Shown here one piece after another: positions 1-57,180 of a stretch of DNA of 57,180 bases. How positions within the stretch are numbered: position 1 is the stretch's first letter; each line of letters opens with the position of its first letter. The position numbers and the translations under genes were made by a program. Location: the NCBI GenBank assembly GCA_903842365.1, contig CAIMLU010000018.1, positions 1-57,180 of the forward strand, given 5' to 3'. Under the pieces are notes generated by a model that was not told the origin of the DNA, made no database searches, and saw nothing but the letters and a program-made list of their open reading frames with translations. The stretch comes from an uncultured bacterium (GTDB lineage: Bacteria; Patescibacteriota; Minisyncoccia; Phycocordibacterales; UBA6065).

Positions 1-35
1 AAATCCGGGACTTGTTCCTACGTTATTGGTTTTTT

Positions 36-1175
36 CTAATGTAACCCCACCCAAATACCGGCAATAACAAATGCGATGTGTATAAGCCAGAAACGCATAA
101 TTGTTTTTTCCTCACTCCACCCCTTCATTTCAAAATGGTGATGGATTGGAGCCATTCTAAAGATGCGTTTGCCGAGAAGGACACGACCTCCAACCTGGAC
201 AATGACCGAGAATGCTTCAGCGTAAAAAGTGAATGCAATGAGAGGAAGTACTGCCATTGCGTTTATTGCAAGCGTATTAATTGCAAGAAGTGAACCGAGT
301 GCAAGTGAGCCTACATCACCCATCTGGAATCGTGCGGGCTTCACGTTAAAATATGTGTAGGTGACAAGTGCTCCTGCTGTGATTGCGTTAAGTATTGCAA
401 GTTCGTCCATCCCTGATTTCCAGGAGAGAAGAGAAAGCGCTCCAAATGTTGGGATAAGCATTCCTCCAGCAAGACCGTCCATTCCGTCTGTAATATTGAC
501 CGCGTTTGCGGTAAAGACAACGATTCCGATAATGAGAGGAACAATGAGGAATCCAGAATTAATAAAACCGTGAAAGGGGACGTAAATATCTTGCCACGTT
601 TCACCCAGTTTCCAATAAATCCACCAAGCAGAGATGGTTCCTGCTGCAAGCTGGAGCAATAGCTTTTCATGCGCATGAACGCCCTTACCTGGCTTCGACC
701 CAAATATGTTAAAGAATCCTCTCAGTGCGGCATAGGGAACAGTGGCCCAGATCCAGATACGCATAAGTTTATTCTGATGTACCTTCGCAAGAGTGATTGT
801 TTGCTTGAATGATCGATTACGACGTTTGCCCGCAAAAACACCGAGTAAATCATCAATAGCACCAAGAAATGCACCAAGGAGCATAACCCCTATAGGGACA
901 AACGTGAATCGACGTTCCCAGTCAAAAAAGAAGGTAAGGAGTGCGATTGTTATAACAACAATAACACCCCCCATGATAGGGGTATTTACCTTATCTGCTC
1001 GGCTTTCCATTGCGAGCGTTGGATCATCGCTTGCTCTTCGTGCTATGTGTAGTTTATAGAGTATTTTTGTGATGATTGGCGTTATTGCAAGTGATACAAG
1101 AATTGCAAGACCACCCATAGCAAAAATGCGTTGGATGCTATCAATGATATACGGCGGAAAATCAGTCATTTCCAT
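36..1175 (-). CDS. mraY: phospho-N-acetylmuramoyl-pentapeptide transferase
   Basis: 379-aa polytopic membrane ORF with MraY signatures NITDGMDGLAGG, MGDVGSLALG and MAPIHHHFE. Confidence 0.92.
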   Translation of the reverse strand: MEMTDFPPYIIDSIQRIFAMGGLAILVSLAITPIITKILYKLHIARRASDDPTLAMESRADKVNTPIMGGVIVVITIALLTFFFDWERRFTFVPIGVMLLGAFLGAIDDLLGVFAGKRRNRSFKQTITLAKVHQNKLMRIWIWATVPYAALRGFFNIFGSKPGKGVHAHEKLLLQLAAGTISAWWIYWKLGETWQDIYVPFHGFINSGFLIVPLIIGIVVFTANAVNITDGMDGLAGGMLIPTFGALSLLSWKSGMDELAILNAITAGALVTYTYFNVKPARFQMGDVGSLALGSLLAINTLAINAMAVLPLIAFTFYAEAFSVIVQVGGRVLLGKRIFRMAPIHHHFEMKGWSEEKTIMRFWLIHIAFVIAGIWVGLH

Positions 1176-1217
1176 ATGCGCTAAGAGTATATCTCTTTAG
1201 GGGTTATGGGAAGAGCT

Positions 1218-1973
1218 TTATGCGAGATGGTTGAGCCTTCGAATACTTACCTTGCGAGCCATGAGTGCATTTTGAAGTGTGTAGTTTGATTGACCTGTTG
1301 TCCCGTTTTCATTCCATTGTTGGTCGGTGATTGGTTTAGTGGGGTCAATTATAGTTACTATTCCGTTTTTGATTCCGTGTCCGTATTTACCATCCGAAGG
1401 CCACGCGTATGAGTGTGAGTAGGAGAGAGTGTTTCCATTCACTTTTGTAATAACCATAATGTGGTTATATGTGTGGTCTAGTCCCGAGCCTATAATTGAA
1501 AAGAAATCACCGGCTTCAATATCAGCGTATTCAACCGGCATACTGTTTTCATCCATCGAGAATATTCCAACTCCAACGTTGCTTGCTGGTCGAAGTCTTG
1601 CGAGAGTTCTACGAATGATACCTTTTTTGAGTACAAGATGTGGAAAGAGCGCCCCTAATCCACGTGCTTTTGATTCTGCATTGAGTACATGAAAAGCAAA
1701 CCCAGAACAATCGATACCAAGCCCTACATCAACGAGAAAATGTTTCAATTCATCAGGTGATGCTTTTCTAATGGAAACATTTCTGTGAAGCGATGCGATT
1801 TGTGCTTCATCGCAGATTTCTTTTGGCGTTCCTTTTCCAATAATTGCATTCAAACCCGCGCGAATTTTTCCACGTCTATTGTTGTAGTACGGGGTCGAAC
1901 AACCTGCCCCAATAGGAAGTTTTATGTATGTATCAATAACTGTCTGGGCTTCTTTCGATAGTGTTTTATACAT
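1218..1973 (-). CDS. NlpC/P60-like cysteine peptidase family protein (putative, cytoplasmic)
   Basis: 251 aa with no signal peptide. GIDCSGFAFHVL resembles the NlpC/P60 catalytic Cys motif, and a His lies downstream (NHIMVI). The start overlaps the stop of the upstream ATP-grasp gene by 8 nt. Confidence 0.5.
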   Translation of the reverse strand: MYKTLSKEAQTVIDTYIKLPIGAGCSTPYYNNRRGKIRAGLNAIIGKGTPKEICDEAQIASLHRNVSIRKASPDELKHFLVDVGLGIDCSGFAFHVLNAESKARGLGALFPHLVLKKGIIRRTLARLRPASNVGVGIFSMDENSMPVEYADIEAGDFFSIIGSGLDHTYNHIMVITKVNGNTLSYSHSYAWPSDGKYGHGIKNGIVTIIDPTKPITDQQWNENGTTGQSNYTLQNALMARKVSIRRLNHLA

Positions 1974-3207
1974 TGCTCTGTAGTATATCTCGAATGAGTA
2001 ATCCTTGTGTATTAAGCTCTGTTGATGTTTCCATTAGACCAGCTTGAGATTGAATTCGAATAGCGTCACGGTTATGTACGATATTTTCATAAGGAAGTAC
2101 GGTGAGACCAGACATTTTTAATGTGTTCACGAGTGGGGTGGTGTTGCTGTTATTAGGAAAAGCATTTGTGACCCGTTGAACAATTTGCGCACCATTGATT
2201 GGTGCAATGATGTTTTGAGTAATAGGTGTGTCGAGGAGTGCCAAGAGGTGTGCGGCAAAAATGGTGATACCTGACGACCCAGTTTCTCTCTCAAGGGTAG
2301 ACTCAAACACTGTTGATGCTGGTTGGCGAGCATTTATTTCAATAAGGTACATTTTTTGTGATTGCGTATCAATAATTGCATCAATACCAAAGAGCCCTTT
2401 CCATCCAGACCGTGCAAGACGTGAACCAATAGTTTTACTGATTGTTGTTAATTGTTCGTGCAATTCGTTTCCCAGTGTGTGTGCAAATGACCAATCATTA
2501 CCAACGGTCGCAAAAGGGAGGTCAGTAAATGGTTTGACTCCAGTAATCTGAAGGCTCGGGTTACCAATAAACGTTTCGTTATGTGACACAAGGGTATTTA
2601 CTGTGATCATTGGTCCACTCACAAAAACAACAACACGGACTGGTCGGTCGGGGAATTTCCCCTGGAGCTCCTTAAGCACGGACTCATCGGTGATGATATG
2701 TGTTCCTTGGCCTGTATGAGACCTGTTGAACTGAAGAACAAATGGTACACCATCCCAAGCAATATCCTTGAGGGGTAGTACCTGATGATGTGGAAGTAAA
2801 TTTGCGTCTTCAGCGAGCCATTCGATTTGGGATACTTTTTCCTCAACTCTCTTTGCAAGGTCTGCTTTGGGGTTGAGTATTGTTATGTTGTTTTCCGCTG
2901 CCCATCGTTCAATGCGCGTCGTATTCTGAAAGACGACGATGTCTCCAATGCCGTGTGCAGAGAGTATGTCTTTTGTCTCTGGAAGAACGAGGATGTCATA
3001 GGTGTCGAGGGTTAATCCGTCGCTCGTTGATACGGTAAAAATGGTTTCCGGTGAAGAGAGACGAATTTCTTCAGAGCTTTTTGTTTTATTGGTGATGATG
3101 AAATACCCAGGTGTTGGAATGGGCATTCCTAAAGCACGTTCGATGTCTCGAGTGATGTAGGCGATTGGCCGCTTCGTGAGTACTTGCAACAGTGTGTCCA
3201 TGCGCAT
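1966..3207 (-). CDS. ATP-grasp domain ligase (substrate unknown)
   Basis: 413 aa. C-terminal GLFGIDAIID...KMYLIEINARQPAS is typical of the ATP-grasp Mg/ATP site. Confidence 0.7.
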   Translation of the reverse strand: MRMDTLLQVLTKRPIAYITRDIERALGMPIPTPGYFIITNKTKSSEEIRLSSPETIFTVSTSDGLTLDTYDILVLPETKDILSAHGIGDIVVFQNTTRIERWAAENNITILNPKADLAKRVEEKVSQIEWLAEDANLLPHHQVLPLKDIAWDGVPFVLQFNRSHTGQGTHIITDESVLKELQGKFPDRPVRVVVFVSGPMITVNTLVSHNETFIGNPSLQITGVKPFTDLPFATVGNDWSFAHTLGNELHEQLTTISKTIGSRLARSGWKGLFGIDAIIDTQSQKMYLIEINARQPASTVFESTLERETGSSGITIFAAHLLALLDTPITQNIIAPINGAQIVQRVTNAFPNNSNTTPLVNTLKMSGLTVLPYENIVHNRDAIRIQSQAGLMETSTELNTQGLLIRDILQSNV

Positions 3208-3222
3208 ACTATAGCATTATCT

Positions 3223-3939
3223 ATGGAAAAACCGACGCTTTACATTGTGGCAACCCCAATAGGAAACCTTGAGGATATGACGTATCGAGCGGTACGTATT
3301 TTGAAAGAGGTTTCAACTATTTTTTGTGAAGATACCCGTACAACACGAGTTCTTTTGAACAGGTACGACATTAAAACTTCGACGGCAAGTTTCCACGCGC
3401 ATTCCGGGGACTCAAAATATGAAAAAATAGTTTCAATGCTCCAATCAGGTTTATCGGTGGCTCTTGTCTCGGATGCCGGCACACCTGGCATTTCAGATCC
3501 AGGAACTGAACTCGTTTCTTTTGTCCGAGAGTGTTTAGGTTCTACTGTTGCGATCGTACCTTTGCCTGGTGCGTCAGCGCTTGTTGCTGCATTGTCTGCC
3601 GCAGGTATTCCATCCCATGAATTTATTTTCTTTGGCTTCCTGCCTCATAAAAAGGGAAGAAAAACACTCTTTGATGAAATTAGGTCAGTTGATAGAACGT
3701 GTGTTTTCTACGAATCACCACATCGAATCGAAAAAGCCCTAGAGTCACTCAGCGGCTCAGGGAAAAAAATTACCGTTGCCCGAGAGCTCACCAAAACGTT
3801 CGAGGAATTTGTTTCTGGTACTGCTGAAGAAGTCCTTGCATCACTTGTCGAGCGTAAAGTAATTCGAGGTGAGTTTGTTGTAATAGTGTCTTCTTTTGAG
3901 AAGAAAGTGATTAACGAGTATAATAATGACCATGAATAA
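3223..3939 (+). CDS. rsmI: 16S rRNA (cytidine1402-2'-O)-methyltransferase
   Basis: LYIVATPIGNLEDMTYRA, FCEDTRTTRVLL and SDAGTPGISDPG motifs. The ATG at 3223 is preferred over the TTG at 3184, which would overlap the divergent ATP-grasp gene. Confidence 0.87.
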   Translation: MEKPTLYIVATPIGNLEDMTYRAVRILKEVSTIFCEDTRTTRVLLNRYDIKTSTASFHAHSGDSKYEKIVSMLQSGLSVALVSDAGTPGISDPGTELVSFVRECLGSTVAIVPLPGASALVAALSAAGIPSHEFIFFGFLPHKKGRKTLFDEIRSVDRTCVFYESPHRIEKALESLSGSGKKITVARELTKTFEEFVSGTAEEVLASLVERKVIRGEFVVIVSSFEKKVINEYNNDHE

Positions 3940-4132
3940 AAGAAATCTTGCAATGCTGTTTGGTTTTTTATCGGCACTTGTGCCTTTTTTTGGCTTACCT
4001 CGGGGGTATGCGGCAGCCCTCTCTGTCGTATTCGGCCTCGCTGTTGTTGTTTCATGTTTGCCTATAAAGCTCCATGGAAGTGTTCAAAAACCAATCGTTA
4101 AAGCGACCGACAATGCCACACCAAAGGCGTAA
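3926..4132 (+). CDS. small two-helix membrane protein (hypothetical)
   Basis: 68-aa ORF with two hydrophobic helices (LAMLFGFLSALVPFFGL, AALSVVFGLAVVVSCLPI). Overlaps the end of rsmI by 14 nt. No homology recognised. Confidence 0.3.
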   Translation: MTMNKRNLAMLFGFLSALVPFFGLPRGYAAALSVVFGLAVVVSCLPIKLHGSVQKPIVKATDNATPKA

Positions 4133-5360
4133 ATCGGAAAGAGGGGGACTTCTTGTGGTCAGCATGCTTATTTGCGTGCTTTTTGTCTGTACTATTATTT
4201 TAGTTCTACTGAGCTCGCATTTTTTGGGGAATGTATCATATGTTGCTTTGGTTGAGACCGCAAAAGACGTTGCGGTAAAACCCTACGCTCGTATTGCGAC
4301 GCACCGAGATACCCCATCGGCAGTCAAAGGTATTTATATGACATCATGTGTTGCAAGTAGAAAAGATCTACGTACGAACATCATGAAACTTATTGATACA
4401 ACTGAACTTAACTCAGTCGTGATTGATGTAAAAACGTACGATGGATATATTTCATTTCCTGCAAAAAAAGAAGAACTTCAACCCGCGGTTGGGGGAGGTT
4501 GTTTTGTATCTGATATGCAAGATTTTGTCGATGAACTTCATGCAAAAGGTATCTATGTTATAGGACGCATCGCGACGTTCCAAGATAATTTTATGGTAAA
4601 GCATCGTCCAGAACTTGCTGTAAAAATGTTTACCGATAAAACAGCCGTTTGGAAAGATCGAAAAGGTGTTTCGTGGATAGATGCGGGTGCAAAAGAGCAC
4701 TGGGATTACATTGCGCTCCTTGCAAAGGATGCGTACTCAATTGGGTTCGATGAAATTAATTTTGATTACATTCGTTTTCCTTCTGACGGTGATATGAAGA
4801 ACATTTACTTCCCATTCAGTGAGGGTAGAAAAAAAGCTGATGTTGTTGAGGCTTTCTTCGCGTACCTTGCACAATCGCTTCGCGACATTCCTGTAAAACG
4901 TTCCGCAGACCTCTTTGGGATGGTGACAACAAATACCGATGATTTAAATATTGGACAAGTTCTTGAAAAAGCATTGCCATATTTTGATTACATTGCCCCG
5001 ATGGTATATCCATCACACTACCCATATAACTTTAATAATTGGGGTGATCCAAATAAACACCCGTACGACATTATTAAGTATTCAATGGATAGGGCAGTTG
5101 AAAGGACTATTGCCACAACGACTGTTGTTGAAGTGATTGGATCGCGTTTAATTGCCACAACAACGCCGTACCTATATTCAAAACCTGTGTACGATAAAAA
5201 TAAACTTCGTCCGTGGCTTCAGGATAATAATTACCCTGTGACATATACACCGGAAATGGTTCGTGCACAAATGACCGCAACGTATGATACAGGCCTCAAT
5301 TCATGGCTTTTATGGAATGCTGCGAACAAGTATTCTAAAGATGCTCTCTTAGTTGAATAA
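4074..5360 (+). CDS. putative glycoside hydrolase, DUF4015/COG1306-like TIM barrel, membrane anchored
   Basis: N-terminal TM helix, then VKGIYMTS, VIDVK, and the EINFDYIRFPSDG pattern typical of this family. An alternative start is the ATG at 4113 (MPHQRRK). Confidence 0.6.
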   Translation: MEVFKNQSLKRPTMPHQRRKSERGGLLVVSMLICVLFVCTIILVLLSSHFLGNVSYVALVETAKDVAVKPYARIATHRDTPSAVKGIYMTSCVASRKDLRTNIMKLIDTTELNSVVIDVKTYDGYISFPAKKEELQPAVGGGCFVSDMQDFVDELHAKGIYVIGRIATFQDNFMVKHRPELAVKMFTDKTAVWKDRKGVSWIDAGAKEHWDYIALLAKDAYSIGFDEINFDYIRFPSDGDMKNIYFPFSEGRKKADVVEAFFAYLAQSLRDIPVKRSADLFGMVTTNTDDLNIGQVLEKALPYFDYIAPMVYPSHYPYNFNNWGDPNKHPYDIIKYSMDRAVERTIATTTVVEVIGSRLIATTTPYLYSKPVYDKNKLRPWLQDNNYPVTYTPEMVRAQMTATYDTGLNSWLLWNAANKYSKDALLVE

Positions 5361-5365
5361 CTAAC

Positions 5366-5400
5366 CACATCCGCCATAAACCCTGCTTATGGCGGATGTG
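5366..5400 (+). terminator. 14-bp stem-loop after the hydrolase gene (no clear T-run)
   Basis: cacatccgccataa / ttatggcggatgtg inverted repeat, 6 nt after the stop codon. Confidence 0.4.
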
Positions 5401-5610
5401 TGCATGGCACATTTCCTTAATGAATACCCTATGGTGTTAGCCCAGGGTGGTTTATTGTTTTTCTGGTGAGAAACTCACTTATATTTTTATGGTGAATTTA
5501 GAAAAAAAAGAAGTGTGCATTGTACAGGGAGGTGTTATGGATACGTTTTTTTTTAATTGTTAATAACCCATTGGACATTCATTTTTCTGAGGTGTAACCT
5601 TATTACCTGT

Positions 5611-5847
5611 ATGACCCACAGATCTTCTGGTGTTGGTGAAGTTCAAGATGTTGAAGCCTCTGGCGGAGACACCAATCGGGAACCAATATATCCTGACTGG
5701 TTTGCTCAAGACCTGGCTGATGCCAAGAAAAGGCGTGAAAGGGAAGAATCCCACGTTCTCTTCCAAGAGAGAGCACAGTCAGCTATGGCATACAATCACG
5801 TCGTATATGACGGGGATGCCATTGGTTACGGAGGTATGATTCGGTAG
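5611..5847 (+). CDS. small acidic hypothetical protein
   Basis: 78-aa ORF from the ATG at 5611, inside the 5557-5847 ORF. A strong terminator follows. No homology recognised. Confidence 0.3.
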   Translation: MTHRSSGVGEVQDVEASGGDTNREPIYPDWFAQDLADAKKRREREESHVLFQERAQSAMAYNHVVYDGDAIGYGGMIR

Positions 5848-5860
5848 TAGGGTAAGTGTG

Positions 5861-5900
5861 GCGTCCAGTGTGTTTAAGACACTGGACGCTTTTTCTTTTT
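5861..5900 (+). terminator. rho-independent terminator
   Basis: gcgtccagtgt / acactggacgc stem followed by tttttcttttt. Confidence 0.65.
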
Positions 5901-5928
5901 GTATATAAAAAATGGTACAATTACGGCC

Positions 5929-7995
5929 ATGGAAATATCTCCTGACGATAAAGTCACATACTTTGCTCAGACTGATTCTCGCGGCAAAAAAATTCCTTTC
6001 GGCATCAAGTCAAAGGATCGAACACGCCATACCTACATCATTGGAAAAACGGGTATGGGTAAATCAACCGTGCTTGAGAACATGGCAGTCCAAGATATCC
6101 AGAATGGTAATGGTATGGCATTTATTGACCCGCACGGCAAAACCGCTGATCTTTTTCTCCAATATATTCCAGAGGAGCGCATCAAGGATGTTATTTATTT
6201 TGCTCCATTTGATATTGAACACCCAATTTCATTCAATGTCCTCGAAGACGTTGGTGTTGATAAACGCCACCTCGTCGTAAACGGCCTCATGTCGGCGTTT
6301 AAAAAGATTTGGGTCGATGCTTGGTCGGCCCGCATGGAGTATATTTTGAACAACATTCTCTTGGCACTCCTCGAGTATCCTGGTGCAACCATTATTGGTG
6401 TTAACCGAATGCTCGCTGATAAGGACTACCGTAATAAAGTTGTTGCAAATGTGAAAGACCCAGCAGTTCGAGCTTTTTGGATCGATGAATTTGCAAAGTA
6501 TGGTGAAAAGTATATGCAGGAAGCTGGTGCGGCAATTCAAAACAAGATTGGTCAGTTTATTTCAAACCCCCTTGTTCGAAATATTATTGGTCAACAAAAA
6601 TCATCATTTGATATTCGTCGTGTGATGGATGAGAAAAAAATTCTCATTATCAACCTGTCAAAAGGAAGGGTGGGTGAGCAGAATGCGAACCTTTTAGGTT
6701 CAATGCTCATTACCAAGATCTACCTTGGCGCAATGTCCCGTGCCGATGTACCTGAATCAGTGCTCAAAAAACTGCCACAGTTTTACCTATATGTGGACGA
6801 GTTCCAAAACTTTGCTAACGAATCGTTTGCAGATATTTTGTCCGAGGCTCGAAAGTATAAATTAAACCTCACTATCGCACACCAATACATCGAGCAGATG
6901 TCCGAGGAGGTTCGTGCTGCTGTGTTTGGTAACGTTGGAACTATGATTGCTTTCCGTGTCGGTTCATTTGATGCTGAGGTGCTTGAAAAAGAGTTTTCAC
7001 CAGTATTTGAATCGACTGATATTGTGAATTTGGGTATGTACCAGATTTATCTCAAACTCATGATTGATGGTGTTTCGTCACAGCCGTTTTCGGCAACAAC
7101 GCTCCCTCCAATACAATTACCTGGTGTTTCGTATGTTGAGCGTATTGTCGAAGAATCACGAAAGACATACGCCGTCTCACGTGCCGAGGTGGAAGAAGTT
7201 GTGCGTGGGCAGTCCGGTGGAAATAGCTCTGTGGGTGGAGAGCAAAAACCACAAAAGTCTTTTGGAGACAAAAAACCTTTTGCTCCCCGTGATGGAAAAT
7301 TTGAACTTAGACAGCCATCAAATGAAGTACCTCGGACACCGTATCCGCAGAACGTGCAACCTGGACCAATTCAACCAAAGCCCAAGCCTATTGTACAAAT
7401 AGATCAAAACCAGCGTACAGAACGTCCATTGCCACCACCAATATATGAGGAAAAAGAGGGCAATGGTGGAGGCTTTGGATCGCTCAAATCACTTGTATTA
7501 AATGAGGTAAAAACACCTGTGGTTATTTCCAAGGTAGAAAGGACTGAACCTGTTGTGGTGCAGCAACCAAAAGTACTGGGACAACAACCATTACAGCCGG
7601 TTAAAAAAGTTGAACAAGGGAAAGTTGAAAACGTACCAGTGCAACCAAAAGTGCAGATTATGGAAAAGAAGGCTCCTACAAAAGAGCATCTTAACGATTT
7701 GCGGGCGGCACTTGCTGGTATCGTTATTCCTCCTAAAAAAGAGGTTGTAGAGCCGAAGCCTGTCTTGGACAAAAAACCAGAAGCTGTTGTAAAAATGCAG
7801 ACGCAAAAACCTGTAGAAGTACAGAGTCGCACGACAGAGAGGTCAGTACATACCTCCGTACCTCAACAGCAGGTCAATGTGGCCCCAAAAGCACCCGAGG
7901 TGGTTACTGATAACAATCCAAAAAAGCAGCCAGAGCCAACGCGTTCTGAGGTGCCAGAGGATGTGCTTCGAAAAATTCTTGATATGAATAATTAG
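5929..7995 (+). CDS. TraD/VirD4-like (T4SS coupling protein / DUF87-type) P-loop NTPase with a long disordered C-terminal tail
   Basis: Walker A IIGKTGMGKST, Walker B FYLYVDEFQNF, and the KYKLNLTIAHQYIEQM block typical of TraD/TraG_D_C-type ATPases. The last ~260 aa are P/K/Q/V/E-rich low complexity. The ATG at 5929 is preferred to the TTG at 5899. Confidence 0.72.
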   Translation: MEISPDDKVTYFAQTDSRGKKIPFGIKSKDRTRHTYIIGKTGMGKSTVLENMAVQDIQNGNGMAFIDPHGKTADLFLQYIPEERIKDVIYFAPFDIEHPISFNVLEDVGVDKRHLVVNGLMSAFKKIWVDAWSARMEYILNNILLALLEYPGATIIGVNRMLADKDYRNKVVANVKDPAVRAFWIDEFAKYGEKYMQEAGAAIQNKIGQFISNPLVRNIIGQQKSSFDIRRVMDEKKILIINLSKGRVGEQNANLLGSMLITKIYLGAMSRADVPESVLKKLPQFYLYVDEFQNFANESFADILSEARKYKLNLTIAHQYIEQMSEEVRAAVFGNVGTMIAFRVGSFDAEVLEKEFSPVFESTDIVNLGMYQIYLKLMIDGVSSQPFSATTLPPIQLPGVSYVERIVEESRKTYAVSRAEVEEVVRGQSGGNSSVGGEQKPQKSFGDKKPFAPRDGKFELRQPSNEVPRTPYPQNVQPGPIQPKPKPIVQIDQNQRTERPLPPPIYEEKEGNGGGFGSLKSLVLNEVKTPVVISKVERTEPVVVQQPKVLGQQPLQPVKKVEQGKVENVPVQPKVQIMEKKAPTKEHLNDLRAALAGIVIPPKKEVVEPKPVLDKKPEAVVKMQTQKPVEVQSRTTERSVHTSVPQQQVNVAPKAPEVVTDNNPKKQPEPTRSEVPEDVLRKILDMNN

Positions 7996-8001
7996 GCTTC
8001 A

Positions 8002-8139
8002 ATGTACTTTACTATTGCGTGCGTAATTGTAGGTACTGGTATTGTTGTGTATATGGTTTTCAGAAAATCTGATGTGATAGTCATGCAATCAGAAGCAGAT
8101 GCATACGATATAATCGAGGTTGATGAAAAGACGCCTTAA
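8002..8139 (+). CDS. 45-aa single-pass membrane peptide (hypothetical; below the ORF-track cutoff)
   Basis: My own translation is MYFTIACVIVGTGIVVYMVFRKSDVIVMQSEADAYDIIEVDEKTP: one TM helix plus an acidic tail. A hairpin and T-run follow directly. Confidence 0.35.
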   Translation: MYFTIACVIVGTGIVVYMVFRKSDVIVMQSEADAYDIIEVDEKTP

Positions 8140-8153
8140 GTGGCGTTTTTTTT
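8130..8153 (+). terminator. rho-independent terminator
   Basis: gacgcc / ggcgt stem followed by tttttttt. Confidence 0.5.
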
Positions 8154-8172
8154 GGTATACTATGTTCCACGT

Positions 8173-9303
8173 ATGAAAGTACTCATAGCAACAGGGAAAT
8201 ACCCACCACAAACTGGCAGTCAGGCAGCATATTCAAAGTGTCTGTACGATATTATGCCTAAACATGGCATCAATACGGATGTTCTCAGTTTTGGTGACTT
8301 TATGTCAAAACCAAAAGGTATTAGGCACTTCCTCTATTTTAAAGAACTCCTCAATCGTATGGATGGGGTAGATATCGTCTATGCACAGGACCCTGTTTCT
8401 GTTGGCTTACCGGCACTTTTTGCGGCACACATTGCACGTAAACGTTTCATGGTTCGTATCGTTGGTGATCATGCATGGGAGCAGAGCATTGAACGTTTTG
8501 GTGTAAGTGACGACGTTGATTCGTTTTCAAAGTCGTACTTGAAACACCCTATAGGTGCAAAAATTTTAAAGAAAATAGAAAAGTACGTCGCTGATTGGGC
8601 GGACCTTATTATCACCCCGAGTGTGTACCTCAAAGGCATTATTACAAATTGGGGTGTTGATGCTTCGAAAATAACCGTCGTTTATGATGGTTTCCTCAAG
8701 GAAGATATTAAGGCAACAACGGCGGCTTTAAAGAAGCGTTTGGGTCTCCATGGGACAGTTATTGTGAGCGCTGGGCGCCTTGTTCCTCGAAAAGGATTTT
8801 TAGGACTTATTGAGGTTTTTGCAAAAGTAAAACAGCGTGTCCCAACAGCGGTTCTTGTTATTGCAGGTGAGGGTCCAGATATGGAGGTGCTTCGAGCGAA
8901 AGTAAAAGAACTCAATCTTGTTGAGGATGTTGTGTTAACTGGTCGAATCGAGCAGGTACTCCTTTTTGAGTATATAAAAGCGGCTGATATCTTTACGCTC
9001 AACACTGCTTACGAAGGTTTTTCCCACTTAATTCTCGAAGCAATGGCTCTTGGGACACCCGTTGTTACTACCAACGTTGGTGGTAATCCAGAGATTATTG
9101 ATGATAATACGACGGGTATTTTGGTTGAGTATGATGCACACAATGAGATGGCGAACGCAATTATTTCCCTTGTTCAGGATCCAATAAAAGCACAGCATGT
9201 TGCTCGTGATGCCCGAGCAAAGGTGTCTGCGTGGACCGATGCGCATATGGTTGCCGAAACCTCGCGCATTGTCCTTGATGTTGCCGAAAAGAATAAAAAA
9301 TAA
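8173..9303 (+). CDS. GT4-family glycosyltransferase
   Basis: MKVLIATGKYPP N-terminus and the C-terminal EGFSHLILEAMALGTPVVTTNVGGNPEII (EX7E) motif. The ATG at 8173 is preferred because the 8140 start lies inside the upstream terminator. Confidence 0.85.
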   Translation: MKVLIATGKYPPQTGSQAAYSKCLYDIMPKHGINTDVLSFGDFMSKPKGIRHFLYFKELLNRMDGVDIVYAQDPVSVGLPALFAAHIARKRFMVRIVGDHAWEQSIERFGVSDDVDSFSKSYLKHPIGAKILKKIEKYVADWADLIITPSVYLKGIITNWGVDASKITVVYDGFLKEDIKATTAALKKRLGLHGTVIVSAGRLVPRKGFLGLIEVFAKVKQRVPTAVLVIAGEGPDMEVLRAKVKELNLVEDVVLTGRIEQVLLFEYIKAADIFTLNTAYEGFSHLILEAMALGTPVVTTNVGGNPEIIDDNTTGILVEYDAHNEMANAIISLVQDPIKAQHVARDARAKVSAWTDAHMVAETSRIVLDVAEKNKK

Positions 9304-9319
9304 GGTATTTATCGAACCA

Positions 9320-10522
9320 ATGAAGAAACGAATACTTATATTCTCTTTTGTTTATTACCCAAATTTTGTTGGTGGAGCAGAAGTTGCTATTAAAGAAATA
9401 ACAGATCGAATATCACAAAAAGATATTGAATTCGATCTTATTGCGCTGCATTTCGATAAAAACCTCCCTTGTTCTGAGAAACTAGGGAACATAAATATAT
9501 ATCGTGTTGGGTTTGCTATAAAAAGGAAAGTTTCATCGAATTCATTACCGTTTAAGCTCCATCTTTTAAAGTTTTTGTACCCAGTTTTTGCTTTGATACA
9601 GGCAAATCGGCTTCATAAAAAACATGGTTATGATGCGGTGTGGGCGATGATGGCAAATTATTCTGGTTTTGGAGCTATTTTTTTTAAACTTTTTTATAAA
9701 CAAGTTCCACTTATTCTTACTCTTCAAGAAGGCGATCCGATTCCTTATATAAAGAAAAAAGTTCGATTTGTATGGCCGTTATTCAAACTTCTTTTTAGAA
9801 AAGCATCAATTATACAGACAATATCAAAATATTTAGCAGATTTTGCAATTGAGATGGGTGCAACGTGTCCTGTGGTTATTGTGCCAAACGCGGTTTCTGT
9901 TGAAGTGTTTACGGAGAAATTTCCCAAAAAAGAACTCGATGAAATTTCGTTACGGTTTAAGAAAGATCAGGGTGATATTTTCCTTATTACAACATCGCGT
10001 CTCGTTGTAAAAAATGCGATAGGGGATATTATCGAGTCCCTTTGTTATCTACCAGAACGAGTAAAATTTCTGGTGCTCGGTGTTGGGTACCAAGAGAAAG
10101 AATTAAAGGAGAAAGTTGAAAAGCTTGGAGTTGGACATAGGGTTCATTTTTTAGGATACGTACCACATAAAGAAATGCCAAAATACCTCAAGATTTCAGA
10201 CATTTTTATACGCCCATCCTTGTCTGAGGGTTTTGGTAACTCTTTCATTGAAGCAATGGCTGCTAGTATCCCTGTGATTGCAACCCCGGTTGGCGGTATC
10301 GTTGATTTCTTGAAAGATGGTGAAACAGGACTTTTTTGCAAAGTTTCTAACCCCAAGGATATAGCCTGCAAAGTGGAGATGTATCTCAATGACGAAGAAC
10401 TCAAAAATCGTATTGTGAAAAATGCTTTACGTATGGTTATTGAACAATATGATTGGAATCTTATTGTAAAAAAAATGAAAGAAGATGTGTTTAATAAAAT
10501 TTCTAATTCATTGGTTGTATGA
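9320..10522 (+). CDS. GT4-family glycosyltransferase
   Basis: SEGFGNSFIEAMAASIPVIATPVGGIVDFL motif. The ATG at 9320 (MKKRILIFSFVYYP) is preferred to the overlapping 9197 start. Confidence 0.85.
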   Translation: MKKRILIFSFVYYPNFVGGAEVAIKEITDRISQKDIEFDLIALHFDKNLPCSEKLGNINIYRVGFAIKRKVSSNSLPFKLHLLKFLYPVFALIQANRLHKKHGYDAVWAMMANYSGFGAIFFKLFYKQVPLILTLQEGDPIPYIKKKVRFVWPLFKLLFRKASIIQTISKYLADFAIEMGATCPVVIVPNAVSVEVFTEKFPKKELDEISLRFKKDQGDIFLITTSRLVVKNAIGDIIESLCYLPERVKFLVLGVGYQEKELKEKVEKLGVGHRVHFLGYVPHKEMPKYLKISDIFIRPSLSEGFGNSFIEAMAASIPVIATPVGGIVDFLKDGETGLFCKVSNPKDIACKVEMYLNDEELKNRIVKNALRMVIEQYDWNLIVKKMKEDVFNKISNSLVV

Positions 10523-11643
10523 AAATTCTCATTGCCACAGGTATCTATCCACCACAAATCGGAGGACCTGCAACATACTCAAAACTCCTTTTTGATGAAT
10601 TGCCAAAGAGGGGGATTGAGGTAAGTGTATCTAGTTTTGGTGATGTTATAAAAAAACCTAAATTAATTAGACATTTTTTATATTTTATTGATCTTATTAA
10701 AAAAGGTTATTCTGTTGATGTTATATACGCCCAAGACCCAATCTCTGTAGGTGTACCAGTTTTGATGGCTTCTTTTTTGTTGCGGAAAAAATATTTTCTT
10801 AAAATTGTTGGTGATTATGCATGGGAGCAAGGGGTTCAGCGCTTTGGTGTAGTTGATTCTCTTGATATTTTTTCAATGGAACATAAAAAATATCATGCAC
10901 AGGTTCGATGTTTAAAATGGATAGAGGCTTATGTTGCCAACAAAGCAGAACTTATTATAACTCCTAGTAATTATTTAAAAAAAATAATTAGTAATTGGGG
11001 TATTGATCCAACAAAAATCGATGTTATTTATAATGGATTTCACTGTGGTGAAATAATTGAAACCAGAGATTTTTTGCGTGCAAAGTATTCGTTGGTCGGT
11101 ACAACCATTATTTCTGTTGGCCGATTGGTTCCATGGAAGGGTTTTGAGATGCTTATTGAGGCACTTCCTTCTGTTATCTCAAAAATAGCAGATGCTCGAC
11201 TTGTTATTGTTGGTGATGGTCCAGATCGTCAAAAGCTTGAACAAAAAGTAATGGAATTAAATCTTGTGGAGAGGGTTTTATTTACCGGTAAGCTTGAGCA
11301 ACGTGCTCTTTTTGAATACATCAAGGCGTCTGATGCGTTCGTGCTCAATACGCAGTATGAAGGTTTTTCCCATCAAATATTGGAAGTTATGGCTATAGGG
11401 GTTCCAATTATAACAACAAACGTTGGTGGAAACCCAGAAGCGATTGAACACGGCGTTACTGGTGTTTTGGTTGAATTTAATGATAAAACAGCTTTGTTGG
11501 GTAATATAATTAATATTATTGCCGATTCGGTTAATACGAAAAAAATCGTTGAGAGGGCGAAGAATAGGGTTATCTACTTCACAGACACAAGGATGCTTGA
11601 AGAGTTTATTTTAAAATGTAAAAAATTTGTATCTAAAAAATAA
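10519..11643 (+). CDS. GT4-family glycosyltransferase (paralog of 8173-9303)
   Basis: Colinear similarity to 8173-9303 along the whole length (MKILIATGIYPPQIGG..., VGDYAWEQG, YEGFSHQILEVMAIGVPIITTNVGGNPEAI). ATGA start/stop overlap with the upstream gene. Confidence 0.87.
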   Translation: MKILIATGIYPPQIGGPATYSKLLFDELPKRGIEVSVSSFGDVIKKPKLIRHFLYFIDLIKKGYSVDVIYAQDPISVGVPVLMASFLLRKKYFLKIVGDYAWEQGVQRFGVVDSLDIFSMEHKKYHAQVRCLKWIEAYVANKAELIITPSNYLKKIISNWGIDPTKIDVIYNGFHCGEIIETRDFLRAKYSLVGTTIISVGRLVPWKGFEMLIEALPSVISKIADARLVIVGDGPDRQKLEQKVMELNLVERVLFTGKLEQRALFEYIKASDAFVLNTQYEGFSHQILEVMAIGVPIITTNVGGNPEAIEHGVTGVLVEFNDKTALLGNIINIIADSVNTKKIVERAKNRVIYFTDTRMLEEFILKCKKFVSKK

Positions 11644-12767
11644 TGAAAGTACTCATGTTTTCGACGGACGTGAAGATTCTTGAGGAGGGGAGTGCTGTGC
11701 GCACTAGGATGATCGAGTACGGTTCTCTTTTTGAAGAACTTTCCATTATTCTTATAACCAGCATTGGTTGCGAGAAACTCAAATATAACATTACTGATAA
11801 TACAATAGTCTATCCAACTGATTCTTCAAATAAACTCTCCGCATTTTTTACGGCATATAAAATAGCTTTAACGGTGGTTGCTGCGTGGAATCCGTTTGGT
11901 TTTGGTAAAGACGATTGGAATACACATGTTATTACCTCCCAAGATCCATTTGAGACCGGGTTGGTCGGTCTTCTTGTTGCAAAAAAATTTGGTGTTCGCT
12001 TAAATACACAGATTCATACTGATTTTCTAGACCCATTCTTTTTAAAAGAACATTTACTCAATGTATTACGAATGTATATTGCTCGATATGTTCTCTTAAG
12101 ATCAGACACAATACGAGTTGTATCAAATCGTATATATGCATCCCTTGTTAAAAACCCTCGATTTAATGTATTGGAGAAAAAGATCTCCATTCTCCCTATT
12201 TGGGTGGATCGTGTAAGGTATACTGAAGCTCAGATTAAAGTAGATCTTCATAAAAAATATTCACAATTTGAAAGGATTATTTTAATAGCATCTCGAATTA
12301 CTAAGGAAAAAAACATACCATTTTCTCTTGTGGTATTTAAGGGTGTTGTTGAGTTATTTCCAAAAACAGGTCTTGTTATTGTTGGTAAAGGGGTTGAGTG
12401 TGATAATATAAAACAGATTGCTAAAAAGCTCTCAATTGATTCGTCTGTGGTTTTTGAAGGCTGGTCCAATGATCTCGTGTCATACTATAAATCTTCAGAT
12501 ATGTTCTTGGTTTCATCTCTGTATGAAGGTTATGGAATGACTATTGTTGAAGCAATAGCTTCTGGTACCCCTGTGGTGTCCACAGACGTTGGCATTGCGA
12601 GGGAGGTTATGCCTGATTGGGCAATATATCAGCAAGGAGATGCAAAAGCATGTATACAAATTATTAAACGCCTTTTTAATTCAGGTGGATATGATATTCG
12701 ACCAATCCCCATTCAGACCAAGCAGGAATATCTTGAACTTTACAAAAAGTTTTTAAGTGTTGCGTAG
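11643..12767 (+). CDS. GT4-family glycosyltransferase
   Basis: YEGYGMTIVEAIASGTPVVSTDVG motif. TAATG overlap with the upstream gene. Confidence 0.8.
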   Translation: MKVLMFSTDVKILEEGSAVRTRMIEYGSLFEELSIILITSIGCEKLKYNITDNTIVYPTDSSNKLSAFFTAYKIALTVVAAWNPFGFGKDDWNTHVITSQDPFETGLVGLLVAKKFGVRLNTQIHTDFLDPFFLKEHLLNVLRMYIARYVLLRSDTIRVVSNRIYASLVKNPRFNVLEKKISILPIWVDRVRYTEAQIKVDLHKKYSQFERIILIASRITKEKNIPFSLVVFKGVVELFPKTGLVIVGKGVECDNIKQIAKKLSIDSSVVFEGWSNDLVSYYKSSDMFLVSSLYEGYGMTIVEAIASGTPVVSTDVGIAREVMPDWAIYQQGDAKACIQIIKRLFNSGGYDIRPIPIQTKQEYLELYKKFLSVA

Positions 12768-12772
12768 TTTAT

Positions 12773-13816
12773 ATGAAGTTACTCATTCTCACGCAGAAGG
12801 TTGATGTGAAGGATCCGGTGCTCGGATTCTTTCATCGTTGGGTTGTGGAATTTGCTAAGTACTTTGAATCTATTATTGTTATTTGTCTTTCTGAGGGTGA
12901 ACATTCACTCCCTAAAAACGTGAGAGTACTTTCTCTTGGTAAGGAAAATGGTGAGTCATTCTTTAAATACATTAGAAATTTCTTCAGGTTTATTGTTTGT
13001 GAGCGAGAGAATTATGATGCCATATTTGTTCACATGAATCAGGAATATGTGCTTCTTGGAAGTGTGTTTTGGAAGATCTTTGGCAAGAAGGTGACTATGT
13101 GGCGTAACCATCATGCAGGTAATTTCCTTACGCGTACGGCTGTTGTTATGTGTGATCGGGTTTTTTGCACCTCAAAATTTTCATACACTGCGGAATTTAA
13201 AAAAACTGTTCTTATGCCGGTTGGGATCGATACTGATATATTCAATAACCAGTCGCGTATTCCTCGTATCCAGAAATCTATTTTATTTCTTGGGAGAATC
13301 TCTCCAACAAAGAGACCTGATCTTTTTATAGATGCGATAAAGGATCTTTGTGATCAAGGTGTGTATGTAACAGCGACCATCGTCGGTGATCCATTACCGA
13401 AAGATATTGCATACTATGAGTCACTTAAATCTAAAGTACACGATTATAACCTTGATTCAAGAATTGTCTTTAAGAAAGGGGTGCCGAACACTGAGACGGT
13501 TGCAATATATAATGCTCATGAGATATTTGTAAATCTCTCATCGAGCGGTATGTACGACAAGACAATTTTTGAGGCAATGGCTTGTGGTACCCTTTCTATT
13601 GCTTCAAATGAGAACCTTTGTGGAATAATCGACAAAATACTCCTCTTTAGGGAGGGTGATAGGGCTGACCTCGTTGAGAAGCTTGCGGGTCTTCTTAATC
13701 TTCCTACTAATAGTCGTGTACTACTTCTCAATGCACAAAGAAAACTTGTAGAGGACGAACATAGCCTTGGGTCGCTTGGTACAAAAATTCAAAAATTAAT
13801 CATATCAATACCATAA
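12773..13816 (+). CDS. glycosyltransferase (GT4-like, divergent)
   Basis: GRISPTKR and YDKTIFEAMACGTLSIASN blocks in the positions expected for a GT-B C-terminal domain. Confidence 0.68.
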   Translation: MKLLILTQKVDVKDPVLGFFHRWVVEFAKYFESIIVICLSEGEHSLPKNVRVLSLGKENGESFFKYIRNFFRFIVCERENYDAIFVHMNQEYVLLGSVFWKIFGKKVTMWRNHHAGNFLTRTAVVMCDRVFCTSKFSYTAEFKKTVLMPVGIDTDIFNNQSRIPRIQKSILFLGRISPTKRPDLFIDAIKDLCDQGVYVTATIVGDPLPKDIAYYESLKSKVHDYNLDSRIVFKKGVPNTETVAIYNAHEIFVNLSSSGMYDKTIFEAMACGTLSIASNENLCGIIDKILLFREGDRADLVEKLAGLLNLPTNSRVLLLNAQRKLVEDEHSLGSLGTKIQKLIISIP

Positions 13817-14596
13817 ATGATTTCATCACTTCGCGTCGCTTTTTCGGTGTTTTATATCACATCAAATATTCACTCAAAATTGTTTATTTTTTTTGTGCTA
13901 CTACATGCTTTCATTAGAAAATTTTTTCCACTAAAACCTCGTTCATTTGATATATCTATTCGATTTGGTGGAAATATTCTCTTTTTTAATATTCGTGGTA
14001 TCGCGGATCTTGCTGCTCTATATGAAGTGTTTGTGAAAAAGGAGTATGAGTTTGAGACACTCTCTGAAGTGAGGGTTATTGTAGATCTTGGTGCCAATAT
14101 CGGTGACACGGCTGTATATTTTGCTTCTATGTATCCCAATGCTCGTGTATACGCAATTGAGGCAGATCCTGCTATATTTGAAGTTCTTAAAATGAATACA
14201 TTGTCAGTCAAGAATATTACACCTGTGTTCGGTGCCATTTCCTCTTATACAGGGTCACTTGATTTCTTTGTGAATGCAAGCAGTCTTTCTGGTTCAGTGT
14301 TTGAGCGAAACGGTACATCAAAAAAAGTCTCCGTGCCATGTTTTTCTTTGAAAGATTTTATGAATAGACAAGGTGTGTCTATGGTTGATATTATTAAGTT
14401 TGATATTGAGGGTGGTGAGTACGAGTTTTTTGATTCATCGATGAATGATATTCAGAAATCACGTCTTTTGATTGGTGAGGTCCACCCAGATATTGCAGGG
14501 CGTGCTGGTGATGATATTGTGAAAAAACTTAATGGATTTCATGTTATAAAAACCCCGACGCACGGAGAGCGATTTATTATTACCGCAAAAAAATAG
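13817..14596 (+). CDS. FkbM-family SAM-dependent methyltransferase
   Basis: VDLGANIGDTAVYFA glycine-rich SAM motif, and IKFDIEGGEYEF typical of FkbM. Confidence 0.75.
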   Translation: MISSLRVAFSVFYITSNIHSKLFIFFVLLHAFIRKFFPLKPRSFDISIRFGGNILFFNIRGIADLAALYEVFVKKEYEFETLSEVRVIVDLGANIGDTAVYFASMYPNARVYAIEADPAIFEVLKMNTLSVKNITPVFGAISSYTGSLDFFVNASSLSGSVFERNGTSKKVSVPCFSLKDFMNRQGVSMVDIIKFDIEGGEYEFFDSSMNDIQKSRLLIGEVHPDIAGRAGDDIVKKLNGFHVIKTPTHGERFIITAKK

Positions 14597-14602
14597 AAAA
14601 TT

Positions 14603-15223
14603 ATGTATTCAATCATTAGGACTCTTGAGTATAAAAATATTTCAGAAACCCCGTTTAGTGGTGATGTTCTTGATATTGGTGGTAGTACAAAATCTGGTTA
14701 TCATGAGCTTATGAAGGGTAATCGAAAGATAACTACTGTTAATATTAACAAAGAATACGGGTGTGATTTAGTTTTTGATATTCAGAAGCCTTTTCCACTA
14801 AAGACTGGCTCGTTCGACGTTGTCTCTTCTTTTAATGTTTTCGAGCACATTTTTGGTTTTCACAATGCGTTTTCTGAAACCTCTCGTGTTTTAAAGAAAG
14901 GGGGTAAAATAGTTTTTGCTGTTCCTTTTCTTTATCAAATCCACGGATCACCAGATGATTATTTTAGGTATACTGAATCCGCACTACGTGAACTTCTGGC
15001 TATCAATGGGTTTAAGGTTGAAAAGATAACCCCTCTGGGTTATTCCATGTTTTCTCTTATTTTCCAAATATGTGGAGGGATAATACCTACTATATTTTTG
15101 AAAAAAATTATTCAATCGGTGTGTGTGTTTTTGGATAAGGTGCTTCTTAAAATCTCATCCAAGTACAGGGAACTTGCTTCAAGAATTCCATTAGGATACT
15201 TTGTTATTGGTATTAAAAACTAA
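14603..15223 (+). CDS. class I SAM-dependent methyltransferase
   Basis: VLDIGGST motif I and FDVVSSFNVFEHI motif (Methyltransf_11-like). Confidence 0.7.
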   Translation: MYSIIRTLEYKNISETPFSGDVLDIGGSTKSGYHELMKGNRKITTVNINKEYGCDLVFDIQKPFPLKTGSFDVVSSFNVFEHIFGFHNAFSETSRVLKKGGKIVFAVPFLYQIHGSPDDYFRYTESALRELLAINGFKVEKITPLGYSMFSLIFQICGGIIPTIFLKKIIQSVCVFLDKVLLKISSKYRELASRIPLGYFVIGIKN

Positions 15224-15263
15224 CTAAAAACACCTGAAATATTATAATTTCAGGTGTTTTTAG
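15224..15263. terminator. bidirectional terminator between convergent genes
   Basis: ctaaaaacacctgaaat / tttcaggtgtttttag, a 16-17 bp inverted repeat with A/T runs on both sides. Confidence 0.72.
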
Positions 15264-15271
15264 TTAATTGT

Positions 15272-16531
15272 TTATGATCTGTTTTGTCTTTTTAAGATGA
15301 AGAAGATTGAGATTGTGAGCTGTAATGCACTAGATGTTATTTTGGCAAATATCATTCCCCAAAGACCAAATAATAATATTAGAATGATCTGTAGAATTGT
15401 TTGGAATATTGGCAAGCCAATGTTTAATAGATACATTTCTTTTTTTAATTTCTGTGAAAAGAGTATTGCACTGGTAATGTAAGATGCTGAGAATATAAGT
15501 GAAATTGAATAGACTTGTGTAAAAATAACCGCATCAAGGTATTTTGGAAATACAAGACGAAACAGTGTTGGTGCAATAAAGATATAAGCAAGGCAGACAA
15601 GTGAGGAGGCTAGTGTTATTAATCCAATTTTTCTCCAGAGTAAGCTTTTGATTTCACTGTGATTCCTTGTTGATAGTTTTGGCAGAGCGACACTTCCTAT
15701 ATTTTTTGCAAAACCACCTATTTTATCAGGAAGGTTTGATGCAAGGGCATATACAGCAAGAGCTGCGGGTCCTAAAAACATGAAGACAAAGGCGTTGTCT
15801 AGTTGACCAACTATCCCTCCAAATACGTTCATGAGGCTCATTTTTTTTCCGTATTCAAGGGTATCAGGTTCTTCGGTGTTGTTTGGTGGGTAGCATCTGA
15901 TTGTTTTCCAGTAGAAGTATATTGTTGCAATAGTGTTGGAGACGATGTTTATGGTTGCTAATAAGAGAGCGTCCTTAAGGAATGTTATACCAATAAATAT
16001 AGATACATAGTAAAAAAGAGCGACACCAATAGAATAGAAAAAATTTAACCTAAATAATCTTTTCCCTATCAAAAACGCATTGTAGGTATTAAAAGCAGCA
16101 AGAGTTGGTGTCGCAATGCTAATAACAAGTAATCCACCACCAACCGTTGCGTCCCCATCTAAGAAAGATTTTAGTGCCCAAATAAGAGAAATACAGAAGG
16201 GGAGCACCATCCATTTGAGTTGGGTTTTAACAGATGTTCTTAGGGATCCTTCATGTCCTCGGGCAACTGCGCGTGTAATCGCATTATTCATTCCGGTGAG
16301 ACAGAAAAATCCAACAATTGAAGAAAGTGAAAGAATGTATTGATATTGCCCGTACGTCTCTTTGGGAAGGAGGTTGGCAAATGTTATTGAGAGTAGGAAG
16401 CCTAAAGTTGCAGTGATAAATGTGTGGCCACTCATCCAAAAATTACTTGTGATAAGGTATACCATATCGGTCTTCGTATATTTTTCAGTCGATCGGAGAA
16501 GCCAGATTATTCTGTGTTTGAGTTGTTCCAT
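15272..16531 (-). CDS. polysaccharide/oligosaccharide flippase (Wzx / MOP superfamily)
   Basis: 419 aa with about 12-14 predicted TM helices, in a glycan-cluster context. Confidence 0.72.
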   Translation of the reverse strand: MEQLKHRIIWLLRSTEKYTKTDMVYLITSNFWMSGHTFITATLGFLLSITFANLLPKETYGQYQYILSLSSIVGFFCLTGMNNAITRAVARGHEGSLRTSVKTQLKWMVLPFCISLIWALKSFLDGDATVGGGLLVISIATPTLAAFNTYNAFLIGKRLFRLNFFYSIGVALFYYVSIFIGITFLKDALLLATINIVSNTIATIYFYWKTIRCYPPNNTEEPDTLEYGKKMSLMNVFGGIVGQLDNAFVFMFLGPAALAVYALASNLPDKIGGFAKNIGSVALPKLSTRNHSEIKSLLWRKIGLITLASSLVCLAYIFIAPTLFRLVFPKYLDAVIFTQVYSISLIFSASYITSAILFSQKLKKEMYLLNIGLPIFQTILQIILILLFGLWGMIFAKITSSALQLTISIFFILKRQNRS

Positions 16532-16708
16532 GTTGACCTATAATACTAATAGAGTTGTTTTCGCGCTAGACTTAGTTAATTTCAAACGACGAGTGATTCA
16601 TGTTAATCCCATATAAAGAAGGCTTCAGTAGTGTGTTTGGTGTGGGTTGTGTTAAATCGCTCATAATTATATGGTATAGTTCATCTCACAAGAACTATAG
16701 AAAAACCA

Positions 16709-19006
16709 ATGAAATCACTGCTCAAAAATATAATCCTCGTTTGTTTGTTTGCGTTACCATTTGTTGCGCTCTATGTAGCTAATAGCTCTTTCTTTCCTTA
16801 TATAACAGGTAAGAACTTCCTTTTTAGGATGTTGGTTGAGGTTGCTTTTGCTGCATGGATTCCACTTATGTTGAGGTTTCGTGAATTTCGTCCAAAGAAA
16901 TCAATCATATTGTGGGGATTCCTTGGTTTTGTGGTAACAATGCTTATTTCGGCAATCCTTGCAGTTAATCCGGAAAAGGCTATTTGGTCGAATTTTGAAC
17001 GCATGGAAGGATATATAACCCTTATCCACCTTTTTGCTCTTTACCTCGTTGCTTCTTCAGTTGTTACAAAACTACAAATTTGGGAGCGTTTCTTTGATGC
17101 GACACTTATTGCTGGGGTGTTTGTTGCTGTTAGTGCTTTTACAAAGACAACTAATTGGGATCGTATTGATGGACCGCTTGGTAATGCAACCTATTTTGCT
17201 GCAGTTATGCTTTTCTGTCTCTTTTTTGCTTTATATATGATTGTCCGTCGATTGAGAGAGGGTAAGACGTGGTTTTTGTACCTGTATGTTCCAGCGATTA
17301 TCACGTTTTTAGTCGGTCTTTATTATGCCGGTACTCGCGGAACAATACTGGGTTTCATTGGTGGTCTTGGTATAACTGCTTTGATTCTTGCTTTTATGGA
17401 AAAGAAGGCGCCCGCATTAAAACTTGTTGCCCGTATTGCAATCGTTATCGGCGTTGTCGGTATTCTCGGTTTTATTGCTATTAAAGATACGTCATTTGTA
17501 CGAAGTTCTCCTGTTATGGTTAGGTTCTCGTCTATTTCTGCGCAGGATAACACAACAAAAGCGCGTTTTATGGTGTGGGGTGAGGCATTGCAAGGATTTA
17601 AAGAGCGTCCTTTGTTTGGTTGGGGACAAGAAAACTTTAACTACGTGTTTAACAAATATTACAATCCTGGAATGTATGGTCAGGAACAATGGTTTGATCG
17701 AACACACAACGTTGTTTTGGACTGGCTTGTAACTGGTGGAATCTTTGGTCTTGCTGGGTATCTCTTTTTATTCGGTTCGTCACTTTGGTTTTTGTTTCGT
17801 GGAAAAGTACCTTTTGAAGCAGAACAATCGAAAAAGATCTTTTCCACTGATAATAATACCGAGCAGTTCATTGTCGAAAAATCGATCTTTATTGGTTTAT
17901 TTGTTGCGTACTTTATACACAACCTCTTTGTGTTCGACAACATCACGAGTTGGATTCCGTTCATTATGCTTGTTTCATTTATTAGCGCGTTGTGGGTGAA
18001 GGGTGATACGTTTGCAAACTCTTCAGAATTAGAAACTTCTGACTCTTTTACACAAAGTGTCGTTATTCCAGGGGTAATCGTTGTATTTGTTTTTGTTGCC
18101 TACTTTTCGGTGTGGAAGGGTGCAGTTGCGGCCCAAACCCTTGTTCAAGCAATGCGTTACGGTCAAGATGTTCCTAATTCAAAGGGTGAAGTCGTACAGC
18201 GTGCCGATATTGGTAAAACCTTTGATGCTTTTAAGAAAGTTATTGCTTTGAATACGTTCGCAAATTCCGAGGCGCGTGAATACCTTGTTCAAGCCGTATC
18301 TATCGTTGAATCACGTGGAAAAATAGATGAACGTGTTGCATTTAGAGAGTTTGCTCGTGATCAGATGAAAAAACAAATCGCGGAAACACCAAATGATGCG
18401 CGTTATCACATGTTCGCAGCATCACTCTCGAGTGCATATGGTCAGTTTGATGACGCTGAAAAATCACTCAAACGAGCAATTGAACTTTCACCTCGTAAAC
18501 AATCACTTTTGTACCAATTAGCTCAAGTGTACCTTCAAGAAAAGAAATATGATGATGCGGTTGCTGTGTACAAAGAGGCGTATCTTGCATATCCAATCAA
18601 TGTGACTGCTATGGAATATTATGCAGCCGGACTTGTTTTTGCGGGACGTGTTGCGGAATCTGATTCATTTATTGATGAAAATAAAAATGTGTTCAGTAGT
18701 CAGGGTGTTGAAGTGGTGTCGGTTGGGGGTAAATCATACCTTCTTGGTGAAAAAATCCTCGCTGTCTATGTTGAAAAAGGTCTCGTCGATAAAGTAGATG
18801 CAGCACTCCGTGCAGGTATAAGTGTCACAAAAGATGGTAATAAGGCCGTGCTGTATTACAAAAAACTTGTTGGCACATATATGAAAGTAAATAAGAATGA
18901 TAAAGCCGCATCTGTGGTTCAGGAATTGATTCAAGCCTTTCCAAACAATCCAGAGAATGCAATGTGGAAGCAAGGTCTCGCGGAGCTTCGTTCAATCAAG
19001 AAATAG
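16709..19006 (+). CDS. O-antigen ligase/polymerase-like (Wzy_C) membrane protein fused to a C-terminal TPR domain
   Basis: 765 aa. The N-terminal ~430 aa are polytopic with a GTRGTILGFIGG loop region. The C-terminal ~300 aa are soluble with TPR-like repeats (AEKSLKRAIELSPRKQSLLYQLAQVYLQEKKYDDAVAVYKEA). Confidence 0.72.
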   Translation: MKSLLKNIILVCLFALPFVALYVANSSFFPYITGKNFLFRMLVEVAFAAWIPLMLRFREFRPKKSIILWGFLGFVVTMLISAILAVNPEKAIWSNFERMEGYITLIHLFALYLVASSVVTKLQIWERFFDATLIAGVFVAVSAFTKTTNWDRIDGPLGNATYFAAVMLFCLFFALYMIVRRLREGKTWFLYLYVPAIITFLVGLYYAGTRGTILGFIGGLGITALILAFMEKKAPALKLVARIAIVIGVVGILGFIAIKDTSFVRSSPVMVRFSSISAQDNTTKARFMVWGEALQGFKERPLFGWGQENFNYVFNKYYNPGMYGQEQWFDRTHNVVLDWLVTGGIFGLAGYLFLFGSSLWFLFRGKVPFEAEQSKKIFSTDNNTEQFIVEKSIFIGLFVAYFIHNLFVFDNITSWIPFIMLVSFISALWVKGDTFANSSELETSDSFTQSVVIPGVIVVFVFVAYFSVWKGAVAAQTLVQAMRYGQDVPNSKGEVVQRADIGKTFDAFKKVIALNTFANSEAREYLVQAVSIVESRGKIDERVAFREFARDQMKKQIAETPNDARYHMFAASLSSAYGQFDDAEKSLKRAIELSPRKQSLLYQLAQVYLQEKKYDDAVAVYKEAYLAYPINVTAMEYYAAGLVFAGRVAESDSFIDENKNVFSSQGVEVVSVGGKSYLLGEKILAVYVEKGLVDKVDAALRAGISVTKDGNKAVLYYKKLVGTYMKVNKNDKAASVVQELIQAFPNNPENAMWKQGLAELRSIKK

Positions 19007-19016
19007 TGGACCAAAT

Positions 19017-20027
19017 ATGGAACGTTTTGGCCAAGATACGACATTTCGAATTGGGGGCGACGCATCGCGCGTCGCTTTCATTGATTCTCTTCCAACTCTC
19101 AAACATGAATTTTCCCGTGTGAAGGAAAATGGAGAACCCTTTTTTGTGCTTGGTGGTGGGTCAAATCTTCTTGTACTTGATAGTGGTTTTGCTGGAGCTG
19201 TTTTTAAAATGGGTATCCGTGGAACTGAGATTATCCACGAAGATAGTTCATCGGTTGTCGTAAAAGTTGGGGCGGGGGAAGTGTGGGATGAATTTGTTGC
19301 ATGGACTGTTGAACGTGAATTTTGGGGTATTGAAAACCTTTCGTGTATTCCTGGAACGGTAGGAGCCGCACCTGTCCAAAACATTGGTGCGTATGGGGTT
19401 GAAGCGAAAGACGTTATTGAATCTGTAGAAGTTTTTAATGCGAAGACGGGTGAAGTTTCAAAAATGACTCACGATGAATGTTCTTTTGGTTATCGTGATA
19501 GTTTTTTTAAGAGGCAAGGAAATAAGCATTTCGTTGTTATATCTGTCGCATTTAAATTGACTAAAATTCCCCAGCCAAACGTTGGGTATAAAGATGTCGC
19601 TTCTTTTTTTACCGAAAGAGAAATTAAAAACCCTGGAATCATAGATATTCGTTCGGCAATTGTTGTTATCCGTTCGGCAAAATTCCCTAATCTGAATAAA
19701 GAAGGAACTGCCGGTTCGTTCTGGAAGAATCCGGTTGTTTCCAATTCAGAATATGAACGATTGGTTACCTTGTACCCTGGACTACCAGCATTTCCTACGT
19801 CACCTGGGTATGTAAAGGTGCCCTTGGCTTGGATTTTGGATAATGTTTGCGGGCTTAAGGGGTATACTCAAGATGGTGTTCGATTGTTTGAGAAACAGCC
19901 GCTTGTTCTTGTTGCACAATTTAACGCACGTGCCGAGGATGTTGTTGGGTTGGCGAAGAAAGTTGAGCTCGCTGTGTTTAGTAAGACTCAAATACAGATT
20001 GAAAGGGAGGTTGAATACGTTGGTTAG
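19017..20027 (+). CDS. murB: UDP-N-acetylenolpyruvoylglucosamine reductase
   Basis: TTFRIGGDA, FFVLGGGSNLL and IPGTVGAAPVQNIGAYG motifs. The ATG at 19017 is preferred because the 18957 start overlaps the upstream gene. Confidence 0.87.
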   Translation: MERFGQDTTFRIGGDASRVAFIDSLPTLKHEFSRVKENGEPFFVLGGGSNLLVLDSGFAGAVFKMGIRGTEIIHEDSSSVVVKVGAGEVWDEFVAWTVEREFWGIENLSCIPGTVGAAPVQNIGAYGVEAKDVIESVEVFNAKTGEVSKMTHDECSFGYRDSFFKRQGNKHFVVISVAFKLTKIPQPNVGYKDVASFFTEREIKNPGIIDIRSAIVVIRSAKFPNLNKEGTAGSFWKNPVVSNSEYERLVTLYPGLPAFPTSPGYVKVPLAWILDNVCGLKGYTQDGVRLFEKQPLVLVAQFNARAEDVVGLAKKVELAVFSKTQIQIEREVEYVG

Positions 20028-20092
20028 GCTCCAATTTTATACCACATTCTCCGCGTGCTTTTTGGTGTTTTTATATGGTAAAATGCCGAACT

Positions 20093-22621
20093 ATGGCAGG
20101 AATATTCAAAAAACTATTCGGTGACGATAATACAAGGACAGTTAAGGCAATACAGCCTATTATCCTTGAAATAAATAAATTTGAGACTGAGGTCTCGGTG
20201 CTTTCACCTGGGGAAATAAAGGAAAAGACGAATGAATTAAAAGCACGGATTGCAAAAGGTGAGACGCTTGACTCGGTGTTGCCGTACGCGTACGCCCTCG
20301 TTCGTGAAGCAGCAAAGAGAACCTTGGGTCAGAGGCATTTCGATGTACAGCTTATTGGAGGTGTCATTATGCACCGTGGTGGTATTGCCGAGATGCGAAC
20401 CGGTGAAGGAAAGACGCTTGTCGCCACACTCCCTGCGTACTTAAATGCGTTATCAGGAAAAGGTGTTCACGTTATTACGGTGAACGATTATTTGGCACGC
20501 CGCGATGCTTCATGGATGGGGCAGGTGTATGACGCACTCGGCCTTTCTGTTGGAATTATTGCGCATGATGAATCATCGTTGTATGACAAGACCGCAGGTG
20601 TTTCAAAAGAAGAAGAGGAAAAACTTGACGCAGAGCGCGATGAAAAAGGTTCATTTAAAGTTGAACGTGAGTTTTTGCGTCCCGTATCAAGAAAAGAGGC
20701 TTACGGTGCAGATATAACATACGGAACAAATAGCGAATTTGGCTTTGATTACTTGCGTGATAATTTGAGCTATATAAAAGAAGATGTTCGCCAGCGTGGG
20801 TGGAATTGCGCCATTGTTGATGAAATTGACTCTATTTTGATCGACGAGGCTCGCACCCCACTCATCATTTCCGCACCAACACGTGAGGGTGAATCACTCT
20901 ATCAAATGTTTGCTTCAATTGTAGAGGGCCTTCGTGAGGGTGATCACTATACCGTAGACGAAAAGCATAAAACTATCATGCTTACTGATGCAGGTATTGG
21001 GGAAGCAGAGAAGAAGTTGGGCGTAGGGAATATTTATACGGATAGAGGTGTTCGTTACGTACATCATCTCGAAACAGCCGTTCGCGCAAAGGCTCTTTTT
21101 AAGCTTGATAAAAATTATGTCGTGCGTGACAATCAGATTATTATCGTCGATGAATTCACTGGCAGGATGCAACCAGGTAGGCGTTGGTCAGAAGGTCTTC
21201 ATCAGGCGATTGAGGCAAAGGAAGGTGTGATGATCCAGCAGGAGACTCGTACATACGCGTCGATTACATATCAGAATTACTTTAGGCAGTATGGAAAATT
21301 AGCTGGCATGACCGGTACCGCTCTTACCTCTTCTGAGGAGTTTTTCAAGGTGTACCGTTTAAATACTGTTTCGATTCCTACAAATAAGCCCATTGCTCGT
21401 AAAGATGGAAATGATCTTATTTTCCAAACCGAAAAAGGAAAGTGGCAGGCAATTGCTCGTAAGGTAAAAGAGCTTAATGAGAAAGGTCAACCAGTGCTCA
21501 TTGGTACCGTTTCAATCGAGCGTAATGAATTACTCTCGGCGTATTTGAAGCGCGAAGGCGTGAGGCATGAAGTGTTGAATGCAAAAAACCACGAACGTGA
21601 AGCAGAAATAATCGCACAGGCAGGTAGGTTTGGTGCAGTTACTATTGCAACAAACATGGCTGGTCGTGGTGTTGATATTAAACTCGGCGGTATCCCCGTT
21701 GTGTCTGAAGAGGCTGAGAAAGTTCGTAACGTTGGTGGGCTTTTTGTGCTCGGCACAGAGCGTCATGATGCTCGACGTATTGATAACCAATTACGCGGTC
21801 GTGCTGGTCGACAGGGTGATCCAGGCGAGACACAATTTTTTGTATCACTCGAAGATGATTTGATGCGTGTTTTTGCATCAGATACACTCAAACGCATGAT
21901 GGGAAGGTTTGGTATACCCGAAGATCAGCCAATTGAAAATGGGATTGTTACCAAATCTCTTGAAACAGCGCAGTCACGAATTGAAGGGTTTAACTTTGAT
22001 GCCCGTAAACACGTGCTCGAATTTGATGATGTTATGAACCTCCATAGAAAGACTGTGTATGAACGCAGGAGAAAGATGCTCTTCGCTTCGTCTGATGAGG
22101 TGTTAGCTGAACTCAATTCAATTATCGATCTAAATGATGCTGAATTTGTTAAGGGGCTTAAGGATAAGGAGGAAAAAATTGGACGTGATAATTTTGCGCA
22201 ACTTGTTCGTTCAATGTTCTTGCAAACCATCGATATGTTCTGGGTTGATCATTTAGATATGATGGACCACCTCCGTTCAAGCGTGAACTTACGTGCGTAT
22301 GGTCAGCATGACCCACTTGTTGAATACAAGAGGGAAGGAACCATCCTTTTTAAAGGTCTCATGGCAAACGTCGATGCAAACGTTATCTCGATGATTACAT
22401 CTATTGATGCGGTTGCAAGCCAGAATCAAAATCGTGCAATGCAGGAAGCCGAAGATAGTGCGCGCGTTATAACTGGCGAAGGTTCATCATCTGTACGCAC
22501 AGGATCAGTTGTTCTTGGTCGTAACGAGAGGGTTATCGTGGTAAAAGGGACAGAAGAGAAAGAAATAAAATGGAAGAAAGTTTCTGAATACGAAAAGGAT
22601 GGGTGGAAAATAAAAGGGTAA
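20093..22621 (+). CDS. secA: preprotein translocase ATPase SecA
   Basis: MRTGEGKTLVATLPAYLNAL, DEIDSILIDEARTPLIIS and TNMAGRGVDIKLGG motifs. Starts MAGIFKKLFG at 20093. Confidence 0.96.
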   Translation: MAGIFKKLFGDDNTRTVKAIQPIILEINKFETEVSVLSPGEIKEKTNELKARIAKGETLDSVLPYAYALVREAAKRTLGQRHFDVQLIGGVIMHRGGIAEMRTGEGKTLVATLPAYLNALSGKGVHVITVNDYLARRDASWMGQVYDALGLSVGIIAHDESSLYDKTAGVSKEEEEKLDAERDEKGSFKVEREFLRPVSRKEAYGADITYGTNSEFGFDYLRDNLSYIKEDVRQRGWNCAIVDEIDSILIDEARTPLIISAPTREGESLYQMFASIVEGLREGDHYTVDEKHKTIMLTDAGIGEAEKKLGVGNIYTDRGVRYVHHLETAVRAKALFKLDKNYVVRDNQIIIVDEFTGRMQPGRRWSEGLHQAIEAKEGVMIQQETRTYASITYQNYFRQYGKLAGMTGTALTSSEEFFKVYRLNTVSIPTNKPIARKDGNDLIFQTEKGKWQAIARKVKELNEKGQPVLIGTVSIERNELLSAYLKREGVRHEVLNAKNHEREAEIIAQAGRFGAVTIATNMAGRGVDIKLGGIPVVSEEAEKVRNVGGLFVLGTERHDARRIDNQLRGRAGRQGDPGETQFFVSLEDDLMRVFASDTLKRMMGRFGIPEDQPIENGIVTKSLETAQSRIEGFNFDARKHVLEFDDVMNLHRKTVYERRRKMLFASSDEVLAELNSIIDLNDAEFVKGLKDKEEKIGRDNFAQLVRSMFLQTIDMFWVDHLDMMDHLRSSVNLRAYGQHDPLVEYKREGTILFKGLMANVDANVISMITSIDAVASQNQNRAMQEAEDSARVITGEGSSSVRTGSVVLGRNERVIVVKGTEEKEIKWKKVSEYEKDGWKIKG

Positions 22622-22646
22622 TACGTGATAGAATAGTTCTATAGTT

Positions 22647-23204
22647 ATGGAAGCTTTAATCGCTCACCTTGGGTATTCTGGATTAGCACTTGGCGCCTTC
22701 TTGGAGGGTGAAGCCGTTGTTGCTATGTCTGGCTTTTTGGCACATGCACACTACCTTAATGTGTATTGGGTATGTGTCATTGCTGGTTTGGCTACCTTTA
22801 TAGGTGACCAAACATTTTTCATGCTCGGCCGTAAGCACGGTGATTGGGTTATTGGAAAATTTCCTGGATTTGGGCGCAAGGTGAATCGTGCAAAAGAGCT
22901 TATAACGAAACATCAACACGTTATTATGGCTGGTTTTAGGTTTGCTTATGGATTGCGTATTGCAACACTCTTTGCGCTCGGTGCGAGTGGTATTCGTTTC
23001 AAAAAATTCTTTTTTTGGAATGTTTTCAACTCCGTTGTTTGGACACTCTTTTTTGTTTTTGGTGGTTATTATTTCGGGGAAGTGTTTGGTAGATATATAC
23101 GAAGTTTTAGGAAGGAATTTATTTTGTATGGAGGTGGTGTGCTTGTGCTTATCTGGGGGTATGCAATGGTGAGATCGTTCATTAAGGATATGAAAAATAA
23201 TTAA
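22647..23204 (+). CDS. DedA-family membrane protein
   Basis: 185 aa with the DedA-like pattern LEGEAVV...GDQTFFMLGRKHG...FRFAYGLR. Confidence 0.78.
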   Translation: MEALIAHLGYSGLALGAFLEGEAVVAMSGFLAHAHYLNVYWVCVIAGLATFIGDQTFFMLGRKHGDWVIGKFPGFGRKVNRAKELITKHQHVIMAGFRFAYGLRIATLFALGASGIRFKKFFFWNVFNSVVWTLFFVFGGYYFGEVFGRYIRSFRKEFILYGGGVLVLIWGYAMVRSFIKDMKNN

Positions 23205-23209
23205 CGGAT

Positions 23210-23647
23210 ATGATTACGAAAATAAAATTTTACGCTAAATCTACCTTTAAATTTTTTGATAAGTTTGAAGATACTGTTCGGGAGAACTTGTCCAGAGTTC
23301 CTATTATTTATGCATTCATTGGTGGGACTGCCGTTGTGCTCTTTTGGAGGTCTGTGTGGCACATGGCTGATGTCCTCGAGCAAACTCCTAATTTAATTGG
23401 GTGGTTTTTTACCCCTGAGGTCCAGCTGTTTGCAATGTCTACAATACTTCTTTCAACAGGTGTTATGGTCTCAACCTTTATTGGTGAACGTATTATCTTG
23501 TCCGGACTCAAACATGAGCATAAGCTTGAAGCAAAAACTGAGTCCGAGGTTCATTCGGAGATAGCAACGCTCGTTCGTATAGAGGAACGATTGAGTGTTA
23601 TTGAGAATAGATTGGCGAAGGTTGATGATATAGAGATTGATTCATAG
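23210..23647 (+). CDS. hypothetical two-TM membrane protein with a C-terminal coiled coil
   Basis: 145 aa with two hydrophobic helices and a heptad-like tail. No homology recognised. Confidence 0.5.
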   Translation: MITKIKFYAKSTFKFFDKFEDTVRENLSRVPIIYAFIGGTAVVLFWRSVWHMADVLEQTPNLIGWFFTPEVQLFAMSTILLSTGVMVSTFIGERIILSGLKHEHKLEAKTESEVHSEIATLVRIEERLSVIENRLAKVDDIEIDS

Positions 23648-23649
23648 GA

Positions 23650-23700
23650 AATAACTCATACAAAAAAAACGCCCAAGGGCGTTTTTTTGTATGAGTTATT
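23650..23700. terminator. bidirectional terminator formed by a perfect 24-bp palindrome
   Basis: aataactcatacaaaaaaaacgccc aa gggcgtttttttgtatgagttatt. The gpmI stop codon lies inside the right arm. Confidence 0.78.
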
Positions 23701-25222
23701 TCCACTCTTCAATAAGTGAAACACCGGTCATTGCTTCTGGTTTCTGGAGCCCAATGAGTTCAAGGATGGTTGGGGCGATATCTGCGAGACCTCCTTCTGC
23801 ACGGAGGAATACATTAGGAAGAGTGATAATTGCTGGAACGAGATTCAATGTGTGTGATGTGTGTTTTTCACCTGTCTCTGGGTCAATATTTAATTCAGCA
23901 TTACCATGGTCAGCGGTCACAAATGCTACACCGCCACGTTTTGTAAGGGCTGTAACTACGCGTTCAAGATTTTTATCTGCTGTTTCAACTGCCTTGATGA
24001 TTGCTGGTACATTTGCAGTGTGTCCAACCATATCTGCGTTTGCAAAGTTAATGAAGATGAAATTGGTGCCCGCTTCAATTTCCTCAATTGCTTTATCAGC
24101 GATTGCCTCGGCACGCATTTCAGGTGCTTCATCGTGTGTTTTTACATCCTTGCGACTTGCAAGGAGGATGTGCTTTTCGCCTGGGTATGGTTTTTCAACA
24201 CCACCATTCAGAAAATAAGTTGCGTGGGGAAATTTTTCTGTCTCCGCGAGGTGAGCTTGGGTAAAACCTGCGTTTGAAACCTCTTTTGCGATTGTTGTTT
24301 TTGGTGCGAGAGGTGGGAAGGCGACTAGGGTATTGTATTCTGATTTATATTCAGCAAGTGTTGCAAAACAAAGTTCAAGTTCATCTCTCTTTGCGATAAT
24401 GCGTTCTGACAATTCACGTGCACGATCTGCACGGAAATTTGTGAAGAAAATAGCATCACCTTTTTGTATTGGTGCTCCTACACCAACAGTTGTCTTGCAT
24501 ACAAAAGGAATGAGTAACTCATCGATAACTTTTGTTGCATAAAGTGATTGAAGGTGTGCAGATGGATTTTCCTCACAAATGAAAGGTGCTTTGCCTTCGA
24601 ATATTGCATCTTCGGCAAGTGTAATACGATCCCAGTTCTTGTCACGATCCATTGCATAGTAACGACCAGATACGGTTGCAATAAAACCAAGGCCAATTTC
24701 TTTTATCGCAGACTCAAGCTCTTTAAGATATCCGACACCACTCTGCGGTAGGGTATCACGTCCATCCATAAATGCATGAATAGCAAGTTTCTGTACACCA
24801 GCTGCCTTTGCGGCTTTTATGAATGCAATAAGGTGATTGCTATGTGCGTGGACGCCACCATCACCAATAAGACCCATAACATGAAGTGTTGAGTTGTTCT
24901 TTTTTACTTGGTTAAACGTTGCGACTACTGCGGGGTTTTTTGCAAAGTCGCCATTTTCGATTGCTTTTGCAATACGGACAAGGTCGGTATCAATTACTGT
25001 TCCAGCACCAATGGTAGTGTGCCCGATTTCACTGTTGCCCATCTGTCCAGAAGGAAGGCCAACGAAGGGTCCTGATGCTTCAAGGAGAGTGTGTGGGTAT
25101 TTTGTCCAGAGTGAATCAAAGAAAGGTTTCTGTGAGGAAGCAATAGCATTGTTTGTAGTATCCTCGCGGTGACCCCAGCCATCGAGGACGATAAGGGCGA
25201 CTTGATGTTGTACTTGCGACAT
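23696..25222 (-). CDS. gpmI: 2,3-bisphosphoglycerate-independent phosphoglycerate mutase
   Basis: LIVLDGWG, GNSEIGHTTIGAG and TADHGNAE motifs; 508 aa. Confidence 0.96.
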   Translation of the reverse strand: MSQVQHQVALIVLDGWGHREDTTNNAIASSQKPFFDSLWTKYPHTLLEASGPFVGLPSGQMGNSEIGHTTIGAGTVIDTDLVRIAKAIENGDFAKNPAVVATFNQVKKNNSTLHVMGLIGDGGVHAHSNHLIAFIKAAKAAGVQKLAIHAFMDGRDTLPQSGVGYLKELESAIKEIGLGFIATVSGRYYAMDRDKNWDRITLAEDAIFEGKAPFICEENPSAHLQSLYATKVIDELLIPFVCKTTVGVGAPIQKGDAIFFTNFRADRARELSERIIAKRDELELCFATLAEYKSEYNTLVAFPPLAPKTTIAKEVSNAGFTQAHLAETEKFPHATYFLNGGVEKPYPGEKHILLASRKDVKTHDEAPEMRAEAIADKAIEEIEAGTNFIFINFANADMVGHTANVPAIIKAVETADKNLERVVTALTKRGGVAFVTADHGNAELNIDPETGEKHTSHTLNLVPAIITLPNVFLRAEGGLADIAPTILELIGLQKPEAMTGVSLIEEWK

Positions 25223-25421
25223 AATATGTGGATTAGGTTAACGGCATTTATTGTACTGGTTTGTGGTAGAAAATCCATCCCATCTTTGATAGTGGATATC
25301 TCATTTGACGGTTTATGGATGGGGTGTTCAAATCATGTCTAAGAGTTGTTCATTGGCAATCGAGTAATCCCATAGATTACCCCAAATAGAGCGACTTAAC
25401 TCAACAGCAAAAGAGGTCCCC

Positions 25422-25703
25422 ATGCCCGCAAAAAAAACGATAGCAACCCTTGATCAGGTTGCTGATGTCATTGAGGCTAAATCAAGATCGACCGGTTCTT
25501 CCGGTAAGAGTTTCATCGATACAGAGATGATGGCTGGAGTCGGTATCGACATGGAAGAGTATCCTGAGCCTGGTAGGTCGAGAGATGAGCCAATCAATGC
25601 TCAGGAAATACCCGACGCGAGTATTGAGGGTGCTGATGCATTCCTTGTTCAGGTGTATGCGATATCCAATGATCCTTTTTTTGATCCAAGTAGGACTGGG
25701 TAA
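25422..25703 (+). CDS. small acidic hypothetical protein
   Basis: 93-aa ORF followed by the terminator at 25715-25753. No homology recognised. Confidence 0.4.
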   Translation: MPAKKTIATLDQVADVIEAKSRSTGSSGKSFIDTEMMAGVGIDMEEYPEPGRSRDEPINAQEIPDASIEGADAFLVQVYAISNDPFFDPSRTG

Positions 25704-25714
25704 TTTCACGAGGT

Positions 25715-25753
25715 ATACCCCTGAATGTTTATAAGCGTTCAGGGGTATTTTTA
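25715..25753 (+). terminator. rho-independent terminator
   Basis: atacccctgaa / ttcaggggtat stem followed by ttttt. Confidence 0.6.
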
Positions 25754-25760
25754 TACAAAA

Positions 25761-25791
25761 GATGAGCGGAAAGCTTTGCTTTCCGCTCATC
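25761..25791 (-). terminator. terminator downstream of eno
   Basis: gatgagcggaaagc / gctttccgctcatc stem with T-runs on both strands. Confidence 0.6.
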
Positions 25792-25803
25792 TTTTCTTTT
25801 TCC

Positions 25804-27532
<1,729 letters not shown>

Positions 27533-27543
27533 GCGCTAATGAT

Positions 27544-28440
27544 ATGGGATTGTTCTCAAAAAAATACACGGTTGGTGTCCATAATGGCTCGTTTCATGCT
27601 GATGATGCATTTGCGGTAGCAACACTTTCAATTCTCCTTCAGGGTGATATTCAAATTATTCGTACACGTAACTCTGAAGAGCTTTCACGGTGTGATTACG
27701 TTGTTGATGTTGGTTCTATATACAAGCCTACGGACAAACGGTTTGATCACCATCAAAAAGGTGGTGCTGGTGAGCGTGAGAATGGTGTTCCATATGCTGC
27801 TTTTGGTCTAGTTTGGAAAGAGTACGGTGAACGTATCTGTGGCGATGTACGTGTTGCGCAAAAAATCGATCACGACCTTGTCCAGTTTGTAGATGTAATG
27901 GATAACGGTGTTGGTAAATCGGTACCGGTGATAGCAGATGTATATTCTTTTGATGTATGTTCAGTTATCGCGCTCATGAACCCTTCAGGGGGTGAAGAAA
28001 GAGTTGTGAATGAATATTTCAATCGAGCTGTTGATTTTGCAAAGAATACAATCGAGCAGTGTGTCTGGAGCTTTAGAATGCTTTTTGTCGGAGAATCACT
28101 TATTGATGATGCTTATATAAAATCAGAAGATAAGAGGTTTATTGTTCTCGAAGAGGATGTCGAATGGCGAGAGATAGTTCCTAAGTACAAAGACGTTCTC
28201 TTTGTTGTTGAGGGTACATCTCATGCGGATCAGTGGAAGGTGAGGGCGGTCAGAGATACTGTTCACTCTTTTTTGAACAGAAAGGATTTACCTATAGGTT
28301 GGGCTGGAAAGCAAAATACAGAATTAGTAGAAGAGTCTGGTGTGCCCGATGCTTTGTTTTGTCACAACAAACGGTTTATTGCGACCGCAGGTTCAAGGGA
28401 GGGTGCAATAGCGCTCGCCAAAAAGGCGCTTGAAGCCTAG
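27544..28440 (+). CDS. MYG1/UPF0160-family metal-dependent hydrolase
   Basis: HNGSFHADDAFAV N-terminus and the FDHHQ motif. Confidence 0.8.
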   Translation: MGLFSKKYTVGVHNGSFHADDAFAVATLSILLQGDIQIIRTRNSEELSRCDYVVDVGSIYKPTDKRFDHHQKGGAGERENGVPYAAFGLVWKEYGERICGDVRVAQKIDHDLVQFVDVMDNGVGKSVPVIADVYSFDVCSVIALMNPSGGEERVVNEYFNRAVDFAKNTIEQCVWSFRMLFVGESLIDDAYIKSEDKRFIVLEEDVEWREIVPKYKDVLFVVEGTSHADQWKVRAVRDTVHSFLNRKDLPIGWAGKQNTELVEESGVPDALFCHNKRFIATAGSREGAIALAKKALEA

Positions 28441-28523
28441 TGGATAACTCATTTTCTTTTTTAGGGATAAGTCGCTAAAATCTTGATTGGATAGTTGACA
28501 GGCATTCTGTAGGTTAATCGGGG

Positions 28524-28559
28524 TCGCTATGGAATACAGTTTCCATAGCGATTTTTTTT
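28524..28559 (+). terminator. rho-independent terminator
   Basis: tcgctatggaa / ttccatagcga stem followed by tttttttt. Confidence 0.7.
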
Positions 28560-28592
28560 GTTTATTTTGACCCCTCGCTTTTTTCGTGTTTT

Positions 28593-28601
28593 TGTTATAA
28601 T
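28593..28601 (+). promoter_or_regulatory. extended -10 promoter candidate (TGtTATAAT) for obg
   Basis: tgttataat lies 11 nt upstream of the obg ATG, which implies a very short or absent leader. There is no good -35 at 17 nt spacing. Confidence 0.35.
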
Positions 28602-28612
28602 CTATCGTCATT

Positions 28613-29581
28613 ATGGCATTTGTAGATGAAATCAATATACGCCTCAAAGCAGGCGACGGTGGTGATGGTGTTGTGCGCTGGATGCACGAACGTGGAAAGG
28701 AATTCATGGGCCCTGCGGGCGGCAATGCCGGCCATGGAGGTAATGTGTTTATCGAGGGTGTACGTGATATTGGCGCATTGTTCGCTTTTAGGAATATAAA
28801 AACACTTGAAGCAGAACGTGGTCGTGATGGTGGCAGGGATAGTATGTATGGACGTGCTGGTGATGATTTGATCGTCAAAATTCCTATTGGTTCAGTGGTT
28901 AAAAACCTTGATACTGGGATGGAGATTGAAATCCTCAAAGAAGGTGAACGTGTACAGATTCTCCGCGGTGGTGGTGGTGGTTTTGGTAATGAACATTTTA
29001 AATCATCAACCAATATTGTTCCTGAGCAATCAACGAAAGGTAAAATAGGCGATGGTGCCGATTTTCATATTGAACTTCGCTTGCTCGTCGACGCTGGTTT
29101 TGCTGGTTTTCCAAACGCTGGTAAATCATCACTCTTGAATGCACTTACAAACGCAAAGGCAAAAGTAGCGAGTTATCAATTTACTACGCTCGAACCCAAT
29201 TTGGGTGACATGTATGGGTTTATTCTTGCAGATATTCCAGGTCTTATTGAGGGTGCATCAGAAGGTAAGGGGTTGGGTCACAAATTCCTTCGTCATATTG
29301 CTCGTACGAAAACGATTCTTCACTGTATTTCACTCGAGAATGAGGACATAGCTGCTGCTTACAAAACAATTCGTGCTGAGTTGGAGGCGCACAGCCCAGA
29401 ACTTGCTGCAAAGAAAGAGATTATCGTCTTGACCAAGACTGATCTTGTTGACGAAAAGATATTAAAAACACGCATCAAGGAGGCAAAGAAATTGAATCCA
29501 GATGTTATGTATGTTTCTATTATCGATGATGAACAGGTAAAAGAGTTTAGGGATAACCTTATCAAGACTCTGAGGGTTTAG
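28613..29581 (+). CDS. obg: GTPase Obg/CgtA
   Basis: FVDEINIRLKAGDGGDG Obg fold, G1 GFPNAGKSSLLNAL, G3 DIPGLIEGA, G4 TKTD. Confidence 0.95.
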   Translation: MAFVDEINIRLKAGDGGDGVVRWMHERGKEFMGPAGGNAGHGGNVFIEGVRDIGALFAFRNIKTLEAERGRDGGRDSMYGRAGDDLIVKIPIGSVVKNLDTGMEIEILKEGERVQILRGGGGGFGNEHFKSSTNIVPEQSTKGKIGDGADFHIELRLLVDAGFAGFPNAGKSSLLNALTNAKAKVASYQFTTLEPNLGDMYGFILADIPGLIEGASEGKGLGHKFLRHIARTKTILHCISLENEDIAAAYKTIRAELEAHSPELAAKKEIIVLTKTDLVDEKILKTRIKEAKKLNPDVMYVSIIDDEQVKEFRDNLIKTLRV

Positions 29582-29596
29582 GTTGGTATTCGTGCG

Positions 29597-29625
29597 TTGC
29601 TTTTTCCATTCAAGTGGTGTATAGT
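29597..29625 (+). promoter_or_regulatory. sigma70-like promoter candidate for tRNA-fMet (TTGCTT-17-TATAGT)
   Basis: Hexamers at 29597-29602 and 29620-29625. The tRNA starts 12 nt downstream. Confidence 0.3.
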
Positions 29626-29637
29626 GCTTACCTACAT

Positions 29638-29708
29638 CGCGGGGTGGAGTAATAGTAACTCACGAGGCTCATAACCTCGGGACCCTGGTGCAAATCCGGG
29701 CCCCGCAA
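29638..29708 (+). tRNA. initiator tRNA-fMet (CAT), CCA not encoded
   Basis: Hand-folded cloverleaf. C1xA72 mismatch, A11:T24 pair, and G30G31:C39C40 in the anticodon stem. Anticodon loop is CTCATAA. The D-loop (AATAGTA) and T-loop (TGCAAAT) are atypical. Confidence 0.8.
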
Positions 29709-29909
29709 CAAGAAAAACAAGACACGCACAAGCGTGTTTTTGTTTTTCTTGTTGCGGGGCAGGAAAGCAAACTGCTTTGCTTTCCGACGGATTTGCAAGA
29801 CGGAGTCATGTATTCAGCCCTGTGAATACAGACGAGTCCGGGGAGGAAGTTCTTAATGAGCGAAGCGAATTTAGAAACTTGACCTCAAATCCGGGCCCCG
29901 CAACAAGAA
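29709..29909 (+). ncRNA. tRNA-3'-linked structured element, copy E1 (unclassified)
   Basis: Terminator-like hairpin 29706-29754. Antisense to the tRNA acceptor 3' strand at 29748-29760. 10-bp hairpin at 29762-29785. Antisense to the T-loop at 29788-29797. GACGGAG core. 24-nt exact copy of the tRNA 3' end at 29886-29909. A truncated second unit follows at 29910-29958. Confidence 0.5.
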
Positions 29910-30001
29910 GAAAAATCCCCTTTAGGGGATTTTTCGTTGCGTGGCAGGAAAGTAAACCATAACCATGTTTTTGGGATTAAGATGTCTTATCGTTGGTTCT
30001 A

Positions 30002-30030
30002 TTGAAAAAAAATGAAAAACGTATTAAGAT
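30002..30030 (+). promoter_or_regulatory. sigma70-like promoter candidate for tRNA-Thr(GGT) (TTGAAA-17-TAAGAT)
   Basis: Hexamers at 30002-30007 and 30025-30030. Confidence 0.3.
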
Positions 30031-30056
30031 GACCCTCGTTCCGTTTCAAGAAAAAA

Positions 30057-30132
30057 GCCGTTGTAGCTCAGTTGGTAGAGCACGTCATTGGTAATGACGA
30101 GGTCGCCGGTTCAATCCCGGCCGACGGCTCCA
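30057..30132 (+). tRNA. tRNA-Thr (GGT), CCA encoded
   Basis: Canonical 76-nt cloverleaf: GCCGTTG acceptor, AGTTGGTA D-loop, anticodon loop TTGGTAA, T-loop TTCAATC. Confidence 0.92.
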
Positions 30133-30330
30133 AATAAAAAACACACCTCAAGGTGTGTTTTTTATTTGGAGCCGTCGAGGACGCAAACTGCTTTGCGTCC
30201 GTGCTGGATTGAAAGACGGAGCCCTGTTTTTGTAAGACAAAAACAGGCGAGTCGGGGTCGGGAGTACTTAGTCCGCGCAGGGTGTATTCACCAGAGTAGA
30301 CTTAGTAACTCGTGACTAATCCCGGCCGAC
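30133..30330 (+). ncRNA. tRNA-3'-linked structured element, copy E2 (unclassified)
   Basis: Hairpin 30122-30177 includes antisense to the acceptor 3' strand plus CCA. 9-bp hairpin at 30179-30200. T-loop antisense at 30206-30213. GACGGAG core. ACCA-loop hairpin at 30282-30301. Direct copy aatcccggccgac at 30318-30330, and a further partial copy at 30362-30372. Confidence 0.5.
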
Positions 30331-30385
30331 TCCCAATAACAGTGAATCGAGAGGTAAGGGACCCCGGCCGACACACCGTCTTATT

Positions 30386-30414
30386 TTGCAGGGTATGCTG
30401 ATAGGTGATAGAGT
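30386..30414 (+). promoter_or_regulatory. sigma70-like promoter candidate for tRNA-Thr(CGT) (TTGCAG-17-TAGAGT)
   Basis: Hexamers at 30386-30391 and 30409-30414. Confidence 0.3.
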
Positions 30415-30430
30415 GATCGCGTTAATCAAA

Positions 30431-30503
30431 GCCACCTTAGCTCAGCTGGTAGAGCGACGGTATCGTAAACCGTAGGCCCCCGGTTCAAGCCCGGGAGGTG
30501 GAT
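30431..30503 (+). tRNA. tRNA-Thr (CGT), CCA not encoded, G1-A72 mismatch
   Basis: 73-nt cloverleaf with anticodon loop ATCGTAA and T-loop TTCAAGC. The acceptor is GCCACCT/AGGTGGA, which leaves position 1:72 unpaired. Confidence 0.8.
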
Positions 30504-30687
30504 CAAATAAAAATTCCCTTCAGTGGGAATTTTTATTTGAGCCACCTCAGAAAGCCAATCACTTGGCTTTCGTCCGAGCTTGAACGCCGGAGCGGGACCC
30601 ATATCACCAGATATGGGAGCGAGGCGGTGCCCAGCCCGAGACGAGCGACGGCGAGTTGAGAGGCGAGGGAAAGACCCCGGGAGGTGG
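30504..30687 (+). ncRNA. tRNA-3'-linked structured element, copy E3 (unclassified)
   Basis: Hairpin plus T-run at 30507-30537. Acceptor antisense at 30538-30548. 9-bp hairpin at 30550-30571. T-loop antisense at 30578-30585. GCCGGAG core. ACCA-loop hairpin at 30598-30617. Direct copy cccgggaggtgg at 30676-30687. Confidence 0.5.
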
Positions 30688-30693
30688 CTCTCA

Positions 30694-30726
30694 AAAAAAC
30701 ACTGCTTTTTAAAGCAGTGTTTTTTG
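30694..30726. terminator. bidirectional terminator (tRNA/element array versus helicase gene)
   Basis: aaaaaacactgcttt / aaagcagtgtttttt. Confidence 0.7.
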
Positions 30727-30730
30727 TTTT

Positions 30731-32224
30731 TTATTTATTATCAGGAACGAATGTAAGTGCACTGCCCTTTGATGAGCCACGACCAGTACGGCCGACGCGG
30801 TGAACGTATGTTTCGTAATCCTTAGGCACATCGTAGTTAATAACGTGTGTGATGTCCTTGATATCGATACCTCGTGCAGCAACATCAGTTGCAACAACGA
30901 CTTGTACTTCACCTGTAGTGAGTGATCTTACGGCGCTCATTCGTTCGCGGTTACGCATATCACCGTGAAGTGAAAGTGCTTTGAAACCACGCTTACGAAG
31001 TTCAACTCCTAAGTCTTCTACGTGGCGTTTCATTTCACGGAAGATAAGAACTTTCTTGAAATCGGCGGTCTTCAAGAGTTCATGAAGTTTTTCAATTCGA
31101 TCATGAGGACTTACTCGAACAACATCTTGATCAACATTTGAAGCGGTGTCGCGGGTTTTAACCGAGATATGAGCAGGCTCCTTGAGGAAGGTTGCGCAGA
31201 GTGCTTTTATTTCAGGTGGCATGGTTGCCGAGAAAAAGAGACTCTGACGTTCTTTTGGCATCTCTTTCAAGATACTACGAATATCATCAATGAATCCCAT
31301 ATCAAGCATTCGGTCTGCTTCGTCGAGGACAATGCTTCCGAATTTCTCCATTTTAATGTTTCCACGTTCGATCAAGTCTTTGACACGACCTGGAGTTCCA
31401 ATAACGATAGAGAAGCCACGTTCGAGATCGCGCATCTGTCTGTAGATGGGCATACCACCAACGGCAATAACACTGAAGAGGTGCATACCAAAGGCGAATG
31501 CACGAAATTCTGTTTCAATTTGTTGTGCAAGCTCGCGTGTAGGTGCAAGTACCATGACTTTGTGTCCTGGGTTTGCAAGTATTTTCATAATGAGAGGTAA
31601 GAGGAATGCCGCGGTCTTTCCTGTACCGGTGTTTGCAACACCGACAACATCTTTTCCTGTTATGACAGTAGGAATTGCCTGATCCTGAATAGGAGAAGGA
31701 ATCTTATAGCCCTTAAAGGTGATGTTTTTTAAAAGTTCAGGGTGTAAATTGAAATCAGCAAATGTGTGTTTTGGAACATATGCATCTATTTCAACATCCT
31801 TTGCTTTGTTGATGAAAAGTCGTTCTTCAATACCGTTGTGACGTGTTCCAAATGAACCACCTCCACGATGTCCTCCATACGAGGAACGACGGCTACCTCC
31901 GCCACCATAACGTGGACGAGGTGCATACGAAGAGAATGAAGGACGACGGCTAAAACCACCGCTGCGTGGTGCACCGCCAAAAGAAGCACTTGTGCTACGA
32001 GGAGCATATGAAGCGCTTGCTCCATATGACCGAGCAGCTGTTGGTGCACTTCCACTTCGAGGACTATAAGAAGAAGCACCAGCACTACGGGGAGCGCTGT
32101 GATCGCTTTTACTACGACTAAATGATGGGCCGTGACTTGATGTGCCACGACTAGGTTTCCTTGCCCCAGAAGGGAAAGGAGAGACGGAGGTCCTTACGAC
32201 CTTCCATGTTTTGGATTGATACAT
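30731..32224 (-). CDS. DEAD-box ATP-dependent RNA helicase with an N-terminal R/S/G-rich low-complexity extension
   Basis: Q motif GYKIPSPIQ, motif I ANTGTGKTAAF, DEAD, SAT and HRVGRTGR. The first ~130 aa are Arg/Ser/Gly/Tyr-rich. No internal Met precedes the Q motif. Confidence 0.9.
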   Translation of the reverse strand: MYQSKTWKVVRTSVSPFPSGARKPSRGTSSHGPSFSRSKSDHSAPRSAGASSYSPRSGSAPTAARSYGASASYAPRSTSASFGGAPRSGGFSRRPSFSSYAPRPRYGGGGSRRSSYGGHRGGGSFGTRHNGIEERLFINKAKDVEIDAYVPKHTFADFNLHPELLKNITFKGYKIPSPIQDQAIPTVITGKDVVGVANTGTGKTAAFLLPLIMKILANPGHKVMVLAPTRELAQQIETEFRAFAFGMHLFSVIAVGGMPIYRQMRDLERGFSIVIGTPGRVKDLIERGNIKMEKFGSIVLDEADRMLDMGFIDDIRSILKEMPKERQSLFFSATMPPEIKALCATFLKEPAHISVKTRDTASNVDQDVVRVSPHDRIEKLHELLKTADFKKVLIFREMKRHVEDLGVELRKRGFKALSLHGDMRNRERMSAVRSLTTGEVQVVVATDVAARGIDIKDITHVINYDVPKDYETYVHRVGRTGRGSSKGSALTFVPDNK

Positions 32225-32395
32225 TACGTATTGTTGTTTAGCCTGCGAGTATCATTTTTGCGCAAGCTTTCAACAAACGAAGCGACGTAATGATAGAATC
32301 GAAGGAGTATTTGATAACAAGAGCATACTAATACAAGGGGAGGGAAAAGTCAATGTGTGAGGTAAATCAGAGCTCTTTTTGGTGGGGTGGAGTGC

Positions 32396-32424
32396 TTGAC
32401 ATAGATGTATATTAGGTGTATGAT
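32396..32424 (+). promoter_or_regulatory. near-consensus sigma70 promoter candidate (TTGACA-17-TATGAT)
   Basis: Hexamers at 32396-32401 and 32419-32424, about 65 nt upstream of the 32489 ORF. Confidence 0.45.
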
Positions 32425-32488
32425 ACATAGGTAAATAGTACATTGTAAAACCAAAGTGTTTTGGTTGAGTTTGGAAGGAAATAAGTGA

Positions 32489-32893
32489 TTGACTTGCTGG
32501 CGCGTTGCCAAGCGAATCGTAGATTTCCAGGCTGCTGGTAATGCGATTAAAACCATCGGGGAAGAGTTGAAGGGTACGTTACAGGATTTTCTCATTACTC
32601 ATCCAGAGTGGGCCGGTTACGTACTCTGTTGTCCTCAAGATTATCCCCCAGAGGTTATTTTGCAGGTTGGTGTAAAAGCTGTCGATAATAAACGTCGTGC
32701 ATGCTCATCTTCGGTTGGTTTAACCTACGAAAATCTCACCGATGGGGAACTGACAATGTTTACTGGTTTCATGGAAAAGCATGTCGAATCGATCTTGAAT
32801 AAGGGTATGAAAATCCGCCAAGAGAAAGGAAGATACGGCGATGGTATTGTTTGTTATGTTTTTAAGCCCAACTTTGACTGCTTCAAGAAGTGA
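32489..32893 (+). CDS. hypothetical protein
   Basis: 134-aa ORF (TTG start in the track) followed by the terminator at 32902-32931. No homology recognised. Confidence 0.45.
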   Translation: MTCWRVAKRIVDFQAAGNAIKTIGEELKGTLQDFLITHPEWAGYVLCCPQDYPPEVILQVGVKAVDNKRRACSSSVGLTYENLTDGELTMFTGFMEKHVESILNKGMKIRQEKGRYGDGIVCYVFKPNFDCFKK

Positions 32894-32901
32894 TTCCTTA
32901 C

Positions 32902-32931
32902 AACCCGCATCACGAAAGTGCTCTGCGGGTT
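32902..32931. terminator. bidirectional terminator
   Basis: aacccgca / tgcgggtt stem with an inner cac/gtg extension. T-run on + and A-run upstream. Confidence 0.6.
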
Positions 32932-32947
32932 TTTTTATATATAGATG

Positions 32948-33127
32948 AGTGACGGGGTGCTCTCCCTCGGCTTTTTCCTCGCCGTCGCTCAGAAAAGCCT
33001 GGGCACCGCCTCGCTCCCACATCTGGTGATGTGGGTCCCGCTCCGGCGTTCGAGCCCCTTGCGAAAATGCCTTTTCGCACACTTGCGCAAATAAAAAACA
33101 ATCCAATGAAGGATTGTTTTGTATTTG
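32948..33127 (-). ncRNA. tRNA-3'-linked structured element, copy E4 (unclassified)
   Basis: Read on the minus strand. Hairpin 33080-33135 includes acceptor antisense at 33080-33093. 8-bp hairpin at 33060-33079. T-loop antisense at 33048-33055. GCCGGAG core. ACCA-loop hairpin at 33016-33035. Direct copy at 32948-32957. The core is near-identical to E3. Confidence 0.5.
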
Positions 33128-33201
33128 CGCAAGTGACGGGGCTCGAACCCGCAGCCTCTCCCGTGACAGGGGAGTGCTCTAACCAATTGAGCTACACCTG
33201 C
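33128..33201 (-). tRNA. tRNA-Asp (GTC), CCA not encoded
   Basis: 74-nt cloverleaf on the minus strand: GCAGGTG acceptor, anticodon loop CTGTCAC, T-loop TTCGAGC. Confidence 0.9.
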
Positions 33202-33297
33202 GTGTGGAAGTAATCTAACAGAAAAAGCTTTTGGAGGCAATTGGTTGTAAAACGTACAACAAACAACCCACAACAAACAACTTTCAGGAGAGGGGAA

Positions 33298-33559
33298 GGG
33301 TGGGAATCGGTCATAGATAATTCACTCGTCAGACACTCGTGAATTTCCGCGACCCCTCCCTACAGGAGCTGTACACCTTTTGGGTTGAGTACAATCTCAA
33401 AAGGTCTTGCAAAAGCTCCAAGTATTCGCTTTTTCACCTCACGCCCGAATTCTGGTGAATTCGGACTACGCTTCGCTCCGTGCGTTCCGGCTTTCGATTC
33501 CCACCCCCGACACCTATATACAAGACGACCCATGCTCTCGCATAGGTCGTCTTTCCATG
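33298..33559 (-). ncRNA. tRNA-3'-linked structured element, copy E5 (unclassified, longer variant)
   Basis: Read on the minus strand. A 21-nt continuous antisense to the tRNA T-loop, T-stem and acceptor 3' strand lies at 33493-33513 (versus 33559-33579). CGGAG core. ACCA-loop hairpin at 33445-33464. Direct copy gggtgggaatcg at 33298-33309. Confidence 0.45.
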
Positions 33560-33633
33560 TGTCGGGGGTGGGAATCGAACCCACGACCCCAGGCTTATGA
33601 GTCCTGTGCTCTAGCCAACTGAGCTACCCCGAC
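33560..33633 (-). tRNA. tRNA with CAT anticodon (elongator Met, or Ile2 if lysidine-modified), CCA not encoded
   Basis: 74-nt cloverleaf on the minus strand: GTCGGGG acceptor, AGTTGGCTA D-loop, anticodon loop CTCATAA, T-loop TTCGATT. There is an A31-G39 mismatch at the base of the anticodon stem. Confidence 0.82.
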
Positions 33634-33675
33634 ATGTGGAGGAAATACTAATATGAATTTGTCATACTGACAACC

Positions 33676-35166
33676 ATGGGCTCAATCGTGTATACTAATA
33701 CGACAATGATTTCGAGACGATCAAGGACGGTTCTTTTACTATTTGTAGCAATATTTATTGCTCTTGTTCCTGTCGTCTCTGTGTTCGCAGATAAGACTAT
33801 TTTTTATCCAAGTGTCTGTGATGGTGATTGGCGCAAACCCGAAGAAGCAACCAAATCATTCAGCGTTGAAAAGAGTGATGATATCGATTCGTCAAACAGT
33901 GCTGAATCAAATGGTGTTGGTTCTCGCATTGTTTGTTCACATTTTTCGGATGCAGCACTCTCTGATTTAAGACCTATCTCAGTAAAACTTGAGCTCTCTC
34001 TTCGCCCAATTGGTGAGGGAAATACAGAGGCATCATCAACTATCTCTCGGCTTTTGAGCGATGTGACTGCGCATGCTTTTGCGGATGAAATCACACCATT
34101 AGGATTAGAAGGTGGCGTATCTCAAGTCGCAATAACAGAACCTATTTCAACAACACAGGAGAATGCCGTGGAAAATGTAACGCCTTCCGTTGTTGATCAA
34201 TCAACAGCAACCACATCAACCGTTGAGGAGGTGATTGTCCATGAGGTATCAACAACCTCGATTGATGCTGTGTCTACAAGCACTCCTGATGAGCATTTTG
34301 TTCCAGTAGAAGAAATAAAAGAAGCAACTTCAACTGAGGTCGGGTTGGCAACAACGACTGTAGAAGGTCAAATTGCATCCCACCCCGATATTGAGGCTCA
34401 GATCTCTTTTGATGAAGGTGCATCGTGGAACTTTATTGGCGCTGCTACGATTACAAAACCAGAACGTCTCACTTTCGACGTCCCTCTTTCACATTTTGAG
34501 ACAGGGGAAGATCTTTCCCGTGTATCGATTCGTGTTATAAAAACAGCCGGTACATCCGAAGTCCTTTTTGATTCAAGCGCCCTTTCGATTGGATTTGCAA
34601 ATCTCGAAGGCGATGCACGATCGGTTGTAACACGAAATTTGGAATACATGACACCTGATTTAGCAAACAACACAATCGTTTCTATGATAAACCTGTCGAG
34701 GTATAGCATTATGGGTACAACTGATTCAAGTGGTTCTGGATCACTTTGGGTTTATGATGATCAGGCATCACCTGCAACATCAACCTTTAGAATTGCCTCA
34801 TCAACTACTTTTTCTACAGGATTTTCAGTTGCAATTAAGGACGGTATTATTTTTTGGCTTACTGACAGCAAGACCGTGTATGGGTTTAGGTTGAGTGATG
34901 GGCGATTCCTCATCCCGCTTTCGCATGATGTGCTTGAAACAGGTGAAGTTAATTTCTCATTCTTTGAAACGAAATGGAAGGTAATATCACGTGGGGGAAG
35001 TATCTTTTTTTCGACGCTCGAATCTGGCGAGCTGGCAGGGGATGATGACGGAGTTCTTCGTGAATCTTTTTATCATAAAAATATCGAACCCAATTTAACT
35101 GTGGAGGCAAAGACTGATATGGAACGGTTTGGTGTAACGGACGACACTGTCCCTCCTGAAAGATGA
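33676..35166 (+). CDS. secreted/anchored hypothetical protein (first gene of the surface operon)
   Basis: 496 aa. Signal or anchor is MISRRSRTVLLLFVAIFIALVPVVSVFA (alternative start ATG at 33706). Contains an acidic, T/S/E-rich linker. No homology recognised. Confidence 0.65.
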   Translation: MGSIVYTNTTMISRRSRTVLLLFVAIFIALVPVVSVFADKTIFYPSVCDGDWRKPEEATKSFSVEKSDDIDSSNSAESNGVGSRIVCSHFSDAALSDLRPISVKLELSLRPIGEGNTEASSTISRLLSDVTAHAFADEITPLGLEGGVSQVAITEPISTTQENAVENVTPSVVDQSTATTSTVEEVIVHEVSTTSIDAVSTSTPDEHFVPVEEIKEATSTEVGLATTTVEGQIASHPDIEAQISFDEGASWNFIGAATITKPERLTFDVPLSHFETGEDLSRVSIRVIKTAGTSEVLFDSSALSIGFANLEGDARSVVTRNLEYMTPDLANNTIVSMINLSRYSIMGTTDSSGSGSLWVYDDQASPATSTFRIASSTTFSTGFSVAIKDGIIFWLTDSKTVYGFRLSDGRFLIPLSHDVLETGEVNFSFFETKWKVISRGGSIFFSTLESGELAGDDDGVLRESFYHKNIEPNLTVEAKTDMERFGVTDDTVPPER

Positions 35167-38100
35167 TTATGAGTATTCAACGTTTTATCCAAAAGACACT
35201 CTCGTGCTTACTTGTTGCAATGCTTGTTCTTGCTTCAGTTTTTTCTGATGCTTTTTTTATTGTTCCTCATGCAGATGCTGCCTTAAATCCAACACAAAGA
35301 GATTACGCGTTGACTATAGGGCCATCTATTGGTTCCACAGCGGCAAACTACGTTTATAGTACTTTTTTTAATCCTATTGGTTCAGGTACGTACTTTTTAA
35401 TAAAGCGTCTCAAGGTTAATTCAATTGCACTTGGTGCTGCAACCTTTCAAGATCTTGATGTGAGGCGAATTACAAATACATCGGGAGGGACGCAAGTGCT
35501 CGCGGCAAATATTCCAAAGAAAAATACAGCGTCATTAGATAGTGTTGCGGATGTACGGTCTAATCTTGGTACAACAGGCGTAACTTTTGTTGGATCGACT
35601 GATTCGAGGATTATTTCAACGGTAGCAGCAGCGGCAGCTGGTGTTTCGTATGGAAAAATGGAAAAGAATTTTGATGATTCTGAAAAACTTATCCTTGCTC
35701 CTGGTGAGGGTATAGCTCTCTACCAAACGGCTGCGGGTAGTGCAAACCAAGATATCAGTTTAACCGTTGAGTGGACAGAAAGCGTCGTAGCACCAACTTC
35801 ACAGAACGAATATTCGTTGACGTACACTCGCGTTGCGAATGCTGCAGGGGTGAATTATGTGTACGATTCTTTTTTTAATCCAGGTTCATCTGGAAATGCT
35901 GTTGTTGTAAAAAGTATTCGCGCTGACGTTGTTGGTATTGGCACTGCAACTTATTCAAATAACGTTTATCTTCAAAAAATAAGCGCTGCGTCAGCAGGTA
36001 CGCAAATTGCGACTACGAATATACCAAAGAAAAACAGTCTATCTGCAAACTCTACCAGTGAGGCACGTTACCTGGGTGTAACCGCGACTCTTTTAAGCAC
36101 GAGCACAAACTCTTCGTACATACGCATTATTCCTCCTGGACTCGCCAACCAAGCAGCGTCGCGTGAGGTTGTGTTTGGTGTAAATGATGAAAAAATAATT
36201 TTGAAGCCGAACGAAGGGCTCGCCCTTGTTTCATCCGCAGCGGGTAGTGCAAACCAAGTTGTTAAATTTACAATCGAGTGGCAGGAAGTTCCCCAGGGAT
36301 CCGCTTCTGGAGCACAGGGTGGATACTTCTATACGTTTCCTAGGGTTTCTTTCACCCCAACTGCGGGACAGGCATATAATTCTTTTTTCAATCCTTTGGG
36401 ATCAGGTAAGCACGTAACAATTAAGAGGATATATGCATCCGCAACCACCTGGGCTGGTGCTGCATACAATCAAATCAGTGTACGTAGAACAACGGCTGCA
36501 TCTGGTGGTAATGTAATACCGGTAACTAATATTACAAAGAAGCACGTTGATACTGGCAACTCGAGTATGCAATTTAGTACAAATGCTCCCACGATAACGT
36601 GGGCGGGTACAGCTGCTATGCGCATTGCAGCCATGACTGGTCCTGGAGCGCCGGGTCAGCGCAATGGTGAATTAGAGGTTTATTTTGGTGATAATGAACA
36701 GCTCGTCCTTGCCCCAGGTGAAGGTATTGCGCTCTATAGTGAAGTCACAGGTAGCGCAAACCAGATGGTGCTTTTTTCCCTTGAGTGGACCGAGAGCGTT
36801 TCTTTGCCGGTAGCACAAGGTGAATATGTCGCATCAATTGGGAACGTGTCTGGCTCAACTGTTTCGGGATACAATTACGCATCTTTTTTTAATCCTATTG
36901 GTTCAGGGAAGACATCGATTATTAAACGTGTTGGCTTTTCTGTTGATGCTGTAAACACTGCTCGCTATGTTCCAATAACTCTTCAGAGGATTACAGCGGT
37001 TTCTGGTGGAACACTCATTGCTACAACTAATTTAACTAAAAAAAATAACACATCATCGATTTCATTGATGACGGTGCGAAGTACTGGCGTGACGGCAACT
37101 CTCGCAGGGAACACTGATTCACGTATCATGAGTGCGATTACACCAGGCACAATATCAAGTGTTACAAACGACCAGCGTTCAGGAAAAATGGAATACATTT
37201 TTTCAACAGATGAACAGCTCGTTCTTGCTCCAGGTGAAGGTGTTACTTTGCGGCAAGAAGCTGCTGGGGACGCTGATTTTAGGGTTCGTTTAAATATTGA
37301 ATGGGCTGAAACAGCAATAGTTCCAAGCCCTAAAGGTGAACTTATTGCTTCGTTCGGTTCAATGACGGGTAGTTTGACCTCGGGATATGTTTACAGCTCT
37401 TTTTTAAATCCAGTCGCATCTGGCAAGGTGTATCTTGTTAATCGAATTGGTCTCCATGCCACACGTGTTGGCGCTGCAACATCACCAGTGTTTCAGCAGG
37501 TGGTAATACGTAGGATTACAAGCGCGTCAGGAGGTACCCTTGTTGTTCCCGCAAATATTCCTAAAAAAATATCAACAACAGCAGCGAGCGGTGCTGATCT
37601 CCGTAGAGGTTCAACGGTGACTTATTCAGGGGTTACTGGTTCACGTATCTTCAGTTTGTCTGCACCAGCGACAGTGGGCGGAACGAGTAGTGGGCATCAT
37701 TCTCTTGTTCCATCTGGTGATCAGATTATCCTTAAACCAGGCGAAGGAGTCGCGCTTTACCAAGAGAGTGCTGCAGGTGATACAAACGTAAGATTTTTTA
37801 TGACAGTTGGATGGAGTGAAATGGCGATATCTCAATCCGCGTATAGATTTTTCAGTAATACAGATAATCTTGCTGCATCTACGCCTCTTGCTCTTGCAAA
37901 TACCTTGGCAATAGCGCCAAGCATAAATGCACCTTTTAGGTTGCGCATGGTTCTTGACGTTAATGGTTCTAGTTTGGTTCAAAATCAAGACTCATTCAAA
38001 CTTCAATTTTCCTCAAGGGTTGGTTCATGTGACGCTTCCTTTGTAGGTGAGGCGTATACTGATGTGACAAATGCATCGGTTATTGCATGGAATGATAATG

Positions 38101-39152
38101 CATCCCTTGTGACTGGTGCTCAGGTTGCTCCAACATCTACAGATCCGCAGAGTGGTACAAAAACAAGGGTGTACGAGACGTATCAGGAGGCAAATTCTTT
38201 TACAAACGCATCATCAACATCAATTTATGATGGGCAAAGCGGTGTGTGGGATTTTTCTCTTGTAGATAATGGTGCACCACGTAACACTTCGTACTGTTTT
38301 AGAGTTGTTCGAAATGATGGCAGCACCCTTGAATCGTATTCAATTGTCCCAGAAATTATTACGGCACCAGCTGCGAATACACTTCCAGTAGCTTCTGGAA
38401 TTTCGATAGACTCTGGTGCAGCAAGTATTAACTTAATTGAAGGAACAACCAAGGCAGTTACATGTTCTGGTACCGTGACTGATAACAATGGTTTTGCTGA
38501 TATCCAATCAGTGACTGGAGATTTGTATCGCACCAGCCTCGGGACTTCTTCGCCGCTTGATATTAACAACCACTATCGCGTTTCTGGTAACACTCAATGC
38601 GTACCTTCTGCCGGTTCGGGATCAAGCGAAACGTATTCATGTCTTTTTCCAGTGTGGTTCCACGCTGAGCCGACCGATGTTGGTTCTCCTAATAGTGCTG
38701 ATACGTGGTCATGTTCAATGACACCTGTTGATAGTGTTGCAACAGGAACCCCTGCGAGTGGTTCGATAGAAATGGCATCGCTCTATGCGATTGATGTTAC
38801 GCCTTCGATTTCATACGGGACGCTCTCACCGAGCACAAATACTGGCTCCCTAAATGCGACAACCACGGTTACAAACACGGGTAACACAACAACAAACCTT
38901 GCGCTTTCTGGTGCAAATATGACAAGCGGTGGAGGTGCTATTGCGGTCGGTAGTCAAAAATATGCTTCATCCAACTTTGTTTATACATCTGGTGGTGTCG
39001 CGCTTACCACGGTCCCGACGAATCTTCCACTGGGACTTGCAAAAAAAGTTATTGCAACAACAACCTCTCCAATATATTGGGGGATTGGTGTGCCGAATGG
39101 TACACGCACTGGTGCGTATTCAGGTTCAATAACATTTACAGCTGGACCTTAA
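35163..39152 (+). CDS. giant secreted repeat protein (5 x ~170-aa module, a jelly-roll-like domain, and 2 Ig-like C-terminal domains)
   Basis: 1329 aa with a signal peptide ending PHADA. Five internal repeats. The C-terminal ~260 aa are paralogous to the next gene. ATGA overlap with the upstream gene. Confidence 0.85.
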   Translation: MIMSIQRFIQKTLSCLLVAMLVLASVFSDAFFIVPHADAALNPTQRDYALTIGPSIGSTAANYVYSTFFNPIGSGTYFLIKRLKVNSIALGAATFQDLDVRRITNTSGGTQVLAANIPKKNTASLDSVADVRSNLGTTGVTFVGSTDSRIISTVAAAAAGVSYGKMEKNFDDSEKLILAPGEGIALYQTAAGSANQDISLTVEWTESVVAPTSQNEYSLTYTRVANAAGVNYVYDSFFNPGSSGNAVVVKSIRADVVGIGTATYSNNVYLQKISAASAGTQIATTNIPKKNSLSANSTSEARYLGVTATLLSTSTNSSYIRIIPPGLANQAASREVVFGVNDEKIILKPNEGLALVSSAAGSANQVVKFTIEWQEVPQGSASGAQGGYFYTFPRVSFTPTAGQAYNSFFNPLGSGKHVTIKRIYASATTWAGAAYNQISVRRTTAASGGNVIPVTNITKKHVDTGNSSMQFSTNAPTITWAGTAAMRIAAMTGPGAPGQRNGELEVYFGDNEQLVLAPGEGIALYSEVTGSANQMVLFSLEWTESVSLPVAQGEYVASIGNVSGSTVSGYNYASFFNPIGSGKTSIIKRVGFSVDAVNTARYVPITLQRITAVSGGTLIATTNLTKKNNTSSISLMTVRSTGVTATLAGNTDSRIMSAITPGTISSVTNDQRSGKMEYIFSTDEQLVLAPGEGVTLRQEAAGDADFRVRLNIEWAETAIVPSPKGELIASFGSMTGSLTSGYVYSSFLNPVASGKVYLVNRIGLHATRVGAATSPVFQQVVIRRITSASGGTLVVPANIPKKISTTAASGADLRRGSTVTYSGVTGSRIFSLSAPATVGGTSSGHHSLVPSGDQIILKPGEGVALYQESAAGDTNVRFFMTVGWSEMAISQSAYRFFSNTDNLAASTPLALANTLAIAPSINAPFRLRMVLDVNGSSLVQNQDSFKLQFSSRVGSCDASFVGEAYTDVTNASVIAWNDNASLVTGAQVAPTSTDPQSGTKTRVYETYQEANSFTNASSTSIYDGQSGVWDFSLVDNGAPRNTSYCFRVVRNDGSTLESYSIVPEIITAPAANTLPVASGISIDSGAASINLIEGTTKAVTCSGTVTDNNGFADIQSVTGDLYRTSLGTSSPLDINNHYRVSGNTQCVPSAGSGSSETYSCLFPVWFHAEPTDVGSPNSADTWSCSMTPVDSVATGTPASGSIEMASLYAIDVTPSISYGTLSPSTNTGSLNATTTVTNTGNTTTNLALSGANMTSGGGAIAVGSQKYASSNFVYTSGGVALTTVPTNLPLGLAKKVIATTTSPIYWGIGVPNGTRTGAYSGSITFTAGP
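35280..37832 (+). repeat. five tandem divergent ~510-nt coding repeats (residues 40-890 of the giant protein)
   Basis: Each unit has Y-x-Y-[SD]-S-F-[FL]-N-P-x-G-S-G-K...[IV]-K-R, then V-R-R-I-T-x-x-S-G-G-T, N-I-[PT]-K-K, L-x-L-x-P-G-E-G-[IV]-A-L, G-S-A-N-Q and [IV]-E-W-x-E. Unit boundaries fall at about residues 40, 212, 381, 550, 722 and 891. Confidence 0.85.
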
Positions 39153-39222
39153 AATAAAATCCATCTGTGGATAACACAATTGATAGTAGATATGATAAAA
39201 TAGAAACGTAATTAATAAATAA

Positions 39223-40134
39223 ATGACTAAAGTACTTTTTAAATCTCGCATTGAAGCAATCATCGCAAGCTCAATTATACTTGTTGGTGTTATTGCCTTT
39301 GTTGCAAATGTCGCAGCTGACGCGGTCTCAACATCGGTCACGGTATCAAACGCTGCACCTGTGGTGAGCGGTGTGACCTTTAATAGTGGAGCAGCAATAA
39401 CGTTAACCGAGAACACCACTCGAACTGTTTACGCAACTTCCACCGTAACTGACGCAAACGGTTGTTCAACAATCGCTGCTGTTTCAGCTGACTTCCATAG
39501 AAACGGTATTGCAACGAGCTCTTGTAACACTATTGGTCAGGCAAACAATAGTAACTGTTACCCAGCGGTGACATGTACAGTTGTTTCTGGAACCTGTACT
39601 GGAGGATCTGACACTGCTGCTGATTATGTCTGTTCTACTGCTCTTCAGTACTACGCTGATCCTACAGACTCAGGAACATACGCTGCTCAGACATGGACTG
39701 CAGACATTGCAGCTGGTGACGGTGTTGCAACCACAAGTGGCTCTGGACTTGCCGAAGTTAATACTCTCAAGGCTCTTGATGTCACAGCTTCTATGAACTA
39801 CGGAACTCTTGCTGCCGGATCAAACACCGCTGCAGTGAACTCAACAACAACTGTTACAAATACAGGTAACAGTACAATGGATCCTCTTATCTCAGGTACT
39901 GATATGACAAGTGGTATTAACACATTGACTGTTGGAAACCAAAAATACGCCTCATCAACATTTACGTATGCAACAGGTGGTACCGCTCTCTCAACAACCC
40001 CTACAGCGGCTGCGATCAATCTCGCAAAACCAACAGGTGCAGCTGTTACAGGTAATGTGTCATGGGGTATCAACGTGCCTAACGGAACTGTTCCAGGTAG
40101 TTACAGCGGAACAAACACCTTTACAGCAAACTAA
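39223..40134 (+). CDS. secreted surface subunit, paralog of the C-terminus of the giant protein
   Basis: 303 aa with an N-terminal hydrophobic anchor or signal. Colinear with residues ~1072-1329 of the upstream protein (NAAPVVSGVTFNSGAA.. versus NTLPVASGISIDSGAA..; TTTVTNTGN; GNQKYASS; WGINVPNGTVPGSYSGTNTFTA versus WGIGVPNGTRTGAYSGSITFTA). Confidence 0.8.
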   Translation: MTKVLFKSRIEAIIASSIILVGVIAFVANVAADAVSTSVTVSNAAPVVSGVTFNSGAAITLTENTTRTVYATSTVTDANGCSTIAAVSADFHRNGIATSSCNTIGQANNSNCYPAVTCTVVSGTCTGGSDTAADYVCSTALQYYADPTDSGTYAAQTWTADIAAGDGVATTSGSGLAEVNTLKALDVTASMNYGTLAAGSNTAAVNSTTTVTNTGNSTMDPLISGTDMTSGINTLTVGNQKYASSTFTYATGGTALSTTPTAAAINLAKPTGAAVTGNVSWGINVPNGTVPGSYSGTNTFTAN

Positions 40135-40188
40135 TCTCTTAGAGGTTTCAAGGTTCCGATTCTTGAAACGTAATGTAATTTCCCTCAC

Positions 40189-41100
40189 GTGAAAAAAACC
40201 AACTTTCTATTTGTTATCGGAGTCATTCTATCCGCTTGTGTGCTTCCTCAAAGCGCACAAGCGGGTTTTGGCGTTTCTCCAGGCCTTGTTTCAGAACAGA
40301 ACCTTGTTCCCGGAGCACGCCTTGAACGTACGATTTATCTTGTTCAGGCTGATAATAATCAATCACTCGATGCTAAGGCGTCGGTGGATAGTGGATCAGC
40401 AAAGGAATTAAAGAACTGGGTTTCATTTGTACCGGGATCTTCATTTACTATTCCTGGCGGTGTGCAACAGTATCCATTAAAGATCGTTATGGTGATTCCA
40501 AGCGATGCAGAACTCGGTAAGTATACTGGTTCAGTTACAATAAACACGGTTCCACCAAAATCAGGTGAACAGATAACGGTTGCACTTGCCGCAAGGGTAA
40601 ATATAGACCTGTCGATCGGCAACAATGTTGTGTCTGATTTCTCGGTTCGTTCAATGAAAATTCTTGATGTCATTGAATCAGAGAACCCAAGGGTTGTATT
40701 TGATATAGCGAATATTGGAAATGTTCCGGTTGCTCCCGACGGAGCATCGTTCGAACTCTTGAATAAGTATGGTGATTTGAGGCTCGGGTACGCTGATGGT
40801 GATTTTACTGAAAAAGTTTCTTCATTTAGTGATAAAAAAATAACAGTAGATTTTCCTGTTGATTTTAAGTTAAGTGAAGGTGAATATTGGGGATACGTTA
40901 AGGTGTATAAGCAGGGAAAGGTAGTCGCTGAACTTAAGACTATCTTCAACGTAAATCCTGGATCATTCTTTGTGCGATATAGCACATCGATTGTTGTTGC
41001 TTCATTACTCGTCTTGATACTTGGGGTATTCGTTGTAATGCGAAACCGTAGAATCTCTCGGCTTAAATTAGAGCAGGGAAATGCAACACCTGTCGTTTAA
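40189..41100 (+). CDS. cell-surface protein with two beta-sandwich-like domains and a C-terminal TM anchor (DUF916/CARDB-NEW3-like)
   Basis: Signal peptide ends SAQA. GFGVSPG start, FDIANIGNVPVAP (CARDB-like N-x-G-N), and a C-terminal helix IVVASLLVLILGVFVVM followed by RNRR. Confidence 0.6.
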   Translation: MKKTNFLFVIGVILSACVLPQSAQAGFGVSPGLVSEQNLVPGARLERTIYLVQADNNQSLDAKASVDSGSAKELKNWVSFVPGSSFTIPGGVQQYPLKIVMVIPSDAELGKYTGSVTINTVPPKSGEQITVALAARVNIDLSIGNNVVSDFSVRSMKILDVIESENPRVVFDIANIGNVPVAPDGASFELLNKYGDLRLGYADGDFTEKVSSFSDKKITVDFPVDFKLSEGEYWGYVKVYKQGKVVAELKTIFNVNPGSFFVRYSTSIVVASLLVLILGVFVVMRNRRISRLKLEQGNATPVV

Positions 41101-42094
41101 GTATTGTGTGTTTATTGTGGCATTAATGGCGCTCTTTTTTCCAAGCGCCCTTTTTGCTACGTCAGTTGTTTCAGTTTCGTTAACGGTGCTTCCTTCTACG
41201 GCATGTTCGGACGGTATTGATAATGACGGTGATTTGAAGATAGACTATCCAAATGATCCTGGTTGTTTGTCGTCAATAAGTGTGTCTGAAGTTGACCCCA
41301 TTGTTTCTCCACCGAGCGGTGGTGGGGGAGGGGGAGGTGGGTATTCATCTTCAAATAGTGTGTCACCAATACTTGGCACAGGGAGGGCTGTTATTTTAGG
41401 GACATCATTTCCTAACGCTCAAGTCGTAGCGCTTGTTGATGGGGTGCAAAAATCAACAAGCACCACGCTAAGTAACGGTTCGTTTTCTATATCAGTCCAT
41501 AATATAGAACCAGGACTAAGGTCTTTTTCGGTGTATGCAATAGATGCTCTAAAGGTAAAAACTGCTTCTGTTTCAGTTTCAACAACTGTGAACGAAAATA
41601 CTGTGACAAACATAAGCGGTATTGTGTTGTCGCCGACGTTATCTGCCGATAAAACAGAGGTAAAAAAGGGGGGTACAGTACTTCTTACCGGTGTTACTGC
41701 TCCATTGCAGACGGTCTTTATTGAAATAAAATCAAATACAATATCAAAGACCATAACAACTCTTTCAAATAAGACTGGTGCATATTCTCTATCCTTAGAC
41801 ACAGGGACACTTGATTTGGGTTCCTATGCAATAAAGACGTACTGCGTAGATGGTAATAAACATGGACCATACAGTAGGAGTGTTGGTGTTGTTGTTGGCT
41901 TGAAAAATCTTTTCGCATTTACTTGTGGAAGTCGTGCTGATGTCAACGGTGATTGCAAAGTTAACCTCGTTGATTTTTCAATGGTTGCATATTGGTACAA
42001 GCGAAACAATCCACCGATAAGTGTTGATTTGAATGGGGATGGTAAGATAAGTTTAGCTGATTTTTCGATATTAGCATTTAATTGGACTGGGTAA
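41081..42094 (+). CDS. secreted dockerin-domain protein with Ig-like domains
   Basis: Signal peptide. CSDGIDNDGDLKIDYPNDPGC Asp-rich Cys-bounded motif. G8 linker. Two Ig-like segments. C-terminal duplicated Ca-binding dockerin repeats DVNGDCKVNLVDFS and DLNGDGKISLADFS. Confidence 0.72.
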   Translation: MQHLSFKYCVFIVALMALFFPSALFATSVVSVSLTVLPSTACSDGIDNDGDLKIDYPNDPGCLSSISVSEVDPIVSPPSGGGGGGGGYSSSNSVSPILGTGRAVILGTSFPNAQVVALVDGVQKSTSTTLSNGSFSISVHNIEPGLRSFSVYAIDALKVKTASVSVSTTVNENTVTNISGIVLSPTLSADKTEVKKGGTVLLTGVTAPLQTVFIEIKSNTISKTITTLSNKTGAYSLSLDTGTLDLGSYAIKTYCVDGNKHGPYSRSVGVVVGLKNLFAFTCGSRADVNGDCKVNLVDFSMVAYWYKRNNPPISVDLNGDGKISLADFSILAFNWTG

Positions 42095-42690
42095 TGAAGC
42101 GCATATTTTTTATTATTGGAATTGGACTCGTGTTACCTCTGCAGGGTGTCTTTGCTGCTGATGCGTCTTTTTCATTTCGTATTCCCGAAATGGTAATGGT
42201 TGGGATTCCCTCAAGACTTACGCTCTTACTTGATCCTCATGGTGATTCAATAAATGCTGTATCAGGATCTGTTGAAATCGTGGGATCAGCAAGTATCAGG
42301 CGAGTCAGTACAAGCTCATCAATTATTCCACTGTGGGTTTCTGGTCCAATACAATCTTCATCATCAATTGAATATGAAGGAATTATTCCTGGTGGTTTTG
42401 ATGGTGTGTACAGTGTCTCGGATCAGGATTTGAGGCCAGGATCAATGCTCTCATTTGAGATTATTACGAATGATGCTACCCCTGTAATCATCAGATCTCA
42501 CAATACTATTTATTTAAATGATGGAAAGGGAATTGGAATCCCTACACCTGATCAGGCATCTATTATTAACCCAATATTTCCACAGAGCGATAGTTCGAAT
42601 TTATCGGTAGTACGTAATTCAATTTTTGCATGTGGTATAATTCTCTCATTATGGTTTCTTCGAATTTTTTTCAAAAGGCGAAATATGTAA
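42094..42690 (+). CDS. cohesin-like domain protein with a C-terminal TM anchor
   Basis: Signal MKRIFFIIGIGLVLPLQGVFA. The beta-rich domain has a pattern similar to the cohesin of the next gene. C-terminal helix IFACGIILSLWFLRIFF. TAATG overlap with the upstream gene (the track start at 42082 is TTG). Confidence 0.55.
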   Translation: MKRIFFIIGIGLVLPLQGVFAADASFSFRIPEMVMVGIPSRLTLLLDPHGDSINAVSGSVEIVGSASIRRVSTSSSIIPLWVSGPIQSSSSIEYEGIIPGGFDGVYSVSDQDLRPGSMLSFEIITNDATPVIIRSHNTIYLNDGKGIGIPTPDQASIINPIFPQSDSSNLSVVRNSIFACGIILSLWFLRIFFKRRNM

Positions 42691-44414
42691 TTGTCCTTTG
42701 TGCTGTGTGTCTTTTTTTGCCACATTATCTTTTCGCACAATCGATTTCAATTACACCGAACTCTGCTAATCAGCCTGTTGGGAAATCTTTTACCCTAAGA
42801 GTCGCTGTTTCAAGTCCTAATCAAGCTGTAAATGCCTTTGCGGGAACAGTTTCATTTCCTAAAGACAAGCTCCAAGTCGTTTCTCTTTCAAAGACGGATT
42901 CGATTGTAAGTGTTTGGGTTGCTGACCCAATTTTTTCAAATGAAGAAGGTTTGGTGTCTTTTGAGGGCGTTGCACTTAATCCAGGATTCATAGGGGTATC
43001 TGGAAAGATTTTGAGCATAAATTTTAAATCAATTGCGCGTGGGGACGCAACGGTTACGGTCACAAATGCATCCGTTCTTGCAAACGATGGTACGGGTACT
43101 AATGTTTTGAATGGAATATCACCATCGATGATCACTATTGGTGGTGACACTGCATCTACGTTGGTTCCTAAAAAAGTAACAGTTGATCAGGTCAAAATAA
43201 GTTCTATCACTCACCCTGATGAACGAAAATGGTACCCAACTGGATCTGCAAAGTTTTCCTGGATTCCTCCTTTAGGTGCAACAAAATCTTTTGTATCTCT
43301 TGATAGGGATGTATCAGCTCAACCAAAAAAGATATATGACTCAGTGCTCTCAGTAAAAGAAATAGCAGGAATCGAAGATGGAACATGGTATTTTCATCTT
43401 GCTCTGGGAACGAAAGATTCAAAGGGTTCTGTGTCTACATATCGTATCAATGTTGACACTGTTGCTCCCTCAAGCTTTTCTGTTAAAGAAATTCCACGAA
43501 AAGATACAGCAAATCCGAAAGTTCAATTTGCATTCAGTGCCACAGATGAAACCTCGGGTATCGATAAGTATGATATTTCTATTGATAGTGGTTCTGTTGT
43601 GGGTTGGCGTGATCCTGGTGATGGTGTTTTTGAAACCGAAGCACTTTCTCCTGGTCGACACACTCTTTCGGTTAAGGCGTACGATGAGGCTGGAAACTAT
43701 ACTCCTGCTACCACGGATTTTTATGTGAGTGGGGTCGATGCTCCTACGATTATTTCATTTACTGACAGGGTTGCTAGTTCTGATACGGTGTCGGTATCTG
43801 GTCGCACCTACCCAAACGCATCTGTCGGTCTCTACATGAACGTTTTGGGTAAGGAATATGAATTCGCACGAACAACGAGTGGTGATGACGGTTTGTTTAA
43901 GGTGTCTTGGAAGCCAAACCCTATTTCAAGTGACACTATTGTTCTCGATTCAAAAAACCCAACATCACTGAAGGATGGTATTTTTGACGCATGGGTTGAT
44001 GCGGCTGTTGGTGGTGTGAAGACATATCCATCGCGTCGAGTTCAGGTTGTTGTAGATGCTCCTTTCTCAGTTGCTCTATCAAAATCCTTGTTTGAAGTCT
44101 CGATGTATCTTATGCCAGCAATTGCTATGATGGTTGTTGCTATACTAATTGCTCTGTATGGTACGCGAAAGGTGCTTTCCTTTAAAAAGGCAGTGGCAGT
44201 TGAGGCATCTGAAGCTGAGGATATTCTTCATAAGTCATTTAACATCTTACGTGAAGATATTGCTGAATATCGTGCTGCGGTTGAAAATGCAAAGACGAGG
44301 CGTCGAATCACAAAAGTTGAATCAGAACTTGTTGCTAGGTTGAATGATAATTTAGCTCAGGCCGAACGGGCGATTAAAAAAGAAGTTAAAGATATAGAGC
44401 ATATTACTGAATAA
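42630..44414 (+). CDS. cohesin-domain, Ig/fn3-like surface protein with a TM anchor and a cytoplasmic coiled-coil tail
   Basis: 594 aa with a signal peptide (alternative start ATG at 42651). The cohesin-like segment runs ISITPNSANQPVGKSFTLRVAVSS...GDATVTVTNASVLANDGTG. TM helix is MYLMPAIAMMVVAILIALYG. The C-terminal ~85 aa are charged and helical. Confidence 0.75.
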   Translation: MWYNSLIMVSSNFFQKAKYVIVLCAVCLFLPHYLFAQSISITPNSANQPVGKSFTLRVAVSSPNQAVNAFAGTVSFPKDKLQVVSLSKTDSIVSVWVADPIFSNEEGLVSFEGVALNPGFIGVSGKILSINFKSIARGDATVTVTNASVLANDGTGTNVLNGISPSMITIGGDTASTLVPKKVTVDQVKISSITHPDERKWYPTGSAKFSWIPPLGATKSFVSLDRDVSAQPKKIYDSVLSVKEIAGIEDGTWYFHLALGTKDSKGSVSTYRINVDTVAPSSFSVKEIPRKDTANPKVQFAFSATDETSGIDKYDISIDSGSVVGWRDPGDGVFETEALSPGRHTLSVKAYDEAGNYTPATTDFYVSGVDAPTIISFTDRVASSDTVSVSGRTYPNASVGLYMNVLGKEYEFARTTSGDDGLFKVSWKPNPISSDTIVLDSKNPTSLKDGIFDAWVDAAVGGVKTYPSRRVQVVVDAPFSVALSKSLFEVSMYLMPAIAMMVVAILIALYGTRKVLSFKKAVAVEASEAEDILHKSFNILREDIAEYRAAVENAKTRRRITKVESELVARLNDNLAQAERAIKKEVKDIEHITE

Positions 44415-44423
44415 TCGATTTCT

Positions 44424-45296
44424 ATGGACGATAGTACGAGAAAACGAATAACAGAAATTGAAGCCCTTATGCTTGAGGGTGATTTTTGGTCTGATAAAGA
44501 TAAAGCCCAGGTGATAATGCGTGAGCTTGCTACGCTTAAAGCAAAAGCATCCGAGGTCGATAAATATGAACGGGGGAATGCAATCATGACCATTTTCTCG
44601 GGTGCGGGAGGTGATGATGCAGAAGACTTTACTCGAATGTTATTGTTGATGTATGAACGTTTTATTTCAAAACGGGGTTGGACTTTCCAGTACGTAAGTC
44701 GTGCTGAAAATACTCAGGGTGGATACAGAAATGTAACTATTGAGGTTGAGGGTCGGGGTGCGTATGGCACACTAAAGAATGAGTCTGGTGTCCATAGACT
44801 AGTCCGCATATCACCGTTTAATGCAAAAAAATTAAGGCAGACGTCATTTTCACTTGTTGAGGTGGTTCCAAAATTTGATAAGATGGTATCGATTGATATC
44901 CCGCCTGAAGAAATTAGAATTGAGTTTTCTCGATCAGGTGGCCCTGGGGGACAGAATGTGAATAAACGTGAAACTGCAGTGCGTTTGGTTCATATCCCAA
45001 CAAAGATAGCAGCACATGCTGATACTGAACGTTCACAGGCACAGAATCGTGATCGTGCGATGGATATTCTTAAGGCTCGCATTTACAAATTTCGCGAAGA
45101 TGAGCGCAAATCAAAAGAAGCAGGGGTGTATATATCAAAGACGACTGATGTAGAGTGGGGAAATCAAATTAGATCATACGTGCTTCATCCATACAAAATG
45201 GTAAAGGATCACCGAACTAGTGTTGAGACATCAAACGTTGAGGCTGTTCTCGGTGGTGATATTGAAAGTTTCATCGATGCTGAGAAAACCTTGTAA
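44424..45296 (+). CDS. prfB: peptide chain release factor 2 (short N-terminus, no programmed frameshift)
   Basis: SPF tripeptide (RISPFNA) and GGQ (SGGPGGQNVNK). 290 aa. The upstream frame is closed by the TAA at 44412-44414. Confidence 0.9.
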   Translation: MDDSTRKRITEIEALMLEGDFWSDKDKAQVIMRELATLKAKASEVDKYERGNAIMTIFSGAGGDDAEDFTRMLLLMYERFISKRGWTFQYVSRAENTQGGYRNVTIEVEGRGAYGTLKNESGVHRLVRISPFNAKKLRQTSFSLVEVVPKFDKMVSIDIPPEEIRIEFSRSGGPGGQNVNKRETAVRLVHIPTKIAAHADTERSQAQNRDRAMDILKARIYKFREDERKSKEAGVYISKTTDVEWGNQIRSYVLHPYKMVKDHRTSVETSNVEAVLGGDIESFIDAEKTL

Positions 45297-45347
45297 AGGG
45301 TTTCAGATTAACACATAAGAGCGTATACTGGATACGTAGTTTACTCA

Positions 45348-46046
45348 TTGAATACATATAAAGCTGTGATACATTTCGACAAGGTGTCTAAAATATATTC
45401 GGATGATTCAATCGCCCTTGATGAGGTCTCTTTCACTGTCAATTCACAGGAATTTGTTACCATCGTTGGTCATTCTGGTGCTGGTAAATCAACGCTCATA
45501 AAGATGCTTCTTCTTGAGGAAAAGCCTTCCCATGGAACTATCTTATTTGAAAAGTTCGATGTGAGTCGATTGCGTAGACGCGATATTCCTAAATATCGAA
45601 GACGCATAGGTACGGTGTTTCAGGATTTCAAACTCATTCCAAACAAAACGGTTTTTGAGAACGTTGCGTTTGCAATGGAAGCTGCTGGCCGTACAGACGA
45701 AGAAATTGCAGCTGATGTACCACACGTACTAAGTCTTGTTGATCTTCGTAAAAAAATTTGGAATTTTCCACATGAACTTTCTGGCGGTGAGAAGCAGCGT
45801 GTTGCTATTGCCCGTGCGATTATTAATCAACCAGATGTAGTTATTGCTGATGAACCAACAGGAAATCTTGATCCAATTAATGCGCGAGAAATTGTTGAAA
45901 TCTTGAAAAGAATTAATTCGCTTGGCACAACAGTTATCCTTACAACTCACAACAAGGACGTAGTTGATGCAATTGGAAAACGCGTCATAACAATGGAGAA
46001 AGGGAAGATTATTCGAGATAATAAGGACGGTAAGTACGCACTTTAA
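45348..46046 (+). CDS. ftsE: cell division ATP-binding protein FtsE
   Basis: [24 protein letters not shown] and ADEPTGNLD motifs; followed by ftsX. Confidence 0.88.
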   Translation: MNTYKAVIHFDKVSKIYSDDSIALDEVSFTVNSQEFVTIVGHSGAGKSTLIKMLLLEEKPSHGTILFEKFDVSRLRRRDIPKYRRRIGTVFQDFKLIPNKTVFENVAFAMEAAGRTDEEIAADVPHVLSLVDLRKKIWNFPHELSGGEKQRVAIARAIINQPDVVIADEPTGNLDPINAREIVEILKRINSLGTTVILTTHNKDVVDAIGKRVITMEKGKIIRDNKDGKYAL

Positions 46047-46068
46047 TACCATTTAAAATAAAAACATC

Positions 46069-46995
46069 ATGACAATTTGGTCGAATTTCAAGAGGACGGC
46101 AAGAGCAGGGTTTATTGGTTTTTGGAGAAACGGTTTTGTTTCCCTTGCTTCAGTGCTTATTATGACCGTAACACTCTTTGTATTTGGTTCTACTATTTTT
46201 ATTAACGCCCTTCTTGAAGCCTCAATACATGAGGTTGAGTCGCGTGTAGATATTAATGTTTATTTCTCATCTAGTGCAAAAGAGGATGATATCCTTGCTT
46301 TGAAAACAAAAGTTGAAACATTGCCCGAAGTTGCTTTACCTGTTGAATACATTTCAAAAGAAGATGTTTTGGGAAATTTTAAAAAGCATCATGAAAATGA
46401 TGAGGTAATTCTACAATCTCTCGATGAGCTCGATGTAAATCCTTTTGGTGCAATTTTAAACATACGCGCAAAGGAGGTTGCTCAGTATGAAGGGATTGCA
46501 CGTTTTTTTGCAGATACACAGACTGACGATGGTGGTACTCAAATACAAAAGATAAATTACTATAACAATAAACAGGCGATTGATTCTTTAGGTCGCGCGG
46601 TTGATGGGGGGCGCAAAATTGGTGCAAGTATTACTATTGCTCTTGCGCTTCTTTCTATCTTAATTACGTTCAATACCATTCGTCTCTCGACATACATTGC
46701 CCGTGATGAAATTGCTGTAATGAGGCTTGTTGGTGCAAGTAATGGGTTTATTCGTGAACCATTTATTATTGCAGGGGCAATGTATGGGGCTCTGGCGGGT
46801 ATTATTGTGCTTGGTGGTTTTTACCCAGTTACGTATTGGATTGCCTCATCAATTGGTGATTTCTTTGGTGGTTTGGATCTTTTTGCCTATTACATTGAAC
46901 ATTTTGGTGAGATAACATTACTTCTTGTTATATCAGGCATTGTATTAGGATCTGTGTCGAGTTTCCTTGCGGTACGGAGATATCTTAGAATCTAA
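46069..46995 (+). CDS. ftsX: cell division permease-like protein FtsX
   Basis: 308 aa: one N-terminal TM, a periplasmic domain and three C-terminal TM helices (FtsX fold), directly after ftsE. Confidence 0.85.
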   Translation: MTIWSNFKRTARAGFIGFWRNGFVSLASVLIMTVTLFVFGSTIFINALLEASIHEVESRVDINVYFSSSAKEDDILALKTKVETLPEVALPVEYISKEDVLGNFKKHHENDEVILQSLDELDVNPFGAILNIRAKEVAQYEGIARFFADTQTDDGGTQIQKINYYNNKQAIDSLGRAVDGGRKIGASITIALALLSILITFNTIRLSTYIARDEIAVMRLVGASNGFIREPFIIAGAMYGALAGIIVLGGFYPVTYWIASSIGDFFGGLDLFAYYIEHFGEITLLLVISGIVLGSVSSFLAVRRYLRI

Positions 46996-47115
46996 GGGTA
47001 ATGAAACAAGGAAAATGAGGGTAAAAAAAGAAGGCCTATCCGTACAACTAGACGGTAGACCTTCTTTTCCGTAAAAGGTATTGCGTTACCACACCTAATC
47101 TAAATCAGATTTTTT

Positions 47116-48756
47116 ATGAAAAAACAGAAATACATATTTGTCATAGGAGGAGTGATGTCGGGGGTTGGAAAGGGAATCACCACTGCATCCATCGGTGCCA
47201 TTCTTGAGTCAAAAGGTTTTAAAGTTAATTTAATTAAAATCGACCCATATTTAAATGTCGATGCCGGAACCATGAACCCAACTGAACACGGTGAAGCTTT
47301 TGTGCTTGATTCTGGTCTTGAGACTGATCAGGATATGGGAAACTATGAGCGCTTCCTAAATAAAAGTCTCTCAAACGATGATTACATAACAAGTGGAATG
47401 GTATATCGTGCGGTTATAGAACGTGAACGCAACCTCGGGTATGGAGGAAAATGTGTCGAAGCAATCCCTCATATTACTGATGAAATATTGATGCGTATTA
47501 ATCGTGCGGCAATGGAAAATAAGTCAGATATATCAGTTGTTGAAATAGGTGGAACAATTGGTGATTATCAGAACGCGCTCTTTATTGAAACCGCACGTAT
47601 TCTTAAAATCAAGCATCCAGAAGATGTAATGACGGTTCTTGTGAGTTATCTACCCATTCCAAACACGATTGGCGAGATGAAATCAAAACCAACCCAGAAC
47701 GCCATTCGACAACTCAATTCGTACGGCGTTCACGCTGACATGATTATCGCAAGGAGTCCTTTACCGGTTGATGATAAACGAAAAGAAAAGATTGCTAATG
47801 CCACATCGGTTCCTGCGACTCATATTATTTCTGCGCCGGACATTGAAAGTGTCTATGATGTTCCTCTTAATTTTGAGAAAGATAAAGTGGGGGAGATTGT
47901 TATGCGTATTTTACGTTTACGTAAAAAAGGATCAGCCCCAGGTCTCGGTGCATGGGAAAATTTTGCAAAATCAGTTAAAACATTCAAAAAAATAGTTAAA
48001 ATTGGTATTGTGGGTAAGTATTTTGATACCGGAGATTTTGTGCTCTCTGATGCATATATTTCTGTTATAGAAGCGCTCAAATTTTCAGCATATAGTATCG
48101 GTGTAAAAGCCGAGCTTGAATGGATTAATGCAAAAAGTTTTGAACGTGGAGCCGATATTAGCACCCTCGGTAAATATGATGGTATTTTGGTTCCGGGTGG
48201 TTTTGGTGAGACTGGTATCGAGGGTAAGATAAGAGCGATTCAGTATGCTCGTGAAAATAATGTTCCTTATTTTGGACTCTGTTATGGTATGCAGCTTATG
48301 GTTATTGAATACGCGCGCAATGTTCTTGATTTAAAAAGTGCTCATACGACAGAGATCGTAAAAGACTCAGAACACCCGGTTGTTCATATTATGCCTGACC
48401 AAGAGAAGAAGCTTCTTGAAAAAGCGTATGGCGGAACAATGCGTCTTGGTGCGTATCCCTCAATCCTCAAGAAAGGGTCTGTTGCCGCGATTGCGTATGG
48501 TAAGGAGGTCATAGAGGAGCGTCATAGACACCGATATGAGGTGAATAATGCGTATAGAAAGATGCTCGAAAATGGAGGACTCATTTTCTCGGGGACATCA
48601 CCTGATGGGTTGTTGGCAGAGATTGCTGAATTACCAAAAAAGAAACATCCTTTTTTCCTCGGTACACAGTTTCATCCAGAATTTAAAGCGCGTCCACTTG
48701 ATCCACACCCACTCTTCACTGCGTTTATAAAAGCGTCTATTGTTTCCAAAAAATAA
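47116..48756 (+). CDS. pyrG: CTP synthase
   Basis: IFVIGGVMSGVGKGIT, the GATase Cys motif GLCYGMQL, and HRHRYEVN. Confidence 0.96.
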   Translation: MKKQKYIFVIGGVMSGVGKGITTASIGAILESKGFKVNLIKIDPYLNVDAGTMNPTEHGEAFVLDSGLETDQDMGNYERFLNKSLSNDDYITSGMVYRAVIERERNLGYGGKCVEAIPHITDEILMRINRAAMENKSDISVVEIGGTIGDYQNALFIETARILKIKHPEDVMTVLVSYLPIPNTIGEMKSKPTQNAIRQLNSYGVHADMIIARSPLPVDDKRKEKIANATSVPATHIISAPDIESVYDVPLNFEKDKVGEIVMRILRLRKKGSAPGLGAWENFAKSVKTFKKIVKIGIVGKYFDTGDFVLSDAYISVIEALKFSAYSIGVKAELEWINAKSFERGADISTLGKYDGILVPGGFGETGIEGKIRAIQYARENNVPYFGLCYGMQLMVIEYARNVLDLKSAHTTEIVKDSEHPVVHIMPDQEKKLLEKAYGGTMRLGAYPSILKKGSVAAIAYGKEVIEERHRHRYEVNNAYRKMLENGGLIFSGTSPDGLLAEIAELPKKKHPFFLGTQFHPEFKARPLDPHPLFTAFIKASIVSKK

Positions 48757-48759
48757 TAT

Positions 48760-49638
48760 ATGACCGTTGTTATTGGTCTCGGACTCGCTGTTGTCGCGAT
48801 GTTTTGTTGGGCTTTTGGTGACTTTCTCATTCAAAAAACTACTCGAAAAATAGGGGATTGGGAAACACTTTTTGCAATATCACTATTTAGTGTACTCCTC
48901 CTCCTGCCTTTTGTGTGGCGTCTCATTCCATCATTCTTTTCTCTTGATCTTAAAACATTCGTCATTGTGATGTGTGTAAACATCACACTCTTTTTTTCTG
49001 CGCTTATCGATTTTGAAGCTCTGAAGAAGGGGAAATTATCTATCATTGAACCTATTTGGTCATTTGAGATTCCTGCGGCTTCAATTCTCGCTTTTTTGAT
49101 TATTGGTGAGCATATTAGCGTGACTCAAATAATCCTCATTGTTCTGTTGGTTATATCTCTTTGTTTACTTGCATTTAGAGAAAAGAAATTTTCTAAATCC
49201 TTTTTATTCGAAAAGGGTGTCTTTATTGCGGCTGTCGGTGCTATCACTATGGGTGCTGCCCAATTCTTTCTTGGATGGGGAGCGCGGGTTGTGGATCCGC
49301 TCAGTATTAACTTCATAACAGATATTTTTATGTTGCTTGGAACAGGGTTATATCTTTTTGCAAAGGGGCGCCTTTTCCATACTTTTGCTGATATTTTATC
49401 AAAAGCCCGCCTGGTGATACCAATGTCGGTTTTTGATAAAACAGCGTGGGTTGCATATGCATTTTCAATGACGCTTGCCCCGATAGCCATTGCCACCGCT
49501 CTCTCCGAAAGTTACATTATTGTGGTTGTTCTTTTAGGTATTTTTCTCAACAAGGAAAAACTTTATTTACATCAAAAAATTGGTCTCCTAGGTGCGATTA
49601 TGACAGCATGCGTACTTACCTTCGTGACATCTGTTTAA
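48760..49638 (+). CDS. EamA/DMT-family transporter
   Basis: 292 aa, about 10 TM helices in two similar halves. Confidence 0.7.
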   Translation: MTVVIGLGLAVVAMFCWAFGDFLIQKTTRKIGDWETLFAISLFSVLLLLPFVWRLIPSFFSLDLKTFVIVMCVNITLFFSALIDFEALKKGKLSIIEPIWSFEIPAASILAFLIIGEHISVTQIILIVLLVISLCLLAFREKKFSKSFLFEKGVFIAAVGAITMGAAQFFLGWGARVVDPLSINFITDIFMLLGTGLYLFAKGRLFHTFADILSKARLVIPMSVFDKTAWVAYAFSMTLAPIAIATALSESYIIVVVLLGIFLNKEKLYLHQKIGLLGAIMTACVLTFVTSV

Positions 49639-49703
49639 TGTGTTGGTTTGTAAAACCTCTTTGTTGTTTGTGTTTTCATTGAAAATCATGCTCTAATGGA
49701 GGG

Positions 49704-50279
49704 GTGGATCGTAATGATCAATATGGTGAAGAAAACGTAGTAAAGAAAGGTACTTTTGATACCCGTTTTTTTGAAGTGCTTATCGAAACTCATTCACAAG
49801 CACTCTATAGATTTGCAAGGAGTATTGTAAAAGATGATGATGGTGCTAAAGATGTTGTACAAGAAACTTTTTTGTATGTATGGAAGGCAAGGTTGGGCAT
49901 AGATATGAGCAAGAATATAAAATCATGGCTTTTCTCAATTACGTACAGTAGGGCGATAGATTATGTCCGTAAATATAAAAAGATAGTCATGTTTTCTGGT
50001 CTTGATACAGATGAAGGTGAATCTTTTGGTGTGGATATCAAAGATGACGAGCTTCTTGCGGATGACGTGTTTGACAGAGAAGTTGATGTGGCTGTGGTCC
50101 AACAGAGTCTCGATACACTTTCTGAGACCGATCGTTTGCTTATTAATCTTCATGTGGCAGAAGAAATGACGTTTGCTGAAATAGCTCATGTTATTGAACA
50201 GCCACTTAATACGGTGAAAAGTAGGTATCGAAGGATTTTATTAAAATTAAGAAAGTATCTTGCACCAAAATATGAATAA
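49704..50279 (+). CDS. ECF-type RNA polymerase sigma-70 family factor
   Basis: Region 2 DVVQETFLYVWKA and region 4 HTH MTFAEIAHVIEQPLNTVKSRYRR. GTG start. Confidence 0.85.
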   Translation: MDRNDQYGEENVVKKGTFDTRFFEVLIETHSQALYRFARSIVKDDDGAKDVVQETFLYVWKARLGIDMSKNIKSWLFSITYSRAIDYVRKYKKIVMFSGLDTDEGESFGVDIKDDELLADDVFDREVDVAVVQQSLDTLSETDRLLINLHVAEEMTFAEIAHVIEQPLNTVKSRYRRILLKLRKYLAPKYE

Positions 50280-50296
50280 GGTACGTATATACTAGT

Positions 50297-50698
50297 ATGC
50301 AAAATAAGTTCCGTAACATAATTGCTCTTACATACGAGACGTCGCCAATATCCGATCTCCCGGATCAAATTTCTCTACGCATAGAACATTATGAACGAAG
50401 ACATATCCTTATTGGTGTTGTTTCAAGTGCAAGTGCGTCAATTATCTCTCTTGTGGTCGCATTTATTGCGGTCTCATCTGTTGTATCAACTCTAAATCTT
50501 GTTGGTTTTTTTGGATATACAGACGCATCTGTTATCGGCGACGTTTTTTCATCAGGAGCGCTATCTGATGTTTTCTCACTTATCGTTGAAAATATTCCTG
50601 GGTATATGTTTGCTGGTTTCATTGTGTCAATTGCCTTTTTTATCGGTTCGCTTATAAGTACTGTTGGTTTTGCCCGTGCCCGTCTTGCATTGGATTAA
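50297..50698 (+). CDS. membrane protein, putative anti-sigma factor (by position only)
   Basis: 133 aa with TM helices, immediately downstream of the ECF sigma gene. Confidence 0.45.
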   Translation: MQNKFRNIIALTYETSPISDLPDQISLRIEHYERRHILIGVVSSASASIISLVVAFIAVSSVVSTLNLVGFFGYTDASVIGDVFSSGALSDVFSLIVENIPGYMFAGFIVSIAFFIGSLISTVGFARARLALD

Positions 50699-50707
50699 CT
50701 TAAAATC

Positions 50708-51187
50708 ATGAAGAACATACAACACGTTTCATTTGCTGATATATATAAGTCGCATAAGGTTAGATTAATTTTAACTGCTATTTTTGTAGTTGCCGCTTTT
50801 GTCGCGGTGTTTGATGCGGGTCAATCGGTTGGATTCAGGAAAGCTGATTTTGTGTGTGGTGTTGGTGGTAGGTATCACGATATGTTTGAGGGGCGAGAAT
50901 CAAAAGGCCGTGTATGGGGTACAGGGATGACATCACCAACACTTGATACGCATGGTGCCATTGGTGAAATAGTAAAAATCGAAGGAACTCTTCTTACGGT
51001 CGCAACTCCTGATAATTTTGAAAAAGTGGTTCGCGTTAAAGATGCAACCCTTATTCGTAGGTTTAGAGATTCAGTTACCGTCAAAGATATTTCGGTTGGG
51101 GATAGGGTTGTTGTTATTGGGTCACCTAATGATGTATCAGAGATCGAGGCTCGTCTTATCCGTATTCTTCCTCAAGTATCCAGGTAG
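50708..51187 (+). CDS. N-terminally anchored hypothetical protein (DUF5666-like beta domain?)
   Basis: 159 aa with one TM helix. GEIVKIEGTLLTV...GDRVVVIG suggests an OB/beta-barrel-like pattern. Confidence 0.5.
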   Translation: MKNIQHVSFADIYKSHKVRLILTAIFVVAAFVAVFDAGQSVGFRKADFVCGVGGRYHDMFEGRESKGRVWGTGMTSPTLDTHGAIGEIVKIEGTLLTVATPDNFEKVVRVKDATLIRRFRDSVTVKDISVGDRVVVIGSPNDVSEIEARLIRILPQVSR

Positions 51188-51223
51188 ATTAAGTGATGGC
51201 ACTTTAATAAGTATATTAAAAAA

Positions 51224-52975
51224 ATGTTCTTACACCTTAAACAACGCTTTGCTGGCCTTATACGTTTTTCTTTCAAATACAAGAAAAGTTCCCTTGTTGT
51301 GATTATTGCGATTATCGTTGTGGGCTATTATGGGTTTCACACACTCTGGCCGAGGGGGTCACTTACAAGGTATGTTGTTTCCAAAACTGCAACTGGAACC
51401 ATTGAATCTACTGTTTCCGGTAGTGGGCAGGTCTCTGCTGCGTCTCAGGTTGATATCAAGAGTAAGGTTTCAGGTGAAGTGCTCTCTATCTCTGTTAAAT
51501 CAGGTGATCCTGTGAAAGTGGGTGATATTATTGCACGTATTGATGATCGCGACGCTCGTGTCGAGCTCGAGAATGCTCGTATTGGGTATCAAAAATTAAC
51601 AAAACCCGCAGACACCATCACCATCCTTCAGTCAGAGGGTTCACTTCGGTCTGCAAAAGACAGCGTGCGTAAATCAAATGATGACTTGATAAAAGCATAT
51701 GATGGTGCTGTTGGCGTCGTTGATACCATGGCGCTTGATGGGACTGCTATGCTTTCAGATCTTAATAATATTTTTAACAACTCATCTGGTTTTTTTAGAG
51801 TTATTAACCCTATTTCACTTACTGATACATCTGCCACGTATATTCAAGATGCAGGAAAAAGTTTTGATATAGCAAATGCAAAATATAATGCATATATAAA
51901 TAAATATAAAGGTATTTCTCGCGCAAGTGCATCAACGACCATAGAGGCTTCTGCAACTGAGATATATAACACAGCAAAGTCAATTGCAACTGCGGTTAAA
52001 GATGCAAAAGCAGCGGTTGATAGGATTATCAAGAATGATCAGAATGATTCTCCAACAAGTGCTGCATTATCAGCGCAATCGCTTCTTGGGGATGATATGC
52101 AAAAATCTACATCATTAGTTAATAATGCTTTTGGCGCAGTTGCGTCTATTCGATCTGCCCAAGAGTCCTTGTTTTCATCGACTCAGTTGGTTGTAGAAAA
52201 AGAACAAAATCTCGCTGAAACACTCGCTGGAGCAGATGTTCTTGATGTTCAATCACAAGCACTTCTACTTAAACAGAAAGAGGACGCTTTTGCTAATTAT
52301 GTTGTACGAGCACCTGTAAGCGGTGTTATTGCCAAAGTATCAATAGATGTATCAAACACTATTTCAAGTGGTGCGAGTGTTGCAATCGTTATTAGTGAGA
52401 AAAAGAAGGCAGTCATAACCCTGAATGAGGTTGATGCTGTTAAGGTAAAGGCGGGGCAAAAGGCAAGGGTGACGTTTGATGCAATTGATGGCCTTACCAT
52501 CCCTGGGGTGGTCGACAGCATTGATCTTGTTGGTACTGTGTCTCAGGGTGTTGTGAGCTATGGTTCAACCATAGCCTTTGAAGGGAATGATACTCGTATT
52601 CGTTCAGGTATGAGTGCGACCGTCGATATTATTGCCGATTCTCGTGCGGGTGTGATTATGGTTCCAAATGCGGCAATTAAAAAAGGGGCTCGATCAACAA
52701 AATATGTTGAAGTATTTGGTACCGTCCCCAACGAACGTGCCGCAGTAATATCTGGTTTTACATCAACAGCACTTCCAACAAAAGTTGATGTGGTGACAGG
52801 TTTAGCTGATGATATGAATACCGAGATCACATCAGGTTTATCTGGTGGTGAGTATGTGGTAAAGAAAACTATTGTTGGAACTACGACAGCAGCGTCATCC
52901 GCGCCAAGTATTTTGAGTGGTCTAAGAACGGGGGGACAGGGCGGTCAGGGAGGTGGTGCTGCACGTAGAAACTAA
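51224..52975 (+). CDS. efflux periplasmic adaptor (HlyD/MacA-like membrane fusion protein)
   Basis: N-terminal TM. Lipoyl-like GEVLSISVKSGDPVKVGDIIARID. A long coiled coil. Beta-barrel segment VRAPVSGVIAKV...KARVTFDAIDG. Gly-rich C-terminus. Confidence 0.8.
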   Translation: MFLHLKQRFAGLIRFSFKYKKSSLVVIIAIIVVGYYGFHTLWPRGSLTRYVVSKTATGTIESTVSGSGQVSAASQVDIKSKVSGEVLSISVKSGDPVKVGDIIARIDDRDARVELENARIGYQKLTKPADTITILQSEGSLRSAKDSVRKSNDDLIKAYDGAVGVVDTMALDGTAMLSDLNNIFNNSSGFFRVINPISLTDTSATYIQDAGKSFDIANAKYNAYINKYKGISRASASTTIEASATEIYNTAKSIATAVKDAKAAVDRIIKNDQNDSPTSAALSAQSLLGDDMQKSTSLVNNAFGAVASIRSAQESLFSSTQLVVEKEQNLAETLAGADVLDVQSQALLLKQKEDAFANYVVRAPVSGVIAKVSIDVSNTISSGASVAIVISEKKKAVITLNEVDAVKVKAGQKARVTFDAIDGLTIPGVVDSIDLVGTVSQGVVSYGSTIAFEGNDTRIRSGMSATVDIIADSRAGVIMVPNAAIKKGARSTKYVEVFGTVPNERAAVISGFTSTALPTKVDVVTGLADDMNTEITSGLSGGEYVVKKTIVGTTTAASSAPSILSGLRTGGQGGQGGGAARRN

Positions 52976-52979
52976 ATAT

Positions 52980-53702
52980 ATGATGATAGATATACAGAAT
53001 GTAGAAAAAGAGTATCGCATGGGCGGTTCATCTTTCAAAGCGCTTCGCGGAATTTCTTTCTCTGTAAAAGAAGGTGAGTTTGTTGCGATTATGGGTCCAT
53101 CGGGGTCTGGTAAATCAACTCTTATGCATATACTTGGTGCACTTGATACACCAACGTCTGGTACATACCTTCTTGAAGGTGCAGATGTTTCCAAACTTTC
53201 TGATGACGCATTGGCGGATATCCGTAGAGAAAAGATTGGTTTTGTGTTTCAGTCTTTTAACCTACTTCCTCGTACAACAGTTTTGCGTAATGTCATGTTA
53301 CCACTTATGTATGAAGGCATTGATAAAGAGGAGCGCCTCATACGTGCTACAAAAGCCCTTTTGGCGGCAGGGTTACCTGAGAGTCATTTTGAACATCTTT
53401 CAAACCAATTATCTGGTGGTCAGATACAACGCGTTGCAATAGCACGGGCGCTCGTCAATGATCCAGCAATCATCTTAGCGGATGAACCAACGGGTAACCT
53501 CGATACAAAAACAGGGGAGATTGTATTGGGTACATTTCAGAAGCTTAATCGTGAGCAGGGTAGGACGATTGTTCTCATCACGCATGAGCCGGATGTTGCC
53601 GAGCATGCTGATAGGATTATTTTAATTCGTGATGGGGAAATAGTATCTGATTCTAAAACCCACACAAAACGCGATGTGGTACATAAGATTAAAAACATAT
53701 GA
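52980..53702 (+). CDS. MacB/LolD-type ABC transporter ATP-binding protein
   Basis: [24 protein letters not shown] and ADEPTGNLD motifs. The ATG at 52980 is preferred to the overlapping 52953 start. Confidence 0.9.
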
Positions 53703-54922
53703 AAGCATCAGATATCTTGAATGAGACATATTCAGCCCTATCGGCAAACAAAGTCCGATCTGGTCTTACGATGCTTGGTATTGTGATTGGTATAGCATCA
53801 GTCATTGCGATGCTTGCTATTGGCAATGGCGCAAAAGCGTCAATTGAAGCGAATATACAATCAATTGGATCGAACCTTATTATGGTTACACCGGGCGCAC
53901 AGCGTGGCCCTGGCGTAACGGTGAGTGCTGGTCGTGGATCTGCGAAGACGCTCACGAACGAAGATTCCGATGCAATCACAGCATCGATCGCCTCAATAAA
54001 AGCTGTTGCTCCAGAGGTTTCTGGCCGCTATCAAGTGACCGCAAAAGGTAAAAATACGAACACTCAAGTTCTTGGTACTGTTGAAGCGTATACGACGGTG
54101 CGAAATATTTCTGTTGATTCTGGTTCTTTTTTAACAAATCAGAACATTGATTCGACGAGCCGTGTTGCGGTGATAGGCCCAACGGTGAGAGATGATCTTT
54201 TTGGGCTTGAATCAGATCCAATTGGGGAAACTATAAAGATAAATAAAATTGCTTTCAAGGTTATTGGCGTTACGACACCAAAAGGCGGTACAGGATTCGG
54301 CAGTAGGGATGATGTTGTATATATACCTATTAGTTCTGCACAACGACTCTTGTCTGGTGATCAGTATGTGACGACAATAAACATCGCAGCAGCTACTGCT
54401 GGTTCTGCGACTGCTGTTCAGCAATCAGTGAACGACCTACTTATGGCACGTCATAACGTAAAAGATGCAACCTCTGCTGATTTTACTATTATGAATCAAG
54501 CGGATATTGTGGCGACTGCTTCAAGCGTTACGAGTACATTTACAGCGCTTCTTGGATCTGTTGCGGGTATATCACTTGTTGTGGGTGGCATTGGTATTAT
54601 GAATATGATGCTCACTGCTGTCACTGAACGTACAAGGGAGATTGGTTTACGAAAAGCCATAGGTGCAAAAAAGAAAGACATTAGTCGTCAATTCCTCATT
54701 GAATCAATATTTCTTACTTTCATTGGAGGTGTTGTTGGTATTGCACTCGGAACTTTCATTGCGTCAGTGGTTCAATGGACGGGGGTGGTTTCCACAACCG
54801 TTTCACTTTCATCGGTTGTGCTTGCCGTAAGTGTTTCAACAATCATTGGTATTGTGTTTGGGTATTATCCGGCAAAACGTGCCGCATCGCTCAATCCAAT
54901 AGATGCTTTGAGGTATGAATAA
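53699..54922 (+). CDS. MacB-type ABC transporter permease (MacB_PCD + FtsX domain)
   Basis: 407 aa: TM1, a large extracytoplasmic domain and three TM helices. GIGIMNMMLTAVTERTREIGLRKAIGA motif. ATGA overlap. Confidence 0.88.
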   Translation: MKASDILNETYSALSANKVRSGLTMLGIVIGIASVIAMLAIGNGAKASIEANIQSIGSNLIMVTPGAQRGPGVTVSAGRGSAKTLTNEDSDAITASIASIKAVAPEVSGRYQVTAKGKNTNTQVLGTVEAYTTVRNISVDSGSFLTNQNIDSTSRVAVIGPTVRDDLFGLESDPIGETIKINKIAFKVIGVTTPKGGTGFGSRDDVVYIPISSAQRLLSGDQYVTTINIAAATAGSATAVQQSVNDLLMARHNVKDATSADFTIMNQADIVATASSVTSTFTALLGSVAGISLVVGGIGIMNMMLTAVTERTREIGLRKAIGAKKKDISRQFLIESIFLTFIGGVVGIALGTFIASVVQWTGVVSTTVSLSSVVLAVSVSTIIGIVFGYYPAKRAASLNPIDALRYE

Positions 54923-54929
54923 ACAAAAA

Positions 54930-54955
54930 CCACCAGCAAAAGCTGGTGGTTTTTT
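54930..54955 (+). terminator. rho-independent terminator
   Basis: ccaccagc / gctggtgg stem followed by tttttt. Confidence 0.7.
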
Positions 54956-54985
54956 ACAGTCTTGTTTTTGACCCTTTATCTTGTG

Positions 54986-55066
54986 TGCCGGAGGCTGGAC
55001 TTGAACCCGCACGCTATTAGGCGAACGATTTTGAGTCGTTTGTGTCTGCCATTCCACCACTCCGGC
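54986..55066 (-). tRNA. tRNA-Leu (CAA), CCA not encoded
   Basis: 81-nt class II tRNA on the minus strand: GCCGGAG acceptor, GTGGAATGGCAGACAC D-arm, anticodon loop CTCAAAA, and a long variable arm. There is one G-A mismatch in the T-stem. It has no 3'-linked element. Confidence 0.8.
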
Positions 55067-55186
55067 ATTAAGTAATATGTAACCAATTGTTTAGACCAAT
55101 TGGTAACCCATATAACTTACAACAAAATGCGCACTTTCTCAAATCAATAGTGTGATATTATGTTTTCATAATCTTGATGTAAAGAA

Positions 55187-56230
55187 ATGAACCCAACACC
55201 CATTGAAGGAAACGCAGTTTTTTGGATTGATGTAGAAAAAATCCATCCAAACCCATACCAACCACGTCGTGAATTTAATGAAGCCGCGCTCAAAGATTTA
55301 GCCGAATCAATTCGCATGTATGGTGTACTTCAACCACTCGTTGTTACTCGTGCTGAAAAGACAAAAGAAGATGGTGGTATTGTTGTTGAATATGAATTGA
55401 TTTCAGGCGAACGACGCCTTCGCGCTTCAAAATTGGCAGGACTTCGTGAGGTTCCATCAATTATCAGGACTGACGCACAGGATGCTCGTGTGAAACTGGA
55501 ACTCGCTATTATTGAAAATCTTCAACGTGAAGATTTGAACCCTGTTGACCGCGCTCGATCGTTTGATCGTTTGGTCAAAGAGTTTGCGATGAAACATGTC
55601 GATATTGCAAAAAAAATGGGCAAGAGTCGTGAATATGTTTCAAATAGCCTTCGTCTTCTTGCTCTTCCAGAAGATATTTTAAATGCGTTATCAGAAGGAA
55701 AGCTTACTGAAGGTCACGCCCGCCCGCTCATGATGCTCGTTGATCGCCCTCAGGAACAATCAACCTTGTTCAAGGAGATTATATTGAGGCGTCTCACGGT
55801 TCGTGAAGCAGAAGCGATCGCCCGAAAAATCGCCGTTGATCGCATTAGGAAGAAGGAACGTATGTTTGATCCTGAAGTTGTTGAAATGGAGCGTAAACTT
55901 GCCTCGTCGCTCGGGACTCGTGTTCAGATTGAACACAAGCAGAATGGCGGAAAGATTGTTATTGACTTCTTTGGCAACGATGATTTAAAAGCAATTCTCG
56001 CCATGATCCAGGATGCTCGCTCAAAAGGGACCTTGGCACCTGCGACTGTTGCCGAATCAGCAACGCTTGGCGGTGACACACAGACTGTTCAGCCGGTACA
56101 AACATCAACAGGTGACGTGGATTCAGTTATTGCAGAAACCGCAACGCCAATCGACGATCGTCCACAGGAAGAAGTGAAACAGGAGGAGAATGATGAAGAT
56201 TTGTATTCGATAAAGAATTTTAGTTTGTAA
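55187..56230 (+). CDS. parB: ParB/Spo0J-family partition protein
   Basis: ISGERRLRASKLAG and IENLQREDLNP ParB boxes plus an HTH. Acidic C-terminal tail. No parA in the window. Confidence 0.88.
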   Translation: MNPTPIEGNAVFWIDVEKIHPNPYQPRREFNEAALKDLAESIRMYGVLQPLVVTRAEKTKEDGGIVVEYELISGERRLRASKLAGLREVPSIIRTDAQDARVKLELAIIENLQREDLNPVDRARSFDRLVKEFAMKHVDIAKKMGKSREYVSNSLRLLALPEDILNALSEGKLTEGHARPLMMLVDRPQEQSTLFKEIILRRLTVREAEAIARKIAVDRIRKKERMFDPEVVEMERKLASSLGTRVQIEHKQNGGKIVIDFFGNDDLKAILAMIQDARSKGTLAPATVAESATLGGDTQTVQPVQTSTGDVDSVIAETATPIDDRPQEEVKQEENDEDLYSIKNFSL

Positions 56231-56231
56231 G

Positions 56232-56273
56232 ACATAACCCCCCGACTCACAAAAGTGAGTCGGGGGGTTATGT
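56232..56273 (+). terminator. rho-independent terminator
   Basis: acataaccccccgactcac / gtgagtcggggggttatgt, a 19-bp stem followed by a T-rich run. Confidence 0.75.
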
Positions 56274-56422
56274 TTGTTTTAGAACGCAATTAGATAATTG
56301 ATTCTACCTCAGCAGGGGTTTGTGCTGTGTCGTTATTTGCCCTTTTATGGGCACTATGCTACTATAGCCCCACGTTCAAGGTCTGAATTTCAGCTTTGGA
56401 TTTTCAAAAGAAATCAATCTCT

Positions 56423-56578
56423 ATGTCACAGGATCAACTCATTATTCTCCGCAACAAGGAGACCGGCGAAACTATCCACACTCGCAAAAACAAGCGAAAG
56501 GTAGAACGCAAAATTGAACTCAAGAAATATTCAAAAAAGCTTCGCAAGCGAATTGTTTTCAAGGAGGCAAAGAAGTAA
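56423..56578 (+). CDS. rpmG: 50S ribosomal protein L33 (Cys-less type)
   Basis: 51 aa from the ATG at 56423. The ILRNKETGETIHTRKNKRKVERKIELKKYSKKLRKRIVFKEAK pattern is typical of L33. Confidence 0.75.
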   Translation: MSQDQLIILRNKETGETIHTRKNKRKVERKIELKKYSKKLRKRIVFKEAKK

Positions 56579-56586
56579 AACAAATA

Positions 56587-56649
56587 AACCGCTTTTGGCG
56601 GTTTTTGTTTTGATTGCATTTAAAAACAACCCATTTTGTGGGTTGTTTT
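56587..56649. terminator. two tandem terminator hairpins between convergent rpmG and the DUF805 gene
   Basis: aaccgc/gcggtt plus a T-run at 56587-56610, and aaaaacaaccca/tgggttgttttt at 56622-56649. Confidence 0.65.
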
Positions 56650-56662
56650 TAAATGAGATTCT

Positions 56663-57085
56663 TTACGCCTGTGGCTGTGGTGAAACTGGATTTTGTGGGG
56701 CCTGGGCTACGATAGGTGTTTCAACCTTTGGGTCTGGGCCATATTGGTTGTCTCCAGGTGTTCCATCGAGGACCGAGAAGACAAAAAGTATAATACCCCC
56801 AACCGCAGGGACAAAAGTGATAAAGAACAACCAGCCACTTTTATCTATATCATGGAGCCTGCGCACTGTGAGGGCGAGGGATGGAATTATAACTGCGAGT
56901 CCATATACAGATATTATTCCGATGATTATTGCTGGATTAATATTGTATACAACGAATCCAATGCCTATGAGGGAGAGTGCGAATATAATAAGGGTGTTAA
57001 AGAGTGTAAACATCCAATATTCGCGCCTGTGTGCTCGTCCAGAAAAATCTGCGTATTTTTTAAAGACGTTAATGAAATCAGTCAT
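56663..57085 (-). CDS. DUF805-family inner membrane protein
   Basis: DFSGRAHRREYWMF and VRRLHDIDKSGW signatures. Pro/Gln-rich C-terminal tail. Confidence 0.82.
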   Translation of the reverse strand: MTDFINVFKKYADFSGRAHRREYWMFTLFNTLIIFALSLIGIGFVVYNINPAIIIGIISVYGLAVIIPSLALTVRRLHDIDKSGWLFFITFVPAVGGIILFVFSVLDGTPGDNQYGPDPKVETPIVAQAPQNPVSPQPQA

Positions 57086-57180
57086 GGAATTTAAGTAATT
57101 AATAAAAACTCCCTTAAGTTTATAGTATATACACGTCCTGTCTATATGGGATGTTGTGTATAAATGAGTGGGCCCGCAAT

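Follow-up and report, generated by a model that had tools for sequence, protein, structure and literature searches.

Tyrosine-integrase islands and prophages, for example the P4-like ones, integrate into the 3' part of tRNA and tmRNA genes, at a position described as the 'T-loop sublocation'. IS110 elements with their bridge RNA, and IS1111 elements with their seekRNA, encode a structured RNA that is complementary to the integration target of the element, and looser parallels are offered by the EBS guides of group II introns and the omega RNA of TnpB/IscB. In the window, by which we mean the whole stretch of 57,180 nucleotides analysed here, five of the six tRNA genes hold a protein-less insert of ~190-270 bp that rebuilds the tRNA end, and these inserts, called R1 units, also carry antisense to their own tRNA and a conserved RNA core fold. 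No description of such an element family was found in the literature searched, and no Rfam family for the elements was found in Rfam 15, as the first-pass annotation of this DNA had supposed.

Like the tRNA-gene islands and prophages, R1 units occupy the region from T-loop to 3' end, keep the gene intact with a replacement copy, leave the displaced 3' end as a direct repeat and also use tmRNA genes, but they measure 140-270 bp instead of kilobases, lack an integrase or any ORF, occupy at least 19 tRNA types as one family and carry target antisense with a conserved structured RNA. With bridge RNA and seekRNA they share a common scaffold whose complementary segments differ between family members. 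Unlike in IS110/IS1111, however, no IS110-type or other recombinase lies in or beside the element, Rfam gives no match, RNA guidance is only proposed, and the antisense is long (10-20 nt) and paired to the sense copy in cis, a pairing within the RNA that is unusual for a guide. Moreover, target and donor of an R1 unit are the same sequence, so a single antisense stretch faces both. R1 units also resemble MITEs in being short, non-coding, multi-copy and polymorphic for presence, with a factor that would act in trans, but they have no terminal inverted repeats tied to a known transposase, integrate site-specifically inside RNA genes that are regenerated, and contain a conserved, covarying internal RNA fold.

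Architecture of the five units

All six tRNA genes were recovered by ARAGORN and by Rfam tRNA matches, and every coordinate of the first-pass annotation that we checked holds. The tails that it described are real, but they are not appended behind the tRNA, since each begins within the gene, at C56. The tails are discrete units, 188-269 nt long (about 140-270 nt across the family), and each is inserted in the T-loop of its tRNA gene, between nt 55 and nt 56. A unit starts with its own copy of nt 56-73, so that the tRNA gene stays intact, and continues with, usually, a terminator hairpin, then antisense of nt 73-54 and a three-way-junction core. The present nt 56-73 of the host are therefore the first repeat copy, and what had been called the terminal copy is the second, the displaced original host 3' end, found directly downstream of the unit as a decaying direct repeat. 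The antisense is an inverted copy of the tRNA 3' half, joined directly to the conserved core of ~100 nt, which consists of P1, the Pa/Pb arm, whose internal loop is of the tandem G-A type, and Pc; the 3' terminus of the unit reads ...GYGRC.

On the plus strand, the host tRNA-fMet (CAT; 29638-29709) contributes its nt 56-73, from 29691, as first repeat copy of E1 (29691-29885; 195 nt, type A). E1 comprises the copy C56-A73 plus 6 nt (29691-29714), a terminator hairpin (29715-29751), an anti-acceptor segment (29752-29760), a small hairpin iii (29761-29785), an anti-T segment directed to T-loop and T-stem (29788-29797), the Pa/Pb arm (29798-29841) and the Pc arm (29842-29885). Its second repeat copy (29886-29909; 24 nt, identical to 29691-29714) is the real tRNA 3' end in an E1-less allele described below, and is followed at 29910-29958 by the relic of an older element, recognised by comparison with 29715-29775, with a second terminator, a degenerate anti-acceptor and half of hairpin iii (GTTGCGTGGCAGGAAAGTAAACC). 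The host of E2 is tRNA-Thr (GGT; 30057-30132, C56 at 30112). E2 (30112-30317; 206 nt, type A) shows the same succession of copy 1 (30112-30132), terminator (30133-30166), anti-acceptor (30167-30177), hairpin iii (30178-30200), anti-T (30206-30213), Pa/Pb (30214-30255) and Pc (30256-30317). Behind its decayed terminal copy (30318-30339), at 30344-30374, stands what is left of an older type-B core, a 3' end that has a tRNA-end copy of its own and resembles the E3/E4 sequence '...GAGAGGCGAGGGA...CCCC'. Also on the plus strand, tRNA-Thr (CGT; 30431-30504, C56 at 30486) holds E3 (30486-30674; 189 nt, type B), with copy 1 at 30486-30502, terminator at 30503-30540, anti-acceptor at 30541-30548, hairpin iii at 30549-30571, anti-T at 30572-30585, Pa/Pb at 30586-30627 and Pc at 30628-30674, followed by a terminal copy (30675-30690) and, from a terminator scan, a downstream terminator (30693-30726).

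The other two units lie on the minus strand. E4 (32958-33145; 188 nt, type B), in tRNA-Asp (GTC; 33127-33201, C56 at 33145), comprises copy 1 (33128-33145), terminator (33088-33127), anti-acceptor (33080-33087), hairpin iii (33060-33079), anti-T (33048-33058), Pa/Pb (33006-33047) and Pc (32958-33005), with its terminal copy (CCCCGTCACTC) at 32947-32957; E3 and E4 place an almost identical core at two different tRNAs of one genome. E5 (33309-33577; 269 nt, type C), in the elongator tRNA-Met (CAT; 33559-33633, C56 at 33577), has copy 1 at 33560-33577, a weak hairpin at 33513-33559, a core at 33435-33492 and a terminal copy (GATTCCCACCC) at 33298-33308. Hairpin iii is confined to E1-E4, the four copies originally noticed, and in E5 the antisense of nt 73-54 is an unbroken stretch of 20 nt (33493-33512). 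The extra domain of E5 (33309-33434) is common to a tRNA-Asp element at another locus, L021.

The tailoring of each tail to its host was tested against mismatched tRNA/tail pairs of the same window, and the cognate matches are far above chance. The longest direct copy of the tRNA 3' 30 nt is 10-18 nt in the own tail against 5-9 nt in other tails, and the longest antisense matches reach 8-20 nt in cognate pairs and 5-8 nt in the others; for tRNA-Leu, the same matrix gave neither direct copy nor antisense. A closing helix between antisense and terminal copy, also proposed at first, is present in young copies but is not kept up: in cases of difference between the tRNA copy and the downstream copy, the antisense pairs with the former 106 times and with the latter 6 times. 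In E3 it fits the terminal copy (C73) and not the tRNA (A73).

The R1 family and its RNA fold

A pattern scan of metagenomes found at least 120 loci. The pattern imposed parts of the consensus, TYGAAMGMCGGAG and CGAGKCSG, so conservation at these positions is partly built in. Among the 120 matches listed, 108 adjoin an ARAGORN tRNA, of 19 types, and at least 3 adjoin tmRNA genes. An exact repeat of at least 11 nt from C56, which the pattern did not demand, recurs a median of 182 nt downstream in 83 of the 120 listed; repeat length peaks at 18-21 nt, the distance from C56 to N73/CCA, and the boundary is 55|56 in nearly all family members. Additional covariance model (CM) matches in the same contigs likewise lie behind tRNAs in the tRNA sense, while neighbouring tRNAs there often have no unit, and no ORF-bearing unit was seen in the family save those holding nested islands. 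The CM was built mostly from other genomes, with E2 and E5 outside the training set. Searched over the 57 kb, it returned exactly the five sites and nothing else: E1 (29787-29894, 56.7 bits), E2 (30203-30325, 51.9 bits), E3 (30574-30678, 72.7 bits), E4 (32955-33059, 74.3 bits) and E5 (33301-33503, 34.7 bits, E=5e-6).

A functional RNA structure on the sense strand is strongly supported. In the alignment 95.8% of pairing cells pair, compared with 70.5% in shuffles, double changes occur at 11 of 13 pairs, and the covariation score reaches 0.62, whereas shuffles give 0.17 and slid controls 0.085 at most. In 56 of 57 units the fold is more stable on the tRNA-sense strand than on the opposite one (mean difference -11 kcal/mol, p=6e-11). 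Antisense was found in every copy and extends across the junction to pair with 2 nt of the tRNA side, where the pairing covaries: AA faces T54-T55, CA faces T54-G55 in two fMet hosts, and CC faces GG in L064. In this last locus (3611-3716) the same core is joined to antisense of the extreme 3' end of the tRNA, and the junction is shifted there too. No promoter of their own was found in the elements and most units lie behind a strong terminator, so their RNA would depend on read-through.

Filled and empty sites

A contig from a sister sample, L002, lacks exactly 29691-29885, the 195 nt between the two 24-nt repeats, and retains the relic at 29910-29958; the rest of the alignment is identical except for a scaffold gap (run of N) at the E3 terminator. 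The E1-less allele could alternatively be a deletion between the 24-nt repeats and not a pre-insertion site; an assembly path through the repeats is less likely. Comparison of orthologous tRNA loci in syntenic Paceibacteria/Nomurabacteria genomes revealed plain terminators, that is, empty sites, and the same tRNAs gave no CM match there; at the E5 site the orthologous Met-Asp spacers of relatives measure only about 34-90 nt. At E1 and E2 the newer units are followed by relics of older ones, tandem arrays of 1.4-2.4 copies occur in the family, and orthologous tRNAs can hold different subfamilies, as in L021 and the window. The analysis as a whole demonstrates the insertion architecture, the filled/empty polymorphism, the family-wide junction position, a covarying RNA structure on the sense strand and antisense that follows each host.

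Of the three readings first put forward, that of miniature non-autonomous elements which target T-loops and regenerate the 3' end is the best, being supported by the filled/empty pair, the empty orthologous sites, the 55|56 boundary, the decaying copies, the nested relics and the tandem arrays. With somewhat better than even confidence, we propose that the tails belong to a family of integrative elements, miniature, non-coding and non-autonomous, which reside in tRNA and tmRNA genes of Patescibacteria, and that they move as follows. The intermediate of an R1 unit would be circular or of unit length, and its junction (...GYGRC|C56-N73) would recombine with the identical stretch of a cognate tRNA gene, probably catalysed by an enzyme encoded elsewhere in the genome. 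RNA of antisense and core, made by read-through from the tRNA promoter, may help to recognise or synapse target and donor. Tailoring would be kept by two pressures, the first repeat copy having to complete a working tRNA and the antisense having to stay complementary. As stated originally, no integrase, transposase, reverse transcriptase or recombinase was detected in the window (Pfam scans, 45 ORFs), and tblastn of a serine recombinase against it was negative; the lack of a mobilising enzyme gene within the window, the need for read-through and the pairing of the antisense to a sense copy count against the proposal.

Alternative explanations

Protein-only recombination is, in our view, unlikely. 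R1 units would then be cargo-less derivatives or hitch-hikers of integrative islands, moved by a resident recombinase such as a large serine recombinase (LSR), with repeat and trailer as an attP mimic and antisense and core as an accessory site or unrelated cargo. One candidate LSR family, of ~516 aa, has more than 4,489 homologs, the best 120 at 62-90% identity; the source-named homologs, about a dozen of the best 120, are mostly labelled Paceibacterota, Parcubacteria or Minisyncoccia. At every locus inspected the LSR gene converges on and overlaps the tRNA 3' end, its C-terminal consensus LSLILEPxxGIEP being the reverse translation of T-loop and acceptor. LSR islands and R1 units share target genes and an inverted att-like repeat architecture, with an att-like copy inverted beside the LSR gene; they occur together in L339, L340 and L341, and in L121 and L085 the LSR is enclosed by R1 units. 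The observed repeat from C56 to N73/CCA would follow from crossing over at the 3' end of the tRNA, and the E3 antisense, in agreement with the terminal copy and against the tRNA, suits this explanation. However, the island in L121 has its own attL/attR, with the 6-bp repeat CACCAC, at the extreme 3' end of the tRNA, and is therefore nested inside the R1 unit, which shows a common target and not an LSR moving R1. LSR islands encode their enzyme and differ in their junction, which has a 3-6-bp core and lies at the very 3' end instead of at 55|56, and in a conserved P arm (AAATARGTTCKRGC...CAATAGRGA) that is absent from R1 units and was not found in the window or R1 junctions. Many LSR loci lack an R1 copy, and a single genome has units of three subfamilies at no fewer than 5 different tRNAs. 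The covarying sense-strand fold, the junction covariation and the junction shift in L064 are left unexplained by a protein-only model.

It is very unlikely that the unit is a viroid-like or retrozyme-like RNA, whose three-way-junction core would be a putative ribozyme cleaving and ligating 5' of the P1-base nucleotide, with reverse splicing into the cognate T-loop and then reverse transcription and recombination into the genome. The junction does lie exactly where Pc stacks on P1 (the G92-C192 pair adjoins the G9-C56 pair), antisense pairs on both sides of it, the topology is like that of the hammerhead three-way junction, the unit as a circle would be a rod plus junction of 137-270 nt, and tandem arrays with a truncated last copy resemble rolling-circle products. 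R2 and its non-autonomous derivatives offer a parallel in being co-transcribed with host RNA (PMC3414825). Retrozymes and R2-derived elements are similarly small and non-coding, occur in tandem copies, centre on a structured RNA and lie within host RNA genes or are transcribed together with them; their ribozymes are known ones (hammerhead, HDV-like), and they need reverse transcriptases (PMC4918200, PMC3414825). For R1 units, in contrast, Rfam gave no ribozyme match even at E<=10, the Pfam scans found no reverse transcriptase in the window, no circular or permuted contigs were seen, and the conserved loops resemble protein-binding tandem G-A motifs.

A host-beneficial 3'-trailer RNA, kept by selection with no selfish spread, is likewise very unlikely. 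Its role could be that of a tRNA-specific switch in maturation, of a decoy that diverts tRNA-targeting toxins or integrating elements, or of a terminator/insulator module. The very high density (5 of the 6 tRNAs in the window), the terminators supplied by the units, an acceptor/T-like closing helix that would mimic a tRNA minihelix and the conserved RNA structure fit such a role. Presence nevertheless differs inside one population, close relatives have no units, neighbouring tRNAs on the same contigs often lack them, orthologous tRNAs hold different subfamilies, terminal copies decay, and relics are nested. As a host function the trailer reading is not supported, the distribution being that of selfish DNA, although a functional RNA structure on the sense strand is strongly supported. 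A primer-binding site for the tRNA 3' end is refuted as stated, because in E1, E3, E4 and E5 the antisense continues into the genomic trailer and not into CCA.

The R1 family is widespread in the ultra-small (CPR) bacteria, or Patescibacteria, in both tRNA and tmRNA genes. Its antisense tracks each host, including the 2 nt that precede the junction; this behaviour is guide-like, and RNA-guided mobilisation may be the way in which it is to be read.

Tail layout and polymorphism in the window

The first-pass annotation had described five of the six tRNA genes in the window as carrying non-coding tails of one layout, each tailored to its host. All six genes were verified by ARAGORN and Rfam, and reading the five tails in the tRNA sense (E1 to E5, at fMet, Thr-GGT, Thr-CGT, Asp and Met-CAT) gave the same order again: an A-run, a GC hairpin, a T-run, a segment antisense to the acceptor 3' strand, a hairpin, a segment antisense to the T-stem and T-loop, a core with CGGAG, and a direct copy of the tRNA 3' part. 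The tailoring exceeds chance in a matrix of cognate and non-cognate tRNA/tail pairs over the five tails. The longest direct copy of the 3' 30 nt of a tRNA was 10-18 nt in its own tail versus 5-9 nt in the others, and the longest antisense match was 8-20 nt versus 5-8 nt; tRNA-Leu, the sixth gene, showed neither direct copy nor antisense in this matrix.

The first part of the tails, a G+C-rich hairpin with a T run in the tRNA sense, has the form of an intrinsic (Rho-independent) terminator. A consensus scan placed terminators at 29719-29740 (E1), 33120-33095 (E4) and 30694-30725 (3' of E3) in the tRNA sense, and E2 and E3 have hairpins that resemble an intrinsic terminator when judged by eye; a strong terminator is absent from E5 and from the minimal units of L021, a contig from a relative of the window organism. 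The small hairpin between the antisense segments has 9-10 bp and is confined to E1-E4. At 29761-29785, 30178-30200 and 30549-30571 its loop is conserved (AACUGCUU, or CUGC/UCAC closed by A-U pairs) and is also seen in many unrelated members from other contigs (for example L028, L043, L054, L071, L076 and L090); this loop may serve in protein binding or in a tertiary contact. The cores of E3 (at Thr-CGT) and E4 (at Asp) are nearly identical, with one compensatory pair in hairpin Pb, E1 and E2 share another core type, and E5 has a third, with an extra domain found again in the Asp element of L021. Since different tRNA-matching arms are attached to these cores, the scaffold is reused.

Contigs of the same population were reached through the DEAD-box helicase gene between E3 and E4. 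One of them, L002, equals the window over 29560-30750 except for an N gap, but exactly without 29691-29885, and its fMet gene reads ...CCTGGTG/CAAATCCGGGCCCCGCAACAAGAA/GAAAAATCC... The exact absence of E1 defines it as a 195-nt unit between two identical 24-nt repeats that start at C56, in the T-loop; in a circle of the unit, ...TTGACCT would join CAAATCC..., with the E1 trailer AAACAAGACACGC following. The same pattern would arise if E1 had been deleted between the repeats, or if the assembly path had run through them. The comparison of filled and empty sites was extended to syntenic Paceibacterota/Nomurabacteria MAGs, whose helicase is 58-65% identical, and there what comes after the orthologous tRNAs is an ordinary terminator or the next gene, as expected of empty sites. 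The Met-Asp spacer measures about 34-90 nt in these related species versus 358 nt in the window, and a search of their loci with a covariance model (CM) of the core gave no match. Remnants of older units are found 3' of E1 (29910-29958) and of E2 (30344-30374); such nested relics are what repeated insertion at a live T-loop would produce.

Family size, RNA structure and host antisense

These units, which we call R1, are inserts between T-loop nt 55 and 56 of a tRNA or tmRNA gene, and they form a broad family. A scan pattern taken from E2-E4 (GGTTCRA, 66-96 nt, TYGAAMGMCGGAG, 14-44 nt, CGAGKCSG), which imposed part of the family consensus, matched only three sites in the window, E2-E4 themselves, and at least 120 loci in a metagenome collection. 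Among the 120 matches listed, 108 lie directly 3' of an ARAGORN tRNA (19 types), three are in the T-loop of tmRNA genes and two are located where a contig ends. In 83 of these 120, at least 11 nt of the tRNA 3' part recur without mismatch 150-246 nt downstream (median 182), a feature outside the requirements of the pattern. Nearly all repeats begin at C56, the gene reading GGTT/CGAATCC... and the unit ending in ...GTGAC/CGAATCC... or ...GAGGC/CGATTCC... Repeat length ranges from 10 to 127 nt with a mode of 18-21 nt, which corresponds to C56 to N73/CCA, and the minority of 51-127 nt belong to tandem arrays of 1.x copies; in L021 a minimal unit of 137 nt, without terminator or anti-acceptor segment, is present in 2.4 tandem copies. 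Nested islands excepted, the farthest repeat partner is about 370 nt away. More than one neighbouring tRNA or tmRNA gene carries an insert in about ten further contigs among those examined, and the taxonomic range established is that of Patescibacteria-like contigs.

R1 units in tmRNA (ssrA) T-loops were observed at L031:3583-3979, L045:610-999 and L072:8219-8638. On L005, a contig of a related species, the tail of a tRNA-Gln (19217-19400) consists of a terminator and, about 165 nt downstream, a 20-nt copy of the tRNA 3' end; this tail gave no CM match and is possibly a second family. The same contig has a tRNA-Thr (CGT) with a 24-nt copy of its own 3' end only 30 nt downstream (14890-14945), which may be a scar. 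A viral origin of R1 was rejected, as three pattern scans of viral contigs gave 190 loci and, among the 188 run through the CM, true matches were found in L146 only; the two loci of the first scan, which used a looser pattern, were both judged by eye to be chance matches in coding sequence.

That the five tails belong to one structured family was borne out by the CM, built from 45 cores with E2 and E5 outside the training set, since it recovered all five copies and no other site in the 57 kb. Over 620 kb of metagenome loci it found 83 sites, the extra ones lying just 3' of tRNAs in the tRNA sense. In the 81 CM-aligned members, 95.8% of pairing cells are paired versus 70.5% in shuffles, both sides have changed in 11 of 13 pairs, and the covariation score is 0.62 versus 0.17 in shuffles and at most 0.085 in slid controls. 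From column statistics the fold is a three-way junction. Its helix P1 forms between the antisense and the stretch from C56 onward, and the junction strand AAM comes next; Pa pairs G-M-C with G-K-C, with A-U/C-G covariation, and surrounds both a GGA...GA internal loop (tandem G-A) and Pb, a variable hairpin; Pa/Pb is followed by the junction strand SGK, and the closing pair of Pc, G92-C192, lies directly beside C56, so that the last base of the unit stacks on the base that opens the repeat. Of the two strands, the tRNA-sense one has the more stable fold in 56 of 57 units (mean -11 kcal/mol, p=6e-11), and in 57 of 57 when the core alone is folded. This bias in predicted stability indicates a functional single strand of tRNA-sense polarity, most simply RNA. 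No promoter of their own is evident in R1 units, and transcription would therefore come by read-through of the tRNA terminator. The first-pass annotation had not recognised the tails as a known RNA such as a T-box, tmRNA or group I/II intron, and Rfam 15, at the gathering threshold and at E<=10, returned only tRNAs and chance matches to microRNA-like hairpins.

Every member with the canonical 55/56 junction has the antisense of nt 56-65, nearly all of it in Watson-Crick complementarity with the tRNA's own copy. At differences between the two copies, its partner is the tRNA copy in 106 cases and only the terminal copy in 6, which means that the terminal copy is decaying. Host tracking continues across the junction: the G paired with C56 is followed by two bases that match, and covary with, the two bases on the tRNA side, with AA against T54-T55 in most members, CA against T54-G55 in the fMet hosts of the window and of L341, and CC against G-G in L064. 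In this last locus (3611-3716, minus strand) the same core carries antisense of GGCACAAA, which covers the very 3' end of a tRNA-Arg (CCT) and trailer sequence; the antisense is aimed there instead of at the T-loop, the repeat is only CACAAA, and the junction lies between G71 and C72. Judged from these alignments, the antisense behaves like a junction specifier, and this one variant suggests that it sets the junction. An origin of the antisense by snap-back or palindromic duplication was rejected; it fits near-perfect palindromes, but not the conserved small hairpin at the boundary between acceptor and T-stem.

Serine recombinase islands and rival explanations

Movement of R1 by protein alone, for example by a serine recombinase, is a rival to any part played by its RNA, and a large serine recombinase (LSR) family that targets tRNA 3' ends is a candidate. 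Some pattern matches without an adjacent tRNA have the cognate tRNA, with a matching C56-N73 stretch, 1.5 kb (L085), 4.6 kb (L038) or 9.7 kb (L121) upstream; L121 has an intact LSR gene abutting the tRNA and L085 an LSR remnant. The LSR is about 516 aa long and has more than 4,489 homologs, the best 120 of which are 62-90% identical, and the members with a named source (about a dozen of the best 120) are mostly labelled Paceibacterota, Parcubacteria or Minisyncoccia. In every locus inspected the gene converges on and overlaps the tRNA 3' end on the opposite strand; LSR genes lie at L121:86-1645 (minus strand), L326:10001-11548, L329:10001-11560, L335:10001-11587, L339:919-2457, L340:10001-11611 and L341:168-1721, and five kinds of tRNA were seen as hosts, Thr-GGT, Thr-CGT, Leu-TAG, Glu-CTC and Gly-TCC. 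Reverse translation of acceptor and T-loop yields the C-terminal consensus ...LSLILEPxxGIEP. The tails differ between members 86-88% identical, which therefore probably use different tRNA sites.

LSR islands have their own conserved att motif, a P arm of the form AAATARGTTCKRGC...CAATAGRGA, and a short core at the extreme tRNA 3' end; attL and attR of the L121 island have CACCAC in common. A 29-nt P arm, AAATARGTTCKRGCSGAGTACAATAGRGA, is common to the islands of L121, L326, L329, L340 and L327 and resembles a pseudo T-loop-to-acceptor segment. Each of those loci also has, upstream of the LSR gene, an attP-like copy in inverted orientation made up of P, core and about 100 nt of the LSR 3' end, the P-arm and inverted-copy sites being L121:9422-9456 and 1985-2015, L326:9605-9730, L329:8637, L340:9666 and 4138, and L327:96. 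A motif search for this arm with up to 7 mismatches matches LSR loci but not the window, and L085 and L038 have only degenerate P-arm-like stretches, seen by eye and under the threshold of that search. The repeat-bounded, kb-scale regions of L085, L038 and L121 first seemed to be autonomous parents with an LSR, a candidate we rejected, as L121 has its own attL, attR and P arm; from their arrangement, the three are read as islands nested in R1 units just after the first repeat copy. R1 and LSR occur together in L339-L341 and not in L326-L338, and the LSR gene is absent from the window. The LSR may have a role in moving R1. No LSR relatives were found in viral contigs.

Other features of these loci were observed in passing. 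A G+C-rich hairpin region of about 90 nt, CGCCCTCGCCCCGTTYCCGC...GGGCGGAAACGGGGCTCGGTCGGGC, at the far end of the LSR unit is conserved in two loci (L326:9400-9510 and L121:2140-2235) and may be another structured element. The tRNA-Thr (GGT) beside the LSR in L326 (11490-11775, minus strand) has an insertion of about 210 nt, probably a group I intron, that splits its anticodon loop, and for this reason ARAGORN misses the gene. The 4.6-kb island in the tRNA-Ala R1 unit of L038 (2529-6299) encodes a DNA methylase and a Z1/ResIII-type ATPase, without a recombinase gene, and looks like defence cargo.

A second rival holds that R1 is a ribozyme or a retro-type element. The three-way junction has a topology similar to that of the hammerhead, but the CUGANGA...GAA core is absent and no model matches; Rfam 15 likewise gave no match to the other known self-cleaving ribozymes (twister, pistol, hatchet, HDV and hairpin). 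The antisense to a tRNA 3' end had also been read as resembling the primer-binding site of a retroelement, a reading that fails because the antisense of four copies out of five, E1, E3, E4 and E5, runs on along the genomic trailer (CAAGAA, TCAAAT, CAAATA and CATGG) instead of into CCA. A trailer RNA that benefits the host, with which a functional tRNA-sense strand would also be consistent, gives way to the miniature non-autonomous element already listed as the first of three readings, which we retain as the best supported in view of L002 without E1, the empty relatives and the repeats at C56.

Known systems and biological meaning

R1 units share with tRNA islands an insertion in the 3' part of a tRNA or tmRNA gene, a regenerated 3' end and a flanking direct repeat. 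Unlike integrase islands, in which the integrase gene lies beside the att site, they measure 140-270 bp and have no ORF, and Pfam found no integrase or recombinase among 45 window ORFs, in agreement with the first-pass annotation. The window encodes, amid glycosyltransferase genes (5899-7995, plus strand), a 698-aa protein with TrwB/VirD4-type coupling-protein and HerA-like ATPase domains, which hints at DNA-transfer machinery. A run of large ORFs at 33676-42690 (plus strand; 496, 1329, 303, 303, 337 and 202 aa) probably encodes cell-surface proteins; its only Pfam match is in the 337-aa ORF, with dockerin and Ig-like domains.

Like MITEs, R1 units are short, non-coding and multi-copy and show insertion polymorphism. 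MITEs have terminal inverted repeats, a target-site duplication of fixed length and an autonomous parent, whereas the R1 ends C56... and ...GYGRC are not inverted repeats, the repeat length varies, and no parent element was found. The DEDD/Tnp recombinase that IS110/IS1111 elements carry is present neither in the window nor inside any R1 unit. Their bridge or seek RNA has separate target and donor loops; R1 has one antisense tract beside its three-way junction and, since donor and target sequence are the same in R1, this tract could serve both. LSR att sites have the conserved P arm beside the crossover, unlike the sites in the window. A tyrosine-recombinase overlap model was rejected, as identity starts sharply at C56 with unrelated left flanks and a 6-8-bp overlap in TTCGAAT is not indicated. 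R1 units lack defining features of tRNA islands, MITEs, IS110 bridge RNAs and group II introns alike. In kind they are closest to tRNA-integrating islands and MITE-like derivatives, and in logic they are closest to elements with a target-complementary RNA, such as IS110 bridge RNAs and group II introns. No description of R1-like elements was found in the full-text literature searched, where the sole lead was a paper on archaeal tRNA introns and CPR rRNA introns (PMC10714607).

The best-supported interpretation is that R1 units are integrative elements of tRNA and tmRNA genes, miniature and non-autonomous, which regenerate the gene and contain a conserved RNA module. Their movement would involve a circular or unit-length intermediate and an enzyme acting in trans, and the RNA would take part in site choice. 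A bolder proposal, which we consider rather unlikely, is that R1 serves as an "address label", in which the three-way-junction scaffold and the antisense of tRNA nt 54-73 programme a trans-encoded enzyme, or are themselves catalytic, and so join ...GYGRC to the P1-base nucleotide of any antisense-matched tRNA or tmRNA gene. If true, this would be natural, programmable, RNA-guided and gene-regenerating integration without a cis-encoded protein, distinct from IS110 bridge RNAs, group II introns and CRISPR-associated transposons.

R1 is a structured-RNA family new to Rfam 15 and to the literature searched, and its at least 81 strongly covarying members are enough for Rfam curation and structure work. 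Because duplicated tRNA 3' ends are normally taken for integrase scars, R1 confounds the annotation of tRNA flanks and islands. Elements that are protein-free, rebuild their gene and carry antisense to their target make targeting without an own recombinase directly testable, and if the antisense sets the junction, they would offer a compact natural system for programmable insertion. With five of the six tRNA genes in the window occupied, R1 makes up a sizeable unannotated part of very small genomes, and the LSR islands that appear nested in it would mean parasites stacked several layers deep on just a few shared bases of a tRNA gene.

Follow-up and report, generated by a model that had tools for sequence, protein, structure and literature searches.

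The window (the whole stretch of 57,180 nt that was analysed) contains six tRNA genes, of which, as the initial annotation had stated, five do not encode CCA, and five further elements (E1 to E5, Table 1). Each element lies downstream of a tRNA gene on the same strand, whose 3′ end it repeats twice, once inverted and once directly; the direct copies are 10–24 nt long. E1 and E3 are each flanked by terminator-like hairpins, and no promoter-like sites were found inside the elements. In a cmscan of the region against Rfam 15 the tRNAs alone passed, all other matches falling far below threshold. The gene-proximal 3′ strand of tRNA-Thr(CGU) leaves its G1-A72 unpaired.

Table 1. Positions of tRNA genes, elements and their parts in the window (R1, covariance model of the core; MFE, single-sequence minimum free energy fold).
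Feature	Position	Strand	Remarks
Initiator-type tRNA-Met(CAU) gene	29638..29709	+	CCA not encoded; ARAGORN; Rfam tRNA, 54 bits
Element E1	29710..29909	+	sequence reading; R1 25.8 bits, E 1.6e-5; order: terminator hairpin, inverted tRNA 3′-end copy, hairpin H2, core, direct tRNA-end copy
E1 terminator-like site	29719-29740		
E1 core	29793-29897		
E1 P1	~29808-29832		loop GCCCUG
E1 direct copy	29886-29909		
tRNA-Thr(GGU) gene	30057..30132	+	the only one of the window's six to encode CCA; ARAGORN, Rfam
Element E2	30133..30340	+	R1 28.7-33.8 bits, E ~1e-5; core match from 30209
E2 true P1 hairpin	30223-30247	+	loop AAGA
E2 ACCA hairpin	30282-30301		inside P3 arm
tRNA-Thr(CGU) gene	30431..30504	+	CCA not encoded; ARAGORN, Rfam
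Element E3	30505..30692	+	begins with terminator hairpin; R1 30580-30681, 78.7 bits, E 7.6e-18; MFE
E3 inverted copy, part 1	30539-30548		
E3 H2	30550-30571		
E3 inverted copy, part 2	30572-30585		
E3 lower helix	30586-30593 with 30619-30625		bulged G and tandem G-A
E3 P1	30598-30617		ACCA loop
E3 linker	30626-30629		GGUG
E3 P3 arm	30630-30669		
E3 direct copy	30676-30688		
E3 terminator-like site	30694-30725		
Element E4	32944..33126	-	behind tRNA-Asp; R1 76.7 bits, E 2.2e-17; sequence
E4 inverted copy	33088-33080		
E4 H2	33079-33060		
E4 inverted copy, part 2	33059-33048		
E4 core	33053-32952		
E4 P1	33035-33016	-	ACCA loop
E4 direct copy	32958-32944		degenerate
tRNA-Asp(GUC) gene	33127..33201	-	CCA not encoded; ARAGORN, Rfam
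Element E5	33290..33558	-	behind elongator tRNA-Met; further modules; sequence, MFE; R1 6.2 bits, not significant
E5 inverted copy	33512-33493		uninterrupted, 20 nt
E5 ACCA hairpin	33464-33445	-	in extended P1
E5 direct copy	~33310-33292		degenerate
Elongator tRNA-Met(CAU) gene	33559..33633	-	CCA not encoded; ARAGORN, Rfam

The initial annotation had singled out, in E2 to E5, a conserved 8-bp hairpin with an invariant ACCA tetraloop and compensatory changes in its stem. The four sequences proved correct letter for letter and in their coordinates, as did the single compensated pair that distinguishes E3 from E4 (U:A vs C:G) and the count of seven out of eight pairs in E2, which includes one G:U and leaves one G-G mismatch. 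As one conserved feature, the four hairpins held together only in part. Those of E3, E4 and E5 are all present in single-sequence MFE folds and form the distal part of one and the same arm, termed P1, in a conserved core shaped as a three-way junction. The first two occupy the P1 slot of the covariance model R1; the E5 hairpin sits in an extended P1, and its homologue in a same-genus genome (G001, locus L031) is capped by AGCA; this homology rests on visual comparison with the extended P1 of that one relative, which R1 does match. The E1 hairpin likewise represents the equivalent slot with another loop, as had been noted. By contrast, the E2 hairpin was rejected as a P1 homologue, for it lies inside the P3 arm, at a position occupied by ACCC in the relatives C11 and C20. 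In that arm of E2, GGUG pairs with CACC around a UAUU loop according to both the MFE fold and an alignment fold of four such P3 arms. Genome-wide, ACCA-capped hairpins with at least seven of eight pairs number 57, whereas the average tetraloop sequence caps 52, so that such a hairpin is not rare as such; the non-random feature is the conserved slot.

Model R1, which was calibrated, draws solely on copies from other genomes. It describes a core of ~100 nt in the form of a three-way junction, which leads (5′ to 3′) from a lower helix through a bulged G, a tandem G-A/A-G and a G-C/C-G step into P1, and on to a GGUG or GGGG linker and the P3 arm, which has G-A motifs of its own. Double changes occur in 16 of the 28 pairs of the seed, a number reached by none of 500 shuffles. 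Among 65 distinct copies from a wide scan they extend to 26 of the 28 pairs, and paired cells amount to 92% as compared to 63% in shuffles and 30–46% with the partners slid, values to be read with the bias of model-made alignments towards the model's own structure in mind. All nine pairs of P1 are changed on both sides in this set, so that the earlier proposal of selection on structure rather than on sequence is well supported. The arm itself ranges from a minimal GC-GACG-GC to versions that host entire nested modules; its stem is maintained by compensatory change, while its length and cap are free to vary.

The strand on which the fold is formed could be assessed from the asymmetry of mismatches. 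In paired columns G:U exceeds A:C about 5:1 (65:13 and 61:12), which argues that the tRNA-sense strand is the folding strand; G-A/A-G is likewise in excess over U-C/C-U (115:26 and 122:35) with balanced base composition. Since G:T and G-A are also tolerated in folded single-stranded DNA, this sequence-derived assignment would apply to RNA and to ssDNA alike. The tandem G-A is shared with L7Ae-type kink-turns, which, however, have a three-nucleotide bulge in place of the single bulged G; a PF01248 (L7Ae family) match was found in only two of 151 genomes of the order, and none in the genome that harbors the window.

The claimed invariance of the loop did not survive a broader comparison, a variable loop being an outcome that the initial annotation had itself named as refuting. 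Of the 63 distinct loops that the wide scan yielded, three are ACCA, compared with 27 for AGCA and 12 for AGUA (62% for the two together). In the family/order set, where UUU and CUU triloops are as common as these tetraloops, ACCA caps 3 of 95 distinct P1 hairpins; overall, it caps ~3–5% of distinct copies. Most caps are either A-G/C-Y-A tetraloops or YUU triloops. The cap is not random, since position 3 of the tetraloops is a pyrimidine and ~90% of them retain A as both first and last base, which makes some specific recognition of the loop possible. Tetraloops of the A-N-Y-A and A-G-N-N classes are known from MS2 operator-type hairpins and from Rnt1p substrates, respectively. The P1 cap resembles them in having A at positions 1 and 4 with, mostly, G/C and then a pyrimidine in between, albeit as a likeness of sequence only, and it differs from them in that many P1 copies carry triloops.

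ACCA is a minor variant of the cap, by chance common in this one genome, where further copies have AGCA (five) or AGUA (three). The P1 modules of E3, E4 and a copy behind tRNA-Tyr are 94–98% identical (94% for E3 vs E4) next to unrelated flanks, and must therefore be regarded as recent copies rather than as independent evidence; with E2 at a non-homologous place, three of the four cases first cited thus carry little weight. The E3 and tRNA-Tyr cores share 97% identity with 5′ flanks at just 58%, whereas E4 matches at 98% in the P1 module and at only 71% in P3. These patterns indicate one ACCA-carrying core lineage that was copied or gene-converted among the tRNA-Thr, tRNA-Asp and tRNA-Tyr loci. 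The same cap is found in E5 and on three P3-arm hairpins of this genome (two on contig C54 and one on contig C10); by this tally only, ACCA occurs there on unrelated stems within one genome.

Such variation bears directly on the suggestion that the ACCA loop looks like the 3′ terminus of a mature tRNA (A73-CCA) to a factor that binds such ends, for example the CCA-adding enzyme, and serves as its docking site. The idea drew on the scarcity of encoded CCA in the window, and the appearance of ACCA on three or more kinds of unrelated stem in the genome (E3-type P1, the extended P1 of E5, and the P3-arm hairpins of C54 and C10) would agree with it. Yet elsewhere the P1 slot reads AGCA, AGUA, AGCU, UUU or CUU in ~95% of copies, and the retrieved copies of same-genus genomes have no ACCA at all. 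Furthermore, elements are also carried by tRNA genes that do encode CCA, namely tRNA-Thr(UGU) on contig C11 and tRNA-Thr(GGU) in the window, and a closed loop of four nucleotides offers no free 3′ end. A search for the predicted UGGU-type partner, in which the mutual information between the loop and all columns was scanned, revealed no distant covarying position within the element and no column that changes with the loop in a Watson-Crick manner, and a D-loop UGGU is inconsistently present in the tRNAs beside ACCA copies (in Thr and Asp, but not in Met and Tyr). With a variable loop that has no covarying partner, the mimicry proposal is left unsupported; on our reading it is refuted at the family level, and we deem it exceedingly improbable. 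A comparably slim chance is given to a pseudoknot between CACC (the last base of the stem plus ACC) and the GGUG linker, or to a kissing contact of the loop with that of H2, either of which would explain its conservation. Complementary CACC and GGUG do occur in E3, E4, E5 and the tRNA-Tyr copy, and extend to 5–6 bp in the tRNA-Ser(UGA) (C65) and tRNA-Ile(GAU) (C41) copies. However, GGUG is retained under AGCA, AGUA, CUU or UUU loops, that is, without covariation, the mutual-information scan is as negative for this pairing as for the previous one, and the H2 loops beside ACCA copies are mutually unrelated. An 8-bp stem with a 4-nt loop would also be too cramped to accommodate a second helix of 4 bp.

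Beyond the window, R1 detects 16 copies in the 0.81-Mb genome, after most of its tRNA genes, and has matches in 16 of 29 genomes of the family and in 65 of 151 sampled genomes of the order. The scan of a genome collection added matches in Kaiser-, Taylor-, Nomura-, Wolfe-, Uhr- and related Parcubacteria/Paceibacterota MAGs. A same-strand tRNA gene lies within 400 nt upstream of 134 of 156 distinct copies, at a median gap of 68 nt. In these Patescibacteria the element stands right behind the terminator hairpins that follow most tRNA genes and, now and then, other genes such as rpsI; it is gene-less, and each copy holds inverted and direct versions of the 12–25 nt that precede the terminator. 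Pairing of a 5′ flank is stronger with the 3′ flank of the same copy than with those of other copies (-13.3 vs -9.6 kcal/mol, p 1e-18). The first hairpin behind several tRNAs resembles a competent intrinsic terminator, by which read-through would be limited.

Sites behind rpsI that are filled (G000 and G006) were compared with empty ones (G001 and G003). The insertion starts right behind a terminator that was already there, and in each genome its opening bases are a mirror image of the end of that genome's rpsI. The mirror copy therefore follows whichever gene end stands before the terminator and lacks specificity for tRNA.

By description rather than by sequence, the closest known relatives appear to be the tRNA-linked repeats (TLRs) of E. 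coli. These lie between dual terminators, end in 18–19 nt of the 3′ end of the upstream gene and are transcribed by read-through; their units include rtT of tyrT-tyrV and rrA/rrB/rrF behind 5S rRNA (PMC8144298). The patescibacterial elements are, like TLRs, gene-less and located directly downstream of tRNA genes, often between terminators, and both the direct tRNA-end copies of 10–24 nt and the dual terminator-like hairpins of E1 and E3 have counterparts there. Unlike TLRs, they possess a covarying three-way-junction core and an additional inverted tRNA-end copy, occur many times in a tiny genome and are occasionally found behind protein genes. A second parallel is provided by theta (minimal HDV-like) ribozymes near phage tRNA genes, which cleave within ~5 nt of the tRNA end and fold as a nested double pseudoknot (PMC10879173). 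They too are small structured RNAs (predicted as such in our case) in tRNA 3′ trailers, whereas the patescibacterial core begins at a median of 68 nt after the tRNA and is a plain three-way junction, with no evidence of a pseudoknot and no ribozyme match in the Rfam scan of the region.

Other likenesses are to mobile DNA. REP/BIME/REPIN sequences, which are mobilised by RAYT (Y1/HUH) transposases, are also short, ORF-less, modular hairpin mosaics with compensated stems at gene 3′ ends; in the patescibacterial element, however, the flanks are copied from the neighbouring gene, and the conserved asymmetric G-A motifs and G:U excess point to a single folded strand. Integrative elements of tRNA genes (attL/attR) share the direct repeat of the tRNA 3′ end around the insert, tandem accumulation, and a functional gene-proximal copy with a distal one that often decays, but the inserts studied here are only ~100–250 nt long, lack an integrase, carry an inverted target copy and are also present behind rpsI.

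In an alternative reading, the hairpins would act at the DNA level, as parts of a selfish, non-autonomous mobile element that inserts after terminator hairpins via folded ssDNA or a reverse-transcribed intermediate. Their stems would be preserved for being read by a trans-acting recombinase or transposase, and the inverted and direct target copies would be made upon insertion. Among same-genus genomes (G000, G001 and G002) the orthologous tRNA-Lys(UUU), tRNA-Asp and tRNA-Val(UAC) loci differ in their elements, as expected from turnover; near-identical cores recur at different tRNAs within locus-specific flanks, tandem arrays end their last unit at varying points, the make-up is modular and mosaic, and the filled and empty rpsI sites fit as well. 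On the other hand, a partner enzyme was not found. Y1_Tnp does not track the element (40 of 65 genomes with it vs 51 of 86 without) and is missing from G001 with its 8–9 copies, while reverse transcriptase (33 of 65 vs 28 of 86) is absent from G000, G001, G091 and G104, each of which has 8–16 copies. The bulged-G/tandem G-A motifs and the 5:1 excess of G:U are more typical of RNA, though not decisive, and the tRNA-Lys element is far better kept than its flanks between G001 and G002 (three changes in ~170 nt, counted by eye), a conservation that fits constraint and recent insertion equally. Overall, we consider this DNA-level reading rather unlikely. The explanation that we regard as probable is that the ACCA hairpins of E3, E4 and E5 belong to the P1 arm of a tRNA-linked patescibacterial repeat. 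In such a structure the inverted copy would pair with the direct copy and close the fold, and P1 would serve as a peripheral structural arm, possibly one contacted by a protein, and not as a mimic of the CCA end. A fuller scenario is decidedly speculative, and we would not bet on it: a new kind of terminator-seeking, protein-less repeat may gain on arrival its mirror and direct copies of any sequence that stands before the terminator, be it a tRNA end or the last codons of rpsI, its A-G/C-Y-A-capped arms (ACCA included) may act as handles for a putative host processing or copying factor, and the folded RNA may represent an undescribed class of tRNA trailers in Patescibacteria.

For practical purposes, the CCA-mimic idea can be dropped, which spares follow-up effort, and the hairpins are now placed precisely within a widespread, apparently uncatalogued folded element that, in genomes of only 0.6–0.9 Mb, takes up the trailer behind most tRNA genes. 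The calibrated core model, the folding-strand evidence, the bulged-G/tandem-G-A motifs, the A-G/C-Y-A cap preference and the filled-vs-empty comparison at rpsI are new. Should the elements be processed RNAs, they would constitute a patescibacterial counterpart of the long-unexplained tRNA-linked repeats of E. coli.

Pattern searches in relatives revealed that the motifs CGGAGC and GCGAGGCGGUG flank hairpins of very different sequence and loop, and a core structure was written from nine of these copies, all taken from genomes other than the one harbouring the window (G000). In this structure, a lower helix leads via a bulged G and a tandem G-A/A-G to a G-C/C-G step and the hairpin P1; the linker GGUG follows, and finally the arm P3, in which an A/GA internal loop is accompanied by another tandem G-A and by a loop reading GACG. 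Double-sided changes were observed in 16 of the 28 pairs of the nine-copy structure, with shuffle and slid controls nowhere near, and a covariance model of this three-way-junction core (R1) was built from it. Among 65 distinct copies from a wide scan, double changes affect 26 of the 28 pairs, including all nine of P1. The initial annotation had read compensatory changes in four ACCA-capped hairpins as selection on pairing, and it was right in this respect: P1 is a real, well-supported structural arm.

The same annotation regarded the ACCA loop as invariant and as a possible mimic of the tRNA CCA end; neither proposal holds, the P1 loop being variable. The loops of 95 distinct hairpins from the family and order were UUU (12), CUU (11), AGUA (11), AGCA (11), AGCU (5), ACCA (3) and others; in the wide scan, 63 distinct copies had AGCA (27), AGUA (12), AGAA (3), ACCA (3) and others. 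A stands at positions 1 and 4 in about 90% of tetraloops. As the ACCA copies found elsewhere (Uhrbacteria, Nomurabacteria and others) sit on unrelated stems, ACCA is a minor, tolerated form of an A-G/C-Y-A cap. Within G000, AGCA (5) and AGUA (3) caps occur alongside ACCA. An ACCA-capped hairpin in itself is not unusual in this genome: 57 were counted in which 7 or all 8 pairs form, and the average over tetraloop sequences is 52. The size of P1 ranges from GC-GACG-GC up to forms holding whole nested modules, which is the expectation for a peripheral arm. Three more hairpins with an ACCA cap, of the type AAUUUUUC-ACCA-GAAAAAUA, are found on P3-type arms in further G000 copies, the closest relatives of which in the same genome have AGCA at this place.

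A covarying TGGT-type partner, which the initial annotation had proposed to search for, did not emerge: a mutual-information scan returned no partner for the P1 loop, and the D-loop UGGU was inconsistent and was ruled out. A CACC/GGUG pseudoknot was rejected because the GGUG linker is constant whichever loop is present. Loop-loop kissing with H2 (a small hairpin upstream of the core) was rejected as well, the H2 loops of different copies bearing no relation to each other. A theta/HDV-like ribozyme was ruled out by its different position and topology. A few A:C mismatches in H2 had prompted us to consider an antisense transcript, an option ruled out by the 5:1 G:U excess of the core on the tRNA-sense strand. 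Indeed, in two counts of paired columns G:U outnumbered A:C (65:13 and 61:12) and G-A/A-G outnumbered U-C/C-U (115:26 and 122:35) at balanced base composition; therefore, the tRNA-sense strand is the folded strand.

All four ACCA sequences are present exactly where they had been annotated. E3 and E4, the elements behind tRNA-Thr(CGU) and tRNA-Asp, are indeed one compensated pair apart; both are R1 hits at E about 1e-17, in which the ACCA hairpin takes the P1 position. E1 and E2, behind the initiator-type tRNA-Met(CAU) and tRNA-Thr(GGU), match at about 1e-5. The E1 hairpin, described as lying at the equivalent place with a different loop, does occupy the P1 slot of its match. The P1 of E2 has the loop AAGA, and its ACCA stretch falls within the P3 arm; of the other P3 arms in G000, the three most similar have ACCC or are wholly different. 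Because GGUG and CACC form a helix with UAUU as its loop in both the alignment fold and the MFE structure, the proposed ACCA hairpin of E2 is probably not formed. E5, behind the elongator tRNA-Met, gave no significant R1 score, and its MAFFT alignment with E3/E4 was unsuccessful; it was therefore placed via a relative. Its segment GCACGGAGCG-AGCG-AGU-hairpin-GGGCGUGAGG is colinear with the R1-matched extended P1 of a same-genus genome, which has a different stem and the loop AGCA. Nor can the window copies serve as separate evidence, the P1 modules of E3, E4 and the tRNA-Tyr copy being near-identical. The E3 and tRNA-Tyr cores are 97% identical but their 5' flanks merely 58%, and for E4 the figures are 98% in the P1 module and just 71% in the P3 arm, a mosaic of sequence identities that points to recent copying or gene conversion.

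R1 matches 16 copies in G000, and copies were found in 16 of 29 family genomes and 65 of 151 genomes sampled from the order. A wider set, obtained by pattern-scanning a species-level genome collection and then applying R1, includes Kaiser-, Taylor-, Nomura-, Wolfe-, Yanofsky-, Jorgensen- and Uhrbacteria and other Parcubacteria/Paceibacterota MAGs. Actinobacterial pattern matches (Streptomyces and others) had no R1 match and were treated as chance or unrelated. They occur in many actinobacterial genomes; those in L120, L122, L126, L131 and other Streptomyces/Kitasatospora records span ~49 nt without an RNA-model match, and instead of being mere chance matches they may mark a gene segment that is GC-rich and conserved. 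A permissive Rfam scan of 29400-33800 returned tRNAs only, and our literature search found no relevant prior description of the element in Patescibacteria.

The window is contig C18 of G000 (0.81 Mb, 41.6% G+C), which has 41 tRNA genes, and a gene-less stretch of 180-270 nt follows each of five of the six in the window. In the tRNA sense, the tRNA 3' end is followed by a terminator-like hairpin and then by the acceptor 3' strand in inverted copy. Next usually comes H2, and after it a further inverted copy, which corresponds to the T-loop and T-stem 3' strand and has GAAC at its end; the conserved core and a repeat of the tRNA 3' end in direct orientation complete the stretch. Of the 41 tRNA genes, more than 20 are followed by this arrangement, and a same-strand tRNA lies no more than 400 nt upstream of 86% of distinct copies. 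The 5' inverted copy pairs better with the distal copy of its own element than with those of other elements; this pairing would close the junction. Terminator-like hairpins lie on both sides of the elements, with no promoter-like sites inside them. The tRNA-linked repeats of E. coli, described as lying between dual terminators and transcribed by read-through, likewise finish with a repeat of the 3' end of the gene upstream (PMC8144298).

In tRNA-Thr(CGU), G1-A72 is unpaired in the contiguous 3' strand, and C72, which is able to pair, is kept in the displaced downstream copy and in the inverted copy. E3 and E4 are oppositely oriented, face to face, with P1 modules 94% identical; between them lie a DEAD-box helicase gene, whose N-terminal part of ~175 aa is of low complexity, and an ORF of 134 aa without a Pfam match.

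Coordinates of elements and associated features in the window and in other contigs
Feature	Contig	Position	Strand	Locus
P1 of E2	window	30223-30247		
tRNA-Thr(CGU)	window	30431-30504		
E3	window	30505-30692		
Displaced downstream copy with C72	window	30676-30688		
DEAD-box helicase gene	window	30731-32224	minus	
E4	window	32944-33126		
rpsI copy	G000 C6	about 6980-7290		L089:181-490
Orphan array	G000 C10	1700-2300		L087
Head-to-tail array	G003 C11	about 124400-124870		L020, L021, L034
ACCA-capped P3-type arm	G000 C54	near 5		
ACCA-capped P3-type arm	G000 C54	near 3042		
ACCA-capped P3-type arm	G000 C10	near 12471	minus	

One G000 copy is located behind the ribosomal protein S9 gene (rpsI) instead of a tRNA. 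The insert starts directly behind the terminator that it has in common with an empty same-genus locus; this terminator is followed by GCGCTTTGAC, a mirror of the last rpsI codons, and ~250 nt further on the gene end recurs as a diverged direct copy. G001 and G003 lack the insert at this locus, whereas it is filled in G006, the mirror of which matches its own, different, synonymous codons. Orthologous tRNAs bear different elements among same-genus genomes.

No partner enzyme emerged among the candidates considered. An L7Ae/K-turn partner was ruled out, as the L7Ae family is essentially absent; Y1 transposase showed no association with the element; and reverse transcriptase was weakly associated (33 of 65 genomes with the element vs 28 of 86) and absent from several copy-rich genomes. 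Across the 151 order genomes, Y1_Tnp-like ORFs (about 220-260 aa) occur in 91, often in multiple copies, and reverse transcriptases of about 340-370 aa in 61.

Arrays of element units were also observed. An orphan array in G000, with no adjoining tRNA gene, has units in which the 3' end of tRNA-Ser(CGA) recurs, both mirrored and as direct copies. In G003, at least three head-to-tail 132-nt units lie behind one tRNA gene; the last is truncated inside the core after CGGAG, and last units at other loci stop elsewhere.

Follow-up and report, generated by a model that had tools for sequence, protein, structure and literature searches.

How CPR/Patescibacteria attach to and recognize other cells is a central question for this large and mostly uncultured radiation; to our knowledge, the structures implicated so far are limited to type IV pili and a few adhesins. 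The described systems that come closest to the locus analyzed here include the WxL/WxLIP (Csc) surface clusters of Lactobacillales and Bacillales (Siezen 2006, PMC1534035; Hassan & Williamson 2023, PMC9772566, PMC10599100). A WxL cluster is defined by a minimum of one WxLIP together with two WxL proteins within four genes, and its defining layout is a small and a large exported protein sharing a C-terminal domain (PMC10599100). WxLIP has a conserved NQIDKxxxYFDLK motif near the N-terminus of its PGBD, and in published AF2 models it inserts a strand into the WxL sandwich and completes it (PMC10599100); peptidoglycan binding is a further trait of the system. A WxL-like cluster with a different head (SEML1_0626-0628) is present in Southlakia epibionticum, a cultured Saccharibacterium; its small protein, which resembles WxL proteins, is assigned to ECOD e6fjyB1 (CsuE-chain domain), and Tn-seq found the cluster to be non-essential for epibiotic growth (PMC10633639 supplement). 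This Tn-seq result is the only experimental hint, and it counts against a host-attachment role.

The locus consists of seven ORFs (g1 to g7), all on the + strand, at positions 33676-44414 of the window, i.e., the whole stretch of 57,180 nucleotides that was analyzed. The co-directional arrangement, overlaps, and gaps given in the preliminary description were all read back from the coordinates. g1 (33676-35166, 496 aa) and g2 (35163-39152, 1329 aa) share an ATGA overlap (35163-35166); 70 nt separate g2 from g3 (39223-40134, 303 aa), and 54 nt separate g3 from g4 (40189-41100, 303 aa, GTG start). The junction of g4 and g5 (41081-42094, 337 aa) is a 20-nt overlap (41081-41100), and that of g5 and g6 (42094-42690, 198 aa, or 202 aa from TTG 42082) is TAATG (42092-42096). 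g6 overlaps g7 (42630-44414, 594 aa, or 587 aa from ATG 42651, the start chosen in the public gene call) by 40-61 nt. The overlapping genes are consistent with translational coupling.

Signal peptides were called by Kyte-Doolittle hydropathy and reading by eye. In all seven products, an A-x-A-like site comes after a hydrophobic segment at the N-terminus (cleavage-like motifs, from g1 to g7: VFA/D, ADA/A, VAA/D, AQA/G, LFA/T, VFA/A, and LFA/Q). C-terminal TM segments were seen only in g4 (aa 266-284, nt 40984-41040), g6 (aa 179-197 of the 202-aa form, ~nt 42616-42672), and g7 (aa 490-516, nt 44097-44177). No enzyme domain was found across the seven proteins. The preliminary description, which had proposed an N-terminal signal or anchor in every product, a C-terminal TM helix in three of them, and a set composed solely of exported or anchored proteins with no recognizable enzymes, was borne out on these points.

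Synteny in CPR genomes, which the same description had named as a point on which its reading could fail, was then searched. We found 60 related loci in diverse CPR lineages, and approximately 25 of them repeat the order g1-g2-[small subunit(s)]-g4-g5-g6-g7. Homologs of g2 are present in 44 loci, g1 in 37, g4 in 33, g5 in 30, and g6/g7 in 27. The small-subunit genes occur in one to four tandem copies per locus, and the window has a single g3. In one variant locus (L079), the gene for a 765-aa large protein, which has the g3 module and no jelly rolls, is followed by g3, g4, g5, g6, and g7-like genes, and g1 is missing; a second variant (L080) is similar. The variant clusters thus retain g3-g7 while exchanging the head of the large protein. 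Collectively, these results indicate that the operon is real and that its gene order is kept by many ultra-small bacteria of the CPR/Patescibacteria; the preliminary reading did not fail on this point.

As for the flanks, tRNA genes adjoin the cluster on its upstream side, the closest upstream ORF encodes a DEAD-box helicase, and neither the cluster nor the DNA directly flanking it was found to have an integrase or transposase. The G+C content of the cluster resembles that of the flanks, without a compositional break, and in several other genomes prfB-ftsEX lies near the cluster, on either side of it. Given the flank-like G+C, the conservation across CPR classes, and the proximity to prfB-ftsEX, the cluster belongs to the chromosomal backbone, and the earlier suggestion of accessory DNA beside a tRNA array was not upheld.

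The g2 protein (35163..39152) starts with a signal peptide, continues with five jelly-roll repeats and a variable middle, and ends in a g3-like module. Repeat comparison, AF2, and Foldseek delineated its head (35283..37826) as five tandem repeats of ~170 aa each (aa 41-206, 207-375, 376-544, 545-716, and 717-888), which share 36-44% identity among themselves. The repeat number is exactly five in all 120 g2 homologs examined, the head is ~45% identical across CPR lineages, and no Pfam model covers it. In the AF2 model of the head (891 aa, pLDDT 91.3, pTM 0.88), every repeat is predicted to be a jelly-roll beta-sandwich, and the pTM suggests a fixed packing between repeats. In Foldseek, the head matched PNGase F, PHM, the globular head of C1q, and the capsid jelly rolls of PRD1/STIV. 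Phages have single-domain relatives, and individual repeats match phage proteins; for example, a g2 repeat matched the phage family phrog_5335 at the sequence level (E 4.9e-10) and a protein of Streptomyces phage Coruscant (25% identity, rmsd 3.9). The middle region (aa 889-1071, 37827..38375), delimited by alignment and by the Pfam domains of homologs, differs by lineage and is elsewhere replaced or extended by LamG, RCC1, Fn3, or FG-GAP domains (precomputed Pfam); homolog length ranges from 1019 to 2197 aa among the matches listed. We also observed that such strong head conservation is atypical of a host-specific adhesin, which counts against an attachment reading.

Upstream of g2, g1 (33676..35166) encodes an exported protein with a signal-like N-terminus (motif VFA/D, after aa 38), a Ser/Thr-rich linker, and a conserved C-terminal domain; its family gave no Pfam or PDB match (24 members searched). 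A g1 homolog lies immediately upstream of a g2 homolog in 37 loci, and g1 is missing from the variant clusters that lack the jelly-roll head. This makes g1 a putative partner specific to g2, the protein with the five jelly rolls.

The C-terminal module of g2 (aa 1072-1329, 38376..39152) is a paralog of the entire mature g3, as had been proposed: residues 1072-1327 of g2 align with residues 43-302 of g3 at 45% identity (E 1e-47). In g3 itself (39223..40134), two beta-sandwich domains come after a signal-like helix (aa 9-29). Its AF2 model (pLDDT 94, pTM 0.82) matched tandem Ig proteins, CsuE (6fjy_B, rank 4), and CfaB pilins in Foldseek, with low TM-scores (0.2-0.37). We detected 133 g3 relatives with E <= 0.001, and the 120 that were listed have no Pfam domain. 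The same layout recurs in 25 other loci, where the large protein's C-terminus is matched by the small proteins from its own locus, with E values of 1e-21 to 1e-49, most of them 1e-35 or better. The shared domain falls into no fewer than three or four sequence families, which are unrelated and differ between CPR lineages. None of 36 small or large-C-terminal proteins matched the WxL domain PF13731 in Pfam, and hhalign of the g3C, 362-aa, and 208-aa types against nine real WxL domains gave P of 0.16-0.61, i.e., no profile similarity. A real WxL protein used as a query in a PDB sequence search found no WxL chain. g2 and g3 have one W-x-[LI] match each ('WGI'), and their C-terminal strands end in 'TFTA', without Trp-x-Leu. 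A weak likeness of the g2 module to the GH123 N-terminal domain was below threshold, and the matched part is a non-catalytic beta-sandwich.

The g4 protein (40189..41100) has a signal peptide (AQA/G), an ectodomain with DUF916/PGBD-like and DUF3324/HBD-like parts (~nt 40264-40962, from the family profile), and a C-terminal TM helix. The g4 family profile matched EfmWxLIP1 in the PDB (9i25_C/9i1y_A) with E 3.6e-6 over 243 positions, covering both domains. Against a reference set of seven WxLIP sequences (six from Firmicutes plasmids and the EfmWxLIP1 PDB chain), hhalign gave 98.5% (E 4e-15, 300 columns) for the family and 93.1% (E 3e-7) for the window subfamily alone. These profile matches show g4 to be genuinely homologous to WxLIP of Firmicutes (DUF916+DUF3324+TM). 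PF06030 was matched by 8 of 32 family members, LysM occurs in a minority of g4 homologs only, and the NQIDKxxxYFDLK motif is missing in g4, where the aligned position reads ...VSEQ----NLVPGARLERT (hhalign). The earlier label of a DUF916/CARDB-like anchored protein therefore stands in its first half, since the DUF916-like domain, which Pfam did not detect in the window protein alone, was found at the family/profile level; no search supported the CARDB-like half.

The last three genes had been described as encoding a dockerin protein and two cohesin-like proteins. g5 (41081..42094) ends in a type I dockerin (nt 41936-42073), its other parts being an acidic disulfide repeat, a Gly-rich linker, and two Ig (Big_6-like) domains. 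The dockerin matched Dockerin_1 in Pfam (PF00404) with 31.3 bits, over the cut-off of 22.9, and direct reading showed two Ca-loop repeats, DVNGDCKVNLVD and DLNGDGKISLAD. Dockerin and Big_6 were found in 22 and 23 of 27 g5 family members, respectively. g6 (42094..42690) has a signal peptide, a cohesin-like domain (~nt 42160-42543), and the C-terminal TM helix, and at 198 aa is shorter than its ~320-aa orthologs. g7 (42630..44414) has a signal peptide, a cohesin-like domain (~nt 42735-43139, joint g6+g7 profile), Ig domains including Big_13 (nt 43452-43730, family Pfam matches), the TM helix, and a charged cytoplasmic tail of ~78 aa (nt 44178-44411) that is conserved in the family alignment and is probably a coiled-coil. 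Big_13 was matched by 19 of 21 g7 family members. By themselves, the window g6 and g7 gave no Pfam cohesin (PF00963) match, and Cohesin was matched by 1 of 21 g7 orthologs (2.7e-7) and 1 of 24 g6 orthologs (0.003). The joint g6+g7 N-terminal profile matched six PDB cohesins, the best being 5aoz_A (E 1.7e-5, over ~55 residues only) and others being 5m2o, 5m2s, 5g5d, and 6kg8. The dockerin assignment rests on a match over the Pfam cut-off, and the cohesin-like assignment is a putative one made at the family and profile level.

Taken together, these findings make a membrane-anchored protein complex on the cell surface the most likely product of the operon. Our favored reading, which we hold to be somewhat better than an even bet, is a multi-protein complex on the outside of what is probably a Paceibacteria-type CPR cell, made up of a chassis and a cargo, with the head working in attachment or recognition. 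All seven proteins would be exported by Sec and cleaved at their A-x-A sites. Given its WxLIP homology and C-terminal TM helix, g4 would be seated in the membrane, where its two Ig-like domains, by analogy with WxLIP-WxL, may capture the C-terminal beta-sandwich module common to g2 and free g3; a strand of the DUF916 domain would complete the partner's sandwich, as in the WxLIP-WxL model. Judging from its domains, g5 would plug its dockerin into the cohesin-like domains of the membrane-anchored g6/g7. The Ig domains of these socket proteins would form a wall-spanning stalk, and the conserved cytoplasmic tail of g7 may be the connection to the cell interior. The N-terminal head of g2, with five rigidly packed jelly rolls, would be the outward-facing functional part; it may close into a pseudo-pentamer, and g1 would be the partner dedicated to it. 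Most likely, what the head binds is a conserved ligand that another cell or particle carries, in which case the complex would serve attachment or recognition, and a role in host attachment is plausible. Related clusters keep g3-g7 and swap the head, as WxL clusters swap their large WxL proteins.

Among the alternatives, we give some weight to a donor-strand-exchange pilus-like fibre, although we consider it unlikely. Here, g3-type subunits would polymerize, g2 would be the tip adhesin by virtue of its identical C-terminal module, g4 (a PapD-like Ig pair) would be a membrane-tethered chaperone or base, and g5-g7 would be the basal anchor. The one to four tandem small-subunit genes fit a fibre, as does the locus-specific subunit domain that the large protein always has, following the same logic as FimH/CsuE tip adhesins. 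The g3 model matches to CsuE and CfaB, the CsuE-chain domain (ECOD e6fjyB1) of the WxL-like Southlakia small protein (PMC10633639 supplement), and the strand donation of WxLIP into WxL in AF2 models (PMC10599100) point the same way. However, the TM-scores of g3 are low and its matches are mostly generic tandem-Ig proteins, the window has a single g3, and nothing pointed to an incomplete fold or to a donor strand at the N-terminus. Moreover, no domain of an usher or equivalent assembly platform was found in the operon or its orthologs, a regex scan found no terminal LPXTG motif in the seven proteins, the cluster has no sortase and no dedicated (SipW-type) signal peptidase gene, and TasA/camelysin (PF12389) was not matched by any of 36 small proteins.

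It is still less probable that the cluster forms a structural component of the cell's own envelope, i.e., a wall-spanning scaffold or coat for the envelope or division rather than a cell-binding organ. The unusually high conservation of the head across CPR classes, the invariant repeat number, the conserved g7 tail, and the recurrence near prfB-ftsE-ftsX would all suit such a role. Yet ftsEX is found on either side of the cluster and in few loci only, which fits shared backbone synteny, and sister clusters swap the head for unrelated domains, unlike a core structural layer. SLH, S-layer, and peptidoglycan-enzyme domains are absent from the seven proteins, and LysM is confined to a minority of g4 homologs.

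A cellulosome-like assembly that degrades or binds polysaccharides through cohesin-dockerin pairs is very improbable: the dockerin, the cohesin-like modules, and the weak GH123 likeness speak for it, but catalytic and CBM domains are absent from the seven proteins and their orthologs, the sole dockerin protein, g5, bears Ig domains only, and the GH123 likeness is the non-catalytic, below-threshold one noted above. That unrelated secreted-protein genes lie together by chance, or that mobile accessory DNA was inserted beside the tRNA genes immediately upstream, is hardly credible, since a gene order kept in ~25 loci of different lineages refutes it, and the overlapping genes, the uniform composition, and flanks free of integrase and transposase also tell against it.

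The cluster gives CPR biology a defined, widely conserved set of surface proteins that is open to testing, four of the seven having no family annotation. The WxLIP anchor is now known far beyond Lactobacillales/Bacillales, to which WxL systems were thought to be restricted, and is linked with a cohesin-dockerin module. The five-jelly-roll proteins represent a new, highly conserved family with phage relatives, one that plainly invites binding studies, cryo-ET, and the solving of its structure. A bolder and doubtful extension is that the locus represents a lineage-wide CPR display machine with a WxLIP-type anchor, a cohesin-dockerin base, and exchangeable heads, the commonest being a closed single-chain pseudo-pentamer of phage-related jelly rolls with g1. 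This machine might be the organelle with which the ultra-small cells both recognize and hold on to their hosts, and the Firmicutes WxL system a reduced offshoot or sister of an older apparatus.

Each g2 repeat shares the jelly roll of C1q/TNF-like and viral heads (C1q globular head 5hkj, PRD1 P3, and phrog_5335). However, g2 fuses five copies in a single chain, whereas those heads are trimers or double jelly rolls; it has no collagen-like stalk; and its low whole-model TM-scores (0.16-0.30) indicate an arrangement different from that of C1q or capsid proteins. With donor-strand pili (Csu and CFA/I chaperone-usher pili, TasA, and archaeal bundling pili, PMC9245690), the operon shares small subunits of beta-sandwich type that occur in tandem copies, a large protein with a subunit-like domain as in a tip adhesin, a companion protein with two Ig domains, and weak Foldseek matches to CsuE/CfaB; unlike them, it has no usher, SipW-type peptidase, or Pfam TasA or SCPU match. 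Like cellulosomal anchoring scaffoldins and non-cellulosomal cohesin-dockerin systems, it encodes, in g5, a type I dockerin that has two Ca-binding repeats, beside cohesin-like modules on two anchored proteins (g6 and g7). It differs from these systems in having no enzymes or CBMs, its anchoring is by C-terminal TM helices instead of SLH domains or sortase, and the likeness of g6/g7 to cohesins is weak (Pfam passed by 1-2 orthologs, PDB match over ~55 residues).

The preliminary description knew of no characterized system of this composition, which holds except for the g2-g3-g4 core, whose architecture is that of WxL/WxLIP clusters (PMC10599100) and whose g4 is a WxLIP homolog. The domain shared by g2 and g3 is undetectable as WxL and lacks the double Trp-x-Leu motif, and there is no LPXTG partner; since that domain has no profile similarity to WxL domains, the analogy rests on g4 and on architecture. 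The operon adds four conserved genes (g1, g5, g6, and g7), and its CPR hosts lie beyond the reported range of WxL clusters. In common with those clusters, it has a g4 with a signal peptide, DUF916+DUF3324 Ig-like domains, and a C-terminal TM helix, large and small exported proteins with the same C-terminal domain, a large protein with an exchangeable N-terminal head, and a gene content free of enzymes.

The seven ORFs of the operon lie on the + strand between 33676 and 44414 of the window and encode a 496-aa protein (g1), a 1329-aa protein with a jelly-roll head (g2), a 303-aa small subunit (g3), a second 303-aa protein (g4), a 337-aa dockerin protein (g5), and two cohesin-like anchored proteins (g6 and g7). 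All junctions of the preliminary description match the coordinates: g1 and g2 share an ATGA overlap at 35163, g3 is bordered by gaps of 70 nt and 54 nt, g4 and g5 overlap by 20 nt, g5 and g6 meet at TAATG, and g6 and g7 overlap by 40–61 nt, depending on the g7 start chosen (ATG 42651 in the public gene call). A hydropathy scan found that every product has a hydrophobic segment near its N-terminus with a small-x-small motif after it (from g1 to g7, VFA/D, ADA/A, VAA/D, AQA/G, LFA/T, VFA/A, and LFA/Q), and that only g4, g6, and g7 have a second, C-terminal transmembrane (TM) segment. Because of these hydrophobic N-termini and motifs, all seven products are predicted to be exported, as had been claimed. 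Pfam and NCBIfam searches of the seven proteins returned the dockerin alone above cut-off and no enzyme domains, and SLH and LPXTG readings were unsupported by Pfam and by a scan of the seven proteins. A promoter/terminator scan gave no enrichment relative to shuffled sequences. A 208-aa antisense ORF (40359–40985, minus strand) lies entirely within g4; it is ignored by the public gene call and showed no sign of being a gene.

Searches with g4 alone gave no Pfam match and nothing useful in the PDB as a single sequence. PF06030 (WxLIP_PGBD, formerly DUF916) was found in 8 of 32 g4 orthologs (best E 1.1e-8), and the g4 family profile matched Enterococcus faecium WxLIP1 (EfmWxLIP1; 9i25_C and 9i1y_A) in the PDB with an E of 3.6e-6; the match extends over 243 positions and includes both Ig-like domains. 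A profile word-index search with the g4 family recovered close CPR (Patescibacteria) relatives only and no Firmicutes WxLIPs. The PDB-aligned EfmWxLIP1 sequence was then used as query to retrieve six WxLIP and nine WxL sequences from Enterococcus, Bacillus, and Levilactobacillus plasmids, with the EfmWxLIP1 PDB chain as the seventh WxLIP. Against these seven, hhalign aligned the CPR g4 family at 98.5% probability (E 4e-15, 300 columns) and the window's g4 subfamily alone at 93.1% (E 3e-7, 220 columns across both domains). These profile comparisons show that g4 is a WxLIP homolog at the sequence level, and its C-terminal TM helix completes the full WxLIP architecture of Hassan et al. (PMC10599100). 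The earlier "DUF916" call for g4 is thus correct; no search supports its "CARDB-like" part. In some lineages (L003–L005 and L019, Moranbacteria; about 14931–16898 in L019), the g4 homolog is larger (655 aa) and includes an explicit module for peptidoglycan binding, made up of LysM and LytR_C domains; LysM occurs in 5 of the 32 orthologs.

The plasmid records had features of their own. On a Bacillus cereus plasmid (L071:1–8923) and on B. anthracis pXO1 (L072:546–6966), the WxL/WxLIP cluster is directly downstream of Tad/Flp pilus genes (cpaB, an AAA ATPase gene, and cpaF) and of three very small ORFs about the size of pilin genes, an arrangement of pXO1-type plasmids. Plasmid pSP4663_1, labelled "Klebsiella pneumoniae" (L069, CP069367.1), carries a frameshift-broken copy that is 75% identical to E. 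faecium WxLIP1; with just 6 features annotated along its 106 kb, the record seems to be an assembly that was mislabelled or contaminated.

By definition, a WxL cluster has a WxLIP together with a small and a large protein that have a common C-terminal WxL domain (PMC10599100). The large and small proteins of the CPR cluster likewise have a common C-terminal domain. In the window, residues 1072–1327 of g2 are 45% identical to mature g3 over almost all of its length (E 1e-47). At 25 other loci, the large protein ends in a domain (~168 aa in most) that also forms the C-terminus of the small proteins from its own locus (E 1e-21 to 1e-49, most 1e-35 or better). The type of shared domain depends on the lineage, with a window type (g3, two beta-sandwiches), a 362-aa type, a 208-aa type, and a 224-aa type. 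The 362-aa and 208-aa types are related (hhalign 96.8%), and BLAST clustering kept the 224-aa type apart. Neither BLAST nor hhalign detected any similarity of the window g3 to the 362-aa and 208-aa small proteins. The window, 362-aa, and 208-aa types showed no resemblance to the nine real WxL domains (hhalign P 0.16–0.61), and PF13731 matched no small protein of any type in Pfam; membership of the small subunits in the WxL family was therefore rejected at the sequence level. Pfam supported no TasA or SCPU match among the small proteins, and phmmer of the PDB with one E. mundtii WxL protein returned no WxL chain. The g3 model (pLDDT 94, pTM 0.82) has an N-terminal helix and two beta-sandwich domains; its PDB neighbours, all with low TM-scores, are generic tandem-Ig proteins, the Csu tip adhesin CsuE (6fjy_B), and CfaB pilins.

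The dockerin of g5 is a canonical type I domain with both Ca-binding repeats present, and 22 of 27 g5 orthologs have it, with Big_6 Ig domains ahead of it. Weak similarity (E 1e-4) links the N-terminal domains of g6 and g7. In the window proteins, the cohesin domain is below the Pfam threshold and single-sequence PDB searches gave nothing useful; Pfam Cohesin was found in one g7 ortholog (2.7e-7) and one g6 ortholog (0.003). With a joint g6+g7 profile, the top PDB matches were six cohesins (5aoz_A at 1.7e-5, 5m2o, 5m2s, 5g5d, 6kg8, and 6kgc), over ~55 residues only, which shows the cohesin similarity of g6 and g7 at profile level. In g7, Ig domains (Big_13 in 19 of 21 orthologs) follow the cohesin-like domain, then comes a TM helix, and last a cytoplasmic tail of ~78 aa that is charged and conserved. 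The window g6 is without a ~120-aa domain present in most orthologs.

The first 890 residues of g2 consist of five repeats of ~170 aa each, with 36–44% mutual identity and the common motifs SFFNPxGSGK, RRITxxSGGT, IPKK, PGEG, and EWxE. AlphaFold2 modelled the whole 891-aa head from 81 sequences with pLDDT 91.3 and pTM 0.88; such a pTM for a five-domain chain predicts rigid packing of the repeats rather than beads on a string. Foldseek matched the head in the PDB to the single-chain C1q head, the capsid jelly rolls of PRD1, STIV, and Faustovirus, PNGase F, and PHM; these matches hold for single jelly rolls or pairs of them and not for the arrangement as a whole (TM 0.1–0.3). Against viral models (BFVD), single repeats superposed on uncharacterised phage proteins of ~200–270 aa (rmsd 3–5 A, identity up to 25%), and the head sequence matches phrog_5335. 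A scan of viral contigs with the repeat profile found no relatives. An exhaustive HMMER search recovered only 167 clusters related to the head among 1.84 billion representatives (43 at E <= 1e-30), comprising ~25 full-length five-repeat proteins, fragments, and ~100 single-domain proteins of 160–215 aa; the gene for one of these single-domain proteins lies among small genes in a phage-like array. All 120 of the 120 homologs examined have exactly five repeats. The invariant repeat number, the rigid packing, and the high conservation suggest that the head may form a closed pseudo-pentamer. Single-domain relatives (~210 aa) were seen at L077:3549–4181 and L078:2213–2845, in dense co-directional arrays of small genes, one of which includes a Tad2-like gene; these arrays look like phage genomes, a setting that agrees with the phrog_5335 and BFVD matches.

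A WxL-like set of genes is present in a cultured Saccharibacterium, Southlakia epibionticum, where SEML1_0628 (large, with RCC1 propellers), SEML1_0627, and SEML1_0626 are adjacent (Wang et al. 2023, PMC10633639 supplement). The best structural match of SEML1_0627 (188 aa) is a "WxL domain-containing protein", ECOD e6fjyB1, and SEML1_0626 is DUF916-like with two Ig domains (PMC10633639 supplement). WxL-like clusters therefore exist in CPR and have already been annotated structurally, although in Southlakia it is only through structure matches in a supplementary table that they are recognised; WxL is absent from the main text of PMC10633639, and we found no paper discussing CPR WxL-like clusters. 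Since e6fjyB1 is a domain of the CsuE chain matched by the g3 model (6fjy_B), the link between SEML1_0627 and g3 is suggestive but indirect. An essential Southlakia dockerin protein, SEML1_0315, was rejected as an ortholog, being encoded by a stand-alone gene.

We propose that the operon products would be exported by Sec and cleaved, that g4 would capture the g2/g3 module by strand complementation, as modelled for WxLIP and WxL, and that g5 would dock on g6 and g7, so that g1–g7 may form one joint complex whose g2 head might bind a ligand or the host. Two observations argue against an essential role in attachment: SEML1_0625–0628 are non-essential in Tn-seq of S. epibionticum ML1, with disruption of SEML1_0625 giving a growth advantage (PMC10633639 supplement), and conservation of the g2 head is far above that of typical adhesins with host specificity. 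A rival explanation is a donor-strand fibre with g2 as its tip, with which the CsuE and CfaB neighbours of g3 would be compatible, at the low TM-scores that they have in common with generic tandem-Ig proteins. Another is a structural envelope scaffold, with which the conserved head would be compatible. A cellulosome-like assembly, as the dockerin and cohesin-like domains might suggest, is effectively excluded, with no enzyme domain in any of the seven proteins.

The distribution of this putative WxLIP-anchored complex was assessed in 60 loci, found by scanning a single genome from each GTDB species; ORFs were called in these loci, and the seven window proteins served as queries in iterative searches. 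The order g1-g2-[1–4 small proteins]-g4-g5-g6-like-g7 occurs in about 25 of them, and g2 was found in 44, g1 in 37, g4 in 33, g5 in 30, and g6/g7 in 27, with contig ends interrupting many loci. In 37 loci g1 accompanies the g2 head; it has no recognisable relatives in Pfam, PHROG, or the PDB. The g2 relatives in CPR bins, typically ~1090 aa, are 40–47% identical over the first ~870 residues, which contain no Pfam domains, and their bins are labelled Parcubacteria/Paceibacterota, Moran-, Azam-, Kerfeld-, Gracili-, Doudna-, and Kaiserbacteria, and environmental Saccharibacteria. Synteny, on which the preliminary description had let its reading depend, is thus kept among relatives. Minus-strand genes for tRNA-Asp and tRNA-Met lie upstream of the operon, and downstream are prfB, ftsE, and ftsX, the first of which starts 10 nt past g7; several other genomes also have prfB-ftsE-ftsX close to the cluster, on its upstream side in some and on its downstream side in others. 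The operon G+C (0.40–0.45) is the same as that of the flanks. A chance arrangement, or island DNA as implied by the earlier accessory-DNA claim, is effectively excluded, because about 25 loci share the order and because the flat composition and recurrent prfB-ftsEX neighbourhood argue for a place of the operon in the chromosomal backbone rather than in a tRNA-side island. The flanks showed two peculiarities: the release factor gene (44424–45296; PCRF and RF-1 domains) encodes only 290 aa, short for RF2, and in the 357-nt spacer between the tRNA genes (33202–33558), "gggtgggaatcg" and its complement resemble the end of the tRNA-Met gene and may be tRNA-fragment remnants.

Several relatives carry archaeal labels (Aenigm-, Woese-, and Pacearchaeota, among others). 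A "Pacearchaeota" contig (L059) carries a bacterial class-A RNase P RNA at 2171–2538, beside its g1 homolog, and an "Aenigmatarchaeota" contig (L048) is, over its full length of 6.4 kb, 99.4% identical to L007:11366–17738, part of a 302-kb Patescibacteria contig. By their sequence, both contigs are bacterial, and the flanks of three further archaeal-labelled loci (L032, L037, and L047) gave no lineage information. Archaeal labels in this family are at least partly misbinning; the archaeal (DPANN) presence suggested by MAG labels is putative, and we therefore claim a CPR-wide distribution alone.

The cluster is also modular. In a Paceibacterota locus (L079), a gene for a 765-aa large protein, which has a g3-type C-terminal module and no jelly rolls, precedes g3, g4, g5, g6, and a short g7, and g1 is absent; a Giovannonibacteria locus (L080) is similar. 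Thus, g3–g7 behave as a chassis, for which g1 and the g2 head are one of several cargoes, much as large WxL proteins vary at their N-termini.

Taken together, these results support the surface apparatus of the preliminary description and place it on other than accessory DNA; it also has a known relative, since among known systems the Firmicutes WxL/WxLIP cluster comes closest to it. Unlike that cluster, the CPR cluster has no detectable name-giving WxL domain, while the architecture and the anchor protein are kept. Its non-WxL subunits, its added cohesin-dockerin base, and its new family of five-jelly-roll heads make it a new form of the Firmicutes type of system.
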